The position numbers and the translations under genes were made by a program. A DNA stretch of 51,062 nt from a virus. Below, one piece after another: positions 1-51,062 of this stretch (positions are counted from its first letter, which is position 1; the number at the start of each line of letters is the position of its first letter). The notes beneath the pieces were generated by a model. That model was not told the DNA's origin, did not search any database, and worked only from the letters and a program-made list of their open reading frames with translations. The DNA is taken from positions 1 to 51,062 of IMG/VR virus record IMGVR_UViG_3300015192_000001, one strand, 5' to 3'.

Positions 1-127
1 ATGAGGCACTAGTTCCGTCATTCGATGTGTCTACGGAGAAGTTGCCTGTGGCCGCAGTTTCGTAGATGCCGGGAGTGAGGGTCGTGGCGACCGTTGTGGT
101 GATGGTGTGCGTGTGTCCCGCAAGGCC
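1..127. repeat. Terminal direct repeat identical to 50936..51062. This is a contig-end overlap of a circular or circularly permuted genome (unit 50,935 bp).
   Basis: Read directly: atgaggcactagttccgtcattcgatgtg...gtgtgtcccgcaaggcc occurs at both ends. The repeat lies inside an open reading frame. Confidence 0.95.
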
Positions 128-691
128 CTCTTCATATTGGGTGATGTTCGCGTAGGCGTTGTAGACATGGTTGTGGCTGTTGTAGGTGTTGCTGATAATC
201 GGGTTGGCCCCCGCCGTAACACCGCCTTGTGGGTCACCGTGAGAATGGTCGGCCATCGTCCATGTGGTCGTATCTGTGGCGTTCGACCCTGGGGCGAGGA
301 GTGGGTGACGGTGGATTGGCGAGTTGGCGGCAGACGTTCCCGCGCTGGACGAGGCGCTGACATACTGACGGAAACTCTTCTGCTGCACCCAGACCTTGAT
401 GCTCTTGATCGTCACAACGCCCGTAGGCATTTGGAAGAAGCATTCCAGTGGATGGGTAGCATCGACTGAGTCGTCAAACGGTATCTGAATGACATTGCGA
501 ACCTGGAAGTACTTGTCGGCAGTAAGAGACTGCGTGACGATTTGCATGGCACCGATAGTCGCCGGATCGGCAGCAGATGCCGCACCGGTCTGGCTATTGA
601 AAGGTTGAGTGCCACTCTGCTGTGGGGGCGATGCGACTATGTCGCGGAGGAATGACGTTCTTATACGACCATGATTGACTCTTGTTGTCAT
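1..691 (-). CDS. 5' part of a wrap-around ORF (284 aa once joined to 50772..50935). Call: HxH-repeat tail-fibre or needle-like structural protein.
   Basis: Absent from the ORF track because it runs off the window. ATG at 689..691 overlaps the TAA of the upstream gene (TAATG). The frame is open down to nt 2. Hand translation: MTTRVNHGRIRTSFLRDIVASPPQQSGTQPF...ADHSHGDPQGG...NSHNHVYNAYANITQYEEGLAGHTHTITTT. HxH motifs: HRH 305..313, HSH 239..247, HNH 167..175, HTH 107..115. Confidence 0.7.
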   Translation of the reverse strand, partial: MTTRVNHGRIRTSFLRDIVASPPQQSGTQPFNSQTGAASAADPATIGAMQIVTQSLTADKYFQVRNVIQIPFDDSVDATHPLECFFQMPTGVVTIKSIKVWVQQKSFRQYVSASSSAGTSAANSPIHRHPLLAPGSNATDTTTWTMADHSHGDPQGGVTAGANPIISNTYNSHNHVYNAYANITQYEEGLAGHTHTITTTVATTLTPGIYETAATGNFSVDTSNDGTSAS

Positions 692-2451
692 TACAACTCC
701 ACGAGTTTTAGCTTGTAGTGGATGACGATCTCAGCAAGGGTGTTAGCTGCATCGTGTGACCTAACAATGTCTTCAGCCATGCCCTCTGGTAGTTTGACCA
801 TGACGTTGGGATAGACCTTGCCGTCGATATCCTCGAATGGCACAACCTTGTTCCAGAGTCCGTCGAGTTCTGTCTTCATGGTTGGAGAGTCTCGTTCGAA
901 GTCAGATCCGTCTCGGTATTTCTGAGGCCTGTCTGCTGTGCCCTCAATGAAGATGGCAAGAGACCAGACATGTTTTGGGTTATCTGCAGCTTCGATGTAG
1001 GCCAGGGCAATACTCGTGATGGCGAGCGGTAGACCATTCGCTGTCCCCGACAGTTCGTACTGCAGATACGGACTCTTATAGGTGGCGGGGGCGGCAATGA
1101 TTGCGGATGTCGCAGCTAGAGTGCTAGACGTGCCCCAGCTATCAACTGTGACGCCATCCTTGAGCGCCTTGACGTTGACCGTCTGTCCTGCTCCCAGGGC
1201 TGTGTGGTGTAGTTCAGATGTATGCCAGAGCTTGTTGATGTTCTTGGACTGTCCTGAAAAGAGGGACGAGCGAATGCGGTAGGTTCCTGGGGTTGTCTGA
1301 CCATAGATTCCCTGCCCCTGAATGCCAATGAAGACCTTGCCAGCGAATTGGCAAATGCCGTCGACTATCCCTGTAGTGATCGTATCGATCGTGCTCCCGA
1401 CGTAGAAGCCCGTCTGTACGTCCTGGAAGAGATCCAGGGTGGCGTCATAGACACCGACGCCCGTGGTGTTGTTGGCACCCCAAACGATATTCAGCCCATC
1501 GACGATGGCCGAGCGGATGCCGTAGTCCTTTGTGGTGTCTCCAAAGGTGAAGATCTGCTCAAGTTGATTCGCACCGAGTTTCCAAACAATGCCGATGTTG
1601 TTGATCTCATCGCTCGAGTGGCCAAAGATCAGGAGAACGGTGGTGTAGACGAGGGCCTTTGGTAGGAAGTCCGACCCAAAACCGCCCATCTGATGCAGTT
1701 GGTTGCCATCGGTGAAGAAGATGAGGGCGTACGGTCCAGCGGTAGTGAAGAACAGTCCCCCAGAACCATTTGCGCCTACAGTTGGTGTGCCATCAATAAG
1801 GCCAACGAAGACCTCGACGAATGTCGTGCCATCGAAGGTGAAAACCTGATTGGCAGATCCAACGTACAGTTTGGATTTAATTGCACCAAGAATGTAGATT
1901 GGGGTTGTTACGGCTGCGGGCGCGCCCTTATCTGTGAATGTCAGTCCATCTGTAGTGGAGTAGAGGCGACCGTTGCTTCCCCCGACGTAATAGATGTTTC
2001 GCGAGATCCCCCAATTTGTTGGCAACACTCCAACTGCTGGGATATTGATCGTCGTCACCCAGGTAGTGCCGTCGACAGTGGACTCCATGGTTGAAGTTGT
2101 CTTACCGATAGCGCACATACGAGTCTTCCCAACAGGAAAGACAACCCAGCCCATGCTCGCAGCAGCACGAGACTGTGCCAGTTGCTTGGCGACAGAGATC
2201 TGTCCGGTCTTGCTGAGATCTATGCCATAGCCGTCGTAGTACGGTCCATCAGCGATCCAGTCGTCCTGTCCCTGGCCTAGCCAGTTAGACTGACCCCAGT
2301 AGGACCAGTCGTCTGAGTTGGAGAACTCGTTGGAGGTTGCGGAGGCACGACTGGGGTAGGCTTTTGGAGACTCGCCCCAGTGGTACCCTGCCCCGGATGC
2401 CAAGAGATACTGGAGGCCGTTGAGCTTGATGTCGTATGGGATCTCACCCAT
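691..2451 (-). CDS. Virion or tail structural protein, 586 aa. Candidate nozzle/tail-tubular-B-like protein with beta-propeller-like repeats.
   Basis: Long ORF two genes downstream of the capsid gene. TAATG coupling at both ends. Repeated Y-x-G-G / D-G-x-T-F strands (YYVGGSNGRLYSTTDGLTF, LYVGSANQVFTFDGTTF). Function is inferred from position only. Confidence 0.5.
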   Translation of the reverse strand: MGEIPYDIKLNGLQYLLASGAGYHWGESPKAYPSRASATSNEFSNSDDWSYWGQSNWLGQGQDDWIADGPYYDGYGIDLSKTGQISVAKQLAQSRAAASMGWVVFPVGKTRMCAIGKTTSTMESTVDGTTWVTTINIPAVGVLPTNWGISRNIYYVGGSNGRLYSTTDGLTFTDKGAPAAVTTPIYILGAIKSKLYVGSANQVFTFDGTTFVEVFVGLIDGTPTVGANGSGGLFFTTAGPYALIFFTDGNQLHQMGGFGSDFLPKALVYTTVLLIFGHSSDEINNIGIVWKLGANQLEQIFTFGDTTKDYGIRSAIVDGLNIVWGANNTTGVGVYDATLDLFQDVQTGFYVGSTIDTITTGIVDGICQFAGKVFIGIQGQGIYGQTTPGTYRIRSSLFSGQSKNINKLWHTSELHHTALGAGQTVNVKALKDGVTVDSWGTSSTLAATSAIIAAPATYKSPYLQYELSGTANGLPLAITSIALAYIEAADNPKHVWSLAIFIEGTADRPQKYRDGSDFERDSPTMKTELDGLWNKVVPFEDIDGKVYPNVMVKLPEGMAEDIVRSHDAANTLAEIVIHYKLKLVEL

Positions 2452-3089
2452 TAGCCGATACCCTGGATCGTCCGGGCCTGAACCTGCTTAGCAAGCTGAA
2501 CTGAATGCTGAAGCTTGCGCTCCATCATGGCAAGACCGCTGACCATCTGCATCGGAGTTGAGTCGGCGCGGCGGGTCGTGGCTTGTGACCGACGACTCTC
2601 AACACGCTTGACGTACTCACCAATGAGGGCGCGTATACACGAGCCAAAGAGGACGACGTTCATGACCTCAGTGTTGAGGGCCGTGTCGTCGATTGTGGGG
2701 TATTCCTTTTCACCGAACACCCGAATGCCATAGCCGTTGTAGTTCACGGCTTCGGGGATACGGATGAATCCTGGTCGCTCGAGATCGTCGTAGCCGTAGG
2801 ACTGTGACTGGATCTCAGTCAGGTCAGTCGTGCTAACAAACTCGACGCGGTTGATGCGACGGAATCCTGTCGGGGTCGTGTAATAAAGCGGCGTCGGAGA
2901 TCCAGTGATAAGGATCTCGGTGCCGTAATTGGTGTCCCTTTTAAAGAGGCCGCGTGCGTATAGTGTGCCGACCTCGTCGTCTCGCCAACTATCCAACTGC
3001 TTATCTGTGAAGGTTGCAGAAGAGCTGGCAATGTCTCCCAACTGGTCACGCTGCTTAAGACGGAAGTTGCTAACTGAAATGGTGGCCAT
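2451..3089 (-). CDS. Virion structural protein, 212 aa. Candidate head-tail adaptor or tail-tubular-A-like protein.
   Basis: ORF directly after the major capsid gene. Size and position only. Confidence 0.45.
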   Translation of the reverse strand: MATISVSNFRLKQRDQLGDIASSSATFTDKQLDSWRDDEVGTLYARGLFKRDTNYGTEILITGSPTPLYYTTPTGFRRINRVEFVSTTDLTEIQSQSYGYDDLERPGFIRIPEAVNYNGYGIRVFGEKEYPTIDDTALNTEVMNVVLFGSCIRALIGEYVKRVESRRSQATTRRADSTPMQMVSGLAMMERKLQHSVQLAKQVQARTIQGIG

Positions 3090-3134
3090 GTTTCTCCAGA
3101 GAAGTAGGGGGGGAACTTTCGCTCCCCCGCCTTA

Positions 3135-4058
3135 CTAGACAGCCGTTGCCGTGGACTCCATGCGGAGGAACTTGGTGCTGTCCAGGACTCCGGAACCGAA
3201 GTCCATGTAGTACCCAAGCTTCCACGTACGACCGAGCGCGTCAGCGTGGTCAGGCGTCGGTGAGACTGCGGTGAAACGCAGGTCCTCGATGCTTGCCTTG
3301 CCGAAGGCCCACGGGCCAAGGCCCGCATAGGTCGTATAGACATCCGCAGCCGCTGCGCCCGCACCTGCGAAGATCAGGGCGCGGGTCGTGGTGGCGAAGC
3401 GGAGGTTGTACGCCTTGCCAACTTCTCCGTTGAAGAAGTTGTCGGGACGGTACTGGTGAGCAGCCGTCCAACCGGTACCAGCGGTCGTGTCGGCCATGAC
3501 ATCACCCACGACGAACGGGTGAGTGACTGCGATGACATCGCCAGTCGTGTCAAGGTCGAGAGCCTGCAGCTTGATGAGGCCCTTACGGGCGAACGCCATG
3601 CTGAAGGTGGTGTTAAGCGTGCCGCGAGCAACGCCGTTCGCGTAGAAGGCAGTGCCACCCGTTGAGAGGGCGGTACGGCATTCGTAGTCGATACGACGAG
3701 CCGCGTCGAACGCCAGGGTGTCCTTGGCCCAGTCGACGAGCTCAAGGGGCGAGATGTTGCCAGCACGCCGTGAGATGCTCACGACGCGACCGATCTCGTT
3801 CGTGGAGATGTCCACGTTCGTGATCGCCGGCAGGGCCTCCGACGCGGGGTTCGAGACTTCGTCGGAGAGGTAGGTAGTGTCGGCGGGGAGGTCTGGCTTC
3901 TTGATGAAACGCAGGATGTTCGTGCCCGGGAGGAGCTTGCCGTCCTGCCCAAACTGCGCGTAGATCAGCGCAGCGCGGACGATCGGGATGGTCTTCTCGG
4001 CGAGCTTGAACGTCACTGCATTGGCAAGAGAACCAGTGGTGGTAAGGGTATCCGCCAC
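3135..4058 (-). CDS. Major capsid protein (HK97-fold type), 307 aa
   Basis: GTG start with GAAAGGA SD. Follows a coiled-coil scaffold-like ORF. Length and composition are typical of phage major capsid proteins. Ends TAG followed immediately by an in-frame TAA. Confidence 0.7.
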   Translation of the reverse strand: MADTLTTTGSLANAVTFKLAEKTIPIVRAALIYAQFGQDGKLLPGTNILRFIKKPDLPADTTYLSDEVSNPASEALPAITNVDISTNEIGRVVSISRRAGNISPLELVDWAKDTLAFDAARRIDYECRTALSTGGTAFYANGVARGTLNTTFSMAFARKGLIKLQALDLDTTGDVIAVTHPFVVGDVMADTTAGTGWTAAHQYRPDNFFNGEVGKAYNLRFATTTRALIFAGAGAAAADVYTTYAGLGPWAFGKASIEDLRFTAVSPTPDHADALGRTWKLGYYMDFGSGVLDSTKFLRMESTATAV

Positions 4059-4099
4059 TTAGGGGTTCCTTTCAATGCTGAAAGAACTCCAAGCGATAC

Positions 4100-4555
4100 C
4101 TAGAAGGCGTGGCCGTTCCGAAGGATTTCGTCCATCTTCTCGGATTCCGTCTGAGGCGGGCGAGCGGGATTGTTACGCAGGCCTGAGGACTCCGTGTTGG
4201 GGGCTGAACCAAGCTTCGTCTTCAATGCCTCGATAACGTCCCCCGAAGGGACGCCGTTCGAAGACAGAAGATCGATCACGTCTGCGAGCTCGGGGTTGCC
4301 ACGCTTCAAGCGCTCGACTTGAACTTCCTGCTCGAGCTGTGCCCGTGCGGCACGCTCGCGAGTGAGTTCTTCTTGCGCTGATGGCAGGGGTTCAAGCTCT
4401 CGGACTCGCCTGGCAAGCTCCTGAATGACGTTGTCTTTCTCACCCAGTTTGCGCTGGAGGCCTTTGTATGCCGCACTAGGCTCTGACGAGGTCTGGTCGG
4501 TAGAGTTTCCTGTTTCCGAACCAGTGCCCCCGGCGTTTGTGTCGGGTTCGCTCAT
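4100..4555 (-). CDS. Scaffolding protein candidate, 151 aa
   Basis: Charged coiled-coil segment (ELARRVRELEPLPSAQEELTRERAARAQLEQEVQVERLKR) immediately upstream of the capsid gene. Confidence 0.55.
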   Translation of the reverse strand: MSEPDTNAGGTGSETGNSTDQTSSEPSAAYKGLQRKLGEKDNVIQELARRVRELEPLPSAQEELTRERAARAQLEQEVQVERLKRGNPELADVIDLLSSNGVPSGDVIEALKTKLGSAPNTESSGLRNNPARPPQTESEKMDEILRNGHAF

Positions 4556-4618
4556 GCTTGGGTAGATCCTTCTGGTCCCTTTGGGACCGTTCTTCTCATG
4601 CGCCTTTGGCGCTATGGA

Positions 4619-5485
4619 CTATTTAAGGGCCGCGGCGTCTGCCTTGTATCCGGCAATACCAGCGGTGTTAGCGGGCTGCTTCGCGAGGAAGGCAGCTGTG
4701 TTGGGGTCAATCTTGGGACCCGTCGGCGAGAGGGTTGAGCCATTGGCGAAACCCTTGTTGAGGGTGTCTGCGCCGTATGTATTGACGTAGTTGGTGGCCT
4801 TAACCGGATTAAAGCCCATGCCCTGAAGGGATTGGTTGGCTCTCATCAGGGGATCTTTGACGACTGCCGCAGCCGCGGCATCTTGAGTTTTCTGTTGGTT
4901 ATTCGTGGCGAGGGGGTTTGCTAGAGCCGCGGAGACTGGTGTAGGCACTACTGGAGTCGGAATACCCACTGGAGGGGGGGGTTCATTTCCGAGGCCAGAA
5001 GGAACCACAGGAGCGGGTTCTATGCCCGGAGTAGGAACTGGTGGAACGACGGGGGCCGGCATAGGAGCTGGTGGAACGACTGGGGCTGGCGCCGCAGCTG
5101 CCTTCACGTCATCAAGGAGGGAGTCCGTCGTTGCTCCGCCACCTCCCGGTTCTGCGGTGGAGGTGCTGGGGAGCGAGGTAATGGGTACGTCGTGCTCTCC
5201 AGGGTGTGGATCGGCTGGCTGATCGCCTGCTTCTACCATCTGAGCTAGTTCTGGATACTTCTGGGCGAACTCTTGCGGGTGGCTCATGAGTGCATCGACG
5301 TACTGCTGCTGGTCTGGAGTAAAGATCGGCAGCAGTTTCATCATAGCCTGGATGACATCCATCGGTGGCATCTCATTGCCGAATTGACGCATGAGATTGG
5401 GATCAGCTGTGAGTGGAGAGCCGGGTTGAGGCTGGTTGGCAGCCTCGTCCCTGACGTGGGCCATTGGGTCTGTTTCGAGTGTCAC
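4619..5485 (-). CDS. Proline-rich protein of unknown function, 288 aa
   Basis: Central P-A/T-P-V-V-P repeats (APAPVVPPAPMPAPVVPPVPTPGIEPAPVVP...PTPVVPTPV) flanked by ordinary-composition ends. Lies in the head module. Confidence 0.7.
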   Translation of the reverse strand: MTLETDPMAHVRDEAANQPQPGSPLTADPNLMRQFGNEMPPMDVIQAMMKLLPIFTPDQQQYVDALMSHPQEFAQKYPELAQMVEAGDQPADPHPGEHDVPITSLPSTSTAEPGGGGATTDSLLDDVKAAAAPAPVVPPAPMPAPVVPPVPTPGIEPAPVVPSGLGNEPPPPVGIPTPVVPTPVSAALANPLATNNQQKTQDAAAAAVVKDPLMRANQSLQGMGFNPVKATNYVNTYGADTLNKGFANGSTLSPTGPKIDPNTAAFLAKQPANTAGIAGYKADAAALK

Positions 5486-5490
5486 TAGAC

Positions 5491-8400
5491 TTACTTCCTA
5501 TCCAGACCGTATTGGTCCTGCACGTACTGATCGAAGATCTGCGGGCTTCGTGACTTGCCTGATGTCATACCAGGAGTGTTAATTGATGTCTCGGGTTTGC
5601 CCTTGATCCACTCTGACCAGAGCTTCGGGAAGACCTTGATGTCTCGGAGGAGACCGATCTTCGACATGTCGCTCATGTTTTCGTCGTAGGGTCGACCGTT
5701 AACTAGATTCATTCCTGCCTGTATGCCGTCCCGAAGGGGCACGCTCATCAGGCCGAAGCCAAGACCGGCGTGGTCGCCAGGGATGGGGCTACTGGGTAGT
5801 CCTGGAAGGAGGTACTCCATGACCTTGACGGTCTCTGGGTGCATCTCGATGAAGTTGAGTGAATCGGGGTCGGCGATGAGGGCCTTCATGGTGGCGTCTT
5901 GGAGGTGTTGCCAGGTTGCGAAACCCCCCAGTCCGGTCTTGTAGCCGAACATGGAACTCGTGACGAACTTGGCCCACTCCCCGGTGGCCTTGAGGGTCCA
6001 GGAGAGGGGGTAGATGAGGACAGGGTGGCCGAAACTCTTCTCCCAATACCGTCGTTGAGGGTTGGCAAGATGTGTCGTTTGGGCCTGTCGAATGGCATCG
6101 CGCATCGAGTTCTGTAGATGGTCACTAAGGACATTGAAGGTCTGAGCATCCGCACTGCCCTTGACGATCTTGGCCTGTGCGTAGACCTCATCAGCCGTCA
6201 TCTTGCCCTTGAGGTAGGCCTCTTTGAGAGGTGAATCATGGAGGATGGCGTCAACGATGCCCTCATTGGATCCAAACTGCTTATGGAGCATCTTGTATCC
6301 GCCGGGATCAACGATCTGAAGTCGTTCTCCGAAGTACTGCTTCGTTTCCTTTATGGTTTGAGCAAACATGTATTTCTCTTGTGAGATCTGACGAGCAAGG
6401 TTGCCTGTTTTCACGCCAGAGATTCGGTCTCCACCGGCTGCGTCTCCAGGGAAGGCGCCCATGGTGCTGGCCTCTCGAGACGCTAGGCCTCGCGATGCAA
6501 GCTGTTTATCCATGGCCTTGTTCAGGGCTGGTGCTAGGAGACCATCAGTTGCAGCGTTCTTGACTCCTCGTAGCCAGTTGTAGATTGGGGACTCAAGTCC
6601 GTTCTGTGCAAGCATGAGTGGAGAAACGTCGTATCGCAGTGTCGGGTGACCGACCTGGGCCCACCAGCGATACCAGTCGCCCCAGCGTCCATCTCGAGAG
6701 GCACGGATGCCCTGGAAGAAGGACGGAGCGAGTCCAACCTCACCATGAGTTGTGCCAATGAGGATTTTGATGAATTGCCCCCAGCTCTCTGAGGCAAAGG
6801 ATTTCTCCATGAGCTGGGCTGCATTTGTAGCCAGGATGAGCTTGCGTTTGTCTGGGAACAGTTCTAGTGCGAGGTTCTGAATGGGCTTGCCGGCCGATGC
6901 GGGTGTAGATCCAGCGGCGTACTGGCCTGCATGGCTGAACTGGTTCTTCTCTGCCTCTGTGCGTATTGCATCTGCATAGGCATTGGCCTCTTGTCGTGTC
7001 AAACCCCAGGCTTCGTGATGGGTGCTGTAGAACAATTCCTGTGACTTGCGCGAGAGCTCGGCATTGGGAATCATTTCTCGGAAGTTGGAGATGATGTTGC
7101 CCCATCGGGTAGCATTGGTAGGCATTTGATCAACGATGTCCTGGGCTAGTGGCTTTAAAACCGGCCGCATGACGCTGTATGCACCATGTGGGCCTCCGGA
7201 GTACATGGCACTGTGATCCATTTCCCACTTCGCTAGCACCTTGGCCGGGTTATGGAACTGAGCATCCTCATATGCCTTCTTAATGACATTAAGAGTGACA
7301 TTGGTGTACTCGGGGAACTGCTTGCCGAGGAGCTTTTCGGCCTCTTTGACTGCGGGATGTGCGCGACTTAGTACAACATCCCCGGCGTCAATGCGAAGCT
7401 TCGTTACAGGGTTCTCAGAATCGCGAATGGCCTGGTTGGAGCCTTGTGCGATGACCTTGTACATACCCTTATCGCGGATGCCTGTAGCGACCTCGCCAAG
7501 CTGTCCCTTGGTGATCTCCTTCGGTACATTCTCGATGTGATCATCGATCATCTTGAGAAAGTCGCGTGGCTTCATGCCGTAGACATCACGTCCGTTAGCC
7601 ATGTACTGGACAGTTTTGGAATACTCGGGATCATTCTTGAGGAGTTGGACGACTGGGTCGGGGAGTTTGCGGTACCCCGCCTTGGTCAACCCAGACATAG
7701 AGGGTTCTGCCGTGATTGCATCACGCAATAGTTGTAGGTCGCGATCGGTCACGGTGCTCGCGTAGACCATCAAGGGTTGTGTGGACCCCGAGACGCGACT
7801 GGTGACGGCGTCGAGAGCTTTCCAGTTTTCCTTGGTCTCAATCCAGCGCTTCTGGAAGTCAGCCGCGGTCATGGTTTCTTCGCCGAATTCCTTCTGCGCC
7901 CTGTCGACCATCGTCATGATCTCTTTGGTCATGTTGGACTTGAGGGTCGTGTAGTCCGAGTTGAGACCAATGGCTTTTCTCTCGCCGCGGCCGGTCAGAA
8001 CTGGAATCAGTTCATCAATTTTGCGGCGCAAGAAACTGGTATCTGAGACTACGTGTGTAAGCGGGTTCTCTTCTGCCATCTTGAGGGCGACGTTTTGAAG
8101 AGCCTGTGCAGCCAGTTCTCGAGCGAACTCTTGTGGCTTGTCTACGCCGACGAGACCTCCGCGAAACTGGAAGGCGCGTTCGACCTCACTTGGGCCTCCA
8201 AGAAGTCCTGAGTTCATCAGCTCTCTCGCAGCCTTGCTTTCGGTGAGCTTGCCAATGTTGGGAATGGGATTAACCATCGCCCCCAAGGCCAGATCAAAGA
8301 CACCGCGGAATGGCGAGTCGTCAGAGATGACCCGTTCATTCGCGAGCATCTTGTTGGTATTTTCCCAGTCGGGGAAGATATGGGCTGCAACCTCAGAACC

Positions 8401-9342
8401 AGTCTCGATGCCGTACCCCCCGGCGATGCCGAACTTGGTGGCATTCACTAGGTTCTGCAGGAGCGGTGTGAGTGTGTACTTAGTGGCGCCCTCTTCTGCG
8501 ACTGTCTTCGCGGCTTGCATGACGCCGACCTTGGCCAGGTTCTCGCCCGCTACAACGCCACCACGAGCAAGGACACCAGTGCCCATGCCGACTCCGAGTG
8601 TTGCGATCGTGACGATGGCAGAGAACTCATCAAAGAGTTGATTGCGTAGATCCGCGTCACCGTGCAGGGCGCCCTGAATACGCTTGCTGGTGTTCTCTGT
8701 AATGCCCTCACCACTGACTAGACGCAGAGCCTGCAAGGCAGTGCCGGCCCAGTCACGGTTCTGGTAGGCCTGACTAAGGTCTTCCCATGGTGAGATCCAG
8801 TCCCCGAAGATCTGGCCAACACCCTTGAGTGTTCCCAGGAGGCCTTCCTTGACAAGATCGCCTGCTGCGGCCATGGGAGAGTTGGAGATCAGTTTCCCAT
8901 AGTCGGAGTCAGCAATGTTCTGTCCAATAGCCCCGAGAATGTCTCCGGCGCCTTCCATTCCAGGAATAAAGCGTTTGGTCGTATTGATGAGTGTTTCAAA
9001 AGCCTGGGCCGGATTCCAGAAGTTGAAGTCGGTCCGTGGGTTCAGGGGACCTTCGCCGAATGGCAACAGTAGGTTGCCCTCGGCTCCGGTCTCGGCGCGG
9101 CGCGGCATGCCGATCTCGACACCGTAGTTCGAGACTCGTCCGCCATAGGTTTCGTTTGCTGTGATGGGGTTGTAGTCAGCAAACTTGGGATTCGGAGGTG
9201 ACCAGTCTGTACCATCACGTGGATTGAAGGTATCCCAGGTCGTATTAGATTCCGGCCAGACCGAATCCAGACTGGGCGTGCGGGGAGTGCCCCACTCGCT
9301 GTCTGAGAAGGAATCGGTCTGTGGCTGGACGTCTAGAGTCAC
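5491..9342 (-). CDS. Very large virion-associated protein, 1283 aa, function unknown. Candidate internal or ejection-type protein.
   Basis: Longest ORF in the window. Lies between the portal and scaffold genes. No catalytic motif recognised by eye. Confidence 0.6.
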   Translation of the reverse strand: MTLDVQPQTDSFSDSEWGTPRTPSLDSVWPESNTTWDTFNPRDGTDWSPPNPKFADYNPITANETYGGRVSNYGVEIGMPRRAETGAEGNLLLPFGEGPLNPRTDFNFWNPAQAFETLINTTKRFIPGMEGAGDILGAIGQNIADSDYGKLISNSPMAAAGDLVKEGLLGTLKGVGQIFGDWISPWEDLSQAYQNRDWAGTALQALRLVSGEGITENTSKRIQGALHGDADLRNQLFDEFSAIVTIATLGVGMGTGVLARGGVVAGENLAKVGVMQAAKTVAEEGATKYTLTPLLQNLVNATKFGIAGGYGIETGSEVAAHIFPDWENTNKMLANERVISDDSPFRGVFDLALGAMVNPIPNIGKLTESKAARELMNSGLLGGPSEVERAFQFRGGLVGVDKPQEFARELAAQALQNVALKMAEENPLTHVVSDTSFLRRKIDELIPVLTGRGERKAIGLNSDYTTLKSNMTKEIMTMVDRAQKEFGEETMTAADFQKRWIETKENWKALDAVTSRVSGSTQPLMVYASTVTDRDLQLLRDAITAEPSMSGLTKAGYRKLPDPVVQLLKNDPEYSKTVQYMANGRDVYGMKPRDFLKMIDDHIENVPKEITKGQLGEVATGIRDKGMYKVIAQGSNQAIRDSENPVTKLRIDAGDVVLSRAHPAVKEAEKLLGKQFPEYTNVTLNVIKKAYEDAQFHNPAKVLAKWEMDHSAMYSGGPHGAYSVMRPVLKPLAQDIVDQMPTNATRWGNIISNFREMIPNAELSRKSQELFYSTHHEAWGLTRQEANAYADAIRTEAEKNQFSHAGQYAAGSTPASAGKPIQNLALELFPDKRKLILATNAAQLMEKSFASESWGQFIKILIGTTHGEVGLAPSFFQGIRASRDGRWGDWYRWWAQVGHPTLRYDVSPLMLAQNGLESPIYNWLRGVKNAATDGLLAPALNKAMDKQLASRGLASREASTMGAFPGDAAGGDRISGVKTGNLARQISQEKYMFAQTIKETKQYFGERLQIVDPGGYKMLHKQFGSNEGIVDAILHDSPLKEAYLKGKMTADEVYAQAKIVKGSADAQTFNVLSDHLQNSMRDAIRQAQTTHLANPQRRYWEKSFGHPVLIYPLSWTLKATGEWAKFVTSSMFGYKTGLGGFATWQHLQDATMKALIADPDSLNFIEMHPETVKVMEYLLPGLPSSPIPGDHAGLGFGLMSVPLRDGIQAGMNLVNGRPYDENMSDMSKIGLLRDIKVFPKLWSEWIKGKPETSINTPGMTSGKSRSPQIFDQYVQDQYGLDRK

Positions 9343-9354
9343 TGGTTCTCCTGA

Positions 9355-11892
9355 CTAGTTGCCGTGTGTGACGCCAGTGGTATCTCCTGTGTAGCCACCG
9401 TTATCTGGCGGCGGAGGTTCGGTGTACCCCGGATCGATCATTGGAGGTGGGGCGTCATTCGAACTGAGGTTCAGGTTCATCTCGTTCTGACGCAGTTGAA
9501 GAGTCTTAAAGAGATTGTCGTAGTAGTTGGGAGCCTGAACACCAGGTTGTCCCCCTCCTGCAGCTTCGATTTCTGCAATGCGTGCGTCTAGCGGTGGTAT
9601 TGTTGAAGCTCCACTTGTGAGACTTCCGCCACGTCCAGCCTCCATTGCCTGGAGTGTGGCGAGCTGGGTACCCTCTGGGTCAGATGCGCCCCATTTACTG
9701 TAGGCACCCCAGAGGCCGCCAGCTGCATTTCCGACAAAATTGCCGATTGCATCGCCCCAGGTACCAGCGATTGGCTCAGCAGCGGGCTTCGGTGTGCCTT
9801 GGTCGATGACGCTATCACCGAGGACTCCGCTACGCCCTGCAAGATATGCATCGTCCCAGTGTTTGTTGTCTGGGATCTTTTGTGGATGAGCACTATCAAA
9901 TGCAGCTCGACGTGCTTCATTTTCATTGTCGGCCTTGTTTGCGGCCACGTATCCTGGACTGAAACCAGTTTGTGAACCGTACATACCGAATAGGTTTGCA
10001 CGTGCTTGAAGCACCATGTTGAGACTATCCACACCAGTCTGGCGGAATGTCTCATCGTTGGCTCGGGTGATCTGGCGGATTGGGCCTGAGAGGTCCTCTA
10101 CCTGCTTGGAGAAGTCATCTGCAGATTTGCCTAGCTCGCCCTTCCGGAGCGGGAGTGAGCCAGGTCCAGATCCACCATTGCCGAAGACAGTGACGGTGTC
10201 ATGGAAACCTTCAATGCCCGCACGCTCCAGTGCAGACCGTACTTCATCGGGACTATTGAGAAGCATTTGCTCAACAAGAGAACGCGCCTCGCCCTGAGAT
10301 TTTGGTTGATGGTCTATTGGCAGTTTGCCAAAGAGGAGGTCTATACCACGAACTTCAATGGGGTTACCGGCAGCATCCTTAGTCTTGACTTTCTGGAAGA
10401 GTTCCTGAGTACGGTTATCGACGAAGTCGCGCCACATCAGTCCCTTTGGACTGTTGGTAATGTCCTTGTAATCCTGAGTCATCTTCTGGGATCCAAGTTC
10501 AATCGCAGCTAGGCGGTCCTTCTGTGACATGTACGGGTTGCTGCTGAGAGTCTGGATAAGGAATTTGGCACTCTCACCGTACTTACCCGTGTTCTCGCCG
10601 GTCTGGGGATTGATGTGTTCCTTGTCAATGTTGTTAGCTGTCTGTGTTCCAAGAAGGAACAGTGAACGCGAGAGAGTAGCGTCCTGGGCCACTGCCTTAT
10701 CCAGGTAGTGCCTTGCCCACTGCTGATCGGGATCGATTTCCGAAGCGTGCTCGAGGGCAGAGCGGAAGGTTGTGTTGGCAGCGATGTATTGCTCTGCCAG
10801 ACGTTGGTACTCGGTCCCCGACTTTGACTGGGGAGCGTACTTGTCAATGGCAGCAGCGGCCTTGGTGTGATCAGATTCAGAGTCGGCCACGATGGCCTTC
10901 ATCGAGTCATGGAGACGAGTCACTGAGGATTGAGCGCTACTGGCGCCAGATCTAGCAGCGGCTGCATCCTTCGCCTGGATCTGTCCGACGAGTCCGAGAA
11001 TGCCCTTCTGGGCTGCCGCGTCATTGGTGCCAGCGCGAATACCGAGAAGACGTTGGGCTGCTGTAGCACCGTTAATGTTGCCGGCCTCGTACTCGGCACG
11101 GACGTCGTCTGCTGACTTGAGGATCTCGTTGGACTCAAAGGACTTGAGTTGTCCTCGGAGAGTAGTTGCTTCCCTACTGTCAACCGATCTGCTAATACGA
11201 CTGTTCAGGTAGTCGCGGTATTCCTTCGGAGGTAGTGTGCCTGCGGAATATGCAGCCGACTGCATCTGGTCTCCGACCTTGTTCTCATTGGTCTGAGCTG
11301 ATGCAATGTAGCCGTTGAGTTTGGTGAGGTCTCCCCCATCCTTGGCTCGTTGTGCGGCATAGGTCTGAAACTGATCGAAACCAGAGAGACCGTTCTGGTA
11401 GGAGCCGTACTGTTTGGTGTCTTCGTTGTTACGGGCCATCGACATGAGTTCATTCATGTGCGACAAGTCCCCGCCGTCCTTCTTACGAGAGTCGGCGTAC
11501 TTCTGGAAGTCTGAGAGTGTCATGCCCTCGGACTTGTATGTGTTGAACTGTGTCGTATCCATGTTCCGAACAGCTGTGCGGCCAATCTGGTCGATCGTGC
11601 TGGTGTGGTCAGGGAAGGCTTCCTTCTCCTTAGCCAGGGCGGCATTGAATTCCTTCAATGTGATCGATCGATCGGTAAGCTGTTGAGCAAGGTCAGCGAC
11701 TGTGTTCTGTTCTTTTGCCCAGGTCTCGGCCTTGGCCTGCTTTTCCTGCTCCTGCTTGTAGCGGAGCTGAGACTCGTTGTACCGAGTGTCCTGTTCCTGG
11801 GCCATCTTGTCGGCCTTAAGGTCAGCGACCAGCGTAGATCGGCTTCCCGACATCCCGAGAGCGATAGTCGGCCTGCGGCGGAATGTAGCCAA
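9355..11892 (-). CDS. Large coiled-coil-rich protein, 845 aa, function unknown (portal-adjacent)
   Basis: Uninterrupted ORF directly after the portal gene. Charged helical N-terminus and Pro/Gly-rich C-terminus. Confidence 0.6.
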   Translation of the reverse strand: MATFRRRPTIALGMSGSRSTLVADLKADKMAQEQDTRYNESQLRYKQEQEKQAKAETWAKEQNTVADLAQQLTDRSITLKEFNAALAKEKEAFPDHTSTIDQIGRTAVRNMDTTQFNTYKSEGMTLSDFQKYADSRKKDGGDLSHMNELMSMARNNEDTKQYGSYQNGLSGFDQFQTYAAQRAKDGGDLTKLNGYIASAQTNENKVGDQMQSAAYSAGTLPPKEYRDYLNSRISRSVDSREATTLRGQLKSFESNEILKSADDVRAEYEAGNINGATAAQRLLGIRAGTNDAAAQKGILGLVGQIQAKDAAAARSGASSAQSSVTRLHDSMKAIVADSESDHTKAAAAIDKYAPQSKSGTEYQRLAEQYIAANTTFRSALEHASEIDPDQQWARHYLDKAVAQDATLSRSLFLLGTQTANNIDKEHINPQTGENTGKYGESAKFLIQTLSSNPYMSQKDRLAAIELGSQKMTQDYKDITNSPKGLMWRDFVDNRTQELFQKVKTKDAAGNPIEVRGIDLLFGKLPIDHQPKSQGEARSLVEQMLLNSPDEVRSALERAGIEGFHDTVTVFGNGGSGPGSLPLRKGELGKSADDFSKQVEDLSGPIRQITRANDETFRQTGVDSLNMVLQARANLFGMYGSQTGFSPGYVAANKADNENEARRAAFDSAHPQKIPDNKHWDDAYLAGRSGVLGDSVIDQGTPKPAAEPIAGTWGDAIGNFVGNAAGGLWGAYSKWGASDPEGTQLATLQAMEAGRGGSLTSGASTIPPLDARIAEIEAAGGGQPGVQAPNYYDNLFKTLQLRQNEMNLNLSSNDAPPPMIDPGYTEPPPPDNGGYTGDTTGVTHGN

Positions 11893-11896
11893 CTAC

Positions 11897-13708
11897 TTAT
11901 ACCTCGCTTGGATTCATAAACGGCGGGTGGATCGCGACTGGACTAGTAATTGAGGGACCTACGCCCATGAGTTGGGCGGCGGTATCCCGCATGGGTCCTA
12001 CATGATTTCCTGGCATGGTGTGTTGGTTCTGTCCGGCGTTCCCCGGCATAGCCTTGTCAGAGCCTGCCTGTGCCTGTTGGGCTGCGGCTTGGTTACTGCC
12101 ATTCGCAATGGCATCCATCTGGCCCTGTACGGAAACGATCGCCCCGGCTGTGCCGGGTGAAAGCTTCGGGTCGGCGTTCCACTCACCGATGTAGGTCTCT
12201 TCGTCTTCTGGAACCTTGTTGATCTCTTCCATCGCGCTGCGACGAGAGAGCATGCCTGACGAGATGGCCTGGCTGAGTGAGTTGACTGTGGCGGCGAAGT
12301 CACGAGGAGTAACGGCCGTGAAGTCGATCTTGGTGAAGTAGTTGCCCTGGATGAGTTCCTTGGTGTCTGGCTCAACGATTTCCATGTTCTTGAGCGTCAG
12401 TTCGGCCCAGCGCTGGTAGAGCGTGCCCATGCGAACCTCGCGTGGGCCAAGGCGTGTGACGACAGACTGGAACCGGATGGCCATGGCATACCCGGAGGAA
12501 GTGGTGGGAACACCACCCCCGCCGAGGACCTCAGGCGGAATGCCCGTTGTGCGTCGATACTCGTCGTAGAGATGAGTCAGCAACTCGCCGTATCCGATGT
12601 TGTCCACCGGGTACTTGAGAGGCATGACGTCTTCGTCTTCCTTCGAGCCGAGCGGGAACACCCGGCCACCGCCGGGGAGGTCCCGCGGCGACAGGCCGCG
12701 GACATTGAAGGTCTTCCACTGGTCCTGGCCGTTACGGCGAACCGCTTCGGCCCAGTCGGTGATCCGAGTTGAGATCTCCTTCTGGAACATGACCGTGGGC
12801 TCTGCGTCACCGATACCGAACGGGTTCCCTGGCTCGGTGTCGCAGTTGATCGGGATATACGGGAAGTCCGGTAGCTTGGTGACTTTCTCTTCAACCTGCT
12901 GGCCGTTGCCGAGGAACAGACTGTTGACGACCTTCCCTGCAGTGTTCTTGTAGTGGAAGTCGATTAGTGGAACCCCGACGAACTGCTGACGACCAGACAG
13001 CGTCTTGTTCGGACGTGTGGCTAGTCCGAGGAAGTTCTGGTGGTCGGCGTACTGGGGGGCGTTGCCGTCCTTCTTGCGAAGGGCGTCGTACATCGTGGTA
13101 GCCCCGGTGCCATTCCAGCTGTAGTCATCACGCGCCTGCTCGGGCGAGATGAGAGAGTGGTAGGTATAGGAGCGAACACGCTTGTAACTGTCATCGGCCC
13201 ACTCGGTCCAGAGGTTCTCGATGTTGTCGATGTTCTCGGTCCAGAGCTCAGTTCCGTCGTAGCCAACCTTGAGAGCAGCTCGGCCCTTGAGGGAAAGGAC
13301 CTTAGCCATGTCCAGGTGGACCTCTTTGAGGTTCTGGCGCTGCGATTCATACTTCAGCAGTAGCTCAGTGCGTTCCGCATCGTTGCGGTCCTTCTCGTCA
13401 GCGCTCTTCGGCTCCATCTTGATGATCGGAGCTCGCATGCCCATGAGAGCAGACATGACGTTGACGGTGAACCAGACGAGGGGCACAGGCACATAGGCCT
13501 GCTTCTCACGCTTCTCGCGGAAGAAGTGGTCCCAACCATAGAGTGGGTTGTAGGCTGGGTGGTACTCGCGGTGCAGTTGGTCAACGACCTGCCGATAAGC
13601 AGAGGCATGTGGCCAGGCTCGACGCAAGTGGATCTGCAAACGCTGCAGCGGAGTGTCGAGTTCCGTCTGCGGAATGTTGAATTCAGAGCTCAATAGATGC
13701 TTTCCCAC
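11897..13708 (-). CDS. Portal protein candidate, 603 aa
   Basis: GTG start overlapping the terL 3' end by 19 nt. Size and position are typical of a portal. No motif-level proof. Confidence 0.65.
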   Translation of the reverse strand: MGKHLLSSEFNIPQTELDTPLQRLQIHLRRAWPHASAYRQVVDQLHREYHPAYNPLYGWDHFFREKREKQAYVPVPLVWFTVNVMSALMGMRAPIIKMEPKSADEKDRNDAERTELLLKYESQRQNLKEVHLDMAKVLSLKGRAALKVGYDGTELWTENIDNIENLWTEWADDSYKRVRSYTYHSLISPEQARDDYSWNGTGATTMYDALRKKDGNAPQYADHQNFLGLATRPNKTLSGRQQFVGVPLIDFHYKNTAGKVVNSLFLGNGQQVEEKVTKLPDFPYIPINCDTEPGNPFGIGDAEPTVMFQKEISTRITDWAEAVRRNGQDQWKTFNVRGLSPRDLPGGGRVFPLGSKEDEDVMPLKYPVDNIGYGELLTHLYDEYRRTTGIPPEVLGGGGVPTTSSGYAMAIRFQSVVTRLGPREVRMGTLYQRWAELTLKNMEIVEPDTKELIQGNYFTKIDFTAVTPRDFAATVNSLSQAISSGMLSRRSAMEEINKVPEDEETYIGEWNADPKLSPGTAGAIVSVQGQMDAIANGSNQAAAQQAQAGSDKAMPGNAGQNQHTMPGNHVGPMRDTAAQLMGVGPSITSPVAIHPPFMNPSEV

Positions 13709-15159
13709 TCACCGATCTCATCAGGAGTGACTGACCGCTCGGCCATGTAGGCCGCGAGCGCCATTGCCATTACCGAATCGGTGTCGATCTTTGCGTCGGC
13801 TCGCTTGTAGTCTTTAAGTTCCTGTTTCATGGCGAGGAACTCCCCGGGGATCTGGAGCTGGCCCTTGTCGAGCAGCAGCCGCAGGGTAGTGAGGATGTCG
13901 AGCTTCTTCTTGGTCTGTCCCCCGAAGTCGTAGCCTCGAGGTCGCGGGTAGAGCGTCGACATTTCGGTCTTGAACATCTTTCCGCCAAGACCAGTGGAGT
14001 CATAGACGAGAACGGCATCTGCCTTCTGCAGGGTGCCAACCTCGAACCATTCAGAGTTGTAGTACTCAAGGAGTCGCTTCATCTCGGCAATGAGTTCGGG
14101 ATGAGCGGTTCCCCGTTTGGGTTCCACAACCTCGAGCACCCTGAAGGGGCGCTTGGTCGCGTCCCAGACGCAGAAGACGGAGCGATCGCCAGCCTTGGCA
14201 ACCGCGAGGTCACATCCGATGATGTAGAAGTGCCCGTTCTCATGGAGATGGGCTGACTTCATGCTCGCCAGGAAGGACTTCTCGATTCCCGGCCGGGGGA
14301 AGAAGGCCTCGCTACCCTGGACGAACTCGCCGTACAAGACCTGTGGTATTAGATAGTCTGGTGTGCCTGCTATAAGCTTCTGGATCTGCTCTTCAGTAAC
14401 GAATGGGTTCTCGCGGATGTTTCCACGTGTTGAGTAGAAGAGCGGATCTGCGAAGAAGTTGTCGGGGTCGCCCTTCTTCCACCACTCCTCGTAGTCGGTG
14501 CCTGTGTCTACGTCCGGCGTCGTTGCCGTGCAGATCACTCCACCCGTGTCGAGGGTGCGGGGGTTGATGTGCGCCCCCATCAGGTTGAGGAAGTTCTTCT
14601 GGCGCCCAGCTTCATCAAAGGTGATGAGGAACTTGGGTGTACCCTGGACAGCCTTGGCGTTGTCGTCGGTAGTGCGGTACTCGAGGGTTACATGGGTGAC
14701 CTTTGTGCGGAAGCCTTTGTAGTCCCCGAAGGTGACCAGGTACCCGCCTTTGTCGTTCTGCTCGAATAGCGCTCCGAGTATGCAGCGCCCGCGCCCCGCG
14801 GGGTTGTTGATCTGCTCCTTGGCCTCGCTCTTGAGAATGTTGTCCACCATGTCGCGCAAGACATTGGCGAGATCAACGAGTGGGCAGAGGTTGATGATGC
14901 CGTATGGGTGAGTCCAGAAGTCATCGCCCTCAATGTAGAGGCCGTGCTTGTAGGCTGCGAAGAACAGATGGATTACAGCAAGGCATACTGTCTTGCCCCA
15001 GCGGTTTGACGCTGTGAGGTTGATGTACTTCTTGATGATGTGACCGTCCGCGTCGAAGCAGATGGCTTTTCTAAGGAACCGTTCTTGACCCGGGTGCAGT
15101 TTGATGCCCAGGATGTGGCGAGAAAACCCAACCGGGTCATAACGGTATGTCTCAAGCAG
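13690..15159 (-). CDS. terL: Terminase large subunit, 489 aa if initiated at CTG 15157..15159. The track ORF 13690..14859 is N-terminally truncated.
   Basis: The track ORF contains Walker B LITFDEAG and nuclease motifs (IIGCDLAV, VYDSTGLGG, DTDSVMA). The same frame stays open upstream to the TAG at 15160..15162 and encodes LLETYRYDPVGFSRHILGIKLHPGQERFLRKAICFD...LTASNRWGKTVCLAV, with Walker A at about 14989..15006. There is no ATG/GTG/TTG in those 100 codons. Confidence 0.85.
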   Translation of the reverse strand: MLETYRYDPVGFSRHILGIKLHPGQERFLRKAICFDADGHIIKKYINLTASNRWGKTVCLAVIHLFFAAYKHGLYIEGDDFWTHPYGIINLCPLVDLANVLRDMVDNILKSEAKEQINNPAGRGRCILGALFEQNDKGGYLVTFGDYKGFRTKVTHVTLEYRTTDDNAKAVQGTPKFLITFDEAGRQKNFLNLMGAHINPRTLDTGGVICTATTPDVDTGTDYEEWWKKGDPDNFFADPLFYSTRGNIRENPFVTEEQIQKLIAGTPDYLIPQVLYGEFVQGSEAFFPRPGIEKSFLASMKSAHLHENGHFYIIGCDLAVAKAGDRSVFCVWDATKRPFRVLEVVEPKRGTAHPELIAEMKRLLEYYNSEWFEVGTLQKADAVLVYDSTGLGGKMFKTEMSTLYPRPRGYDFGGQTKKKLDILTTLRLLLDKGQLQIPGEFLAMKQELKDYKRADAKIDTDSVMAMALAAYMAERSVTPDEIGEWESIY

Positions 15160-17841
15160 CTAAGTTTTGATCTGGATCTTCACGTCGTCGATCGACGTAA
15201 TGGTCCCGATCTTGCCTTCTGTCTCGAAGGTCCAGCCGCCGGCAGCATCTCCAACGGTTGTTTGATAGGTGTACTGCCAGACCCCGAGTGATATCTTGGT
15301 CATCGCACCGCCGCTCACGGCTCGTACGAATCCAGCGACATAGCCTCCGGTGGGGTTCTTGACATATAGCTTTGCAGTACCAACGTCAGGGTCGATAAGA
15401 CCACCGTTGGAATCTGTAAAGGTTGTCTCGATAATGATGGCGGTGCCAGCTTTGTATGCCAACTCTTGTGGACCCACAATCCTTGATCGCATGACCAAGT
15501 AGCTTTTGTTAATAGTGAGATCGTCCATCCAGCCTTTGCCTCGGATCTTCACTGTGCTGAACAGGAATTCCCTGACTTGCTGGTAGAACTGGATGTATCT
15601 CTGAATAGTGTGTGTACCGGTAAATGAGAGGCTGGCAACGAAGTTCTTCACGTAGACGATCGGCAAGCCGACCCTCTGGACGGTGATGTTCCCGATGAGG
15701 GGCAATGCAGCTGTGAATGTCCGGAAGAATTGACGGAGCCTAGAGAATGTGCCAGTGAATGACAGGACTCCAGCCATATTTCTGAAGTAGGCTTTGCCTG
15801 CAGAAAAGGCCCCAGAGAAGGACAGAGTTCCGGCGAGACTGCGAAGAATAGTGGCGGATCTAGTCCATGTACCAGTGAAGGTGAGGACGCTGGGGAAGCT
15901 CCGGAGGAACGTCCCAACGCGTGACCATGTCCCCGTGAATGAGAGCACACCAGCAAAGGCTCTTAAGAAGATCTTTATCCCGGTGTGAGTTCCCGTGAAG
16001 GACAGGACTGCGGTCTGTGTCCTCTGGAAGATGCCTACACGCGACCAAGAACCAGCGAACGAGAGGACGCCTGCCAGTGCTTGTGCGAAGGGGAAGGATG
16101 CTGGGCGTAGCGCGATTGAGAGTGCGAACCATCCTCCTGCGACATCCGTCGTTGAGGTTGCTGATCCTGTCGCTCCGGCAGGAGTAATGAGTTTGTGGTC
16201 TACCCTCATTACACGCCCGACGCTACCGAATGTCGGAACGTCGTTTGTATAGCCAGTTGGCAGGGTAAGAGTGGTTCCGTTAACGTCCGAAGCAAAGACA
16301 CCGATGTGCCAAGCATTGTCGCTGACTGTCGTAATTGACGGTGCGGTCACCGAGGTAGTCGTACCTATCGAACTCGCTGGAGTCACATCTATCGGAGTAG
16401 CGTTATCTACTCCACTATATGCCGAGACGAACGCATCGACAACACCGTTAGTTGGACCACTGAAAACGAAACTTGCGCCTTCGCTGCTGGCGATGCGGCG
16501 CAGTGTAGTGAATCGGTTGAAAACCCCGGGCGTAAAGTCAACTTCGGTCCAGCCGGTGAGGGTGGCGTGTGGAGGTGAATCGTTCGCTGTAATCGTGGCA
16601 ATTAGAACATCGCCATCGACCACTCCGGTCGGCTTGGTGACTGTGATGGTAGTAGCGCCGTTCGTAAGGTCTGTGTTCGACGAGGCCCTGAAGACGATTG
16701 CTCGCTTCTTCGTCAAGGTTCCAGCGAATGATAGTGCGGCGGTCAGGACCTTCTTCGGGTTCTTGATGATCGAACCGGCGAACGTCAGACCCCCAGTGAG
16801 GCTCCTTGCGAACGTCGCAGCGCGGGTCCAGGTTCCGGTAAACGACAGGACCCCGGCCAGGCTGCGGAAGTAGGCCTTGCCAACAGCGAAGGCTCCAGTG
16901 AAGGATAACGTGGCGGCTAGTGGTCTTAGCATTGTTGCGGCTCTTGACCATGTGCCGGTAAAGGACAGACCGCCTGTGAGTGTTCGTAGAACCGTAGCTA
17001 CTCGTGTCCAGTTGCCGATAAATGACAGTACCCCAGCTAGGACTCTAAGGAAGATACCTACCCGAGAGAAGGACCCTACAAAGGACAGTCCACCCGAAAG
17101 TGCTTGAGTGAAGGTCGATGGCCCCGCGCTTCCTGTACCAAATCGTGGTGTCGGTTGGCGATAGAAGAACCGCATCGCCTGCGGGCCAACGTATTTGTTA
17201 GCAATTCGAATGATTGGTAGGGCTGCGTTGGCCACAACTGCTGTAGCGAATACTTCAGCCGCGACGATGGCCCAGGTCGAGGTCGCCCCCGTCCAGTTCA
17301 TCGTGATCGTGCCGCCAGAGGAAGCCTTGCGTTGCGAGCCGCCCGACTCTCCGGCGATGGCGAGGGCGTGGTGGAGGGTGCCGGTTTCGGTAAGGATGGT
17401 GCCCGCGCCCTCGGCCCAGGAGTCCACCACGATGTTGCCGGTGGTCGTGCCGGTGACATCGACGGTCGGTTCGCCCGATGCTCCGCTGGCGGTGACGCCA
17501 GTGCCGAACGGGGTGGTCTGATCGACTCCGGTGAACGACTGACCGCCGCCGATGGCCGAACCAACCGTCCCGACGAAGGTGACGGTGATGGTGTTCGCGC
17601 CGGTGGCGGGGTTCTTCAGTCCCCACAGGGACGAGTTATCGAACGCGGCGCCGGTGACCTCGGCCAGCCGGGTCAGCGCCACGCCGTTGTAGGTCACGGT
17701 CGATACGCGGTTCCCGGAGGCACCGTCGTAGGAACCGACATCGACGACCAGGGCGAGGTTCGACCCGGTGCAGGTGTGTGACCAGGAAAGCGTCGCGCCG
17801 CTGCCAGTGGCGCTGGTCTTTACGTCGAGAGCGATGGCCAC
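15160..17841 (-). CDS. 893-aa fibre or receptor-binding-like structural protein. It has a duplicated module, each a globular domain followed by an array of 20-aa repeats.
   Basis: GTG start. Two paralogous about 190-aa domains, each followed by L-x-G-x-L-S-F-x-G-x-W-S/T-R-x-x-x-x-x-R repeats. Ig-like C-terminus. Ends on a TAG in frame with terL. Confidence 0.75.
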   Translation of the reverse strand: MAIALDVKTSATGSGATLSWSHTCTGSNLALVVDVGSYDGASGNRVSTVTYNGVALTRLAEVTGAAFDNSSLWGLKNPATGANTITVTFVGTVGSAIGGGQSFTGVDQTTPFGTGVTASGASGEPTVDVTGTTTGNIVVDSWAEGAGTILTETGTLHHALAIAGESGGSQRKASSGGTITMNWTGATSTWAIVAAEVFATAVVANAALPIIRIANKYVGPQAMRFFYRQPTPRFGTGSAGPSTFTQALSGGLSFVGSFSRVGIFLRVLAGVLSFIGNWTRVATVLRTLTGGLSFTGTWSRAATMLRPLAATLSFTGAFAVGKAYFRSLAGVLSFTGTWTRAATFARSLTGGLTFAGSIIKNPKKVLTAALSFAGTLTKKRAIVFRASSNTDLTNGATTITVTKPTGVVDGDVLIATITANDSPPHATLTGWTEVDFTPGVFNRFTTLRRIASSEGASFVFSGPTNGVVDAFVSAYSGVDNATPIDVTPASSIGTTTSVTAPSITTVSDNAWHIGVFASDVNGTTLTLPTGYTNDVPTFGSVGRVMRVDHKLITPAGATGSATSTTDVAGGWFALSIALRPASFPFAQALAGVLSFAGSWSRVGIFQRTQTAVLSFTGTHTGIKIFLRAFAGVLSFTGTWSRVGTFLRSFPSVLTFTGTWTRSATILRSLAGTLSFSGAFSAGKAYFRNMAGVLSFTGTFSRLRQFFRTFTAALPLIGNITVQRVGLPIVYVKNFVASLSFTGTHTIQRYIQFYQQVREFLFSTVKIRGKGWMDDLTINKSYLVMRSRIVGPQELAYKAGTAIIIETTFTDSNGGLIDPDVGTAKLYVKNPTGGYVAGFVRAVSGGAMTKISLGVWQYTYQTTVGDAAGGWTFETEGKIGTITSIDDVKIQIKT
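15592..16077 (-). repeat. Coding tandem repeat array 2, about 7-8 units of 60 bp (20 aa), with unit order parallel to array 1
   Basis: Residues 589-750: LAGVLSFAGSWSRVGIFQRT / QTAVLSFTGTHTGIKIFLRA / FAGVLSFTGTWSRVGTFLRS / FPSVLTFTGTWTRSATILRS / LAGTLSFSGAFSAGKAYFRN / MAGVLSFTGTFSRLRQFFRT ... Confidence 0.85.
16702..17100 (-). repeat. Coding tandem repeat array 1, about 6.5 units of 60 bp (20 aa)
   Basis: Residues 248-380: LSGGLSFVGSFSRVGIFLRV / LAGVLSFIGNWTRVATVLRT / LTGGLSFTGTWSRAATMLRP / LAATLSFTGAFAVGKAYFRS / LAGVLSFTGTWTRAATFARS ... Confidence 0.85.
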
Positions 17842-17842
17842 C

Positions 17843-18202
17843 TTAGGCCGTCGCTACATCGAGTCCGATGTTCACCTTACGCGAGAGGTTGGCGGTCACG
17901 CGGAAGAACGCGGGCTGGACGCCAGAGGTCGAGTAACTGACCGACGGCGGGACTAGTGTGCCCGCACGGTTGAGGATGTTGCCGTGCCATGTGCCCCCGC
18001 CAGCCATCAGCGACCAGGGGCCTGTCGTGGACGCTCCGCCCTCGATGGTCATTTGGATGGTGAGGGTCGCGTCCGCGAGGTCGGCTTGGTTCATGATCGC
18101 TGAGGTGATGTAGCGGGTGTCTGGGGCGAACGCACCACTCGCGACGGCGGCAGTGGCGACTAGACCTGGACCGCGTGGCGCTTGGGGAACAACGACGGCC
18201 AT
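17843..18202 (-). CDS. Hypothetical structural protein, 119 aa
   Basis: ORF tightly packed between neighbours (TAGATG upstream junction; its TAA is 1 nt from the next GTG). Confidence 0.65.
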   Translation of the reverse strand: MAVVVPQAPRGPGLVATAAVASGAFAPDTRYITSAIMNQADLADATLTIQMTIEGGASTTGPWSLMAGGGTWHGNILNRAGTLVPPSVSYSTSGVQPAFFRVTANLSRKVNIGLDVATA

Positions 18203-18781
18203 CTAGTTCAGTCCGTAGACGGACAGTGAGAGCAGCTGGATCGCGTTCGAGACGCTCGAGGTTCCACAGACTGCCGAGATGTTCACGTAGTTCGTGATTG
18301 AAATGTCCACTGTTGCGATGGTGCCCGGGGTCGCCCCGCCACCGAAGACTGATCCCTGTATCGTGAATGGTGCACCGGCCAGAAGGCCAAGGCCGCGCAT
18401 CGTCGAGTTGGCCCCTGCGCCCCCAAGAGTTTCCATGAAGGCATCGAGTTCCAGTTCAAAAAGCAGGTTGGCAATGCCAGATCCGGTCGTAAGTGCTGGG
18501 CTCTGTCCGATGATCGGTCCTGTGATCGCAGCTGCGCCGCCCAGTCGGGCAACGAGTTGGAAAGTTGGCGTAACAGTAGTTGAGATAATCCCACGAGCCA
18601 TGATCCGAATGCCTTTAGACAACGAGCCAGAGGGCAGGAAGAAGAACGGGGGGAGAATGGGCTGTGGGCCCATCCCCGCCACATCGTTGATCAATGCTTC
18701 GGCAGTGAATGTGTTCTTCGCCGTAGCAGGTTTGACGCTCTGGTAAATCAGCTCGCAGTTGGTGCCAGTGAGAAAGCTCAT
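18203..18781 (-). CDS. Hypothetical structural protein, 192 aa
   Basis: ORF in the fibre-gene block. Gly/Ala/Thr-rich beta-type composition. Confidence 0.65.
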   Translation of the reverse strand: MSFLTGTNCELIYQSVKPATAKNTFTAEALINDVAGMGPQPILPPFFFLPSGSLSKGIRIMARGIISTTVTPTFQLVARLGGAAAITGPIIGQSPALTTGSGIANLLFELELDAFMETLGGAGANSTMRGLGLLAGAPFTIQGSVFGGGATPGTIATVDISITNYVNISAVCGTSSVSNAIQLLSLSVYGLN

Positions 18782-18784
18782 CGA

Positions 18785-19633
18785 TTAACCGCCCGAGTTG
18801 ATGGTGAGGTCGTAGGTGTAGGTAACCTGGTCGTTCACGGCGACGTTGATGACCGTGAAAGTCTTGTGGTCGAACATGACCGGACGGATCGTGTAGGCAT
18901 TGGTGTTGGCCGGGGTGACACCTGCGGCGGTGCCGTCGGACACCTTGTACCAAGCCGGAACAGTGAAGATCGAGGTGTCATTCGAGGTGACGAGGCCCCA
19001 GTGCGGAGTCGCGTTGCCGGTGTTCTCAACGATGAACTGTGTGTGCCCACGAACCGAAGCAGACGAGGCGGTGAGCGCAGCGCCCGTGCTTGTACCTGTA
19101 GTCGCGGCGCCAGCAGTGAATGGCGAACCCGTGGTCGCTGTGATGGTTGCGCTTGTCATGAGGCCCCACTCGGTCACTCCACCCGTCTCTGTGCCGGTGA
19201 ACGTCTGCGTACCGACAGTGCGGTACTTCTGAACGTTCGCAGCAGAGATGAGGGACTGTGCACCAGTAGCAGCAGTCTGACCACCAGCAGCACCAAGAGT
19301 CTGGAGCTTGATATCAGTCGCAGCTGCCGCAGTAGCGGAACCGGCGCCGTTACCAGTACCAGAGACGTGGAAGTTCGCGACCTTGAGGGTGTTGATCGGA
19401 CCCGCGGTCGGCCAGAAGGCGTCGTTCGCCAGAGCGAGGACACCGACGTTGGTAACCAGGCCTGAGCCAAGCTCGCGGAAACCCTGCCACTTTCCGTCGT
19501 GGTACAGATCAGCGCGGAGATTTGAGCCAAGCACCAGGCCCCCGGTCATGAGGGCCTCGCCGTCCTTGCGATCGAGGACGATACCGATGCGCACGATACC
19601 GGGGATCTTGATGAAGTATGGCTTGTTGTACAT
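18785..19633 (-). CDS. Hypothetical structural protein, 282 aa (fibre or receptor-binding-like composition)
   Basis: ORF with Thr/Gly/Ala-rich beta-type composition. First gene of the fibre-like block. Confidence 0.65.
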   Translation of the reverse strand: MYNKPYFIKIPGIVRIGIVLDRKDGEALMTGGLVLGSNLRADLYHDGKWQGFRELGSGLVTNVGVLALANDAFWPTAGPINTLKVANFHVSGTGNGAGSATAAAATDIKLQTLGAAGGQTAATGAQSLISAANVQKYRTVGTQTFTGTETGGVTEWGLMTSATITATTGSPFTAGAATTGTSTGAALTASSASVRGHTQFIVENTGNATPHWGLVTSNDTSIFTVPAWYKVSDGTAAGVTPANTNAYTIRPVMFDHKTFTVINVAVNDQVTYTYDLTINSGG

Positions 19634-19675
19634 GCAATCCTTCGTGCCGGGATTTTCTAGATCCCTAGCAACTCT

Positions 19676-20191
19676 TTAAGTTTTTGCCACTTCGTTGGTT
19701 TCGCGCGATGGACTCTGATCTTCAGCGTCCCCCGCATTCCGAGTTTCGCTTTCACTATTGATGTCCTTTGGTTTTGTGAACGCTGCTCCTTGTAGTAATC
19801 TGCGCAATGCTTCTTCGTCGCCACGCCTTGCCTCTGTGTCTGCAAGCTTGGCGTCTGCCAACATGAAGTCGATCATCTCTTTTGTAGAAGGGATCTTGTT
19901 CTTGTTAGCTTTCTGATAGACCTCGAAGAGTCGCTTGGCGTATTCCCGTAGGGAAAGCACCGTGCCATCGAGCTCGAGAGACGCCCCCGAGAACTCGGTC
20001 TGCATGTGTCCGTTCTGTTTATGCCGGTCAAGTGAGGATTTGGATACCTTGATGGGGAGATCGTTCTTCTGTGACCACCAAGTTACGAAGTCCACGACGT
20101 CTCTGAGGGCTAGTCCGGCTCGCCAGACTGCTTCGACTACCCGTCGAGACTTCGCATCTAGCTCGCAAATGGTGCAAATAGGGCTAGGCAT
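19676..20191 (-). CDS. DNA-binding-type protein, 171 aa. Possibly a small terminase subunit, but not adjacent to terL.
   Basis: N-terminal C-x2-C (ICTICE), an HTH-like segment (VSKSSLDRHKQNGH) and an acidic tail. The function call is weak. Confidence 0.35.
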   Translation of the reverse strand: MPSPICTICELDAKSRRVVEAVWRAGLALRDVVDFVTWWSQKNDLPIKVSKSSLDRHKQNGHMQTEFSGASLELDGTVLSLREYAKRLFEVYQKANKNKIPSTKEMIDFMLADAKLADTEARRGDEEALRRLLQGAAFTKPKDINSESETRNAGDAEDQSPSRETNEVAKT

Positions 20192-20618
20192 GTGGGTGTA
20201 CGAAGCCTTTTGGCTCGTAAATGTGGTCTGTTAGGCAGTAGATTTCGTCGTTTTGGGCGTGTTTTTGGTCACTTTTGGCCCTAAAACGGATGCGATAGGG
20301 CGTGGCGTACGTCTTTCCGGTGTCACAAATGCATCGGAACCCAAAATCGGGGCTGAGAGAACGGCCACAGAGACAGTTCTTGCACTGTGAGCACATCGTG
20401 TGGCCACGATCTGCGTGCGACTGGTTCTGTTGGCGCTTTCTCTCAGCCCAAAAGTACAGTTCCGAGGTGAAAAGACCTCCGCCGAGGTCGTTGTCCTCGC
20501 CCTGAAGGTGTTCCCAGGGCGATCGGAGCGTGGTTTGGTTCAACTTTTCTCCCGAAGTGTGCTCACGAGCCAGCGTGCGTATGCGTCGGCGCCCCGTTCG
20601 TTGGGGTCTGCCTTCCAT
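20184..20618 (-). CDS. Hypothetical Cys-rich protein. The start is uncertain (ATG at 20396 is also possible).
   Basis: Track ORF overlaps the upstream gene by 79 nt. The C-terminal part, MCSQCKNCLCGRSLSPDFGFRCICDTGK, looks genuine. Confidence 0.4.
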   Translation of the reverse strand: MEGRPQRTGRRRIRTLAREHTSGEKLNQTTLRSPWEHLQGEDNDLGGGLFTSELYFWAERKRQQNQSHADRGHTMCSQCKNCLCGRSLSPDFGFRCICDTGKTYATPYRIRFRAKSDQKHAQNDEIYCLTDHIYEPKGFVHPHA

Positions 20619-20971
20619 TGCTTCCTGGTGACTGGTCGTTTCATGCTCAATGTGCCGTTGATGAATTGGCGATAGTGCCCGAGCTCATGACAAAGGCTGA
20701 AGAAGGAGTCGTGCTTGGCAGCCTTTGCGAATGCATACCTTGCGCACGGACTCGAGTCGACAAATACGGTGATGCGATTCGGGCGGTGGTACATCGCGGT
20801 GGTGACGCCGTACTTGGCGCGATTGCGGCTGATCATTTCTGAGTATTGCCAGCGTCGTTGGGCTAGCCCGATGACGTTGAGTGTTCCTTTGAAGCCTGCT
20901 ACACGGGCGGCTCGGCGCCAGAGGCGCTCTCCACCCGGTAGCCGCTCACTACAGTGACGGCGGATCTCCAT
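20540..20971 (-). CDS. Small HExxH zinc-metallopeptidase-like protein, 143 aa
   Basis: Motif LCHELGHY in a 143-aa ORF (ImmA/IrrE- or SprT-like size class). Confidence 0.5.
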   Translation of the reverse strand: MEIRRHCSERLPGGERLWRRAARVAGFKGTLNVIGLAQRRWQYSEMISRNRAKYGVTTAMYHRPNRITVFVDSSPCARYAFAKAAKHDSFFSLCHELGHYRQFINGTLSMKRPVTRKQWKADPNERGADAYARWLVSTLREKS

Positions 20972-21060
20972 GATGATTTCTCAATCGCTTTTTTCCAGTA
21001 GAGGAACGCTGGGGGGATTGCTCCCCCCGCACCCCACCGTCTAAGCAGTGGGGGTTGTGC

Positions 21061-21570
21061 CTAGCCGCTGTAGTCGACTGAGGCGCCGTTGATCGAGAGA
21101 ACAGACGTCGCGGCCTCGTTCATCGTGAGGGCGAGGAAGAGCGCGTCGGTGTCGGCTGTCGCAGCCGGGGCGGTAACCGTGAAGGTCGCGATGTAGTCGC
21201 CGATGGCAGTACCAACGGCGTTGGTGCCAACAAAGGTGAGCGTGCCTGCGATGGTCGCCGTGGTGACAGCTCCAGTCGTGGCATTGATGGTCTGCTTGTT
21301 CAGGGTCGCCGTTGGGGCACCAGTCAAGCCTGCTGTCGCGACGGAATAGGCAACGGAGACGGACGCGATGCGACCATCTTCAAAGCCAGCATCGATCGGC
21401 TGCTTGGGAACCGGAATGTTCACGACAGAAACGGTGGCCGCGGCAGCCTTGGTGAGCTTGGCGGTACCACCAGTAATGGTGAGGGCTGCGACGCCCGTCA
21501 CGGAGTTGGCGGCGGTCAGACCGAGGTCCAGGACAGAGAGGTTTCGCTTGCGGGTACGGCTATTAGCCAA
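21061..21570 (-). CDS. Hypothetical protein, 169 aa, Ala/Thr/Gly-rich (decoration or Ig-like composition)
   Basis: ORF followed by a GGGGGGA-GCAA-TCCCCCC hairpin at about 21014..21031. Confidence 0.6.
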   Translation of the reverse strand: MANSRTRKRNLSVLDLGLTAANSVTGVAALTITGGTAKLTKAAAATVSVVNIPVPKQPIDAGFEDGRIASVSVAYSVATAGLTGAPTATLNKQTINATTGAVTTATIAGTLTFVGTNAVGTAIGDYIATFTVTAPAATADTDALFLALTMNEAATSVLSINGASVDYSG

Positions 21571-21586
21571 TGAAGTCTCCTATTTC

Positions 21587-21769
21587 CTAACGCTGAATGG
21601 GGCCGGTAGTTGGCTTGGTCGTCTTGACCTTGGGCGGGGTATAGGGCGAGATGTCGTCGGTGTCGCTAAAGGACGGACCACCCGTGTAGGGCATGCTCCC
21701 CGAGGCGAGCGGCATGCCTGCCAGCTGGGACTCCCCATTTGGGTCGTCCGAGATCTTGACGGTATCCAT
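21587..21769 (-). CDS. Small protein, 60 aa. Its C-terminus is shared with the upstream 55-aa ORF.
   Basis: TAATG coupling. C-terminus is PKVKTTKPTTGPIQR. Confidence 0.5.
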   Translation of the reverse strand: MDTVKISDDPNGESQLAGMPLASGSMPYTGGPSFSDTDDISPYTPPKVKTTKPTTGPIQR

Positions 21770-21936
21770 TAGCGATTCACGACGCCAGTGGATGGCTTGC
21801 TCGTCTTGACGGACGTAGTGCGGGCGACTTTCATGATGCCGCTGTTGTCACTCGGCTTGGACGACTTATGAGTCTGCCCGCCGGCCGACTTGTCGGAACC
21901 AGAGTTAGGGACGCTTGCGGTCGATCGGCTGTGCAT
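21769..21936 (-). CDS. Small protein, 55 aa (below the track cutoff)
   Basis: Hand translation: MHSRSTASVPNSGSDKSAGGQTHKSSKPSDNSGIMKVARTTSVKTSKPSTGVVNR*. Its stop overlaps the next ATG (TAATG). Confidence 0.45.
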   Translation of the reverse strand: MHSRSTASVPNSGSDKSAGGQTHKSSKPSDNSGIMKVARTTSVKTSKPSTGVVNR

Positions 21937-21960
21937 GTGTCTCCAGAGGCCTCAGCCTCG

Positions 21961-22257
21961 TCAAATTTTGGGGCGCAGGAGAATCGCGAGGAGTGCGTCT
22001 AGGGTGCCTATCCCCCGGAGTTCATCGTGTGCATCGATGATGTCTTCTTGGGAGATGGGAGGTGCCTCGAGGAAGTCAGTACAGGCGCATCTGTCCACGG
22101 TGCAGGCGCCCGGCCGGTATTGCAGGGCAGAGCCGGTGTCCTTCCAGGCTTGGCCGTGGAGGTAGCGGTAGTGAGGACACCCAGAGCAGAGCTCTGACAG
22201 GATGTCGCGGACTTGATCGTCTGCGCCACGCCAGTCACGCTCGTCTAGGTAACCCAT
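21961..22257 (-). CDS. Cys-rich small protein, 98 aa, using the internal ATG of track ORF 21961..22395
   Basis: MGYLDERDWRGADDQVRDILSELCSGCPHYRYLHGQ...CTVDRCACTDF. GGAG lies 4 nt upstream of the ATG at 22257. The upstream part of the track ORF overlaps the preceding gene. Confidence 0.5.
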   Translation of the reverse strand: MGYLDERDWRGADDQVRDILSELCSGCPHYRYLHGQAWKDTGSALQYRPGACTVDRCACTDFLEAPPISQEDIIDAHDELRGIGTLDALLAILLRPKI

Positions 22258-22339
22258 GGAGCTCCAAGTTGGTTGGGCGCCGGGTAACCCGTGAGGGCCA
22301 GAGCGGCGCCGATCCCGGTTGTGCCTTACGGCTGGGGGA

Positions 22340-22570
22340 CTATTGAGGACCCGGAAGTCCGGGTGGGAGGCCGGCAGGAGCGCCAGGCGGTCCACCTGGG
22401 CCTGCTAGGGCAGCGAGGGCCGCAGCAATGGCTTGGCCGTTCTGGGGCACGTTGACAACGTGGCCGTCCGGACCGTGGGTATGCGGGGGGACTGGCATCG
22501 GTCCTTGGGCTGGACCTGGCATCGGACCGGGCATAGGTCCAGGAGGACCACCCGGAGGCTGGGCCATCAT
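22340..22570 (-). CDS. Pro/Gly-rich small protein, 76 aa. First ORF of the minus arm.
   Basis: ATG preceded by AAGGAG (aacaaggagctgcccATG). Low-complexity PGP repeats. Confidence 0.5.
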   Translation of the reverse strand: MMAQPPGGPPGPMPGPMPGPAQGPMPVPPHTHGPDGHVVNVPQNGQAIAAALAALAGPGGPPGAPAGLPPGLPGPQ

Positions 22571-22597
22571 GGGCAGCTCCTTGTTATCTCGAGGTCG

Positions 22598-22658
22598 CTA
22601 GTTAGCTAGATAGCAGTCGCAGCCGATCAAAGATCGGTACCAGCTAGCTAGCTAGCAG
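22598..22658. repeat. (CTAG)n-rich element: two AGCTAG-N-TAGCAGTC direct repeats flanking a CCGATC-AAA-GATCGG hairpin
   Basis: cgctagttagctagatagcagtcgcagCCGATCaaaGATCGGtaccagctagctagctagcagtc. The gctagctagctagc stretch is palindromic and places TAG in all three frames on both strands. Confidence 0.8.
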
Positions 22659-22706
22659 TCTCTACAAGTAAGGTCACTTGGACCCCCCTTTTATGCATAT
22701 GTCCCG

Positions 22707-22727
22707 CAAAGATTCTTCAAATCTTTG
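22707..22727. promoter_or_regulatory. Perfect 8-bp inverted repeat, CAAAGATT-cttca-AATCTTTG. Operator-like, and overlaps a TTGACA box.
   Basis: Read directly. The 3' half overlaps the TTGACA at 22725..22730. Confidence 0.6.
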
Positions 22728-22753
22728 ACAATCTACCCGATCTGTGCTTCTAT
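22725..22753 (+). promoter_or_regulatory. Candidate rightward promoter: TTGACA, 17-nt spacer, TTCTAT
   Basis: Perfect -35 box and 17-nt spacer, but a weak -10. Confidence 0.35.
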
Positions 22754-23387
22754 GCATGTCCGCATCCCGCGAATGACCGGCCCGTCCCGTATCTTTCGCG
22801 CCCTCGAGATGGGACAGGTTTCCCGGCCGGTATGCATAGTCCCCCGGTGCGCTTGTATCTGTCCCGTATGCATAGCCCAGGCGGGCGTGGGTGATCTTGG
22901 CGGGTAAATAGGTACGTGTAGTGTGCTAGCCGCCCCTAGTGTCGCAGGTTTCTTGGCTCGACCGGGGGTGTGTGTGCTGGCTGAGGAGCAGGCTGGCACC
23001 TACCCGTCCTGGGCACTGTAGCTCCGACAATACACACACCTGACCACACCGGCCCACCTCAGCCTCACACAGGCTGCCTGACCTTTGTCCTCATGACGCC
23101 ACTGGTTGCGGCATCCTGCTTCGGCTTCGGAGAGTCACTCGAGGTGTATATGGCAATCAGGTCCTCGCGTTCCCCCGCGGTCATGACGAGGTTTCTGGTC
23201 GAACAAACTATGTGATTCTGGCGATGACCTGCTCGTCGCCTGCGGGCTCCTCGCTTCACGATAACGGCGGGGGCTTTGCCCCCTACCCCAGCATGACTGT
23301 TCAAGCCACGTTGCAAGCCTCCACGCGGGGTTCACCTGAATATGCCCCTTCGCCCCCATCGAGGGGGCTCAGGGGAACAACACAAAG

Positions 23388-23407
23388 AAATCGCGCTGCG
23401 ATTTTTT
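23388..23407 (+). terminator. Intrinsic-terminator-like hairpin: AAATCGC-gct-GCGATTT followed by TTT
   Basis: 7-bp stem, 3-nt loop and a T-run, inside the ORF-poor control region. Confidence 0.45.
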
Positions 23408-23832
23408 GCGCTCCATAGGTTAACCTCGGGGCCGCTCGCTACGCGGGCTGCTGGCTAAAGCCAGCCCTTCGGGGCTTCGCCAGCCCGCTGGGCTCACTAG
23501 TTCACCGGTCAAGCACTCAGGTCGCCACTCGGCCACAAAGTGGCAGCAAGTTGCTTGAGCGTCATGTCGCTTCGCTCCACGGCGTCTCGGCTCGGGATGA
23601 CCCCCGCACACCTCATGACGATTCAGCTATGGGGCCAGCCCTCTAGCCGAGCCACCTTGTGCGCCCAACTTCCTACCGCTTTGTAACCTCGCCGTCGACC
23701 TGAGAACTTGACCTGGCCATGCAGCCAGCGCAAGCGCTGTCTTCTGGCCTGCCCTTCCCCTTCGTTGCGTCTAGCATATGGGTTCAAAGAATCCATGTGG
23801 GGGCTTCGCCCCCACCGCGAAGGAGAACGACC

Positions 23833-24108
23833 GTGGACGAGTACATCGAGCTGACCCCAGCAGTCATCGACCTCATGGAGGCTGGCGACTTCGCGGCCAT
23901 CGACGCCATGTTCGACAACACGCCTACCACACCCGGGGGCCTCAGCGACGCCTACCCAGACTACGAGCCGCTCGACAACCCGTTCTCACCAAAGGACGGG
24001 CACCGCTACATCCCCGACACCGGCTACGTACTCGACACCAGCGGCGAGGCCTGCGTCGTGTGCGCCGGATGGCCCGAAGAACACAAGCATTTCGCGGAGG
24101 TGAAGTAA
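23833..24108 (+). CDS. Hypothetical protein, 91 aa. First gene of the plus arm.
   Basis: GTG 7 nt after GAAGGAG. The track ORF 23719..24108 has an implausible N-terminal extension. Confidence 0.6.
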   Translation: MDEYIELTPAVIDLMEAGDFAAIDAMFDNTPTTPGGLSDAYPDYEPLDNPFSPKDGHRYIPDTGYVLDTSGEACVVCAGWPEEHKHFAEVK

Positions 24109-24530
24109 TGACGGTCCGCAACCTCAACAGCGAGAACGACGAGGTACTCACACTCCCCAACGACCTCAATGGCCTTGAGCGCATCTGCCGCAACTACCAC
24201 GCACGGCAGACAGTCGCCACCTACGAAATGACGCCAATCTTCACACCCGGTGATGGATGGCTCTGCGAATCCTGCGAAATCGAAACGTGGGTCCCCTACG
24301 GAGTCACACACACACATGGCCACAGAGCCATCTCCGTCCCCCCCACCGCCACAACTACTTTTCAGTACAAGTCGCACTCACTCGCGCGCTTCGGAGACAC
24401 CACAGCCTGCATTTCATGCGGCGCTGATGACAGATCCGACCTGTTCGAGTTCAAGCTCGATTGCGACACCCGCGCGGTTCGCATCTACCGATCGACCAAT
24501 GGCTCAGGACTCCGACGGGGTGTGGCGTGA
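24108..24530 (+). CDS. Hypothetical protein, 140 aa, with CxxC pairs
   Basis: TAATG coupling with GGAGGTGAAG as SD. Corresponds to the C-terminal part of track ORF 23778..24530. Confidence 0.65.
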   Translation: MTVRNLNSENDEVLTLPNDLNGLERICRNYHARQTVATYEMTPIFTPGDGWLCESCEIETWVPYGVTHTHGHRAISVPPTATTTFQYKSHSLARFGDTTACISCGADDRSDLFEFKLDCDTRAVRIYRSTNGSGLRRGVA

Positions 24531-24697
24531 TCGGCGCCGTTGACCCCACGGTGCGTGGATCACGGGTTCCGGCCGACTCCACCCCCGCACGGCTGCGCCC
24601 AGAGGGCGCACCGGCCGCAAGCGGCCTGCCGCACGTGGGCCCCGGAGCTCGGTCGGCGTCAGGAGAAGTAAGCAAGAAAGTGGAAGGAAACACTGAA

Positions 24698-26251
24698 ATG
24701 CCGCAAACAATCTCGTTTTGGTCGCGGGATGCCAAATGGTCTGGCCTTAGCAACTTCGCGCCAGTGACCATCGAGCACAACGGCACCATCTACCGCAGCC
24801 TTGAGCACGCCTACCTCGCATCACGCGTGGCAATCGAGCACGCTGCAGACATCGCAGCAGCGCCTACCGCACGCGATGCGAAGATCATGATGCGCGACCT
24901 ACCGCGCAACCCGCAGCCGCCGAACAAGATCACCACCATGAAAACACTGCTGCTCAAGAAATTCGCACTGGAGCCGTACCGCACGCTCCTGCTCAGCACA
25001 GGCGATACATACCTGTCCCACTACGCGCCATGGGACAGCTTCTGGGGCACAGGCAAAGATGGCAAAGGCGAGAACCGCCTCGGCCACATGCTCATGAACG
25101 TCAGGAGCGAGATCAATCCCGAAACAACCAAACCCACCGCATCAACAGATGCCACAACAAGTATTGCACTCGTAGGCTCGCGTGCGTTCGGAAAGGACCC
25201 GGCCCTGCTCAACGGCAAGGCAGCATGGACCCTCCTGACACGCATCTTCACAGGCATCGAGAAGCGGTACAGCCTCGTGAACATCGTCTCAGGTGGCGCC
25301 AACGGCGTCGACAAGATGGGCGTGTTCATGGCCAAGGATCGTGGACACACCACCACCGTCTTCCCAGCCGACTGGGACCGCCTCGGCAAGAGCGCTGGCT
25401 ACGCTCGCAACGTCACCATCGTCGAGAACTCAGACATGGTCGTAGCCATCATGGACCCCGGCTCCAAGGGCACCAGGCACACCGTCCACCTCGCTATGGA
25501 CGCACGGCTGCCCCTGCGGATCTTCAGCGCCATCGATGGCAGCGAGTACAAGTCGTGCCCCTGCGATGACAAGATCACGCACGACCGTATCAAGGCCGAG
25601 CAAACCTACCAGACAGTATCCATCGCAGGCACAGACGTCCTGATGGAAGGCGATGACGCCCGCATCCACCGCTACGACAAGCCGTACATCGATCCCGAGA
25701 CTGGTGACTTCATCGAGCCAGATGACAGCCTGCTCGGCATCGAGGTCGATGGCAACTGCCAGACCTGCGGCCGTGAGATGCCAGAGGGTGAGTGCGGCAA
25801 GTGCGCCACCGAGGTCTACGGCTTCCTCCCGGGGGACAACGCCCCAGTGGAAACGCCACAGGACCACCCAGACGTCACTGGCCACAACTACTTCATCAAG
25901 CCAGCCAAGGTGGAGTGGCAGCCAAACCCGTTCTCACGCGGCACGTTCTACAAGATCGTGAACGGTCACCGCATGTACACCGTAGACCAGGTGACCAAGG
26001 CTCGCTTCACCAAAGAGGACCTTGAGGCACAAACGATCCGCCTCAACGCTATCCCAGCAGGCGCCTTCAGCTTCGATGTCATCGCAAAGAACGCCATCAC
26101 GCGCAAGTTCCCAGTGATGCCGTTCGCACACGCAAGCCCGTTCGCCAAGGCGCAGCGCAACACGATCGTCAATCCGCCGCTTCCCCAGCTCCCGGCCACC
26201 ATGGTCGAGATGAGCAAGAAGATCGCTGACAACGCTCGGCTTTACCGCTAA
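24698..26251 (+). CDS. Three-part fusion protein, 517 aa: NADAR (YbiA-like), SLOG/DUF2493-like, and an unknown C-terminal domain with a zinc ribbon
   Basis: ATG after GGAAGGA. NADAR motifs: LSNFAPVTIEHNGTIYRSLEHAY and FWGTGKDGKGENRLGHMLM. SLOG/DUF2493 motifs: SGGANGVDKMG, FPADWDRLGKSAGYARN and GSKGTRHTV. CTD contains CQTCG...CGKC. Confidence 0.75.
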   Translation: MPQTISFWSRDAKWSGLSNFAPVTIEHNGTIYRSLEHAYLASRVAIEHAADIAAAPTARDAKIMMRDLPRNPQPPNKITTMKTLLLKKFALEPYRTLLLSTGDTYLSHYAPWDSFWGTGKDGKGENRLGHMLMNVRSEINPETTKPTASTDATTSIALVGSRAFGKDPALLNGKAAWTLLTRIFTGIEKRYSLVNIVSGGANGVDKMGVFMAKDRGHTTTVFPADWDRLGKSAGYARNVTIVENSDMVVAIMDPGSKGTRHTVHLAMDARLPLRIFSAIDGSEYKSCPCDDKITHDRIKAEQTYQTVSIAGTDVLMEGDDARIHRYDKPYIDPETGDFIEPDDSLLGIEVDGNCQTCGREMPEGECGKCATEVYGFLPGDNAPVETPQDHPDVTGHNYFIKPAKVEWQPNPFSRGTFYKIVNGHRMYTVDQVTKARFTKEDLEAQTIRLNAIPAGAFSFDVIAKNAITRKFPVMPFAHASPFAKAQRNTIVNPPLPQLPATMVEMSKKIADNARLYR

Positions 26252-26340
26252 TGAAGGTAGAAACCCTAGCAATCAGCACCTTCACAAGCGCGCTTCTCTG
26301 GATTGCCATGATCGCAATCCTTCGCACACTTGCGCAATAA
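26251..26340 (+). CDS. Small hydrophobic peptide, 29 aa (below the track cutoff)
   Basis: TAATG coupling to the NADAR-SLOG gene. Sequence MKVETLAISTFTSALLWIAMIAILRTLAQ*. Followed by an ACCGCC...GGCGGT hairpin. Confidence 0.4.
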   Translation: MKVETLAISTFTSALLWIAMIAILRTLAQ

Positions 26341-26379
26341 CAGGACCGCCCTGTCTCAGGCGGTAGAAAGAGGCCCAGC

Positions 26380-26760
26380 ATGTCCACCATCGCAAAGTTG
26401 ACCCTCATCGGTCACCTTGGTAACAACGCAGAGCTCCGCAACGTCGGCCCCGCAGACAACCTCCGCGCAGTCCTGAACTTCAGCGTCGCGACCCAGAACC
26501 GCAAGGACCAGCCCACGCTCTGGACACGGTGCTCCCTCTGGGGCAACCGCGCCGAATCCCTCGCGCAGTACATGACGAAGGGCACGCTCGTCATGGTCGA
26601 TGCCATCCCGCTGCCCCCGAAGGTCTTCCGTCGTGCCGACGGGACCTACGACACTTCCCTCGAGGCCATCGCGAACGACGTCGTACTGCTCAGCAGCCAG
26701 AACACCATCGAGCCCAGTGCTGCGGCAGTTGAGGTGACGGAGGTCGCGATCCCGTTCTAA
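26380..26760 (+). CDS. ssb: Single-stranded DNA-binding protein, 126 aa
   Basis: OB-fold SSB pattern (KLTLIGHLGNNAELR..., LWTRCSLWGNRAE, KGTLVMVDA) and a C-terminal ...EVAIPF tip. Confidence 0.8.
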   Translation: MSTIAKLTLIGHLGNNAELRNVGPADNLRAVLNFSVATQNRKDQPTLWTRCSLWGNRAESLAQYMTKGTLVMVDAIPLPPKVFRRADGTYDTSLEAIANDVVLLSSQNTIEPSAAAVEVTEVAIPF

Positions 26761-27300
26761 CCAAACTGCCCGGACCAAGATGAGCCACCGGGCACCCGCT
26801 TCGTGGAAGCGGGAAGTCCTACGTCGGGTGGGCCTCCTTCCCCTATCTGCCGCAGGACCTCCCGCTTCTACGTGAGGTGAACACATGCGATGACCTGAAT
26901 AGCGATCCAGTACAACGCTTGACACAGAATTCCTAAGACCCCACAGGGGTCTGCCGCCCGGTCACAGGCAAGCGAAGCCCCCGGTAATGTCGGGTTCGGG
27001 CCTCTCCTGCGTCCTACTCCAGAGCCGTTAGAACAGCCGGTATCCCCATAGGGACGAGGTAAAACTCGCTATCCGGCAAAGGTGTGTCCGCGACCGTAAT
27101 GGACGGACGAGCCGCTGACCATATGGGCTCATCAACCAAGTGGTCTCCCCGCTGCTCGGATTCAGCAGCAGTAATGAGCTCCGACTTGCAGGGCTCGCCC
27201 AACTCCCGGGTTGGGCTCGTGGTTTCAGAAGCAGATTGTACTGCTGGTGAAGCCACGAGCCTAGCCCAGGCGCCACCGGCACGCCATCGCCGGACCAACT

Positions 27301-27335
27301 TTGGACATTCGCAATATCCAACATTTGACATTCGC
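27301..27335 (+). repeat. Direct repeat TT(G/T)GACATTCGCA x2, 22 bp apart, upstream of gene 27372
   Basis: ttggacattcgcaatatccaacatttgacattcgcac. The second copy contains TTGACA. Confidence 0.6.
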
Positions 27336-27371
27336 ACAAACTTCGTCCAAGATTCAGGAGAACAGGAAATC

Positions 27372-27752
27372 ATGCCGAAGAAACCAGCCTATAACGACGA
27401 AGACGCAAAAGACGTAGAAACAACCATCCACGACACATCCTGCTGCGCAATCTCCGACGCCGAAGGCATCGGATCAGTCAAATCCACCGCCGACGCACAC
27501 AACCTACGACGCCGTGCATTCCTTGGCGCCAACAGTGGCTACATCTTCGCAACCTGCGTCATGCCAGAACACAAGGCACAAGTCACACACCTCAAGCGAG
27601 GAGGATGGAAGCAGCTAGCGACGATCAAGAACCCCAACACATGCAAAACCATCGTGCTCATGGGAGCCCACACCTACACGGCAAAACGTCAGCAGAAACC
27701 CACCGAATACAACTACTACGACGACACATACGACTACGGCCACAACTACTAG
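27372..27752 (+). CDS. Hypothetical protein, 126 aa. CC-motif family, paralogous to 29660..30130.
   Basis: ATG after CAGGAGAACAGGA. The pattern CC ... GY-x-[FL]A ... GW/AW ... N-x2-T-x3-V-L is shared with the 156-aa ORF. Tyr/Asp-rich tail. Confidence 0.6.
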   Translation: MPKKPAYNDEDAKDVETTIHDTSCCAISDAEGIGSVKSTADAHNLRRRAFLGANSGYIFATCVMPEHKAQVTHLKRGGWKQLATIKNPNTCKTIVLMGAHTYTAKRQQKPTEYNYYDDTYDYGHNY

Positions 27753-27888
27753 CCGCGACCGCATGCGCCAGAGAGCCTCGTTCGGACGTGAGATTCCATG
27801 GTCAACAACGTCTGCGGGCAATTAGGGGCCTCACTCATGGTCACAGCCCCTGTCTCTGGCGCAGCCGATCACGGCTAGGAGAACATCA

Positions 27889-28155
27889 ATGACCTACGAC
27901 CCACTCACCGCAACAGGTTTCCAAGACTTCGCAACGAAGTACTACCAAGAACAAGACCACAGCTTCTCAAGGTCAGCGTACGACCTGTCACTCGCTAGTC
28001 GGATGTGCTCAGCGGCCGGATGGCACCCCGACGACTGCTATGTCTACGAAGACGACAAGTTCATCACCGTCGTGCAGATCGACAAGCAAGAAGTCCGCAT
28101 GCAGGCCAAAGACGTCCACAAGACACGACTTGACGACTTAGGAGTTGCACCATGA
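27889..28155 (+). CDS. Hypothetical protein, 88 aa
   Basis: ATG after TAGGAGAAC. Compact ORF. Confidence 0.65.
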   Translation: MTYDPLTATGFQDFATKYYQEQDHSFSRSAYDLSLASRMCSAAGWHPDDCYVYEDDKFITVVQIDKQEVRMQAKDVHKTRLDDLGVAP

Positions 28156-28394
28156 CCAGAACCGAGGTCCTGCTCAGGGATCGCAAACACGGCATCGCCT
28201 TCCTCAAGAACGACCAAGGAAAGATCATCCTCGCCTGCGCTTCCTACGGAAAGTCAAAGCTAATCGCTATCCCACTCAGCCAGGCAGAAGGACTAAGTCT
28301 GCTGAGTGCAGCACAGGCCACGTTCGTTCCCCCGCCCCACTACGAAAACTGGCTCGAAACGCTCATTCGGCTCATGAAAGGAGACAGGCAGTGA
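28152..28394 (+). CDS. Hypothetical protein, 80 aa
   Basis: ATGA coupling upstream and GTGA coupling downstream. Confidence 0.65.
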   Translation: MTRTEVLLRDRKHGIAFLKNDQGKIILACASYGKSKLIAIPLSQAEGLSLLSAAQATFVPPPHYENWLETLIRLMKGDRQ

Positions 28395-29491
28395 CACAAC
28401 TCGGCACCGATCCGGAGTTCTTCATCTTCGACAAGGATGACAAGCCGGTCCCCGCACACACCCTCGGATTCCCAACCAAAGAAAACAAGCTCAAATCAGA
28501 AGACATCGTTGGCGTCTTCGAGCAATACGCCACTCTCTTCCGAGACGGCTACGCGATCGAAGCCAACGTCACATACGCACCATCCTGCCGAGCCATGCTG
28601 GCAACACACATCCGATCAGCCGTACGCGCCATGCGTGCCAAGGTCGGACCGAACTATCACATCGGCACAGAAGCCGCCGTTCGCATCCGGCTTCGTACCC
28701 AGATGCGTGGAGCACCAGACGATGTCTCACACTTCGGATGCGAGCCATCATTCGACGGCTATCGCAATGGTGCAGCCAAGGTAGTCGACATCGACGCCTT
28801 CACCCACAGCTATCGCTATGCCGGAGGACACATGCACTTCGGCACTTTCAACAACAAGTCAGCACTCTACCGTCAAGCCGCAAAAGACGACAACTCCGAA
28901 GCATTGCAAGACCCGACCAACTTCCCACTCATGGCCAAGATCTTCGACCTACTCGTCGGACTGCCTCTCACCATCATCTATGACGACAGCAAGCAGTTTC
29001 TCCGTCGTCGTCACTACGGTCAGGCTGGCGAGTACCGACCACAGATCTACCCAGGCGAACGAGTGGGCTTCGAGTACCGCACACCCCCCCCGCAGCTATG
29101 GAACCACCACGCCATCGCCGGACTGTTCTTTGGCGTAGGCAAGTGGATCGTGAACAACTACGCCACCCTAGCCGAAGACTGGAACCCCAACATCGAGCAG
29201 GATCTGCAGCGTGCCATCAACCATGGCACCCGCGGACAGAACCTCCTGCAGAGCGTTCCAGGGTTCTATACCCCAGAGACAATCCTGTCTCTCAAGGGTG
29301 TCAAGGAAATCAAATCGCTCTTCCTTCCGGACTACACCGGCAGCACCGATTCGGGATGGATCGAGTTCGCCGAGCTCTGGGGCCTAAAGAAGACCATCCC
29401 GGAGCCCAACTTCAAGCGAAGCTACACCTCAGCACCATACGCACCCACCGCACGTCCCAAGTTCAGCTTCATTGCGGCCAAAGCCGCATGA
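28391..29491 (+). CDS. Carboxylate-amine (COOH-NH2) ligase, 366 aa, phage phiEco32-like type 2, in the GCS/GS-like superfamily
   Basis: GTG start (GTGA overlap, GGAGACAGG as SD). Motifs: LGTDPEFFIF, FGCEPSFDG, AGGHMHFG, GQAGEYRPQ and GFEYRTPP. The first about 80 aa of the track ORF overlap two other genes. Confidence 0.7.
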   Translation: MTQLGTDPEFFIFDKDDKPVPAHTLGFPTKENKLKSEDIVGVFEQYATLFRDGYAIEANVTYAPSCRAMLATHIRSAVRAMRAKVGPNYHIGTEAAVRIRLRTQMRGAPDDVSHFGCEPSFDGYRNGAAKVVDIDAFTHSYRYAGGHMHFGTFNNKSALYRQAAKDDNSEALQDPTNFPLMAKIFDLLVGLPLTIIYDDSKQFLRRRHYGQAGEYRPQIYPGERVGFEYRTPPPQLWNHHAIAGLFFGVGKWIVNNYATLAEDWNPNIEQDLQRAINHGTRGQNLLQSVPGFYTPETILSLKGVKEIKSLFLPDYTGSTDSGWIEFAELWGLKKTIPEPNFKRSYTSAPYAPTARPKFSFIAAKAA

Positions 29492-29646
29492 AACACTGGG
29501 GACTGATCCAATTCGAGATCTTCAACATCAGCTTCGGTCTTCTGTTCTACGGACACGGACAGCGACCGAAGGGCACGCCAGTCAGGAAGATCTGGATGTT
29601 CCATCCATTCTTCTATCGCTACCACCACTACTGCGACAACAGCTAG
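29488..29646 (+). CDS. Small aromatic-rich protein, 52 aa (below the track cutoff as its own gene)
   Basis: ATGA coupling to the ligase stop. Sequence MKHWGLIQFEIFNISFGLLFYGHGQRPKGTPVRKIWMFHPFFYRYHHYCDNS*. Confidence 0.45.
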   Translation: MKHWGLIQFEIFNISFGLLFYGHGQRPKGTPVRKIWMFHPFFYRYHHYCDNS

Positions 29647-29659
29647 AGAGGAAAAGAAC

Positions 29660-30130
29660 ATGGGTGTCATTCACAACCAGGGAATCGGACAAGCACTGGC
29701 ACAGTCAGCACCAGCTGGCTACTACATCGTGCCAGAATTCCAAGACAACAAAGCAACAGATCGATACTTCTTGAGAACCAAGAAGAACGGCGACAACTGG
29801 GCCACCTTCAAGGCAGAGACGCTACCAGGATGCTGCGGCGTCGCAGTTCTGTCACACGTCAACGTGTACTACTACGAAAAAGCTGCCGAGATCGCCAGAC
29901 GCAACAAGGTCATCGTCGATATGTTCGTTACTGCTGCTAAGAAGCGCGGTTACGGACTCGCGATGGCAACCCAGAAGGCCACGTCAGCGGCGCTCCCAGC
30001 GTACGACGCATGGGAACACGGACAGCCATTCAACAACGGCAAAACGGACAACGACGTTTTGCTTCTAAAGCTCGATCTCAAGCAGCCCAAGAGAACACCT
30101 GTCAAATACATCGAAACAGGCGGCGAGTAG
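29660..30130 (+). CDS. Hypothetical protein, 156 aa, CC-motif family, with a Pup-type C-terminus ...KYIETGGE
   Basis: ATG after GAGAGGAAAAG. C-terminal codons read directly: cct gtc aaa tac atc gaa aca ggc ggc gag tag. Confidence 0.65.
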   Translation: MGVIHNQGIGQALAQSAPAGYYIVPEFQDNKATDRYFLRTKKNGDNWATFKAETLPGCCGVAVLSHVNVYYYEKAAEIARRNKVIVDMFVTAAKKRGYGLAMATQKATSAALPAYDAWEHGQPFNNGKTDNDVLLLKLDLKQPKRTPVKYIETGGE

Positions 30131-30352
30131 CAATAAGGGGTGAGGCATAGGCCTCACGTGCTGGGGTAGAGGACGGGACCCCTAGCGATGTAGCTCTGGC
30201 AGAAAACACATCCAGTGTTCCAGAGCAAGGGTGCGGTTAAATCGTCTTGCGGTCTCAAAGTGCATTTGGGTTACCCCCAAACAGGCGTCGAGACATATTA
30301 AGGCGCAAGGGACAACCGTAAATCGGTGGAACCAGAGGCCACCAGCCCACTA

Positions 30353-30483
30353 GCTTGTCGGTAGTTCAACGAGATGCCTGCCCAAACGGCTAACGGTTCC
30401 ATCCCGGAAACCCAGAGGGTCAGTACTAATCGGATGCCAGAACACCCGCAAGGACATGGAGGTCGGAATCCTCCCCGACAAGC
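30353..30483 (+). ncRNA. Candidate structured RNA with a tRNA-like acceptor/T-arm module (not a canonical tRNA)
   Basis: 9-bp terminal helix GCTTGTCGG/CCGACAAGC. It abuts a GGAGG-TCGGAAT-CCTCC hairpin exactly as the acceptor and T stems do in a tRNA. UA follows the 5' strand. The interior is about 40 nt too long and no D-arm is found. Confidence 0.3.
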
Positions 30484-30557
30484 TTCTCATCTGCCGAGAC
30501 ATGGCAGAGGACTGACGGGCCTTACCCGTCAACCACTTCGCATACCGAAGGAGCACC

Positions 30558-32225
30558 ATGGCTCTGCATTTCGAGCACCAACCTCCCACCATCATGACCC
30601 TCAAAAAGCCCAAAAAGACCAGCAAAAAGCGTACTTGGGCCATTCCGATCATGTTCGGCAGCACACCCATGCTGCGTCGCTGTCCCAACTGCGACAGAAC
30701 CAGATCCACCACCCACGTCGTCGGATTCTGCGCTGAATGCGAAAGCTGCGTTGCCTGCGGCGCTGCGCCATGGATAGATCGCGACACACGACTCTGCGCC
30801 AACTGCGTATGCCAAACATGTGGCGGCACTAATGCGCCCATGGGTCGTGATGAGGATGGCGACACTGCATGCGGCACCTGTCGCAAGGTCGTCATCTGCA
30901 CGATCTGCTCACGCAACTTTGCTAACTGCCTGAGGAAAGGCGAACAAACACCAACCCAGTGCTACGAGTGCGCCGGACGATCCAAGATGCGCTGCTACTT
31001 CTGCAACGGCAAAGCCAGCAAGATCATGGGAAACGATTCACGAGCCAACCGCAAGTACTACCTCGTCTGCGCCATCTGTCACAACACCTTCTGCTGCTGG
31101 CGCAAAGACTGCATCCCAACCAAACAGTGCGGCGGATGCACCGACAGGCAGCACGAGCAAGAGCAAGCAGACACCAATCCCACACCTCGTTGGAACAACC
31201 CGTTCGGCAACTGGGTCAACAATCCGATCAAGTTCTGGGATGCCACACCAATCACTAGCCGCAAGATCAATCGATCACCCCGAATGCTCGGCATCGAAAT
31301 CGAATGCGCAGGCGCCACAAACGTCACACTCAAAACCAAAGCAGAACTGTACCGAGTGCTCAAAAAGTGGGGCGCCAGCATGGTGTACGACGGCTCACTG
31401 CGCAGCGGCGGATTCGAGATCACCACATCCCCCGCTGCAGGCGACGTCTTCCTCAAGCAGATCGACGAGATCACCGACGCCCTGCGAGCCGCAGGCGCAT
31501 TTGTCGACGAGCAATGCGGTCTCCACGTACACATCGACGCACGAGACCACCACTACGCCGACATCCGCAAGCTCGTGCGCTACTACGCCTTCCTCGAGCC
31601 AGCACTCATCCGTACCCAGCCATTCGATCGCATCCTTCGCCCCAACCCGAACAACGGCAAGTACTACTGCCTACCATGCGGAGAGAAGTACCTAACAGGC
31701 CTCGGTGACACAAGCGCTGAGACCGTCTCCAAGATGTACACCGACATCACTCGAGAGAAACTTCTGAGCAACATCTATGGCACAGACACATGGCGCCCAC
31801 CCAGGAGGGAGCACTACACCCAGGCCAAGTACCACGCATTCAACTTCCACTCATGGTTCTACAAGAACCGACGCACAGTCGAATCCAGGATACACGCAGG
31901 CACAATCGTCCCCAGAAAGATCAAAGACTGGGGCATGCTCTGGGCCAGCATCGTCGATGAGGCCTACCGGATGACAGACAAGGTCATCCCGGTCCCCGGA
32001 CCAGTCGACGACAGCATCGCGCAGCTCAAGCGCGTAGCACCAACCCCACGTATCAAGACCTACATCCAGACACGACTGGATACCTTCCGCAAGAAGTACG
32101 ACGACTACTACGCCACGCAACCTGCAACTTCCATACCCAACAACCCATTCTTCGAAGAAACATTCGAAGCAGAAATTCAAGACCCACCTGAAGACCACGA
32201 CAACTACGAAGAAGAGGACTTTTAA
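30558..32225 (+). CDS. Amidoligase_2-family (GS-like) ligase, 555 aa, with a long N-terminal multi-CxxC zinc-ribbon array
   Basis: ATG after GAAGGAG. 26 Cys, including 11 CxxC pairs, in residues 42-194. Ligase motifs: MLGIEIECAG, YDGSLRSGGFEITTSP, CGLHVHIDA. Acidic tail ...EDHDNYEEEDF. Confidence 0.7.
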   Translation: MALHFEHQPPTIMTLKKPKKTSKKRTWAIPIMFGSTPMLRRCPNCDRTRSTTHVVGFCAECESCVACGAAPWIDRDTRLCANCVCQTCGGTNAPMGRDEDGDTACGTCRKVVICTICSRNFANCLRKGEQTPTQCYECAGRSKMRCYFCNGKASKIMGNDSRANRKYYLVCAICHNTFCCWRKDCIPTKQCGGCTDRQHEQEQADTNPTPRWNNPFGNWVNNPIKFWDATPITSRKINRSPRMLGIEIECAGATNVTLKTKAELYRVLKKWGASMVYDGSLRSGGFEITTSPAAGDVFLKQIDEITDALRAAGAFVDEQCGLHVHIDARDHHYADIRKLVRYYAFLEPALIRTQPFDRILRPNPNNGKYYCLPCGEKYLTGLGDTSAETVSKMYTDITREKLLSNIYGTDTWRPPRREHYTQAKYHAFNFHSWFYKNRRTVESRIHAGTIVPRKIKDWGMLWASIVDEAYRMTDKVIPVPGPVDDSIAQLKRVAPTPRIKTYIQTRLDTFRKKYDDYYATQPATSIPNNPFFEETFEAEIQDPPEDHDNYEEEDF

Positions 32226-32227
32226 AC

Positions 32228-33535
32228 ATGTGCGGACAATTCGGCGTGCAATGGCGAGAGCGACCAGGCGGAGCCAACATCCCGCTCTTCGCCGTACTTG
32301 AGGTCCTCATGGACGACCGCGGTGGTCACTCATGGGGATTCTGGGCCGACGGGGTAGTCCGCAAGGGACTGGGCCGCATCACAGAATCGATCCCAGCCAG
32401 AACATTGGGCGGAGTCAAAACACTCATCGCCCACACCCGCCTCGCCACCACAGGCAAGATCTGCGAGAGCAACTCCCACCCTTTTGAGATGGGAAAGATC
32501 GTCGGCACACACAACGGAATGATCTACAACCACGAGGATCTCGCACGGCACTACGACCGCAAGTTCGAAGTCGATTCCATGCACATCTTCGCCCATCTTG
32601 ACGAAGGCCAAGACCTTCAGGAGCTGCGAGGCTATGGTTCAGCAGTCTGGCTACACACCGACGACCTGAACACCATCAACTTCGTACGCTGGAACAGCGG
32701 AGACCTAGCCATCGCCGAGATCTACAGCAAAGACAAGAAGCTGCTGGGCACTGCATGGGCCTCAACTCCAGAAGCACTCGTCCCAGCCATCGAAACCACA
32801 GGACTCGTCGATCGCCTCATCAAGGTCGATGAAGAGCGCCATTACTACACCAAAAACGCCGAAGTCTTCGCAGAGAACGAAAAGAGCATGAAGTTCGGCT
32901 TCGGTTCAAAGGGCGCATCCACCTTCAGCTCTCACGCAGACAAGATCGGTGGCGAATGGGTCAAAAACGTCTGGACTGCCTATGAAAATGGAGTCCTGCC
33001 AGCCCCCAAGCCGGTGCAGATCTACTCGGGCTTCAGACACAAGCAGAAGCCAACACCCATCGAAGTCCGAGACACACTCGCAAAGCAGGGCCTCAAAGCG
33101 ATCCAGCGGCCGGGTGGCGTCACCATCAAGAACAAATCCCAGTTCGAAGAATGGCCCAAAGACACCCTCACACAAAGTCGCAAGTGCATGAACTGCGATC
33201 TTGCCAACATGAAGACAGTCCGGCACCCCGAGATCGGCGTAGCGCTCTGCTACGACTGCACCAAAGTCACCGATTCCTACGATGACGCTGGACTCCCAAT
33301 CATCGTGCCCAACACCACAGAACACGGCATCGCCCTAGTCGCCAACCTACAAGATGTCGTCACCCTCCAAGATGCCATCAAATACGAAGGCATCGACGAA
33401 GACACACTAGACCCAGACGAAGTCGCCCTACTGGAGTGGATGCGCGAAGGACGCCGTCCCGAAAGCGGCACGCTCTACATCCCAAACAACGAAGAGATCG
33501 AGTTCCCACCCCGAGATTGGGTCGGCATGATCTAG
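32228..33535 (+). CDS. Class II (Ntn-type) glutamine amidotransferase-like protein, 435 aa, with a C-terminal zinc ribbon
   Basis: Met-Cys start (MCGQFG). Motifs: IAHTRLATTG, NSHPF, GTHNGMIYNHEDL. C-terminus contains CMNCD...CYDC. Confidence 0.7.
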   Translation: MCGQFGVQWRERPGGANIPLFAVLEVLMDDRGGHSWGFWADGVVRKGLGRITESIPARTLGGVKTLIAHTRLATTGKICESNSHPFEMGKIVGTHNGMIYNHEDLARHYDRKFEVDSMHIFAHLDEGQDLQELRGYGSAVWLHTDDLNTINFVRWNSGDLAIAEIYSKDKKLLGTAWASTPEALVPAIETTGLVDRLIKVDEERHYYTKNAEVFAENEKSMKFGFGSKGASTFSSHADKIGGEWVKNVWTAYENGVLPAPKPVQIYSGFRHKQKPTPIEVRDTLAKQGLKAIQRPGGVTIKNKSQFEEWPKDTLTQSRKCMNCDLANMKTVRHPEIGVALCYDCTKVTDSYDDAGLPIIVPNTTEHGIALVANLQDVVTLQDAIKYEGIDEDTLDPDEVALLEWMREGRRPESGTLYIPNNEEIEFPPRDWVGMI

Positions 33536-33772
33536 ATGTATCAGATCATTGAGATCCGCATCGCCGTTGACGGAACTGAAGACCGTATCCGAGACCGGAT
33601 TCAGAACAAAGGACAAGAGATCACCCGAAGCCTAGAGACCAATCTCGTAGGCCACGGATTCATTCCACTGCGTCTCATGGGCGCCAACAGCATCATCCCC
33701 AGAATCCGTATCAAGAGTACACACCAAGAACCAGAGCAACTCAGCATCGGACTGAGAGGAGACGAACCATGA
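33536..33772 (+). CDS. Hypothetical protein, 78 aa
   Basis: TAGATG junction upstream and ATGA downstream. Confidence 0.6.
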   Translation: MYQIIEIRIAVDGTEDRIRDRIQNKGQEITRSLETNLVGHGFIPLRLMGANSIIPRIRIKSTHQEPEQLSIGLRGDEP

Positions 33773-34227
33773 GATGCGACAAACGCGTCGGCAGCCTCCG
33801 TTGTCCACAAACAGCAATGGCCGGATTCGTACGGTGCTCGGCACACGTCGCACAGTACCAAAACGAAGGCAGCAACATCGAAGCCCTGCGTGCCACACCA
33901 ACACAAGCCGCAACCCTAGCAACCAACACCTGGACCATGAACCCAACAATGCACTTCGACACCACACAAGCCTTCCATGACATGGATGCAGCCACTGCCG
34001 CTGTAATAGCTGGCTTGGGCCTCCCACCCACCGAAGCACCAGCCAAGAAGGAAGTCACCAAGGTCGTCGACCCAGAGTGTCTGGCACGAGTCATCGCACA
34101 GCTCGATATGCCGAAAGACGACAAGCTCAAGCTCGCCATGGAATTCGCAGAAGCCCTCGTCGAAATGAAGCCAATCAAGTTCAACCGAGACAGCTTCATC
34201 CAACACATCCAGGAGAAGATCGCATGA
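33769..34227 (+). CDS. Hypothetical protein, 152 aa, with a Cys/His-rich N-terminus
   Basis: ATGA coupling at both ends. N-terminus is MRCDKRVGSLRCPQTAMAGFVRCSAH. Confidence 0.6.
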   Translation: MRCDKRVGSLRCPQTAMAGFVRCSAHVAQYQNEGSNIEALRATPTQAATLATNTWTMNPTMHFDTTQAFHDMDAATAAVIAGLGLPPTEAPAKKEVTKVVDPECLARVIAQLDMPKDDKLKLAMEFAEALVEMKPIKFNRDSFIQHIQEKIA

Positions 34228-34337
34228 ACGAGCTCACCGCAGAAGACATCGAACTGCTAGATGGCATCGACCCCGACGATGACGACGACGCCATCTTTCT
34301 CGAACAGTTCTACCTCAAGGGAGGCACCGGAGAGTGA
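34224..34337 (+). CDS. Pup-like small acidic peptide, 37 aa, ending KGGTGE
   Basis: ATG at 34224 after AGGAGAAG, with ATGA overlap. Codons read directly give MNELTAEDIELLDGIDPDDDDDAIFLEQFYLKGGTGE*. Its stop overlaps the next GTG (GTGA). Confidence 0.6.
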   Translation: MNELTAEDIELLDGIDPDDDDDAIFLEQFYLKGGTGE

Positions 34338-35086
34338 AGACGCTCGTCAAGCGGCGGGTGCTCGTCGCCGTAGCCAAGGTAGCGGCGACTCGCCCCGCGG
34401 TTGAGATCCAGCCATATGACGGACCGGCCGCCAACTACATCCAGTTGACGGGCGTCCCCCTCACCATGGCCATTCTCAACGATGAGTACAAGGAGCTCAT
34501 GTCGCCAGTCATGTGCAAGGACTACATCACCGATGCCTTCTGGTCCGAACACAGCAAGAAGCCAATTTCCATCTACGGCTTCAACTGGACATCGGGAACA
34601 ATAGACCCCAGCAAGGTCGTCTATCGCATCGGACTCAAGTTCGGCAACGACGACGATGCCCAAAAGACAACCAACGTCATCGACCTCATCAACCTTTGGG
34701 ACAAAGCACTTGGCTTCAAACCAAGCCAGCTCCTAAAGACCAACGACATCAAGAACCGTGTCCTTGAAGTCGATCGCGCATGGACCGAGCAGCCAATCCG
34801 CATCAGCCTTCTCACCCTCATGCTTCGCATGGGCACCGCCTACACCCCCGGAGAGGGGCTCGAGGCATTCCTCAACAACACCAAGACCAACATAAACACC
34901 GGGAAGAAAGGCCTACGCGCACTCATCCACAGTGGTGACGGCATGCATGTCGCCCAGGCCCAGAACCTCATCCTGAAGATCTACAAGGAGGGAAAGTTCC
35001 CCGCGCAGACCTACGCACAATACAAAAGCCACAGCGAAATCCACAACCGAAGCGGCATCGTCTCAATGGCAGGGAGCAGTAAGTGA
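34334..35086 (+). CDS. Hypothetical protein, 250 aa, lying between the Pup-like peptide gene and the ATP-grasp gene
   Basis: GTG start. Its SD AAGGGAGG is encoded by the KGG codons of the upstream peptide. No motif recognised. Confidence 0.65.
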   Translation: MKTLVKRRVLVAVAKVAATRPAVEIQPYDGPAANYIQLTGVPLTMAILNDEYKELMSPVMCKDYITDAFWSEHSKKPISIYGFNWTSGTIDPSKVVYRIGLKFGNDDDAQKTTNVIDLINLWDKALGFKPSQLLKTNDIKNRVLEVDRAWTEQPIRISLLTLMLRMGTAYTPGEGLEAFLNNTKTNINTGKKGLRALIHSGDGMHVAQAQNLILKIYKEGKFPAQTYAQYKSHSEIHNRSGIVSMAGSSK

Positions 35087-35838
35087 TCGACCTCGTCGTA
35101 GCCTCAGCAGCCAAGACCACCGGACGCTACCTCAGAACAGCCCTCTCTACACTCAATGTAGGGGTCGGTGCAAGCACCAAGCGTGTGAGCTACGGCGTAC
35201 CGCTGCATGTTCCTCATGGCTCCTCGGCCCTCAACGCCAACGCAGGTCGGCTCGACAAGTTCGAGCAGATGAAGAAGCTTAACTCTGCGGGAATCACCGT
35301 GCCCCTGTTCTGGCTTCCAGGACAGACGCCGTCTAAGTTCCCGCTTCTCGCGAGAAAGAGGCATCACAAGGGAGGTACCGACATCATGCCCGTCTTCATG
35401 GCAGAGGAGATGTCATGGCGCGTCCTCGCAGGTGCTGAATTCTTCGTGGAGTACATCCCGTGGCAGGCGGAGTATCGCACATGGATATTCCGCTCAGCTC
35501 ACCTGGGGACCGATCGCAAAGTCCTGACGAACCCGAGTCAGTACAAGAAGATCGGATGCAACGCAAAGAACGGGTTCACGTTCCAGACCGTCCACCAAGA
35601 CGATGTCCCAAGGGCAGCCGTCGAAGCCGCCATGAGGTCAATCCACACACTTGACCTTGACTTCGGCGCAGTAGACATTCTTCTTGGCAAGGACAGTCGA
35701 TACTACGTGCTTGAGGTAAACACGGCCCCCGGGGTCGAGAGCGCAGAGCGCAGGCTACTCCGCTCCCTCGCACAGAAGATCGCCAACTGGAACGCCAACC
35801 CGGTCGAACGTCGCAAAACCTACACACCGACCATCTAA
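35083..35838 (+). CDS. ATP-grasp (RimK-like) amide ligase, 251 aa
   Basis: Motifs: DKFEQMKKLNSAGITVP, RKRHHKGGTD, EYRTWIF and LDLDFGAVDILLGKDSRYYVLEVNTAPG. Confidence 0.7.
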   Translation: MIDLVVASAAKTTGRYLRTALSTLNVGVGASTKRVSYGVPLHVPHGSSALNANAGRLDKFEQMKKLNSAGITVPLFWLPGQTPSKFPLLARKRHHKGGTDIMPVFMAEEMSWRVLAGAEFFVEYIPWQAEYRTWIFRSAHLGTDRKVLTNPSQYKKIGCNAKNGFTFQTVHQDDVPRAAVEAAMRSIHTLDLDFGAVDILLGKDSRYYVLEVNTAPGVESAERRLLRSLAQKIANWNANPVERRKTYTPTI

Positions 35839-35902
35839 ATCATGCTACCACACAAGCATAGTCATGATATCATTCGGAGCAGACTCGATAAGGAGAATGC
35901 TC

Positions 35903-36355
35903 ATGCCAAAGGTTCTGAAGATCTCCTTGCTGGAACAAATCTTGGGCAAGACTCAAACAGAGGAACTGTTGAAGAAAGCTGGGAGTCTGACGGAGACGGC
36001 TGGGAGAACTATTACGGCGGATACGGTCCAGGCTACCAAGCGGTATCTCGAGTGGCTTGCAACCCACGGCCAAAAGCCAGCTTCGTATACGCCGAAGCAA
36101 AGAAGACAGGACCGGATCGCATGGCAGAGAGTAGCGGAGCGGATGCTAATGTCCAACGCCCCGGCTCAACGCCTTATGGCTACGTACCTGAAAGCGGGGA
36201 CGACGACAGCGAATACTGACGTCGCCATACCGTGCCCTAAATGCGGTGTGCCACAACTCGTCCACGGCCTCGACATCCATCTCAGCAGGACGCACGGCAT
36301 AAGAGGCCCGCATTACGGCAAGGGTAAAAAGAGCAGTGGAGCCCAATCACGCTAG
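35903..36355 (+). CDS. Hypothetical protein, 150 aa, with a C-terminal C2H2-like zinc finger
   Basis: ATG 7 nt after AAGGAG. Finger sequence is CPKCGVPQLVHGLDIHLSRTH. The stop lies within TAGCTAGCTAA, which stops all three frames. Confidence 0.55.
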   Translation: MPKVLKISLLEQILGKTQTEELLKKAGSLTETAGRTITADTVQATKRYLEWLATHGQKPASYTPKQRRQDRIAWQRVAERMLMSNAPAQRLMATYLKAGTTTANTDVAIPCPKCGVPQLVHGLDIHLSRTHGIRGPHYGKGKKSSGAQSR

Positions 36356-36504
36356 CTAGCTAAAGTACTAACCCGGCGATATAGCCATACCTGAACCGCA
36401 GCGTCGCTGCACTGAAGGTTTGTTGCTTGCCGTAACGCACTTCAGTATGGAATAGCGGCCGGGCTTGGCTGGGAGGCGATCTCCCCAGCACACAGCTCAG
36501 TCTC

Positions 36505-36577
36505 ACGGGGCAATCGTTCAGCGGCAGGACCCTGGGTTGTGAACCCGGCAAGGCAGGTCCAACTCCTGCGTGCCCCT
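36505..36577 (+). promoter_or_regulatory. Structured 5' leader candidate: nested helices with a GNRA-capped hairpin, ending 5 nt before an SD
   Basis: Outer helix ACGGGGCA/TGCCCCT. Inner helix GGACC/GGTCC. Hairpin CTGGGTT-GTGA-AACCCGG. Then cagAAAGGActtccaATG. Confidence 0.35.
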
Positions 36578-36592
36578 CAGAAAGGACTTCCA

Positions 36593-36739
36593 ATGTCTTA
36601 CCTCACCGGTCTTTCCGATCGCCTAATGGACATCGCCTACCACACCAAGAACCAGTACGAAAGCGAGACAATCCAAGAGGCAGCAGAAGCAATCAAGAAA
36701 CTCGACCCAATAAAGCCAAAGGGCTTCCACAAACAGTGA
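36593..36739 (+). CDS. Small protein, 48 aa
   Basis: ATG after AAAGGA. The track ORF 36539..36739 has an unlikely upstream extension. Confidence 0.5.
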   Translation: MSYLTGLSDRLMDIAYHTKNQYESETIQEAAEAIKKLDPIKPKGFHKQ

Positions 36740-37158
36740 GCAAGATCTACGTCATCGGATCACTCCGCAATCCTGAGATCCCCACAGTCGCCAAAACCTT
36801 GAGAGAGGCAGGCTACGAAGTCTTCGATGACTGGTACGCCGCAGGCCCGATCGCTGACGACTCGTGGCAGGCCTACGAAAAGGCCAGGGGACGCAACTAC
36901 CAGGAAGCCCTGCAAGGCTATGCAGCCAATCACGTCTACGCATTCGACTACAGCCACCTTGTCACGTCAGACATAGCCGTGCTGGTCACCCCAGCAGGCA
37001 AGTCAGGACATCTCGAATTCGGATACTTCAAGGGACTCGGGCGACCCGGCTACATCCTGCTAGACAAGGAACCAGATCGCTGGGACGTCATGTACAAATT
37101 CGCAACCGGCGTCGTCTTCAGTATGGACGAGCTGATGCAGAAACTAGGAAATCAGTAG
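36736..37158 (+). CDS. Nucleoside 2-deoxyribosyltransferase-like protein, 140 aa
   Basis: GTGA coupling. KIYVIGSL N-terminal strand. Motif SDIAVLVTPAGKSGHLEFGYFKGLGRPGYIL. Confidence 0.55.
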   Translation: MSKIYVIGSLRNPEIPTVAKTLREAGYEVFDDWYAAGPIADDSWQAYEKARGRNYQEALQGYAANHVYAFDYSHLVTSDIAVLVTPAGKSGHLEFGYFKGLGRPGYILLDKEPDRWDVMYKFATGVVFSMDELMQKLGNQ

Positions 37159-37275
37159 ATGAGCGGTGTTCGCGTCCTATGGGTCATTCGGTTCTTCCGT
37201 TGGTACATCGCAGCAGGTGCGAACGGAAGCGGGTACACACGGATAATCGCTGGTCGCAACAGGGGGGCGAAGTGA
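37159..37275 (+). CDS. Small ORF, 38 aa
   Basis: TAGATG junction. Sequence MSGVRVLWVIRFFRWYIAAGANGSGYTRIIAGRNRGAK*. Confidence 0.35.
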   Translation: MSGVRVLWVIRFFRWYIAAGANGSGYTRIIAGRNRGAK

Positions 37276-37403
37276 GACACCGACACCGCTACGGAAACTC
37301 GGTACACCTCGAATGGCTCCATGACTGGCGGGAGTTGCTGCGCTGCCCCTGCGGGATGCTCTGGATACGAGCGGCTCTCAACAAGGAGACGAAGTGCAAG
37401 TAA
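37272..37403 (+). CDS. Small ORF, 43 aa, ending ...WIRAALNKETKCK
   Basis: GTGA junction after GGGGGGCGAA. Corresponds to the tail of track ORF 36864..37403. Confidence 0.35.
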   Translation: MRHRHRYGNSVHLEWLHDWRELLRCPCGMLWIRAALNKETKCK

Positions 37404-37495
37404 TCGGAATCGGCGTTCTCATCGGACTGGTCATTGTCGCCGCCGTGTGGCTCGTCGCGGACATCCGGGCGGCTCTCAACAAGGAGGCGAAGTAG
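37394..37495 (+). CDS. Small membrane peptide, 33 aa, ending ...DIRAALNKEAK
   Basis: GTG after AAGGAGACGAA. Sequence VQVIGIGVLIGLVIVAAVWLVADIRAALNKEAK*. Confidence 0.4.
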   Translation: MQVIGIGVLIGLVIVAAVWLVADIRAALNKEAK

Positions 37496-37690
37496 ATGAG
37501 CGACCCCGCTCGGTGCGAATGCGGCCATGTCGAGTCTGACCATCGCAGCATCCCGCCCTATTACTGCCAGTCGGGACTGCTTGTGGGCAACCCCTGCGAG
37601 TGCCCCGTGTTCATCGAGGAGAACGCCGACAGGCTCAACGCCGAGTACGAAGCCCAGAAGGCTGACGACAATCGGGAGGCCATGCGATGA
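37496..37690 (+). CDS. Hypothetical Cys/His-rich protein, 64 aa
   Basis: TAGATG junction after AAGGAGGCGAAG. Confidence 0.6.
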   Translation: MSDPARCECGHVESDHRSIPPYYCQSGLLVGNPCECPVFIEENADRLNAEYEAQKADDNREAMR

Positions 37691-38127
37691 CCGACCCGAC
37701 ACTCCCTGAGCGACTGGAAGCGCACTCCGATTTGCTGGTCAGTATCACCGGATGGCCGAACGAGAACCGCTACAAGGCCGGCGAACTGCTCAGCGAAGCC
37801 GCCGCCGCACTGCGGCAGTTGGAGCAGGAGCGGAACGAGGAGCAGTCCGGTCGAAACTCAGCCGAGGCCAATGGCGTCATTCTCCGCGCTGATAACGCCA
37901 ATCTCACCGCTCGCATCACCGAGCTGGAAGGGGCGCTCCTCGCGTCGCCAAAGGGTGTCACAAGTCGCGCCATCCAAGAACTGGACGACGAACTGACATA
38001 CGCGGACGCTGCCCTCGACGCCTCAAGCGAGCCGAAGGAGTGTCCGATCAGGCCCATGACCGACAACGAGAAGGCGTGGGTGGAACGGGCGACAATCCGC
38101 CTCCACCCGAATCGGAAGGCGAAGTGA
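37687..38127 (+). CDS. Hypothetical coiled-coil protein, 146 aa
   Basis: ATGA coupling upstream and GTGA downstream. Confidence 0.6.
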   Translation: MTDPTLPERLEAHSDLLVSITGWPNENRYKAGELLSEAAAALRQLEQERNEEQSGRNSAEANGVILRADNANLTARITELEGALLASPKGVTSRAIQELDDELTYADAALDASSEPKECPIRPMTDNEKAWVERATIRLHPNRKAK

Positions 38128-38642
38128 AGACATGGATCATCCGTGACTCCGGTGGCCTCTGGGGCAGCACCGATCACGCCACTGGCGTCATCTCAGCCCC
38201 CCCAGGCAACGACTACATCGCCACCGCCATTCGGGTTCACGAACTCCTTCACGCATGGACATCCAACCCCACCAAGCCAAAGGACCATGAGGAGGCCTTC
38301 TCTTGGCTGGAAGAAGCACGCATTGACTACCTAGTCAGCAAGCTCAGTCAACGATGCCACGCAGGCATCACACGCCACAGACAAATCGACGTAGACAACT
38401 GGGTCAAATACGGAGACCTCACACAACGATCCCGAGCTAAAGCCGTTCTCATTTCACGTGGCTACCGCATGGCCAACATCCTCGAAGGAATGCCAGAGGA
38501 TAAGCGATTCATCGGCAATCTACTCCGAGAGTTGAGCCACGAACCAACCTACCAAACAGTCGTAGAGCTCGCCATCGAGTTCGATGAACAGTACCCCCCA
38601 GAGGAGGACGACCTAAGCAACGTCAACATGGGCGTCGAATAA
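38124..38642 (+). CDS. HExxH metallopeptidase-like protein, 172 aa
   Basis: GTG after GGAAGGCGAA. Motif AIRVHELLHAW. The N-terminus of track ORF 38040..38642 overlaps the upstream gene. Confidence 0.5.
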   Translation: MKTWIIRDSGGLWGSTDHATGVISAPPGNDYIATAIRVHELLHAWTSNPTKPKDHEEAFSWLEEARIDYLVSKLSQRCHAGITRHRQIDVDNWVKYGDLTQRSRAKAVLISRGYRMANILEGMPEDKRFIGNLLRELSHEPTYQTVVELAIEFDEQYPPEEDDLSNVNMGVE

Positions 38643-38670
38643 CAGAGGAGTACCAATGCTAAGAAAGTAA

Positions 38671-38698
38671 TTGACTCCACTACAACCATCCATACAAT
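38671..38698 (+). promoter_or_regulatory. Candidate promoter: TTGACT, 16-nt spacer, TACAAT
   Basis: Read directly, between the HExxH gene and the last plus-strand ORF. Confidence 0.5.
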
Positions 38699-38731
38699 CC
38701 TTCTATCCAAGATGGAAGAAGGAGCGTAGAT

Positions 38732-38971
38732 GTGGGGTCTCGTACTAATAGGACTAGCAGCTTGGTGGATCGTAGAGGGCTATCAGCAGAAGAAGCGGCA
38801 GAAGGCACATTCGTTGTTGAAGACGACCGGGGCAACCTCGAAGAATTCAACAACATCATAGAAGCCAGAATGCACATGGGTTGGCTTGTCCAGGTCGCAA
38901 ACCAAGACAACACCCAGGTCCGCCTATTGAAGCTGATCAACTTCCACGTACTCCCCAAGATCTCTGTATAG
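38732..38971 (+). CDS. Hypothetical protein, 79 aa, start uncertain. It is fully overlapped at its 5' end by a 43-aa TM ORF at 38730..38861.
   Basis: GAAGGAG lies 6 nt before the ATG at 38730 (MWGLVLIGLAAWWIVEGYQQKKRQK...). The GTG at 38732 opens the longer frame, whose 3' two-thirds has the genome's typical C-ending codons. Confidence 0.4.
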   Translation: MGSRTNRTSSLVDRRGLSAEEAAEGTFVVEDDRGNLEEFNNIIEARMHMGWLVQVANQDNTQVRLLKLINFHVLPKISV

Positions 38972-38979
38972 CAAGAAGC

Positions 38980-39010
38980 GGGGGCCGGATGAAACCCGAC
39001 CCCCACCTTT
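38980..39010 (+). terminator. Imperfect GC-rich hairpin followed by TTTT
   Basis: GGGGGCCGG-atgaaac-CCGACCCCC, then accTTTT. Confidence 0.45.
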
Positions 39011-39014
39011 TATA

Positions 39015-39038
39015 CCCCCAAACACAAGGGGGTTTTTT
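39015..39038 (+). terminator. Intrinsic terminator: CCCCC-aaacacaa-GGGGG followed by TTTTTT
   Basis: Read directly at the convergence point of the two arms. Confidence 0.75.
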
Positions 39039-39082
39039 ACTGTTTAGACGCATCCACCCCGCCCCCGCCGGACCAACTTTGC

Positions 39083-39409
39083 TTATCCGACGATGTCAGT
39101 GTCGTACTGTGCTGCACGTGGATCACCATACTCAGCAAAGGCCTTTCGTACTGGACGTTCTGGCTCGGCTTGAAGTGTCTTGTACGTTGTTGACGCGATC
39201 TTCTTAGTGGCCAGCCTTCGTGCAAAAACTGCGACTGCGGCACCAATGATGTATTGCAGGTCGATGTGGAACGCCGACAGGAGTACTGCCAGACCCACCA
39301 CGCCAACGCCGGCCGCGATCTCCGTGCCCCAAAAGTCCCACAGGTAGACCTTCCAGAAGGCGTCCTTGACTCGGGCTGTGCTTACTCGCTTGGTAGGACT
39401 ATCGGGCAT
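39083..39409 (-). CDS. Membrane protein, 108 aa. Last gene of the minus arm.
   Basis: Two hydrophobic segments (IAAGVGVVGLAVLLSAF, IIGAAVAVFA). Confidence 0.6.
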   Translation of the reverse strand: MPDSPTKRVSTARVKDAFWKVYLWDFWGTEIAAGVGVVGLAVLLSAFHIDLQYIIGAAVAVFARRLATKKIASTTYKTLQAEPERPVRKAFAEYGDPRAAQYDTDIVG

Positions 39410-39641
39410 TCTGTTTCCCCTCGAGAATGAGATTGATCAACACGGCCTCGAACGGATAGGACTTCGTCTCCCCCGAGGTTGCTGCTGTGGCCTCCCACTC
39501 GGCAGCGGTCACCGTGGCTCTCTTACCATCGCCCTCGAGCTCCGACAGGGCTGTTGCGGCGTGCATGGCCACGGCCTCGCGGTATCGCATGACTCGCAAT
39601 GCCGCCCATTCAAGGAACCGCTCGTACGGCTCGTTAAGCAT
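39399..39641 (-). CDS. Hypothetical protein, 80 aa (C-terminal part of track ORF 39399..39938)
   Basis: ATG at 39641, 9 nt after GAGGA. The upstream 99 codons of the track ORF are Ser/Thr/Pro-rich and overlap the HNH frame. Confidence 0.5.
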   Translation of the reverse strand: MLNEPYERFLEWAALRVMRYREAVAMHAATALSELEGDGKRATVTAAEWEATAATSGETKSYPFEAVLINLILEGKQNAR

Positions 39642-39654
39642 GTCGATGAGATCC

Positions 39655-39864
39655 TCATACCCCGACAACTCGGATGCGGTGTCGGGCGTTGTGGTGGACG
39701 AGGCAGAGGGCTTCCAAGTTACTGTCGATGTCCCCACCACCGCGTGAACGGAAGGTTCGATGGTGGATGGCTGAGGCGGGGGCTCCGCAAAGAACGGTTG
39801 AACCGTCCCCGTAAGAAACGGGAAACTCGCACTCTCCGTGCTCTCGCCGGTATCGTTCGACCAC
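39655..39864 (-). CDS. HNH endonuclease, 69 aa from the GTG. The frame is open and basic further upstream.
   Basis: Motifs: ECEF...LCG and IHHRTFRSRGGGDIDSNLEALCLVHHNARH. Confidence 0.65.
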   Translation of the reverse strand: MVERYRREHGECEFPVSYGDGSTVLCGAPASAIHHRTFRSRGGGDIDSNLEALCLVHHNARHRIRVVGV

Positions 39865-39934
39865 TGGTTTGTCAACGATTCGGCTGGGGCGTTTTCTGTG
39901 CTTCTTGCCGCTCTTCGGCTGGGGATTGAAGGTG

Positions 39935-40099
39935 TCATTTGGCGTACTTCTTCTCCTGCGCTTCTGCTCGTGGGGTGATAAACGGCTCAGTGAACTTCAC
40001 CTTGTCCGAGCAGAACGGGCATAGGTCTTCTTCGTCTGCAAGATGAATCGCCTGATTGCGATCAAGGATGATGTCGAAGTGCGTAACTGTTGCTGGCAT
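39935..40099 (-). CDS. Small protein, 54 aa (below the track cutoff)
   Basis: TAATG coupling upstream and ATGA downstream. Sequence MPATVTHFDIILDRNQAIHLADEEDLCPFCSDKVKFTEPFITPRAEAQEKKYAK*. Confidence 0.45.
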   Translation of the reverse strand: MPATVTHFDIILDRNQAIHLADEEDLCPFCSDKVKFTEPFITPRAEAQEKKYAK

Positions 40100-40461
40100 T
40101 AGGCGTCTACTCCCAGCTTGTGCAGTACGTCCTTCGCAGCTTCCTCGGGGAGCGACTCGATGATGAGTGCGAGGGAGATGGCGACATAGTTCAGGGCGTC
40201 CGCGGCGGTATCTAGGAGGGACTCATCTTTGACTTGTCCCGTTCCCCCCTGCTCGGCAAGGCGGATGAGTCGGGAGAACTTGTCCATGAGCCGGACCATG
40301 GCCCCGCGCCACGCTTCGACTCCGACGACTGCGGACTTGTGGAAGTTGGCAAAGGGGACTTCGGTCCCGGAGTAGTCGTTGCGCTTCGGGCCCATGATAT
40401 CGATCGCCTTCTTGAAGAGGTTCTCGTGAAGGGCTCGAGCCTGTTTCGGTGTAAGATGCAA
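40099..40461 (-). CDS. DUF1599-like or MazG-like all-alpha NTP-pyrophosphohydrolase-fold protein, 120 aa from the TTG
   Basis: TTG 6 nt after GGAAAGGA. Motifs: GPKRNDYSG, FANF, MVRLMDKFSRLIRL and ESLLDTAADALNYVAISLAL. The N-terminus of track ORF 40099..40644 looks non-coding. Confidence 0.5.
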   Translation of the reverse strand: MHLTPKQARALHENLFKKAIDIMGPKRNDYSGTEVPFANFHKSAVVGVEAWRGAMVRLMDKFSRLIRLAEQGGTGQVKDESLLDTAADALNYVAISLALIIESLPEEAAKDVLHKLGVDA

Positions 40462-40597
40462 ATTCGGTCCTTTCCGCAGGGTAGATACGGGACGTGGGTC
40501 TGGTAGATTCCGGGCCGTAGCGGGCCTCTCAGAGCCTCCCAGGGCCATTGGGTAATGGTCCCTGGGGTTCATGGGGCCTACGCCGACGAGCCCCCGC

Positions 40598-40732
40598 CTA
40601 GACGAGGTTGGTCGCGACCCACAGCGCAAGGCCGAGGGCCACAAGCTGGATGCGAGCGGGGACGTTAAACGTCGCGAGTGCGAATGCCACGAAGGCCGCG
40701 GCGAAGAGGATGAAGTGAAGGGACACTGTCAT
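40598..40732 (-). CDS. Small two-TM membrane peptide, 44 aa (below the track cutoff)
   Basis: TAATG coupling to the exonuclease gene. Sequence MTVSLHFILFAAAFVAFALATFNVPARIQLVALGLALWVATNLV*. Confidence 0.45.
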   Translation of the reverse strand: MTVSLHFILFAAAFVAFALATFNVPARIQLVALGLALWVATNLV

Positions 40733-41460
40733 TAGTTGCTTTCCTTTGCTGCATAGAGCTGTTTGCCAGCCCATGTCTTATCGAGTGGTCGACGATCCCA
40801 GCTACCACAGTTCTGGCAGTGGACACGCTGCTGGTCGTTCTTGATGTGAGTGACGTAGAGCCCCCGCTTTTGTAGGGCAGATACACCGCAGAAGCGGCAG
40901 GCGCCACTGTCCTGACGGTTGACGTATGGGTGGGTGCGGACGTACGGGCGAAGCTCGATGTAGACATCACGCAAGACTTCGATGTCTGCGATGTTGTGGA
41001 TCTCGATCTGTCGCAGGGCCTTCTGATTGCCAGCCATTGCTGCTTTCCAGAGACGGCCTTCGACGCCAGACTTCTCATGCGCGACCTGCGAGAAATACGC
41101 CACGTTCTGCATGGACTTCCGGCTGAGCGAGAAGTTGGACTTCGCGGTCCAGTAGATGTCGATGTGTGGTGTGTTCGGTAGCGGAGCCAGCTTGTACTCC
41201 AGCATCTTGCTGTTGAGGAACGGGATGTCGTAGCCCTTGCCGTAGTAGGACAGGAGTACGTCGATGTCCTGCATCTTCTTGGCAACGTCGTTGACGAGAT
41301 CCTCTTCATAGGTGAGGGGGTTCTTGTCACCGTACTGGGAGAGACTAAGCAGTTCGACCTTCTTCTTCCCAACGTCCCCGAAGGCAACGCAGAGAAGGAA
41401 GGCGAAGTCGGCCTTGAGGCCGGTTGCCTCGATATCAAAGGCAGTAATGTCTGCGGTCAT
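40732..41460 (-). CDS. DnaQ/RNase H-fold 3'-5' exonuclease (PolB-exo-like), 242 aa, with a C-terminal zinc ribbon
   Basis: Exo I: FDIEATGL. Exo II: SYYGKGYDIPFL. Exo III: HNIADIEVL. Zinc ribbon: CRFCG...CQNCG. Confidence 0.7.
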   Translation of the reverse strand: MTADITAFDIEATGLKADFAFLLCVAFGDVGKKKVELLSLSQYGDKNPLTYEEDLVNDVAKKMQDIDVLLSYYGKGYDIPFLNSKMLEYKLAPLPNTPHIDIYWTAKSNFSLSRKSMQNVAYFSQVAHEKSGVEGRLWKAAMAGNQKALRQIEIHNIADIEVLRDVYIELRPYVRTHPYVNRQDSGACRFCGVSALQKRGLYVTHIKNDQQRVHCQNCGSWDRRPLDKTWAGKQLYAAKESN

Positions 41461-41605
41461 TGGTCTCCTGCCAGCGGGACTTCATGTCGTCTGATCTTCA
41501 AACGCTGGGCCGGTCCCTCGATGGCGTACTTGATGCAGTACTCGTTGAAGGTCAGGCCTTGCCGCTGTGCATCTTCGCGAAGTAGTTTGTCTGCCGCGTC
41601 TTCCT

Positions 41606-41848
41606 CTACGAAGCGCGGGTGATAAGGCGCTTGAGTCGGCGCGAGACGCTCGATTGGTTCACTCCTAACATGTCCGCGATCTCAATTTGAGTCCGTCCCC
41701 CGTATAGAAAGACCAGCATTTCCTCATCGTCAAAGCTGCGGATTGCGTCAATGAGATCGAGGATGTAGATGTGGCGGGACTTGCCCACCTTGAGTCCTTC
41801 GGGACTTACGAGGTCAGTGCTCTTAAGCTGCGGGACGTATTTATCCAT
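41606..41848 (-). CDS. HTH DNA-binding protein, 80 aa (sigma-70 region 4 / LuxR-type helix-turn-helix)
   Basis: Motif GRTQIEIADMLGVNQSSVSRRLKR. Confidence 0.6.
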   Translation of the reverse strand: MDKYVPQLKSTDLVSPEGLKVGKSRHIYILDLIDAIRSFDDEEMLVFLYGGRTQIEIADMLGVNQSSVSRRLKRLITRAS

Positions 41849-42101
41849 AGGTCTCCAGATAAGTCACAACTGCTTTCGCTTTGTCGAGCGTGAGCCGCCC
41901 GACGATGTAGTGGTTACAGAAGCCGCATAGGAGTCCACGAACCTTGCCTGTCTTATGGTCATGGTCCACGGCAAGCCGGATCTTCTTGGGAGGCTTACGG
42001 CAGATGGCACAAAGTCCATCCTGCCTGGTGAGCATTCCGTCGTAGTCGGTGAGGGTGAGTCCGTACTTCTTCTGTAGATAGCGCTCACGCGCTGATGTCA
42101 C
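41841..42101 (-). CDS. Endonuclease VII-family (HNH-superfamily) nuclease, 86 aa
   Basis: Motifs: CAICRK... and VDHDHKTGKVRGLLCGFCN. Confidence 0.75.
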   Translation of the reverse strand: MTSARERYLQKKYGLTLTDYDGMLTRQDGLCAICRKPPKKIRLAVDHDHKTGKVRGLLCGFCNHYIVGRLTLDKAKAVVTYLETYG

Positions 42102-42772
42102 TCAGCAGCGATTTCGTCAGCCAACCCATACTTTACGCACTGGTCCGCATCCAAGATCCATTCGCCGGTCTTGATGCGTCGCTTGATATCGGCCTCTTTG
42201 AGATTGCTGTGGTGTGCAAGCAGTTTGACCAGTCGGTTGTTGAGGCGCTCAAGGAAGGCCGTCTGGTTCTTCATTTCCTCGAGAGAGCCGCGGGCCCCGG
42301 CCTGAACCTCATGAATGAGGAAGTAGCTGTTGGGGGTTACGACTCGGGTGCTACCAGCCTGGAGCAGGACGCCGGCCATGGAGGCCGACATGCCCATGCA
42401 GACTGTGCGGATCGGAGTACCCTCGGCGATGACACCACGGAGATAGTCGAAGAGTGCTAGTCCATTGAGGACATCACCCCCGGGGCTGTTGAATCGAATC
42501 GTGATCTCTGACTTGGGGGCCTGTCGGGCCCACTTAGAGATCTGGTCGATCACCTCGGCGACGCTGCCCTTGTCGACCTGCGTACCGAAATCGAGGATGC
42601 GATTACGTGCGTTACTGGTGGACTGTTCGCTGGCGAGGGACCGGAACTCATCGAGCTCGATCTCTGCTTTTGATGCGCTGGCTTTGGCTTCCCGAGCCTT
42701 GGCTCGGTAGAAGTCTGCTTCTGCAGTGAACTTCTCAGCCTGAGCAGCAGACACTGCAATGGCTTTGGTCAA
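42098..42772 (-). CDS. ClpP-family (S14) serine protease, 224 aa, with an N-terminal coiled coil
   Basis: TTG start. Motifs: FNSPGGDVLNGLALFDY, CMGMSASMAGVLLQAG and FLIHEVQ. Confidence 0.7.
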   Translation of the reverse strand: MTKAIAVSAAQAEKFTAEADFYRAKAREAKASASKAEIELDEFRSLASEQSTSNARNRILDFGTQVDKGSVAEVIDQISKWARQAPKSEITIRFNSPGGDVLNGLALFDYLRGVIAEGTPIRTVCMGMSASMAGVLLQAGSTRVVTPNSYFLIHEVQAGARGSLEEMKNQTAFLERLNNRLVKLLAHHSNLKEADIKRRIKTGEWILDADQCVKYGLADEIAAE

Positions 42773-42963
42773 AAGGGCAAATCCTCCTGGGTGGGTGGCC
42801 CACCCGCTACTTGCGAAAGCTCTTCGATCGCTGCGAGCCGCTCTGCCTCGGGGACCACGCCAAACTCATGTGTAAGTCCCAGCGTGGCCAGAACGAGATC
42901 ACGGATGTGACTCTGTGGAGCAGCAGCGATGGAACGAATCACGACTTCTGGCACGGTGATCAC
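42769..42963 (-). CDS. Small acidic protein, 64 aa, ending ...PTQEDLPF
   Basis: GTG start. The C-terminal EDLPF resembles the SSB tip (DDDIPF class). Confidence 0.55.
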   Translation of the reverse strand: MITVPEVVIRSIAAAPQSHIRDLVLATLGLTHEFGVVPEAERLAAIEELSQVAGGPPTQEDLPF

Positions 42964-43343
42964 TAGGCGTTCTGCTTGAAGCCACAGGTGTTGCAGGCAT
43001 AGAAGGACGGGTAGGGCTTGCCTGCCTTACTCAACTTGCCAGTCTCATTGGTTCCCTTGACTCGACGCATCGGTCCGCACCCGGTGGGGCACTCGGCCGA
43101 GACTTCGGCGCCAAAGGTCTTTGCCGCGGCAGCGAGCATCGGATCGATGATCGGAGCCTGGGTACTCGTGGGCTTGTTGAATGACCCCGACTTAGGGGCG
43201 CGGGGGCTTGCGCCATCCGCAAGAAGAGCCTCGATCAGGGCTGTACGGCCCTCGAGAAGAGCGGCTGGCTCTTCTGCCGAAACCTGAATGTGTTCCTCAA
43301 AGCCTTCTTTGCTGTTGAAGAACAGGTCGTAGGTAAGTGCCAA
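42963..43343 (-). CDS. Hypothetical protein, 126 aa, with a C-terminal zinc ribbon
   Basis: TTG 8 nt after GGAGG. Zinc ribbon: CPTGCG...CNTCG. Confidence 0.6.
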   Translation of the reverse strand: MALTYDLFFNSKEGFEEHIQVSAEEPAALLEGRTALIEALLADGASPRAPKSGSFNKPTSTQAPIIDPMLAAAAKTFGAEVSAECPTGCGPMRRVKGTNETGKLSKAGKPYPSFYACNTCGFKQNA

Positions 43344-43344
43344 A

Positions 43345-43647
43345 CTAGGAACCTCCGTGTTTATTGAGTGACATGCGGGTCATGAGGGCGCGGTCCATGC
43401 CCTTGACAAGAGCCTCGAAGAGATCCTCAACGGCCTGACAGCGGAACACGTAGTCAGGGTCTTCGGAGGAATGTCTTGCGCGGCGCTTCTTGTCTTTGGC
43501 TAGGGCGTACCACCACCCGAGGGTTTGGTAGGCCTCTTGGAGCTGTGTAATGGGGACGCTGAACGGGTCCCACGCCGTGCTGATGGCTAGTCTGATCTTG
43601 ACCTTCTCGAGTTCATCATCAGTGATGAAGTCGACTATGTCGTGAAT
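43345..43647 (-). CDS. Hypothetical protein, about 100 aa, with no ATG/GTG/TTG start. Coordinates assume ATT at 43645..43647; the frame is open up to the TAG at 43684..43686.
   Basis: Absent from the track. Hand translation: ...IHDIVDFITDDELEKVKIRLAISTAWDPFSVPITQLQEAYQTLGWWYALAKDKKRRARHSSEDPDYVFRCQAVEDLFEALVKGMDRALMTRMSLNKHGGS*. The stop is 1 nt from the next start. A consensus promoter lies upstream. Confidence 0.5.
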   Translation of the reverse strand: MHDIVDFITDDELEKVKIRLAISTAWDPFSVPITQLQEAYQTLGWWYALAKDKKRRARHSSEDPDYVFRCQAVEDLFEALVKGMDRALMTRMSLNKHGGS

Positions 43648-43794
43648 TGGTGCACGACCTTTCTGTGTTTCTTGCCTATCTCCCTAATGCGTTCCCGATC
43701 GTTCTCGTGCCTCTGAAATCCCAGGAGTATCTGGCAATACTTGCAGCGAGTTTCTATGGGGAAGACTGAGGGGAAGTACCTTTCTACCTTAGCG

Positions 43795-43823
43795 ATTATA
43801 GCACATCCATTCTATTTTGTCAA
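43795..43823 (-). promoter_or_regulatory. Consensus sigma-70-type promoter: TTGACA, 17-nt spacer, TATAAT
   Basis: Minus strand reads cTTGACAaaatagaatggatgtgcTATAATcgc. -35 at 43818..43823 and -10 at 43795..43800, directly after the dnaB stop. Confidence 0.75.
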
Positions 43824-43824
43824 G

Positions 43825-45081
43825 TTATCTCACTACGAACTTCGACTGTTCCTTGAGTAGTGCGAGGGTGAACAACCCCGTCGGACCATGGCGATTCTTA
43901 GCGACCTTGCACTGGGTAAAGACGAGATGACTAGCCGGATCATCCTTGCCCTCACGCCAGAGGAAGATCACTTGATCGCTGTCCTGCTCGACCGAGCCGC
44001 TGTCGCGGAGGTCTGACAGCCGGGGTTCTCCATCCCCCCGGGCCTCAACCTGCCGGTTCAGCTGAGACACGGCGATGACTGGGATCTGCAACTCCCGGGA
44101 GAGGACTTTCAGCTGTCGGGTGATGATTGAAACTTGTTCCACCCTGCTGTCCGTACTCTCCGGGGGAGTGATGAGGCCGAGATAATCGACTACGAGTAGG
44201 TCCAGTCCCCGCTCTGCCTTCTCCCGCTTAGCACGGGTAGAGAGCTCGAAGGTAGACATGCTTGAGGTGTCGTCGATCGCCAACTGCCACGTTGACATGC
44301 GGTAGATGGCAATGCCGATCCTCGCAATGTCTTCCATGGTGAGGCGGTGTTGGCGGATACGGTGTGAGTCCACCCCAGACTCCGAAGCGATGAGTCGCTC
44401 CATGAGTTCGGCAGCACTCATCTCGAGGGAGTAGAAGCCGACCTTGTTGCCCTTGGAGGCGACATATGCAGCGATGTTCAGGGCCAACGTGGTCTTCCCC
44501 ACCCCCGGCCGTGCAGCCATTGTGATTAGACGTCCTGCTCCGAGTCCTCCAATTCGTGCATCAAGCGGGCTGTATCCCGTCGGAATTTCCGTGGGCCTGG
44601 GCGCCACGGTGGTAGGAGCAAATAGCCCAAATCGTTGGAAGCCATCGCCCCGCGTAGGTCGTATAGAAAGAAGGGAATGTTCGAGTTCGTCAAGGATCTT
44701 GACGGGGTCGCCAGACACAGCTTGCTCCGCCGTCCGCTCACCCAAATCCACGAGATGCCGTCCGAGGCTCTTTCCTGAGACAATTCGGGCGTAGTCTTCG
44801 ACTCGCTCCACATGTGACTCTTCGTCCCGATACCCTGCGACGAGAGACTTGGCTCCGGCAAAGTGGGGAGACAGAACCTCGGTGACGCTGACATGATCTG
44901 GCTTACCACCTTGTGCCCAAATTTCCAGTGCTGCTTCGAAGACTGCGCGGTTCTCTGGTTGGTAGAAATCTTCCGGTCGGAGGGACTCGAGGTGCAAGAA
45001 GGCTAGGCCGGCTGAATCGAGAATCGCTGCGATGATTGCTCGCTCCGCGTCCGGTGCTGTTGGCATGAGGCTTGGGTTCAT
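43825..45081 (-). CDS. dnaB: DnaB-family replicative helicase, 418 aa
   Basis: N-terminus APDAERAIIAAILD. Walker A MAARPGVGKTTLALNIA. Walker B LLVVDYLGLI. Also SQLNRQVE and SGSVEQDSDQVIFL. Confidence 0.85.
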   Translation of the reverse strand: MNPSLMPTAPDAERAIIAAILDSAGLAFLHLESLRPEDFYQPENRAVFEAALEIWAQGGKPDHVSVTEVLSPHFAGAKSLVAGYRDEESHVERVEDYARIVSGKSLGRHLVDLGERTAEQAVSGDPVKILDELEHSLLSIRPTRGDGFQRFGLFAPTTVAPRPTEIPTGYSPLDARIGGLGAGRLITMAARPGVGKTTLALNIAAYVASKGNKVGFYSLEMSAAELMERLIASESGVDSHRIRQHRLTMEDIARIGIAIYRMSTWQLAIDDTSSMSTFELSTRAKREKAERGLDLLVVDYLGLITPPESTDSRVEQVSIITRQLKVLSRELQIPVIAVSQLNRQVEARGDGEPRLSDLRDSGSVEQDSDQVIFLWREGKDDPASHLVFTQCKVAKNRHGPTGLFTLALLKEQSKFVVR

Positions 45082-46012
45082 ACTTAGGCCACAGGTTCCT
45101 CTCTCGAAGTGCGTCGATTACAGACTCTTGCGTGCATCCCGAAAAGCAGTGCACCAGCACTCGCCCATCGTTTTCCTTAACAGAGAACGACGGAGTCGAG
45201 TCGGAATGTGCTGGACAATGCACTGCTCCCCATCCACGTCGGGCGGCGTACTCACATGGGCACCTGTTCCCACAGGTCAGTCCATGTAGCAGCTTCCCGA
45301 TATCGATGTCCGTACGCCCTGGTCCGGAGGTTCGGATCGCAGGGGGTGGAGGGTTCTTAAGAATGCGGATCGCCGGACCCCCGATGCCAGAGGCTGCACA
45401 GAGACGGGCCGCGTCGGCGCCGTACTGCTTAACGTAGTCGGTGAGGTCCAGGTCCTGAGTTGAGTACCACTCCCCGAAGTCTTTGGAGAGGACCCACTTG
45501 CCGATCTTCTCAGGTGGGAGAAGAAAGGTCACGGAAATGGCAGTGTTGTTTGTCTCGAGCAGACCCGTCACAAGTGCCCGCGTAGCCTTCCAGCCCGCCT
45601 TGTCGGCATCCATGATGATGTTCACGTACGGGTAAGAGGCAAGCCTCGGCAGGACGTTGTTGACGGTGCTGACCCCCATGAGGCCCATGGCATTCATGCC
45701 AAGGTTCAGGGCCGTCACCGTGTCTGTGTGGCCCTCACAGAGGACAACAGGTATACCGATCGGCTTGGGAAGGTAGAGCTGGGGGGCCGGCAGTTCATGT
45801 TTGTACTTCGGACCCTCGCCAGTCCACTGACGCGTCGTGTAGTACCACGCCCCGTCGAGGTCCTGCGAGGGGAAGAGGAACCGGTCACCCTCAAGCCCGA
45901 TGTGGGCATCAAGAATGGCCTCTCCGGTCCAACCGTACCGCTCACGTAGGAACTGGACTGCAGCCTTGTTAGCCCACAGATTTAGCTCCGCATCGTTCAC
46001 GCGTTGTGTCAT
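44903..46012 (-). CDS. DnaG-type primase with permuted domain order: RNA-polymerase/TOPRIM core first, CHC2 zinc finger last. The track start at 46063 is less likely.
   Basis: GPKYKHELP. TOPRIM motifs VVLCEGHTDTVTA and IIMDADKAG. C-terminal finger HCPAHSDSTPSFSVKENDGRVLVHCFSGC. The last about 60 codons overlap dnaB and look like out-of-frame sequence. Confidence 0.7.
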   Translation of the reverse strand: MTQRVNDAELNLWANKAAVQFLRERYGWTGEAILDAHIGLEGDRFLFPSQDLDGAWYYTTRQWTGEGPKYKHELPAPQLYLPKPIGIPVVLCEGHTDTVTALNLGMNAMGLMGVSTVNNVLPRLASYPYVNIIMDADKAGWKATRALVTGLLETNNTAISVTFLLPPEKIGKWVLSKDFGEWYSTQDLDLTDYVKQYGADAARLCAASGIGGPAIRILKNPPPPAIRTSGPGRTDIDIGKLLHGLTCGNRCPCEYAARRGWGAVHCPAHSDSTPSFSVKENDGRVLVHCFSGCTQESVIDALRERNLWPKYEPKPHANSTGRGASNHRSDSRFSRPSLLAPRVPPTGRFLPTREPRSLRSSTGNLGTRW

Positions 46013-46019
46013 ATCTCTC

Positions 46020-46215
46020 CGACTAGAGCAATGATTTCGGGGCCCGAATGTCAGCGCGGGCACACCCTAAATTGCTGTATTTGCTAAGGAATTCGGGTAT
46101 TTGCTGGTGTGGGTTGAGCAATGAGTCTTCAGACCATTGCTCTACCAACTGAGCTATCTCGGCCTATTTCTGCAAGTTTAGCCGTTTCGAGTGCTCAGTG
46201 AGCAATGATTTCGGT
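46020..46215. other. attP region: a tRNA-Phe-derived core flanked by integrase-arm-type direct repeats
   Basis: Core inverted repeat GAGCAATG-agtcttcagac-CATTGCTC (46116..46142). GAGCAATGATTTCGG at 46026..46040 and 46200..46214. GTATTTGCT at 46077 and 46097. Adjacent to int. Confidence 0.7.
46118..46164 (-). other. 5' half of a tRNA-Phe(GAA): acceptor 5' strand, D arm and anticodon arm only. This is an identity block with the presumed host attB, not a functional tRNA.
   Basis: Minus strand reads GGCCGAGATAGCTCAGTTGGTAGAGCAATGGTCTGAAGACTCATTGC. D arm is GCTCAGTTGGTAGAGC and the anticodon loop is CTGAAGA. No T arm or 3' acceptor strand follows. Confidence 0.75.
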
Positions 46216-46298
46216 TACTTGAAAAAGATGAGGAACACGATGATCGTGGCGGCGATGACGAAGGTGCCGGCGGGGTTCTCTTTGATCCACTTGCTCAT
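46215..46298 (-). CDS. Small hydrophobic peptide, 27 aa, translationally coupled to int
   Basis: ATGA overlap with the int stop, and GGAGG 6 nt upstream. Sequence MSKWIKENPAGTFVIAATIIVFLIFFK*. Confidence 0.45.
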   Translation of the reverse strand: MSKWIKENPAGTFVIAATIIVFLIFFK

Positions 46299-47275
46299 AT
46301 CGCGCCTCCAAATACTTTGCTCAGCGTTGCGGGGTAGGTCTTCAACTGACTCGTAGGAATCTTGCCAACGTAGCGGCGCAGCATGTTGGGGCCTTCCCAT
46401 CCCATGATCTGGAGGATCGCCGTCTCCGGCACCCCCGCCTCATGGAGCTGCTGTGCCCGGTCTACCCGAAGGCGGTGCTGCTTGAAGGGCACGCCTTCCT
46501 TGGCGGCAAGGGCCCGAAACCGCTGGGCCATGGTGTGCCATCCAGAGTCACTGAATGGATGTCCCTCATCGGTGACGAAGAGCGTCTCTTCGCCCTCACC
46601 CCTCCACTCGGCCCGGGTGTTGCGGATGTAGTCCATGATGGGGGCCTTGGCTATGTGTTCCATGGGGACGATACGGACACCAGCATCCGTCTTGGTTTCA
46701 TCCGGCTCTGAAATAACGAAGTGACCCATCTCCTTGCGCTTACCGAAGATGATGTTTCCAAGTCGAAGAAGTCGTGTCTCACGAGATCGAAACCCGTGCA
46801 GCTCCACAGCGAGCCAAGCCCTCTTGAGTACAGGGTTCGGTGCGTCCCCAGCAACTCTGAGTAGGGTACGGACTTCTGCATCTGAGTATCCCGGGAGGCC
46901 TGTCTTGCTCGGCCGCGGGGTCCTACATGAAGCCAGTATCGATAGGCGGGCGAGTTCGTCTCCGGCATACCAGGCCTTCTTTTCTGCGAGGAAGTTGGAC
47001 AACGCCTTGAGGGCGATCATCTTGTTCATCGCGGTGTGGTTCTGCTTCGCCTTCAAGGGTCGGATGTAATCCTCTGCAGTGTTGGCGGTCAGGCCCCCCA
47101 GGACGCGCTGGTCGTCGGGGAGCCAGTTCAGGAACGCATACAGGTGGGACCGGTAGGTCTTCCACGTAGCCTCTCGAAGATCGCTCTCGCGGTCCTGTAG
47201 GAACCACTCGATCGCTGCCTCGAGAGAACTACTAGCGTCCTTCACGCGAGCGTATGCGGCTGTAAAGGTTCTCAT
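46295..47275 (-). CDS. int: Tyrosine integrase (site-specific recombinase), 326 aa
   Basis: N-terminal SAM-like domain. Catalytic region: HGFRSRETR, HRLRVDRAQQLHEAG and IMGWEGPNMLRRYVG. Confidence 0.85.
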   Translation of the reverse strand: MRTFTAAYARVKDASSSLEAAIEWFLQDRESDLREATWKTYRSHLYAFLNWLPDDQRVLGGLTANTAEDYIRPLKAKQNHTAMNKMIALKALSNFLAEKKAWYAGDELARLSILASCRTPRPSKTGLPGYSDAEVRTLLRVAGDAPNPVLKRAWLAVELHGFRSRETRLLRLGNIIFGKRKEMGHFVISEPDETKTDAGVRIVPMEHIAKAPIMDYIRNTRAEWRGEGEETLFVTDEGHPFSDSGWHTMAQRFRALAAKEGVPFKQHRLRVDRAQQLHEAGVPETAILQIMGWEGPNMLRRYVGKIPTSQLKTYPATLSKVFGGAI

Positions 47276-47316
47276 GCGGCACCCTTCCGGGTGTACCCGC
47301 GCTGACGAAAGTCAGT

Positions 47317-47589
47317 CTAACCATTCTTCACATCTCCGCAACATTGGCCACTACCAAGAAATGGACAGTAGGAAATCCGCCAGTCCTGCTTGACAAATGG
47401 TTGGCCCTTCTTTGGGCCAATCTTGTAGATCTGAGGTTCGCCAGCTTTGGTCAGGATTGGTACGTCCGGCAGTGGTGCCGGCAGATCTCCGCAGTCCTGG
47501 AAGATGGCGTACTGCTCATCGAGGTGGACTAGCTTCTTCTTGACGTTCTCACGGAGTTCGTCCGTAATCTTGATCTCGAACTCCATCAC
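47317..47589 (-). CDS. C-terminal fragment of the split Cas4/RecB-like exonuclease, 90 aa
   Basis: GTG-ATG start after AAGGA. Contains VMEFEIKITDE... and a terminal Cys cluster (YCPFLGSGQCCG). Same frame as the inserted Endo VII ORF. Confidence 0.55.
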   Translation of the reverse strand: MMEFEIKITDELRENVKKKLVHLDEQYAIFQDCGDLPAPLPDVPILTKAGEPQIYKIGPKKGQPFVKQDWRISYCPFLGSGQCCGDVKNG

Positions 47590-47605
47590 TGCCGCATCGT
47601 CCTTG

Positions 47606-48472
47606 CTACCAGTACACCAGGCGACCCCACCTAGGAGCTGAAATCAGCCCCGTCCCTTCACATTGGATACATAGTTCATTGCTCTCGCTAGGTTCTCTTC
47701 CCCCAGCATCCCGAGAGATGCGTTGCATCTCTGACATAGCATGCCCCGGAAGAGTCCCGTCGAGTGGTCGTGATCGAAGCAGTTCGCTTCTCTCGTCAGG
47801 CAGATTGAGCACTTCTGCGGCGGCGGAACTTCTAGGAGGCCGTACTTCTTCGCCTTGCGAAGTCTCGCCTTTTGCTGTTGTTCTGTCAGGTTCGCCGCTC
47901 GCCATAGCGGAAAGTAATTGCGATTCTTCGCATTCCACTTTCTCTTGGATTCTCGCACCTTCTCGCGGTTCTGTTCGACGTAGCGCTTCTTTGCCTCGAG
48001 GCTCGGTTGTGTCGTTTTTACACTCCTGGCAAGTTGATGGAAAGGTCCCATAGATGCCTAGCTGGAGGATGTGTTCGGGCTTGGGGAGGTCTCCATATCC
48101 GAAGGCTTTTGTTCGGGTTGACTTGTACTCGATGACTTCGAGTTCTCCGTCAGGACGACGGACAAGCGTATCGAGTCGCCCGGATACGTGGTAATCGGCG
48201 TCTCGGACCCGGAGCTCATGACCAACCAACGAATATCCCTCGGGGAGTCCAGACGCAACAGCCTTCTGCAGACCTGCGTGAACCTCGTCTCCCATCCAGA
48301 ACACTCGGAGTGTTCGATCGTCAAAATCGGCCCCCCGGACTCCTGCTCGCTTAAGGACAGCTTGACGCTCGCAGCCTCCAATTTGGGAGGGGTACCAGTG
48401 GGCTTGTGGGCCTTCCCGGACCTCCCGGGTGCTCGAAATGTACCTAGAAATTGCTTCACTGATTAGACCCAA
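47606..48472 (-). CDS. N-terminal catalytic part of a PD-(D/E)XK (Cas4/RecB-like) exonuclease. Only about the first 140 codons (48052..48472) look native; the rest of the ORF is the second frame of the Endo VII gene.
   Basis: Motifs: YPSQIGGCERQ, GRLDTLVRRPDGELEVIEYKS (D...ExK) and HILQLGIY (QxxxY). After the insert the frame reads ...APRWGRLVYW* and stops on TAG at 47606. Confidence 0.6.
   Translation of the reverse strand: MGLISEAISRYISSTREVREGPQAHWYPSQIGGCERQAVLKRAGVRGADFDDRTLRVFWMGDEVHAGLQKAVASGLPEGYSLVGHELRVRDADYHVSGRLDTLVRRPDGELEVIEYKSTRTKAFGYGDLPKPEHILQLGIYGTFPSTCQECKNDTTEPRGKEALRRTEPREGARIQEKVECEESQLLSAMASGEPDRTTAKGETSQGEEVRPPRSSAAAEVLNLPDERSELLRSRPLDGTLPGHAMSEMQRISRDAGGREPSESNELCIQCEGTGLISAPRWGRLVYW
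47644..48051 (-). CDS. Endonuclease VII-family (HNH-superfamily) nuclease, 135 aa. Candidate free-standing homing endonuclease inserted in the exonuclease gene.
   Basis: Motifs: KCSICLTRE and FDHDHSTGLFRGMLCQRCN. Paralog of 41841..42101. The ATG lies inside the codons for ...LGIYG of the exonuclease. Confidence 0.75.
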   Translation of the reverse strand: MGPFHQLARSVKTTQPSLEAKKRYVEQNREKVRESKRKWNAKNRNYFPLWRAANLTEQQQKARLRKAKKYGLLEVPPPQKCSICLTREANCFDHDHSTGLFRGMLCQRCNASLGMLGEENLARAMNYVSNVKGRG

Positions 48473-48522
48473 GTTCGCTTCGCGTTCATGATTGTCACCA
48501 TTTCCTGATCTGATTTGCCCTG

Positions 48523-48551
48523 ACTATACCATATCTAGACCCAAATGTCAA
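48523..48551 (-). promoter_or_regulatory. Near-consensus promoter: TTGACA, 17-nt spacer, TATAGT
   Basis: Minus strand reads cTTGACAtttgggtctagatatggTATAGTcagg, upstream of the exonuclease gene. Confidence 0.7.
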
Positions 48552-48568
48552 GTAGGTAGATATGGAAC

Positions 48569-48598
48569 AAGAGCCGCCCTGATTAGAGAGCGGCTCTT
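48569..48598 (-). terminator. 9-bp hairpin AAGAGCCGC...GCGGCTCTT downstream of gene 48621..48974
   Basis: Read directly. On the minus strand it is followed by TGTTCC, a weak U-tract. Confidence 0.4.
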
Positions 48599-48620
48599 GG
48601 GTCGGGAGAGGAGGGGTTGA

Positions 48621-48974
48621 CTAGTTCGGAGGGGTCTGGGAGAACGCCTGCTTGTCAGCGAGCGCGACGTCCCTGGCTACATTGGCAGCCTCAGCAGACG
48701 CCTCAGCCTTAGCCTGAGCAGCCTCAAAAGCGGCTGTCTTAGCCTTGGATTCTGCGATCTGAGCGTCTTTCTCTTCCTTAGCCAGCTTCTCGGCAGCGGC
48801 TTCGTCTTCCTTGGCCTTCTTGTCAGCAGCCTCTTTGTCTGCCTTAGCCTGCTTCTCAGCAGGAGTGGCGGCAGCATCTGCCTTCTTTTGGGCAGCCGCC
48901 TCTGCATTGGCCTTCTTTTCGGCAGCGGTCTCGTCTGCGGCTTTTGGCTGGTTAGGGTCTTTCTCGTTAGCCAT
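48621..48974 (-). CDS. Lys/Ala/Glu-rich low-complexity protein, 117 aa (histone H1-like composition)
   Basis: Sequence ...AAEKKANAEAAAQKKADAAATPAEKQAKADKEAADKKAKEDEAAAEKLAKEEKD... Confidence 0.6.
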   Translation of the reverse strand: MANEKDPNQPKAADETAAEKKANAEAAAQKKADAAATPAEKQAKADKEAADKKAKEDEAAAEKLAKEEKDAQIAESKAKTAAFEAAQAKAEASAEAANVARDVALADKQAFSQTPPN

Positions 48975-49021
48975 AAGTGTCTTCTTTCTTTTCTATTTTC
49001 GACAAAGGAGGAGGGGGTTGA

Positions 49022-49216
49022 CTAAGGGGTCACGACAGTCGCTACCAGGTAACGACGGGCAGCGTTGATCACGCCGTTAATCGCTCCGAGGATGACAGCA
49101 AAGACGAGGGTCTTAGCGTCTACGGTATTGACGTCAAAGGTCATAGCGACGAGGACAGCAGTGGCGCCAGCCCCGGTTAGGAGGTCAATGGCAAACTTCT
49201 TGAGTGCAATGCGCAT
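49022..49216 (-). CDS. Holin candidate (r1t/LL-H-like), 64 aa, using the internal ATG of track ORF 49022..49276
   Basis: ATG after AAAGGAGG, with TAATG coupling to the lysin. Sequence MRIALKKFAIDLLTGAGATAVLVAM...LVFAVILGAINGVINAARRYL. Confidence 0.55.
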   Translation of the reverse strand: MRIALKKFAIDLLTGAGATAVLVAMTFDVNTVDAKTLVFAVILGAINGVINAARRYLVATVVTP

Positions 49217-50055
49217 TAGGGTGTTACCTCCTTTCCGTTCATGAAGAAGTGGACAACCCCATCGGGGTAACTCCAACCGATCATCTCGAGGTTGTCTGAG
49301 GCCGAGAAGTACACCGCCCCCGGAACGGGGGGCATGAGCGGCTCGCTGGTCCGGCCGGTAGGCGGGACTGTTACCAAGTGCGGGTGGTGTGCGAGTAGGG
49401 CGAGCGTGTCCTTCACCGCGGTGAATGTGTCAGCTACGTCTTTGCGGTAGGCGATTGCGTCTGGGTCGTCCTTGAAGGCCATGTCTGTCTCCCTGCTCCA
49501 GCCGTGGACGGTTGCCTCGTTGACATCAACTGAGGTGCCACAGCGGTCTTCTTGTAGGTGTTGCCATAGGTCAAGTGGAACGGTCTTGGCTCCGTAGGTC
49601 TGCCAGAGATGTTTCCCAACATTCGGGAATTTGAGATAGGCGTACTCGCAGAATCTCTGGTAGCCATAACCCCCGGGGATGATGAGTGGAGTGACTACTG
49701 ACTCGATACCTTTGAAGTACGCGTCGGTGATCTCGGGATTCACGTTCACATCGACCGTGAATCTCACGATCGTTGGGGTTGTGATTTCCAGATCCGTAAG
49801 ACGCTGTTGGGCCTGTAGGCAATCCTGGACGCCCTGTGCAAACGTGAAGTAGCCCGGATACGTCGGGTTCATCTCGTACATGAGATAAACCTCGAGACCT
49901 ACTGCTAGGGCATCCTCGAGCTCTTGGCGATTGATCTGCCGGGGATCGGACATTGACGCTGTTAGATAGTGTGCAATGCCTGTCGCCCCGGAGTTCTTGA
50001 AGCATTGAAGTGTTGCTCGCGACTGAACAGCGTAGTAATCGAGGACTTCCCCCAT
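49216..50055 (-). CDS. Endolysin candidate, 279 aa, with a DUF1906 / Rv2525c-like glycoside-hydrolase-fold domain
   Basis: Pattern GATGIAHYL ... ELEDALAVGLEVYLMYE ... IVRFTVDVNV ... YFKGI ... GGYGY. Adjacent to the holin gene. Confidence 0.55.
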   Translation of the reverse strand: MGEVLDYYAVQSRATLQCFKNSGATGIAHYLTASMSDPRQINRQELEDALAVGLEVYLMYEMNPTYPGYFTFAQGVQDCLQAQQRLTDLEITTPTIVRFTVDVNVNPEITDAYFKGIESVVTPLIIPGGYGYQRFCEYAYLKFPNVGKHLWQTYGAKTVPLDLWQHLQEDRCGTSVDVNEATVHGWSRETDMAFKDDPDAIAYRKDVADTFTAVKDTLALLAHHPHLVTVPPTGRTSEPLMPPVPGAVYFSASDNLEMIGWSYPDGVVHFFMNGKEVTP

Positions 50056-50556
50056 CTAGCGAATCGTGCCGCTAAATTTGAGGATCATTGTAAGAAGAGC
50101 GATGGCTCCAGTAGCCAGTCCGCTCACGCCGAGGAATCGGACAATAGCAAGTGCGCCCTTAGCTTCATCTGAGCCGGTCTTGAGATCATCAAGCTTTTCG
50201 CTAATGACTCCGATAGCGGTATCAAGCACTCCAAATCGGCCAGTCATGATCTCGCGCAAATGAGCCTGCTCTTGTTTAATGAGGCCCACATCGGCGGCGA
50301 GTTTGCCCTGCTCAATTTCGAGTCGTCCAATACGACTGTCGTTGGCCGTTGTTGCAGTAGCTGCAGCCGTGGCAGCGGCACTGGCGGCAGTGGCGACAGC
50401 CTTTGCGGCTGCAGAAGCTGCCTCAGCGGCAGCCGATGCAGCAGCTGTAGCTGCGGCAGCCGCGGCGGTAGCTGCGGAAGATGCAGCAGTAGCCGCGGCG
50501 GTAGCTGCTTCGCTGGCGATTGAGCGAGTAATGGGTATCTTGGCGATAGTAGGCAC
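50056..50556 (-). CDS. Membrane-anchored protein, 166 aa: Ala/Thr-rich low-complexity N-terminus, coiled coil and C-terminal TM segment
   Basis: SEAATAAATAASSAATAAAAAATAAAS..., then RLEIEQGKLAADVGLIKQEQAHL, then LGVSGLATGAIALLTMIL. Lies next to the lysis genes. Confidence 0.6.
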   Translation of the reverse strand: MPTIAKIPITRSIASEAATAAATAASSAATAAAAAATAAASAAAEAASAAAKAVATAASAAATAAATATTANDSRIGRLEIEQGKLAADVGLIKQEQAHLREIMTGRFGVLDTAIGVISEKLDDLKTGSDEAKGALAIVRFLGVSGLATGAIALLTMILKFSGTIR

Positions 50557-50768
50557 TATTTCTTCTGATCCACTAGGTCTTTCCTGTCAACTTTCCCGCT
50601 CTCCCGTGCTTCTGCGATGGCCCGGAGGCGCTTGGCTTCGTCTTTGATGTTCTGTGCCGTAGCCCATGCGGGCAGGACGACTGTCTGTGTCAGGCCGTCG
50701 TCGAATGACACGACTGCCGTAACCTGGCCGTCGTTCTCGTGTGCTGTAGTGACTTTTGGTGGTTGCAT
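50556..50768 (-). CDS. Hypothetical protein, 70 aa
   Basis: The ATG follows the TAG of the wrap-around gene by 3 nt. Confidence 0.6.
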   Translation of the reverse strand: MQPPKVTTAHENDGQVTAVVSFDDGLTQTVVLPAWATAQNIKDEAKRLRAIAEARESGKVDRKDLVDQKK

Positions 50769-50771
50769 GGA

Positions 50772-51062
50772 CTAGGCCCCCAGCTGAAGGATCAGGTCCA
50801 TGACAACGAGCACTTGGGCTCGCGATAGGCCTGTGGCATTGATTCGGACACGTCGATCCCCGGCAGTCGTGGTGAACCCAGCAGATACATCAACAGCAGT
50901 GATGGGAGGAACTTGGCTGGCGACTCGGTTGACGTATGAGGCACTAGTTCCGTCATTCGATGTGTCTACGGAGAAGTTGCCTGTGGCCGCAGTTTCGTAG
51001 ATGCCGGGAGTGAGGGTCGTGGCGACCGTTGTGGTGATGGTGTGCGTGTGTCCCGCAAGGCC
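50772..51062 (-). CDS. 3' part of the same wrap-around ORF, with stop TAG at 50772..50774
   Basis: Same frame as 1..691 after mapping nt 1 to 50936. Hand translation: ...GNFSVDTSNDGTSASYVNRVASQVPPITAVDVSAGFTTTAGDRRVRINATGLSRAQVLVVMDLILQLGA*. Confidence 0.7.
   Translation of the reverse strand, partial: GLAGHTHTITTTVATTLTPGIYETAATGNFSVDTSNDGTSASYVNRVASQVPPITAVDVSAGFTTTAGDRRVRINATGLSRAQVLVVMDLILQLGA
50936..51062. repeat. Second copy of the 127-bp terminal repeat (= 1..127)
   Basis: Exact identity to the first 127 nt, read by eye. Confidence 0.95.

Follow-up and report, generated by a model that had tools for sequence, protein, structure and literature searches.

A 37-residue micro-protein with a glycine-rich C-terminal tail, encoded in a phiEco32-type amidoligase cluster of a soil phage and a possible substrate of the neighbouring ligases

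Introduction

The IMG/VR virus record IMGVR_UViG_3300015192_000001, whose 51,062 nucleotides were analysed in full and are hereafter called the window, contains at 34224..34337 a very short open reading frame (ORF) surrounded by genes for ATP-dependent ligases. A first-pass annotation, made from the letters alone, proposed that it encodes a phage version of Pup, acting either in a viral tagging chemistry or as a decoy of the host system. The locus thus raises the questions of whether this ORF is a gene, whether its product belongs to the Pup family and what so small a protein may do beside such enzymes.

Phage amidoligase clusters of this kind are widespread and have been known since 2009, and guesses at their substrate or product range over the cell wall, secondary metabolites and "auxiliary metabolism". 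The phiEco32 type goes back to Iyer et al. (2009), whose proposed role for it, cell-wall or metabolite modification, is untested as cited in PMC10580990. In the literature searched, we found neither a description of a ribosomal peptide partner for phiEco32-type clusters nor any mention of a phage Pup.

Results

A translationally coupled micro-gene

The micro-gene and the ribosome-binding signals around it lie as follows.

34224..34337, + strand: 37-aa micro-gene, translation MNELTAEDIELLDGIDPDDDDDAIFLEQFYLKGGTGE (sequence, codon score, syntenic homologue in contig L007, AF2 model)
34211..34215, + strand: AGGAG Shine-Dalgarno site, 8 nt 5' of the peptide ATG, within the 3' end of the 152-aa gene
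34317..34324, + strand: AAGGGAGG, K-G-G codons and Shine-Dalgarno site, 9 nt before the GTG of the 250-aa gene

The ATG of the peptide gene (34224-34226) overlaps the TGA of the 152-aa ORF upstream (34225-34227), and its TGA (34335-34337) overlaps the GTG of the 250-aa ORF downstream (34334-34336). The sequence thus confirmed the coupling by ATGA and GTGA that the first-pass annotation had described, as well as its remarks that the ORF list contains this frame only as the tail of 34077..34337 and that the KGG codons double as the Shine-Dalgarno site of the next gene. In the homologous soil contig L007 (see below), just AAGGA is retained at the K-G-G codon site.

Codon usage over 34224-34334 gave a log-odds score of +26.1, against 13.0 ± 7.1 for in-frame and -18.3 ± 8.0 for off-frame 37-codon windows of the genes of the window. 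This score was reached by none of 10,000 off-frame windows and exceeded 98.9% of the true in-frame ones. Over 34077-34223, the frame of the peptide scored -25.1 and that of the 152-aa gene +27.1, and the scores on either side of 34224 thus imply that coding changes frame exactly at the ATG of the peptide. The ORF is very short and without a database family, as a chance ORF in a 106-nt spacer would be, but such a non-gene is extremely improbable in view of the codon score, the Shine-Dalgarno site and a homologous ORF with the same junctions conserved in L007. We conclude that 34224..34337 is a genuine translated micro-gene, since codon usage changes frame at its ATG, L007 carries a homologue in the same slot with ATGA coupling, and the G-T-G of the tail was kept through synonymous changes. 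A -1 frameshift that would fuse the 152-aa gene to the frame of the peptide was also considered and rejected: no slippery heptamer was seen on reading the overlap, and the off-frame codon score (-25.1) and the ATGA restart kept in L007 further disfavour it.

The 37-aa peptide has a net charge of about -12. Its structure as predicted by AF2 from the single sequence (pLDDT 74.5) comprises a helix (residues 6-13), an acidic loop, a second helix (20-32) and an unstructured tail of five residues.

The surrounding phiEco32-type cluster

The genes around the peptide are the following.

28145..29491, + strand: phiEco32-type COOH-NH2 ligase, type 2, GS/GCS fold (Pfam PF14395, 3.1e-12; phrog_3815, 5e-19)
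29660..30130, + strand: 156-aa protein of no known family, ending in ...KYIETGGE (codon score +67.6)
30558..32225, + strand: Amidoligase_2, GS-fold carboxylate-amine ligase (Pfam PF12224, 1.2e-21; phrog_2443)
32228..33535, + strand: class-II (Ntn, N-terminal MCG) glutamine amidotransferase-like protein (Pfam GATase_6, 4e-10; phrog_4736)
33536..33772, + strand: 78-aa lineage-specific protein (L007 homologue 377..601, E 3e-6)
33769..34227, + strand: 152-aa protein with an N-terminal C..C..CxxH motif, translationally coupled to the peptide (L007 homologue 591..896)
34334..35086, + strand: 250-aa protein, a partner conserved in phage amidoligase clusters; its start overlaps the peptide stop
35083..35838, + strand: ATP-grasp ligase of the RimK / MvdCD / LysX assemblage (Pfam RimK, 2e-5; phrog_2599 "S6 glutaminyl transferase", 4e-22)

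All four enzymes of the phiEco32-type cluster (type 2 COOH-NH2_lig, Amidoligase_2, class-II GATase and ATP-grasp) were matched by both Pfam and PHROG models, and the same four-enzyme set was found in L001, L002 and L004. The setting of the peptide is a phiEco32-type phage amidoligase cluster, in a rare soil-phage version. It has the enzyme set and the 250-aa partner in common with the Manatee Spring podoviruses L001 and L002, but its lineage adds the 78-aa, 152-aa and 37-aa genes between the GATase and the 250-aa gene, and its Amidoligase_2 has gained a Cys-rich N-terminal region (about 230 aa). The GATase has a CxxC..CxxC segment at its C-terminus, the end of the protein that is conserved in L007 (24..380), and many other cluster proteins bear Cys-rich or zinc-ribbon segments. 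The coordinates of the COOH-NH2 ligase are those of the maximal ORF, and its true start is probably further downstream; a search for homologues of the 156-aa protein found none.

The surrounding genes had been assigned in the first-pass annotation to the carboxylate-amine ligases of the PafA/Dop superfamily, and this assignment was borne out by PF14395, PF12224 and the RimK-like ATP-grasp, the Amidoligase_2 family having been described along with PafA within that superfamily (PMC2588565). Homologues of the 250-aa protein were found in P0003 (44% identity), L007 (51%) and L001 and L002 (about 25%), in the latter two inside the same cluster type. Its AF2 model was poor (pLDDT 51), and Foldseek retrieved nothing from the PDB below E 0.1. 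The ATP-grasp matched the NCBIfam models MvdD, MvdC and rimK_fam at about 1e-5, all under the family cut-offs; in the PDB, Ddl and RimK come closest to it, and those of its relatives that can be identified belong to phages of Proteobacteria.

The canonical clusters L001, L002, L004 and L005 are without such a peptide, which is therefore no general requirement of the ligases. In L003, which has another relative of the 250-aa gene, no such ORF lies immediately upstream. We also observed a distantly related Rhizobium-phage cluster in which small proteins with a common C-terminal tail (...GDTEEDI) are interleaved around the ATP-grasp. A six-frame scan of the 51-kb window yielded only two stop-terminated segments with a GG[EQ] or G[TSA]G[EGQ] end, and both are operon genes.

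A homologue in the same slot of a soil contig

In the soil metagenome contig L007, the corresponding slot is occupied by a homologous ORF of 46 aa that overlaps both its neighbours by ATGA. The two peptides aligned with a Smith-Waterman score of 49, a value reached by 0 of 20,000 shuffles (18.9 ± 3.6). Looking for the peptide in syntenic phages, as had been suggested, therefore yielded one relative with a conserved homologue, and these two are the only members of the family in the collections searched. Their similarity is concentrated in one segment.

34278..34334, + strand: conserved part of the peptide, residues 19-37, DDDDAIFLEQFYLKGGTGE (gapless alignment with L007 RDDDAQHLRDLYTKDGTGG, 10/19 identical)

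The motif common to both is DDDA..L...Y.K.GTG[E/G]-COOH. The tails read ...KGGTGE in the window and ...KDGTGG in L007, so that KGG and the terminal Glu are not conserved. Each of the three G-T-G codons shows a synonymous difference between the window and L007. Strong acidity is not conserved either (13 D+E residues in the window peptide vs 6 in L007), and the L007 homologue has a CxxC..CxxC zinc ribbon, with weak matches to zinc-ribbon profiles, where the window peptide has helix 1. The selected part is a short amphipathic helix with a flexible Gly-rich C-terminal tail, and not the Pup-like part.

These comparisons bear on two readings in which the tail has no chemical role. The peptide might be functionally unconnected with the ligases, as a small phage protein of the early or middle phase that acts, for instance, in host takeover or as an acidic mimic: small orphan genes crowd phage operons, phage inhibitor proteins are often extremely acidic, and homologues were detected in one contig only. 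We regard this as unlikely, because the slot and the two-sided coupling are the same in a relative whose flanking proteins are about 30-50% identical, because the acidity is not conserved and because both contigs have the 78-aa, 152-aa and peptide genes together as an insertion exactly between the GATase and the 250-aa gene. Alternatively, the peptide could be a non-covalent accessory subunit or adaptor that bridges or regulates the cluster enzymes, for example as the nucleus of a complex held together by its helix and its zinc-ribbon or acidic module, with a C-terminus that is never chemically modified. The swap of the N-terminal module between homologues, from acidic helix to zinc ribbon, is what one expects of an interaction module, and the zinc-ribbon segments elsewhere in the cluster, the variable terminal residue and the canonical clusters that do without the peptide point the same way. 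The best-conserved stretch is, however, the extreme C-terminal G-T-G tail, kept through synonymous changes and predicted to be unstructured, which would be unusual for a pure docking element and is typical of a tail threading into an active site. We thus consider an adaptor rather unlikely, while giving it serious weight.

Searches for further relatives and for the host

The peptide had no match in PHROGs. A word-indexed search of 5.8 billion proteins returned the peptide itself only, and a full phmmer search of 1.84 billion representatives returned the peptide and the repeat protein P0004. The latter, whose NELKAEQVQLLDGIDPSW repeats match the N-terminal helix of the peptide five times, was rejected as a relative and judged a short-helix coincidence, since its E-value sums over the repeats. 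Searching 50,697 phage genomes with the peptide by tblastn gave nothing, and megablast of 30000-38000 against phages found no relatives. There were no hits in the viral and genome contig collections for the 250-aa protein or its alignment, nor in the viral contig collection for the ATP-grasp or for the 78-aa protein (alignment and DNA pattern). DNA patterns of the C-terminal motif retrieved none or chance matches only from the viral and genome contig collections; a 33-aa ORF of L011 ending in EYLKYGTGE was dismissed as a chance match in an unrelated context. An exact-sequence look-up of contigs for P0001 and P0002 found none on record. Concerning the host, the DnaB matches were generic (about 35% identity, in phages of many phyla), and the unannotated 603-aa ORF at 11897..13708 had no phage match.

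Relationship with Pup

The first-pass annotation had aligned the peptide with Pup by eye. Both Smith-Waterman and HMMER recovered this as the best alignment: it is colinear with Mycobacterium tuberculosis Pup, with 13 identities in 33 columns and a KGG end in both, but it is not statistically robust, the Smith-Waterman score of 44 being weakly above chance (shuffle p about 0.003-0.008). When the signal was examined by part, it came from the N-terminal helix (p 0.03) and not from the conserved C-terminal 19-mer (p 0.25), and the L007 homologue gave p 0.10.

The profile and database comparisons argue against kinship. In Pfam and NCBIfam the peptide matched no model at E<=10, including the Pfam Pup profile that had been put forward as a check, whereas M. 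tuberculosis Pup, as a positive control, matched TIGR03687 at 4e-21. A home-built HMM of 99 Pups scored the peptide at 3.6 bits, within the shuffle range (rank 307 among 5000), and hhalign of the two-sequence family against 32 Pups returned a probability of 0.3%. BLASTP gave no alignment with M. tuberculosis Pup, phmmer with the peptide against the PDB produced noise only and no Pup, and no Pup match appeared among the 1.8 billion representative proteins. As for UBact, to which the first-pass annotation had likened the TGE end of the peptide, any model of it that Pfam or NCBIfam may contain gave no match at E<=10.

Pup consists of a bihelical unit and a short extended C-terminal tail with a conserved G-[EQ], normally GG[EQ] (PMC2588565), and 113 of the 120 Pups that we retrieved end in GGQ or GGE. 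The peptide resembles Pup (PF05639, TIGR03687) in being small and acidic, with a predicted helix-loop-helix and a short Gly-containing tail ending in Glu, and, like Pup with PafA/Dop, it is encoded beside GS-fold carboxylate-amine ligases. The bihelical unit and short tail do appear in its AF2 model, but this predicted fold is generic and helix 1 is absent in L007. As the first-pass annotation had rightly pointed out, the peptide has no disordered N-terminal segment and ends in GGTGE instead of GG[EQ]. The features that it had listed as shared (LT-E, LLD-ID, KGG and the terminal Glu) are missing in the only homologue, in which a zinc ribbon replaces helix 1 and the last residues are GTGG, so that the G-[EQ] signature does not extend across the family. 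The genomic association of Pup with PafA/Dop (Pup_ligase), Mpa/ARC and the proteasome is not found either: the operon proteins have no Pfam or PHROG matches to PafA, Dop, Mpa or the proteasome.

A true Pup or UBact relative would be ligated as a pupylation tag at the gamma-carboxylate of Glu37 or would, as a truncated decoy, block PafA, Dop or Mpa of the host. The colinear alignment, the predicted bihelical unit with its G-E end and the adjoining ligases of the PafA superfamily speak for it; against the profile results, the divergent homologue and the gene content of the operon, we hold it to be very unlikely. A decoy of the host system is unlikely; it needs a Pup-bearing host, of which the searches with DnaB and the ATP-grasp gave no sign, the relatives of the latter being in phages of Proteobacteria. 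Membership of the Pup family is not supported, and the peptide should not be annotated as Pup. What stands of the earlier interpretation is the coupled micro-gene in a ligase operon; what falls is its Pup-like identity.

Comparison with other ligase-substrate systems

LysW has an N-terminal zinc ribbon, an EDWGE motif and an acidic C-terminal tail ending in Glu. It and the peptide are both tiny, with a flexible C-terminal G-E tail as a possible covalent carrier arm and a RimK/LysX-class ATP-grasp nearby, and the layout of the L007 homologue (CPxCG...CxxC zinc ribbon, acidic stretch, tail) recalls LysW. However, neither peptide matched the LysW models, the EDWGE motif is lacking, the zinc ribbon is present only in L007 and the terminal Glu only in the window peptide. 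The LysX model matched the ATP-grasp at E 0.16 (11 bits, cut-off 276), and the operon has no LysZ, LysY, LysJ or LysK genes, no kinase, reductase, aminotransferase or deacylase homologues having been seen among its proteins.

In the RimK/S6 system, as in tubulin TTL/TTLL, an ATP-grasp extends the C-terminal alpha-carboxylate of a protein. RimK-family models match the window ATP-grasp (Pfam 2e-5, phrog 4e-22), the candidate substrate would likewise be a ribosomal product whose acidic C-terminus is exposed, and alpha-carboxylate chemistry would suit E and G termini alike. The differences are that the enzyme reaches 22 bits against a cut-off of 143, that the peptide is not S6-like and that the cluster holds two further ligases and an amidotransferase.

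Graspetides of the microviridin type (MvdC/MvdD) offer a third parallel, a small ribosomal peptide adjoining an ATP-grasp. In a precursor of this kind, the helix would act as a leader or in recognition, and the ATP-grasp would close a macrolactone or lactam ring in the tail between the side chains of Thr or Lys and of Glu or Asp. The top NCBIfam matches of the ATP-grasp are indeed the ribosomal-peptide maturases MvdD, MvdC and SAV_5884 (2e-5 to 5e-5), and Lys, Thr and an acidic residue occur once each in both tails (KGGTGE, KDGTGG). These matches are nevertheless confined to the generic ATP-binding segment and, at 22-24 bits, stay far under the cut-offs (350-475); the two peptides show no conserved ring-forming pattern, the position of the acidic residue varying between them; known graspetides do not resemble a six-residue core in which one ring at most could form; and profile searches found neither protease nor exporter in the operon. 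A graspetide precursor is therefore quite improbable.

Discussion

We tentatively favour the explanation that this cluster-specific micro-protein presents its Gly-rich C-terminal tail to a neighbouring ATP-dependent ligase. It would dock through its helix and its variable N-terminal module (acidic helix in the window, zinc ribbon in L007), and the tail would enter the active site of an adjacent carboxylate-amine ligase, either the RimK/MvdCD/LysX-class ATP-grasp two genes downstream or one of the two GS-fold amidoligases. The terminal carboxylate of the peptide may then be activated as an acyl-phosphate and joined to an amine, which could be an amino acid, ammonia from the class-II amidotransferase or a lysine. 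With a final Glu in the window peptide but a final Gly in L007, the common reactive group is more likely to be the alpha-carboxylate than the gamma-carboxylate of Glu. Such a scheme resembles S6/RimK, LysW/LysX and Pup/PafA in its putative chemical logic, not in ancestry.

Several observations are consistent with the tail being a ligase substrate. In both contigs the peptide gene is coupled to a cluster gene at either end, the 250-aa family downstream is found only in such clusters, and COOH-NH2_lig, Amidoligase_2, GATase-II and ATP-grasp enzymes are encoded next door. The best, weak, matches of the ATP-grasp are ribosomal-peptide maturases and RimK-family C-terminal glutamate ligases acting on a protein or cofactor. 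The AF2 model predicts a helix-loop-helix followed by the five-residue tail, the two segments of the window with GG[EQ] or G[TSA]G[EGQ] ends are both operon genes, and the small proteins of the Rhizobium-phage cluster also have a common tail. On the other side, the family has two members only in the collections searched, the peptide is absent from L001, L002, L004 and L005 and from the position directly upstream in L003, and neither acidity nor the terminal residue is conserved. The overlapping Shine-Dalgarno site may also explain part of the K-G-G conservation.

A more specific possibility, to which we assign a low probability, is a convergent, phage-run conjugation or carrier system of Pup-like type. 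The tail, activated by a GS-fold or ATP-grasp ligase, would be put on protein lysines as a viral tag, or would hold, as a covalent scaffold, the product being built by the three ligases and the amidotransferase. If so, the peptide would be the first candidate ribosomal substrate for phiEco32-type amidoligase clusters.

If the tail is ligated, the phage would possess a virus-encoded peptide-tagging or carrier system with the chemical logic of Pup/PafA, LysW/LysX and S6/RimK; if it is not, the peptide would be one more orphan phage micro-gene. A conserved, coupled micro-protein with a selected Gly-rich tail provides, for these clusters, a concrete hypothesis that would be cheap to test.

The micro-gene and its amidoligase cluster

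On Pfam and PHROG matches, the plus-strand genes between roughly 28.1 and 35.8 kb form a phiEco32-type phage amidoligase cluster. The window itself is a phage genome, encoding a terminase, a tail protein, a DnaB-type helicase, a primase and an integrase; comparison with 50,697 phage genomes brought up no close relative. The following features of the cluster are considered here.

Cluster, + strand: COOH-NH2 ligase type 2 (PF14395, 3e-12)
29660..30130, + strand: 156-aa orphan, between the COOH-NH2 ligase and Amidoligase_2
Cluster, + strand: Amidoligase_2 (PF12224, 1e-21), with a Cys-rich N-terminal extension
Cluster, + strand: class-II glutamine amidotransferase (GATase), upstream of the 78-aa gene
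Cluster, + strand: 78-aa gene, then 152-aa gene, then the peptide, between the GATase and the 250-aa protein
34224..34337, + strand: peptide micro-gene, 37 codons, translation MNELTAEDIELLDGIDPDDDDDAIFLEQFYLKGGTGE
GTG start at 34334, + strand: 250-aa protein, directly after the peptide
Cluster, + strand: RimK-like ATP-grasp, after the 250-aa protein

PMC2588565, which introduced the Amidoligase_2 family, also assigned PafA to the superfamily of carboxylate-amine ligases, so the first-pass annotation was sound in assigning these ligases to the superfamily of PafA. For phiEco32-type clusters, later literature repeats the proposals of 2009, cell-wall or metabolite modification (Iyer et al., 2009, as cited in PMC10580990). 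The 250-aa protein is a recurring partner of such clusters; two Manatee Spring podoviruses encode distant homologues (about 25% identity) directly after the GATase or the ATP-grasp. Cys-rich or zinc-ribbon-like segments were present at the Amidoligase_2 N-terminus, the GATase C-terminus and the N-terminus of the 152-aa protein.

Genes lie on the minus strand at 1-22.4 kb and 39.4-51 kb and on the plus strand at 23.7-39 kb. Throughout the window the coding strand has C > G and A > T, and the sign of both GC and AT skew flips wherever the genes change orientation, at about 22.4-23.7 kb and near 39 kb. Upstream of the ligase cluster, in the same plus-strand block, a 596-aa protein (24461..26251, +) combines NADAR (PF08719, 3e-18) with SLOG-type domains (YAcAr, DNA_processg_A-like, LDcluster4), which suggests NAD, ADP-ribose or nucleotide processing. 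The ATP-grasp is followed by two overlapping ORFs in different frames (35842..36219 and 35864..36355, +; 125 and 163 aa), whose codon-usage scores are near zero (+10.8 and +3.6), so that either one, or neither, may be the gene, and shortly 3' of these by a tRNA-His (GTG; 36507..36578, +).

The peptide ORF is a gene

As first described, and as read again from the sequence, the peptide's ATG at 34224 and the TGA of the preceding 152-aa ORF overlap (ATGA), as do its own TGA and the GTG of the downstream 250-aa ORF (GTGA), and the K-G-G codons AAGGGAGG lie 9 nt 5' of that GTG. An AGGAG is located 8 nt 5' of the peptide ATG. In the ORF listing, too, the peptide shows up only as the tail of 34077..34337.

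With a codon-usage log-odds score trained on 24 long ORFs of the window, the 37 codons reached +26.1, compared with 13.0 ± 7.1 for in-frame and -18.3 ± 8.0 for off-frame windows of 37 codons, and none of 10,000 off-frame windows attained this value. Upstream of the ATG, the peptide frame scored -25.1 versus +27.1 for the 152-aa frame, which places the change of coding frame exactly at 34224. The GTG at 34334 is supported as the start of the 250-aa protein by the likeness of its N-terminus (MKTLVKR...) to that of P0003, a 44% identical relative (MPKTALRK...). The peptide is thus a real gene and not a chance ORF, the opposite reading being extremely improbable.

A homologue in the same slot

Scanning metagenome contigs with the 250-aa alignment, we obtained a soil contig, L007 (Ga0070704_100344833, 1255 bp), colinear with the window from about 33.3 to 34.6 kb. 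In this order, it carries the end of the GATase, homologues of the 78-aa and 152-aa genes (74 and 101 aa, respectively), a 46-aa ORF (893..1033, MIELAPPPARCPRCGTTNKTPVLCMWCRDDDAQHLRDLYTKDGTGG) with ATGA overlaps at both ends, and a homologue of the 250-aa protein (51% identity). The search for the peptide in syntenic relatives thus yielded a homologous ORF in the same slot. The last 19 residues align without gaps (window DDDDAIFLEQFYLKGGTGE, L007 RDDDAQHLRDLYTKDGTGG; 10/19 identical), with a Smith-Waterman score of 49 against 18.9 ± 3.6 for shuffles, 0/20,000 of which reached 49. The codons of the tail G, T and G differ between the two, and the two-member signature is DDDA..L...Y.K.GTG[E/G]-COOH.

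Other features are not conserved: the terminal Glu is Gly in L007, KGG is KDG, and the LT-E/LLD-ID helix is replaced by a CPRCG-x9-CxxC zinc ribbon. The strong acidity is not conserved either (D+E 13 and K+R 1 in the window peptide; 6 and 6 in L007). The layout of the L007 peptide, from zinc ribbon to acidic stretch to Gly tail, recalls LysW.

Besides L007, no relative was recovered from 5.8 billion proteins (word-indexed search), from 1.84 billion representative proteins (phmmer) or from 50,697 phage genomes (tblastn), and patterns of the C-terminal motif in viral and genome contigs gave no further one. A 33-aa acidic ORF that has the ending YLK.GTGE in common with the peptide (MNNTDAIYEWLHPWEEQIEWEEWIEYLKYGTGE; 3095..3196 of L011, a 99.6-kb viral contig) was taken as a chance match of the search pattern; its neighbours, an NAD-synthetase-like gene among them, are unrelated, and the 4.2 kb examined contains no ligase cluster. 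Upstream of the other relative of the 250-aa gene (L003) lies a 170-nt gap without such an ORF, and no equivalent peptide was found in four more distant clusters (L001, L002, L004 and L005). The searchable literature describes no counterpart of the micro-gene in this cluster. The cluster is of a known kind and the micro-gene is without a family; that it encodes an unrelated small phage protein, a reading to be set beside both these absences and the conserved slot in L007, we regard as unlikely.

Resemblance to Pup

The first-pass annotation had read the peptide as Pup-like, serving either a pupylation-like tagging chemistry of the phage or as a truncated Pup decoy. Profile searches gave no match in Pfam or NCBIfam at E<=10; the Mycobacterium tuberculosis Pup control matched TIGR03687 at 4e-21 in the same NCBIfam search. 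PDB phmmer and BLASTP against this Pup also returned nothing. On a home-built Pup HMM (99 of 120 retrieved Pups; all filters off for scoring the peptide), the peptide obtained 3.6 bits, rank 307 of 5000 composition-matched shuffles, and 7.2 bits, rank 86 of 4996, without null2 correction. The best HMMER alignment coincided with the one proposed by eye, which therefore located the resemblance correctly but found no support in these profile scores or in hhalign (0.3% probability for the two-member family against 32 Pups).

The Smith-Waterman score against Pup was 44, versus 27.6 ± 5.2 for shuffles (p 0.008; 0.003 with Pup shuffled), a weak excess over chance, given that this comparison was picked post hoc. 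It was carried by the N-terminal 18 residues (p 0.03) and not by the conserved C-terminal 19-mer (p 0.25). The L007 peptide showed no resemblance to Pup (p 0.10, alignment not colinear), and LT-E, LLD-ID, KGG and the terminal Glu are all absent from it. The N-terminal helix NELTAEDIELLDGIDP (34227..34271, residues 2-17) matched the repeat motif NELKAEQVQLLDGIDPSW of P0004, an unrelated 343-aa protein, better than it matched Pup, which indicates that ELxxExxxLLDxID is a common acidic amphipathic helix. P0004, whose repeat looks like a helicase-associated type, was itself judged a coincidental match (summed E-value 3.7e-17, with about 15 bits for each of its five repeats).

We conclude that the peptide is no demonstrable member of the Pup family, and that the resemblance mostly reflects a non-conserved helix and the G-E end. 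The ATP-grasp has identifiable relatives only in phages that infect Proteobacteria, which further weakens the decoy idea; a true Pup relative or decoy is very improbable.

Possible role of the peptide

The AF2 model contains helices at 6-13 and 20-32 and a tail at 33-37, and we infer that the strongest selection acts on this unstructured Gly-rich tail following a helix. The gene is coupled to cluster genes at both ends, and its neighbours include three ATP-dependent carboxylate-amine ligases and an amidotransferase that generates ammonia. The ATP-grasp is most closely, though weakly, related to ribosomal-peptide maturases and to C-terminal glutamate ligases of the RimK family; a graspetide-like precursor seems improbable. 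Taken together, the selected tail, the two-sided coupling, the neighbouring ligases and the ATP-grasp kinship point to a tail threading into an enzyme.

We tentatively favour, at somewhat less than an even chance, a substrate, scaffold or carrier of ribosomal origin: its tail would enter an enzyme, which would activate the terminal carboxylate and link it to an amine. The tail ends in Glu in one member and in Gly in the other, which makes the alpha-carboxylate the likelier shared handle. A non-covalent adaptor, whose C-terminus would stay unmodified, is possible but doubtful.

Of all stop-terminated segments of 25 aa or more, in six frames across the window, just two carry a GG[EQ] or G[TSA]G[EGQ] terminus: the peptide and the 156-aa protein of the operon (...KYIETGGE), for which we found no homologues and whose GGE end is the terminus of mature Pup. 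The Rhizobium phage RHph_N3_19 (MN988527.1) has five small proteins of 78-121 aa interleaved in its amidoligase/ATP-grasp/GATase cluster (691..927, 4128..4493, 6513..6767, 7564..7821 and 9525..9788), with the common tail ...Q.GDTEEDI and no Pfam family; two border directly on the ATP-grasp, where start and stop codons overlap. By tblastn, these tail proteins occur only in three related Rhizobium phages, with 5-7 copies in each genome; they may represent a further instance of a cluster-encoded shared C-terminal handle. Both observations fit the substrate or carrier reading without proving it.

A convergent, virus-encoded C-terminal tagging or carrier system is unlikely, and would be of high interest if true. 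The micro-gene offers a directly testable candidate substrate for a widespread, long-unexplained set of phage enzymes.

What the first reader, a model, noticed from the sequence alone, without database searches (positions are those of the whole stretch)
47317..48472. Cas4-like exonuclease gene split by an Endo VII/HNH gene, with the host frame staying open through the insert
The catalytic N-terminal part (C...D...ExK...QLGIY) ends where the Endo VII ORF starts. The ATG at 48051 lies inside the codons for ...GIYG.

The exonuclease frame has no stop across all 136 codons of the insert, which is uncommon for a second frame. It then reads ...APRWGRLVYW and stops on TAG at 47606.

The expected continuation (SKDDAAVMEFEIKITDE..., with a C-terminal Cys cluster) is in the +1 frame. 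That is the same frame as the Endo VII ORF, and it has its own GTG-ATG start and AAGGA SD at 47589.

Four explanations fit:
- a gene split by a free-standing homing endonuclease, as described for some T4-like genes
- an unrecognised intron
- +1 recoding at UGG-UAG-C
- decay of the gene

A paralogous Endo VII gene (41841..42101) and an HNH gene (39655..39864) also sit in this arm.
Basis: partly seen in the sequence, partly recalled or inferred. Interest (0 to 1): 0.62.

Follow-up and report, generated by a model that had tools for sequence, protein, structure and literature searches.

The report
Homing endonuclease nested in exonuclease gene
A phage Cas4-like nuclease gene carries a selfish endonuclease gene hidden in another reading frame inside a zinc-clamped loop, is apparently read straight through it, and is then broken by one extra base twelve codons later; the hidden-gene trick was first described in 2025, so this is a new variant of a known kind.

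Summary
The interpretation needs re-cutting.

Insert-free homologues show that the Endo VII-type HNH gene (47644..48051, minus strand) does not split the Cas4-like exonuclease gene. It lies one base out of phase between the two knuckles of a zinc ribbon (CQEC ... 116 residues ... CIQCEGTG). The exonuclease frame is in phase on both sides.

That frame is stop-free by codon choice. None of 42 at-risk codon junctions carries a T (p about 0.003-0.02). This is the non-spliced "hidden HNH / ShiLan" arrangement described in 2025 (PMC11855218). The scan has already noted it in at least 15 other genomes, mostly in methylase genes. Here it sits in a new host gene, with a different nuclease family and a zinc ribbon around it.

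The actual break is a separate lesion. One extra T (47608; TAC TGG T AGC AAG) lies inside the invariant GRLVYW|SKDD motif. Programmed +1 recoding is unlikely, and intron and intein readings are excluded.

Related contigs hint that CxxCxG(S/T)G knuckles travel with such endonuclease genes. In one, an Endo VII gene truly splits the same gene family.

The parts
48523..48551 (-). Promoter-like site TTGACA-17-TATAGT with TG extension (11 of 12 matches). It lies about 50 nt upstream of the exonuclease start and just after a hairpin at about 48570..48600.
   Evidence: consensus scan: 1 site found against 0.6 expected in shuffles; for the sequence.
48050..48472 (-). Exonuclease N-terminal core, residues 1-141. 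It holds Cys34 (first Fe-S ligand), GRLD (Asp101), EYK (Glu115, Lys117) and QLGIY (Gln137, Tyr141). TTG start at 48470..48472.
   Evidence: AF2 pLDDT is above 95. Foldseek best hits are Cas4 SSO0001 (4ic1), type I-C Cas4 (8d3l), MGME1 and AdnAB.
48020..48031 (-). Zinc-ribbon knuckle 1 in the exonuclease frame (Cys148-Gln-Glu-Cys151). The same bases are read as HNH codons 8-11.
   Evidence: It aligns with FPxxCPxC of ribbon-bearing homologues; coordinates.
47644..48051 (-). Endo VII-type HNH endonuclease gene, 135 aa, in the +1 frame relative to the exonuclease. The ATG lies in the Tyr-Gly codons of QLGIYG. The TGA lies just after knuckle 2. The catalytic DHDH...RG.LC..CN motif is intact.
   Evidence: PF02945 E 1.7e-13 and phrog_2633 E 1.3e-15. 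28% identity over 127 aa to the Endo VII gene that splits the same family in L029. Absent from the closest alleles L001 and L002.
47672..48019 (-). Inter-knuckle stretch read in the exonuclease frame: 116 residues, stop-free, rich in Glu, Arg, Ser, Pro and Gly, with no homologue anywhere. Predicted to be disordered.
   Evidence: 265 HMMER hits among 1.84 billion proteins cover only query residues 3-155 and 267-381. AF2 pLDDT is below 50 for most of 159-258. No Pfam hit at E up to 10.
47648..47671 (-). Zinc-ribbon knuckle 2 in the exonuclease frame (Cys268-Ile-Gln-Cys271-Glu-Gly-Thr-Gly, a CxxCxGxG motif). The same bases are read as the last HNH codons (...NYVSNVKGR).
   Evidence: It aligns with CxLCxG(S/T)GxL of homologues P0015, P0019, P0022, P0025, P0029 and P0032; coordinates.
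47609..47626 (-). GRLVYW: a conserved beta-strand of the exonuclease, still in the N-terminal frame. It includes the invariant Tyr287.
   Evidence: it lies within AF2 strand 282-289.
47606..47608 (-). TAG stop created by one extra T at 47608. The window reads TAC TGG T AGC AAG, where L001 reads TAC TGG TCA AAG. This is the frame-shift point.
   Evidence: DNA alignment with L001 and L002. 23 homologous loci read GR[LI][VI]YxSK[DN]D without interruption.
47320..47607 (-). Exonuclease C-terminal part in the +1 frame: SKDDAAVMEF...YCPFLGSGQCCGDVKNG. It includes the near-invariant Lys290 and the three C-terminal Fe-S cysteines (47332..47370). Possible restart codons are GTG 47587..47589 and ATG 47584..47586, behind AAGGA. 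The stop is at 47317..47319.
   Evidence: dN/dS against L001 is 0.10, the same as for the N-terminal part. AF2 pLDDT is above 95.

Best explanation
The locus is one Cas4-like (PD-(D/E)XK plus Fe-S) exonuclease gene of an uncultured phage. It has been invaded by a free-standing Endo VII-type HNH homing-endonuclease gene.

**How the element sits in the gene**
- It is carried as a non-spliced, 'hidden' insertion of the ShiLan type.
- The endonuclease is read in the +1 frame, from an ATG built by a synonymous TAC-to-TAT change in the host's QLGIY Tyr codon.
- Ribosomes translating the exonuclease pass straight through the same DNA in the host frame. Codon choice keeps that frame free of stops.
- The read-through gives a roughly 116-residue disordered loop. 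Its two ends are held together by a zinc ribbon (CQEC ... CIQCEGTG) in a surface loop that varies in length across the family.
- The endonuclease presumably cuts insert-free alleles in co-infecting relatives and is copied in by repair. This step is inferred by analogy, not shown.

**The break**
- Twelve codons after the ribbon, a single extra T (47608) shifts the frame inside the invariant GRLVYW|SKDD hairpin.
- I read it as a very recent lesion and not part of the design. It is either a real mutation in the sampled population (about 55%) or an assembly or sequencing error (about 35%).
- If it is real, the gene now gives a 288-aa N-piece. At best it also gives an 89-90-aa C-piece by re-initiation at GTG or ATG 14-17 nt downstream. 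That C-piece would lack the conserved SKDD turn, so activity is probably lost or much reduced.
For: **Shown**
- Eleven or more uninterrupted homologues read QLGIYGTFP-[loop]-GRLVYWSKDDAxxxEF. The closest are P0006/L001 (85% identity) and P0001/L002 (76%).
- Both flanks of the insert are host-coded in the same frame. They align with the two knuckles of a ribbon present in about 20 homologues.
- The HNH identity is firm.
- Nothing in 1.84 billion proteins matches the insert read in the host frame. AF2 gives a confident Cas4-like core with the insert disordered.
- Stop avoidance: 0 of 42 at-risk junctions carry a T, p 0.0025. Permutation gives 1.9% and 0.28%. The genome background is 2-5%.
- As a control, the other open frame, over the N-terminal part, is not unusual (p 0.49).
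- There is no intron model hit, no Hint or intein signal, and no room for a ribozyme: the ORF fills the insert.
- In the core tree the window nests, with 100/98 support, among ribbon-less and HNH-less alleles. Ribbon and HNH are therefore recent joint gains.
- The frame-shift is pinned to 4 nt in place of 3, inside a motif kept in 23 loci.
- dN/dS is 0.10 in both halves, so the break is recent.
- 16 other genes shared with L002 are each in one frame in the window, so there is no general indel problem.

**Precedent**
- PMC11855218 describes the same architecture in mycobacteriophage methylases.
- A 2025 preprint reports out-of-frame Endo VII-like endonucleases inside actinophage inteins and names Cas4 exonucleases among the intein-invaded host proteins.
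Against: - This HNH gene and this allele are known from one metagenomic contig only. Stop avoidance therefore cannot be tested across copies, and the p-values are post hoc.
- As assembled, the host ORF is not intact, which is a defining point of the ShiLan arrangement.
- The HNH start has only a 3-nt AGG five bases upstream. There is no evidence that either frame is translated.
- Zinc binding by the knuckles is inferred from the motif and the alignment only.
- The exact insert boundaries are blurred. The HNH ORF overlaps host-like codons at both ends, and no close ribbon-bearing empty allele was found.
- The immediate stop created by the extra T (T+AG) is a mild coincidence that a plain random indel does not explain.
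Confidence: 0.7

Rival explanations
1. Assembly or sequencing artefact. The extra T at 47608 does not exist in the phage. The exonuclease is then one intact 384-aa protein with the read-through loop, which is a clean ShiLan-type case.
For: - It is a single-contig metagenomic record.
- The C-terminal part shows no decay (dN/dS 0.10).
- The codons SKDDAA are kept intact, with only synonymous differences from L001.
- Selection kept 136 upstream codons open, which makes no sense if the protein stops 12 codons later.
Against: - The site is not a homopolymer.
- 16 neighbouring genes show no frame breaks, so the assembly is not indel-prone.
- Most IMG/VR contigs are k-mer assemblies, in which an inserted base must occur in reads. 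That is my knowledge, not checked for this record.
Confidence: 0.35
2. Functional two-piece enzyme ('gene in pieces'). The T is real. Translation ends at TAG and restarts at GTG 47589 or ATG 47586 behind AAGGA. The 288-aa and 89-90-aa pieces reassemble through the shared beta-sheet and the Fe-S cluster, which takes Cys34 from one piece and three cysteines from the other.
For: - The break falls at the end of strand 282-289, before the hairpin turn to strand 295-301 in the model.
- The stop and the restart are 14-17 nt apart, with an SD-like AAGGA.
- A truly split member of the same family exists in two contigs (L028/L029).
- Split phage genes that stay active are known, for example Aeh1 NrdA with mobE and T4 genes 39 and 60. 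That is from my knowledge; the review is PMC2988022.
Against: - The restart skips SKDDAA, including near-invariant Lys290. The motif is kept in 23 loci.
- AAGGA and ATG are simply the conserved Lys-Asp and Met codons, also present in unsplit L001. They are not adaptations.
- No second allele with this split was found.
Confidence: 0.15
3. Programmed +1 ribosomal frameshift at UGG UAG C (a shifty stop, as in RF2). This would restore a single full-length exonuclease, perhaps as a 'savior indel' that also protects the site from the endonuclease.
For: - The shift point is a stop codon in a weak UAG-C context, directly at the place where the frame must change.
- The downstream frame is perfectly preserved.
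- T4 mobA with the gene 60 bypass is a precedent for a recoding signal travelling with a homing endonuclease (PMC5009743).
Against: - tRNA-Trp on UGG cannot re-pair on GGU.
- The SD-like AGGUG lies 15 nt upstream, against 3 nt in RF2 (from my knowledge).
- There is no downstream structure (z -0.49).
- The phage has no suppressor or frameshift tRNA, only tRNA-His.
- No relative has the shift.
Confidence: 0.06
4. Ordinary disruption and decay. The endonuclease gene simply landed in a dispensable gene, the open host frame is luck, and the gene is a pseudogene on its way out.
For: - The host ORF is broken as assembled.
- Alternative frames are open fairly often in this 57% GC genome, at 2-5%.
- The closest allele, L001, itself has Gly in place of a cluster cysteine.
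Against: - Stop avoidance has p of 0.003-0.02 on top of the 1-in-3 chance of phase preservation.
- Both ribbon knuckles and every catalytic and Fe-S residue are intact.
- dN/dS is 0.10.
- A strong promoter-like site lies in front of the gene.
Confidence: 0.1
5. Self-splicing element. The insert is a group I or II intron, or the host-frame reading is an intein with an overprinted endonuclease gene.
For: - Introns and inteins are the usual vehicles of homing endonucleases.
- Actinophage Cas4 exonucleases are known intein targets, and inteins with an out-of-frame Endo VII-like endonuclease exist.
Against: - No Rfam hit at E up to 10.
- The 408-nt ORF covers the whole insert, leaving no room for a ribozyme.
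- No Hint or intein Pfam signal at E up to 10.
- There is no His-Asn followed by Cys, Ser or Thr at the end of the insert.
- The host-frame insert has no homologue in 1.84 billion proteins and is predicted to be disordered.
- A splice could not repair the later frameshift.
Confidence: 0.02

Closest known systems
'ShiLan domain' and Pacc40 gp60 hidden HNH insertions in mycobacteriophage DNA methylase genes (Arsenault, Gosselin, Gogarten 2025, Genes 16:178, PMC11855218)
   Same: - The insertion is absent from close homologues.
- It has no stop when read in the host frame, and an HNH gene in another frame fills almost all of it.
- There are no intron or intein signatures.
- The host-frame product is predicted to be a loose loop.
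- It is unclear how the inner gene is translated.
   Different: - The host gene is a Cas4-like exonuclease, not a methylase.
- The nuclease is Endo VII-type (PF02945, 135 aa), not a 195-aa HNH with zinc fingers.
- The start codon lies upstream of the insertion, in a conserved host motif, not 18 nt inside it.
- The insert sits between two CxxC knuckles.
- Here the host ORF is additionally broken by a 1-nt insertion.
Inteins with an out-of-frame Endo VII-like homing endonuclease in actinophages (bioRxiv 10.1101/2025.01.02.630785) and the cyanobacterial dnaX intein (bioRxiv 10.64898/2026.09.14.751524)
   Same: An Endo VII-like endonuclease is overprinted in another frame of an in-frame insertion. 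Cas4 exonucleases are listed among the invaded genes.
   Different: Those insertions are inteins that splice themselves out. Here no Hint domain or splice residues are present, so the insert must stay in the protein.
Genes in pieces made by free-standing homing endonucleases: Aeh1 nrdA with mobE, T4 genes 39 and 60 with mobA (review PMC2988022; PMC5009743)
   Same: A free-standing HNH-type gene sits inside a conserved phage enzyme gene, close to a catalytic motif. The possible outcome is two polypeptides that reassemble.
   Different: In those cases the endonuclease gene itself separates the two ORFs. In the window it does not: the split comes from a separate 1-nt insertion. The classical arrangement is seen in L028/L029, not here.
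Fractured genes: split inteins flanking a free-standing endonuclease gene (Dassa et al. 2009, PMC2677866)
   Same: The architecture is [host N-part + association module] - endonuclease gene - [association module + host C-part], as in L029.
   Different: The flanking modules here are 10-14-residue CxxCxGTG knuckles, far too small for intein halves. Any rejoining would be non-covalent, through a metal.
F-CphI of cyanophage S-PM2, a homing endonuclease with the Endo VII catalytic motif (PMC6083498)
   Same: It shows that Endo VII-type nucleases can act as free-standing homing endonucleases in phages.
   Different: F-CphI is intergenic (beside psbA) and is not nested in a reading frame. No sequence comparison was made here.
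prfB (RF2) +1 programmed frameshift, CUU UGA C (my knowledge; review PMC5009743)
   Same: A stop codon followed by C lies at the exact point where a +1 shift restores the conserved protein.
   Different: There is no slippery P-site codon, no SD 3 nt upstream and no conservation in relatives.

Membership tests
Cas4-like PD-(D/E)XK nuclease with Fe-S cluster (PF12705; phrog_1706/1990) | Catalytic motifs D ... ExK ... QxxxY | tested here: met
   GRLD (Asp101), EYK (Glu115, Lys117) and QLGIY (Gln137, Tyr141) fall in invariant or near-invariant columns of a 46-sequence alignment.
Cas4-like PD-(D/E)XK nuclease with Fe-S cluster (PF12705; phrog_1706/1990) | Four cysteines for the cluster: one N-terminal, three C-terminal | tested here: met
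   Cys34 and YCPFLGSGQCC are present. They lie on different ORFs as assembled.
Cas4-like PD-(D/E)XK nuclease with Fe-S cluster (PF12705; phrog_1706/1990) | Cas4 fold | tested here: met
   The AF2 core has pLDDT above 95. Foldseek top hits are 4ic1 (SSO0001 Cas4), 8d3l (type I-C Cas4), MGME1, AdnAB and Exo5.
Cas4-like PD-(D/E)XK nuclease with Fe-S cluster (PF12705; phrog_1706/1990) | One uninterrupted reading frame | tested here: not met
   A 1-nt insertion at 47608 breaks the frame.
Endonuclease VII-type HNH nuclease (PF02945) | Profile match above the curated cut-off, with the DHDH...N catalytic and Cys4 zinc motifs | tested here: met
   50.7 bits against 23.6. The sequence reads CSIC...CFDHDH...RGMLCQRCN.
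Endonuclease VII-type HNH nuclease (PF02945) | Site-specific cleavage of insert-free alleles (homing) | not testable with these tools
   Only presence or absence is known: the gene is absent from L001 and L002, and the window nests among HNH-less alleles.
ShiLan-type out-of-frame HNH insertion element (PMC11855218) | Insertion absent from close homologues of the host gene | tested here: met
ShiLan-type out-of-frame HNH insertion element (PMC11855218) | No stop in the host frame across the insertion, and phase kept | tested here: met
   136 codons are open and the flanks are in phase. Openness is beyond chance at p 0.003-0.02.
ShiLan-type out-of-frame HNH insertion element (PMC11855218) | Complete HNH ORF in another frame of the same strand | tested here: met
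ShiLan-type out-of-frame HNH insertion element (PMC11855218) | No intron or intein features | tested here: met
ShiLan-type out-of-frame HNH insertion element (PMC11855218) | Host gene translatable from start to finish | tested here: not met
   A TAG stop lies 12 codons after the ribbon. The feature would be met if the T is an artefact.
ShiLan-type out-of-frame HNH insertion element (PMC11855218) | Many copies with a disjunct distribution | tested here: inconclusive
   Only one contig carries this HNH gene.
Gene split by a free-standing homing endonuclease (Aeh1 nrdA/mobE type) | The endonuclease gene lies between the stop of the upstream piece and the start of the downstream piece | tested here: not met
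   The host frame runs through and beyond the HNH gene. The feature is met in L028/L029.
Group I or II intron | Ribozyme core detectable, and exon junction restores the frame | tested here: not met
   No Rfam hit at E up to 10. The ORF fills the insert. The frameshift lies outside it.
Intein | Hint domain blocks, Cys/Ser at the start, His-Asn plus Cys/Ser/Thr at the end | tested here: not met
   No Pfam hit. No homologues of the host-frame insert. The sequence lacks His-Asn.
RF2-type +1 programmed frameshift | P-site codon that re-pairs in +1, SD about 3 nt upstream, conservation of the site | tested here: not met
   UGG to GGU cannot re-pair. AGGUG lies 15 nt upstream. The site is absent in 23 homologous loci. 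The only feature present is the stop in the A site.

The most novel reading that the evidence does not exclude
The mobile unit may not be the endonuclease gene alone. It may be a cassette that brings its own pair of CxxCxG(S/T)G zinc knuckles, one at each end and overprinted on the termini of the endonuclease ORF. The knuckles would bind one metal ion and staple the two ends of the insertion together.

With that staple, the host protein would tolerate the element in two ways:
- as a read-through loop, as in this window;
- as two separate polypeptides, as in L028/L029.

This would be a non-splicing, non-covalent counterpart of inteins and split inteins.

On this reading, the zinc ribbons scattered over insert-free members of the exonuclease family are footprints of past invasions. 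At least 9-13 gains or losses occur on a 46-sequence core tree, no better clustered than shuffled labels. The extra T might be a protective 'savior' indel near the cleavage site.
Probability: 0.25. Interest if true: 0.8.

Novelty: new variant of a known kind. Interest (0 to 1): 0.48.

Why it matters
Homing endonuclease genes were long thought to survive inside essential or useful genes only by hiding in self-splicing introns or inteins. The 2025 'hidden HNH' reports showed a third way: the host simply reads through.

This locus extends that route in three respects:
- a different host enzyme, a Cas4-like exonuclease, a gene type already known to be invaded by inteins;
- a different nuclease family, Endo VII;
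- a different structural context, an insert held between two zinc knuckles in a loop of variable length.

It also gives a clean within-gene statistic for selection on the second frame. Together with the split allele in L028/L029, it offers a testable idea for how a protein can tolerate such a parasite without splicing.

For annotation the practical lesson is that gene callers report three ORFs here (288, 135 and 89 aa) where there is one host gene plus one nested gene. The 1-nt lesion should be checked against reads before the gene is called a pseudogene.

Tried and rejected
- **Reads.** No RNA evidence was available.
- **Searching for other copies.** DNA search of the phage collection gave no match. 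Searches for the HNH protein in viral and metagenome contigs and in the 5.8-billion-protein index found only the window itself.
- **Exonuclease relatives.** The profile found only distant relatives in IMG/VR, JGI metagenomes and GTDB genomes. Two weak hits came from cultured phages. The closest alleles came from Logan and ENA contigs. A 26-sequence profile was too diverse for the scanner.
- **Intron and intein.** Both rejected.
- **TAG reassignment or a suppressor tRNA.** Earlier notes on start-less ORFs behind TAG in this genome prompted this check. It was rejected: only tRNA-His is present, and reading TAG as a sense codon would not restore the homologous sequence.
- **RNA structure behind the shift site.** None found.
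- **Is the long +1 frame over the N-terminal part meaningful?** No. It is also open in the insert-free relatives, and permutation gives p 0.49.
- **Do relatives of this HNH sit inside genes elsewhere?** P0163 and P0164 are ordinary intergenic Endo VII genes.
- **The in-frame insert of P0019.** Pfam and PDB sequence searches gave nothing, and the single-sequence AF2 model was unusable (pLDDT 44). Only phrog_5046, annotated 'HNH endonuclease', matched at E 5e-6. My impression of a LAGLIDADG motif there is untested.
- **Short hits as split pieces.** Short hits in the HMMER list were checked as possible split pieces. None begins with the M..C..C start seen in P0036, so they look like truncated or mis-started gene calls, apart from P0036 itself.
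Full report
**1. What is in the sequence**

The window is a complete 51,062-bp IMG/VR virus record with terminal repeats. On the minus strand three ORFs overlap or abut:
- 47606..48472, 288 aa;
- 47644..48051, 135 aa;
- 47317..47589, 90 aa.

The first matches PD-(D/E)XK / Cas4-like families, but only over its first 148 residues or so. The second is an Endonuclease VII-type HNH protein (PF02945, E 1.7e-13). The third matches nothing on its own.

**2. What uninterrupted relatives look like**

A word-indexed search and a full HMMER search gave 265 relatives. The closest are P0006 (85% identity; contig L001), P0001 (76%; L002) and P0002 (69%). All are single proteins of about 230-310 aa that read ...PEHILQLGIYGTFPA - variable loop - P.xGRLVYWSKDDAxxxEF... 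and end in a CxxxxxxxCC cluster.

L001 and L002 are syntenic with the window. L002 shares the lysin, primase, DnaB, ClpP, sigma-like and RNase H-like genes, and L001 the tyrosine-recombinase gene next to the exonuclease. The two window fragments therefore belong to one gene.

Read with the four-base word TAGC as Ser, the window gives a 384-aa protein (P0013). Its AlphaFold model has a very confident core: pLDDT above 95 for residues 1-150 and 270-380. The best structural matches are Cas4 SSO0001 (4ic1), type I-C Cas4, MGME1 and AdnAB.

**3. The HNH gene does not split the host gene**

The multiple alignment and the DNA alignment with L001 and L002 show host-coded, conserved sequence in the same frame on both sides of the HNH ORF. 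On one side this is QLGIYGTFPSTCQEC. On the other it is ELCIQCEGTGLISAPRWGRLVYW.

About twenty homologues carry a small zinc ribbon in this loop, of the form FPxxCPxC ...(2-25 residues)... CxLCxG(S/T)GxL.P..GRLIYW. The window's CQEC (48020..48031) and CIQCEGTG (47648..47671) align with the two knuckles. In the window, 116 residues lie between them.

The HNH ORF covers this whole stretch in the +1 frame and overlaps both knuckles:
- Its ATG is formed in the Tyr-Gly codons of QLGIYG, where the window has TAT and L001 has TAC.
- A second synonymous change nearby (CTC to CTA) creates both an AGG five bases upstream of the ATG and a TAG that closes the HNH frame two codons before the ATG.
- Its TGA lies just after knuckle 2.

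**4. Is the open host frame more than luck?**

| Test | Result |
|---|---|
| 136-codon windows open in an alternative frame, this genome's genes | 2-5% |
| Synonymous codon permutation within the HNH gene keeps the host frame open | 1.9% of trials |
| Resampling with genome codon usage keeps it open | 0.28% of trials |
| T-ending codons at the 42 at-risk junctions (next codon AA, AG or GA) | 0 of 42 |
| T-ending codons at the other junctions of the same gene | 15 of 93 (Fisher p 0.0025) |
| T-ending codons at at-risk junctions in other genes | 12.9% |

The phase is also kept, a 1-in-3 event. As a control, the long +1 frame over the N-terminal part of the exonuclease is not unusual. It is also open in insert-free relatives, and permutation gives p 0.49.

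I conclude that the host frame has been under selection to stay open across the endonuclease gene. That means it is, or until very recently was, translated through it. The resulting 116 residues have no homologue among 1.84 billion proteins and no Pfam match. They are predicted to be disordered.

**5. Not an intron, not an intein**

- Rfam gives nothing at E up to 10, and the ORF leaves no room for a ribozyme.
- The host-frame insert has no Hint signal and no terminal His-Asn plus Cys/Ser/Thr.
- Neither kind of splicing could repair the later frameshift.

**6. The real break**

Where L001 reads TAC TGG TCA AAG GAC, the window reads TAC TGG T AGC AAG GAC. One extra base (T at 47608) creates TAG at once and moves the rest of the gene into the +1 frame.

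The motif GR[LI][VI]YxSK[DN]D is uninterrupted in 23 homologous loci. Tyr287 is invariant and Lys290 nearly so. In the model the break falls at the end of strand 282-289, just before the hairpin turn to strand 295-301.

Evidence on its age and reality:
- dN/dS against L001 is 0.098 for the N-terminal part and 0.101 for the C-terminal part, and all functional residues are intact. The lesion is therefore recent, artefactual or compensated.
- Sixteen other genes shared with L002 are each in one frame in the window, so the assembly is not indel-prone.

Evidence on programmed +1 shifting:
- It has little support. tRNA-Trp cannot re-pair on GGU, the SD-like AGGUG is 15 nt upstream, and there is no downstream structure (z -0.49).
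- There is no unusual tRNA, and the site is not conserved.
- The immediate stop and the weak UAG-C context keep it from being zero.

My split is: real recent mutation about 55%, artefact about 35%, recoding about 6%.

If the T is real, re-initiation at GTG 47589 or ATG 47586 could give a C-piece. That piece would lack the conserved SKDD turn, so I expect a crippled enzyme, not a designed two-piece one.

**7. Wider context found on the way**

- *A truly split member.* In two Logan contigs (L028, L029) a member of the same exonuclease family is truly split by a related Endo VII gene (28% identity over 127 aa) at a different hairpin. The N-piece ends ...RVRNDEEVPCLNCGGTGNL-stop. The C-piece starts MSKCGSCSGTGKLSVKVSGRIDTL... 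Again the start and the stop of the endonuclease ORF overlap the knuckle codons.
- *An in-frame insert.* In L027 a 451-aa member carries a 149-residue in-frame insert between the knuckles. It matches an endonuclease-annotated phage family (phrog_5046, E 5e-6).
- *Patchy ribbon distribution.* On a tree of the exonuclease core without the loop, the window nests with 100/98 support among ribbon-less, HNH-less alleles. Ribbon presence needs 13 changes, of which strongly supported branches force at least 9. That is no fewer than for shuffled labels.

These three points suggest, but do not prove, that the knuckles move with, or are left behind by, endonuclease cassettes.

**8. Comparison with what is known**

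- The architecture is that of the 'ShiLan domain' and the Pacc40 gp60 insertion: out-of-frame HNH genes inside mycobacteriophage methylase genes that are read through without stops (PMC11855218).
- Out-of-frame Endo VII-like endonucleases have been reported inside actinophage inteins. The same survey lists Cas4 exonucleases among the host proteins that inteins invade.
- Earlier agents of this scan have described the same read-through design in at least 15 other genomes, mostly in methylases.

What is new here is the host gene, the nuclease family in an intein-less setting, the zinc-ribbon frame around the insert, the start codon borrowed from a catalytic host motif, and the accompanying 1-nt lesion.

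**9. Verdict**

This is a new variant of a recently described kind. Interest is moderate. It would rise if the knuckle-cassette idea holds, or if the extra T proves to be real and decoded.

Noticed in passing
L029:87-1402 (same arrangement in L028:731-2046): A member of the same exonuclease family is truly split into a 100-aa and a 228-aa ORF by a 121-aa Endo VII gene, at the RVRD/VSGRLD hairpin. Each piece carries a CxxCxGTGxL knuckle at the break (..PCLNCGGTGNL-stop; MSKCGSCSGTGKLS..). All three ORFs overlap in three different frames. It is seen in two independent run assemblies.
   Followed up: partly
L027:328-1683 (P0019, 451 aa): A 149-residue in-frame insert lies between the two ribbon knuckles of another family member. 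It matches phrog_5046, annotated 'HNH endonuclease' (E 5e-6), and has a LAGLIDADG-looking LAWAGGFFDGEGH stretch. Pfam, PDB sequence search and a single-sequence fold gave nothing.
   Followed up: partly
window 39399..39996 (minus strand): A second HNH gene has no canonical start for its basic N-terminus. It is overlapped along its whole length by a 179-aa ORF in the +1 frame that starts at ATG 39938 and ends in a plausible 75-residue real domain. This could be another overlap or frameshift case in the same genome.
   Followed up: no
window 41841..42101 (minus strand); L002:10259-10519: The 86-aa Endo VII 'paralogue' is conserved (68% identity) at the same place between the ClpP-like and sigma-like genes in relative L002. 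It looks like a resident gene (resolvase or fixed endonuclease), not a recent invader.
   Followed up: partly
window 48523..48600 (minus strand): A near-consensus extended -10 promoter (TTGACA-17-TG-TATAGT) follows directly after a GC-rich hairpin, just upstream of the exonuclease gene. The exonuclease probably opens a transcription unit.
   Followed up: no
L001:144-959 and 1231-1616: The closest insert-free allele has Gly where the family has the first C-terminal cluster cysteine (..WRISYGPFLGSGKCC..). The neighbouring tyrosine-recombinase gene is called in short pieces there. That 2.1-kb contig may itself carry errors or decay.
   Followed up: no
window 46295..47275 (minus strand): A 326-aa tyrosine recombinase (PF00589, E 1.5e-12) lies between the exonuclease and primase genes. 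It is present in L001 but absent at that place in L002, so it is a variable module within the replication arm.
   Followed up: no
tree of 46 exonuclease cores: The presence of the loop zinc ribbon is scattered across the family tree as much as shuffled labels are (13 changes against 15 expected). A structural element behaving like a mobile or repeatedly lost insertion is unusual.
   Followed up: partly
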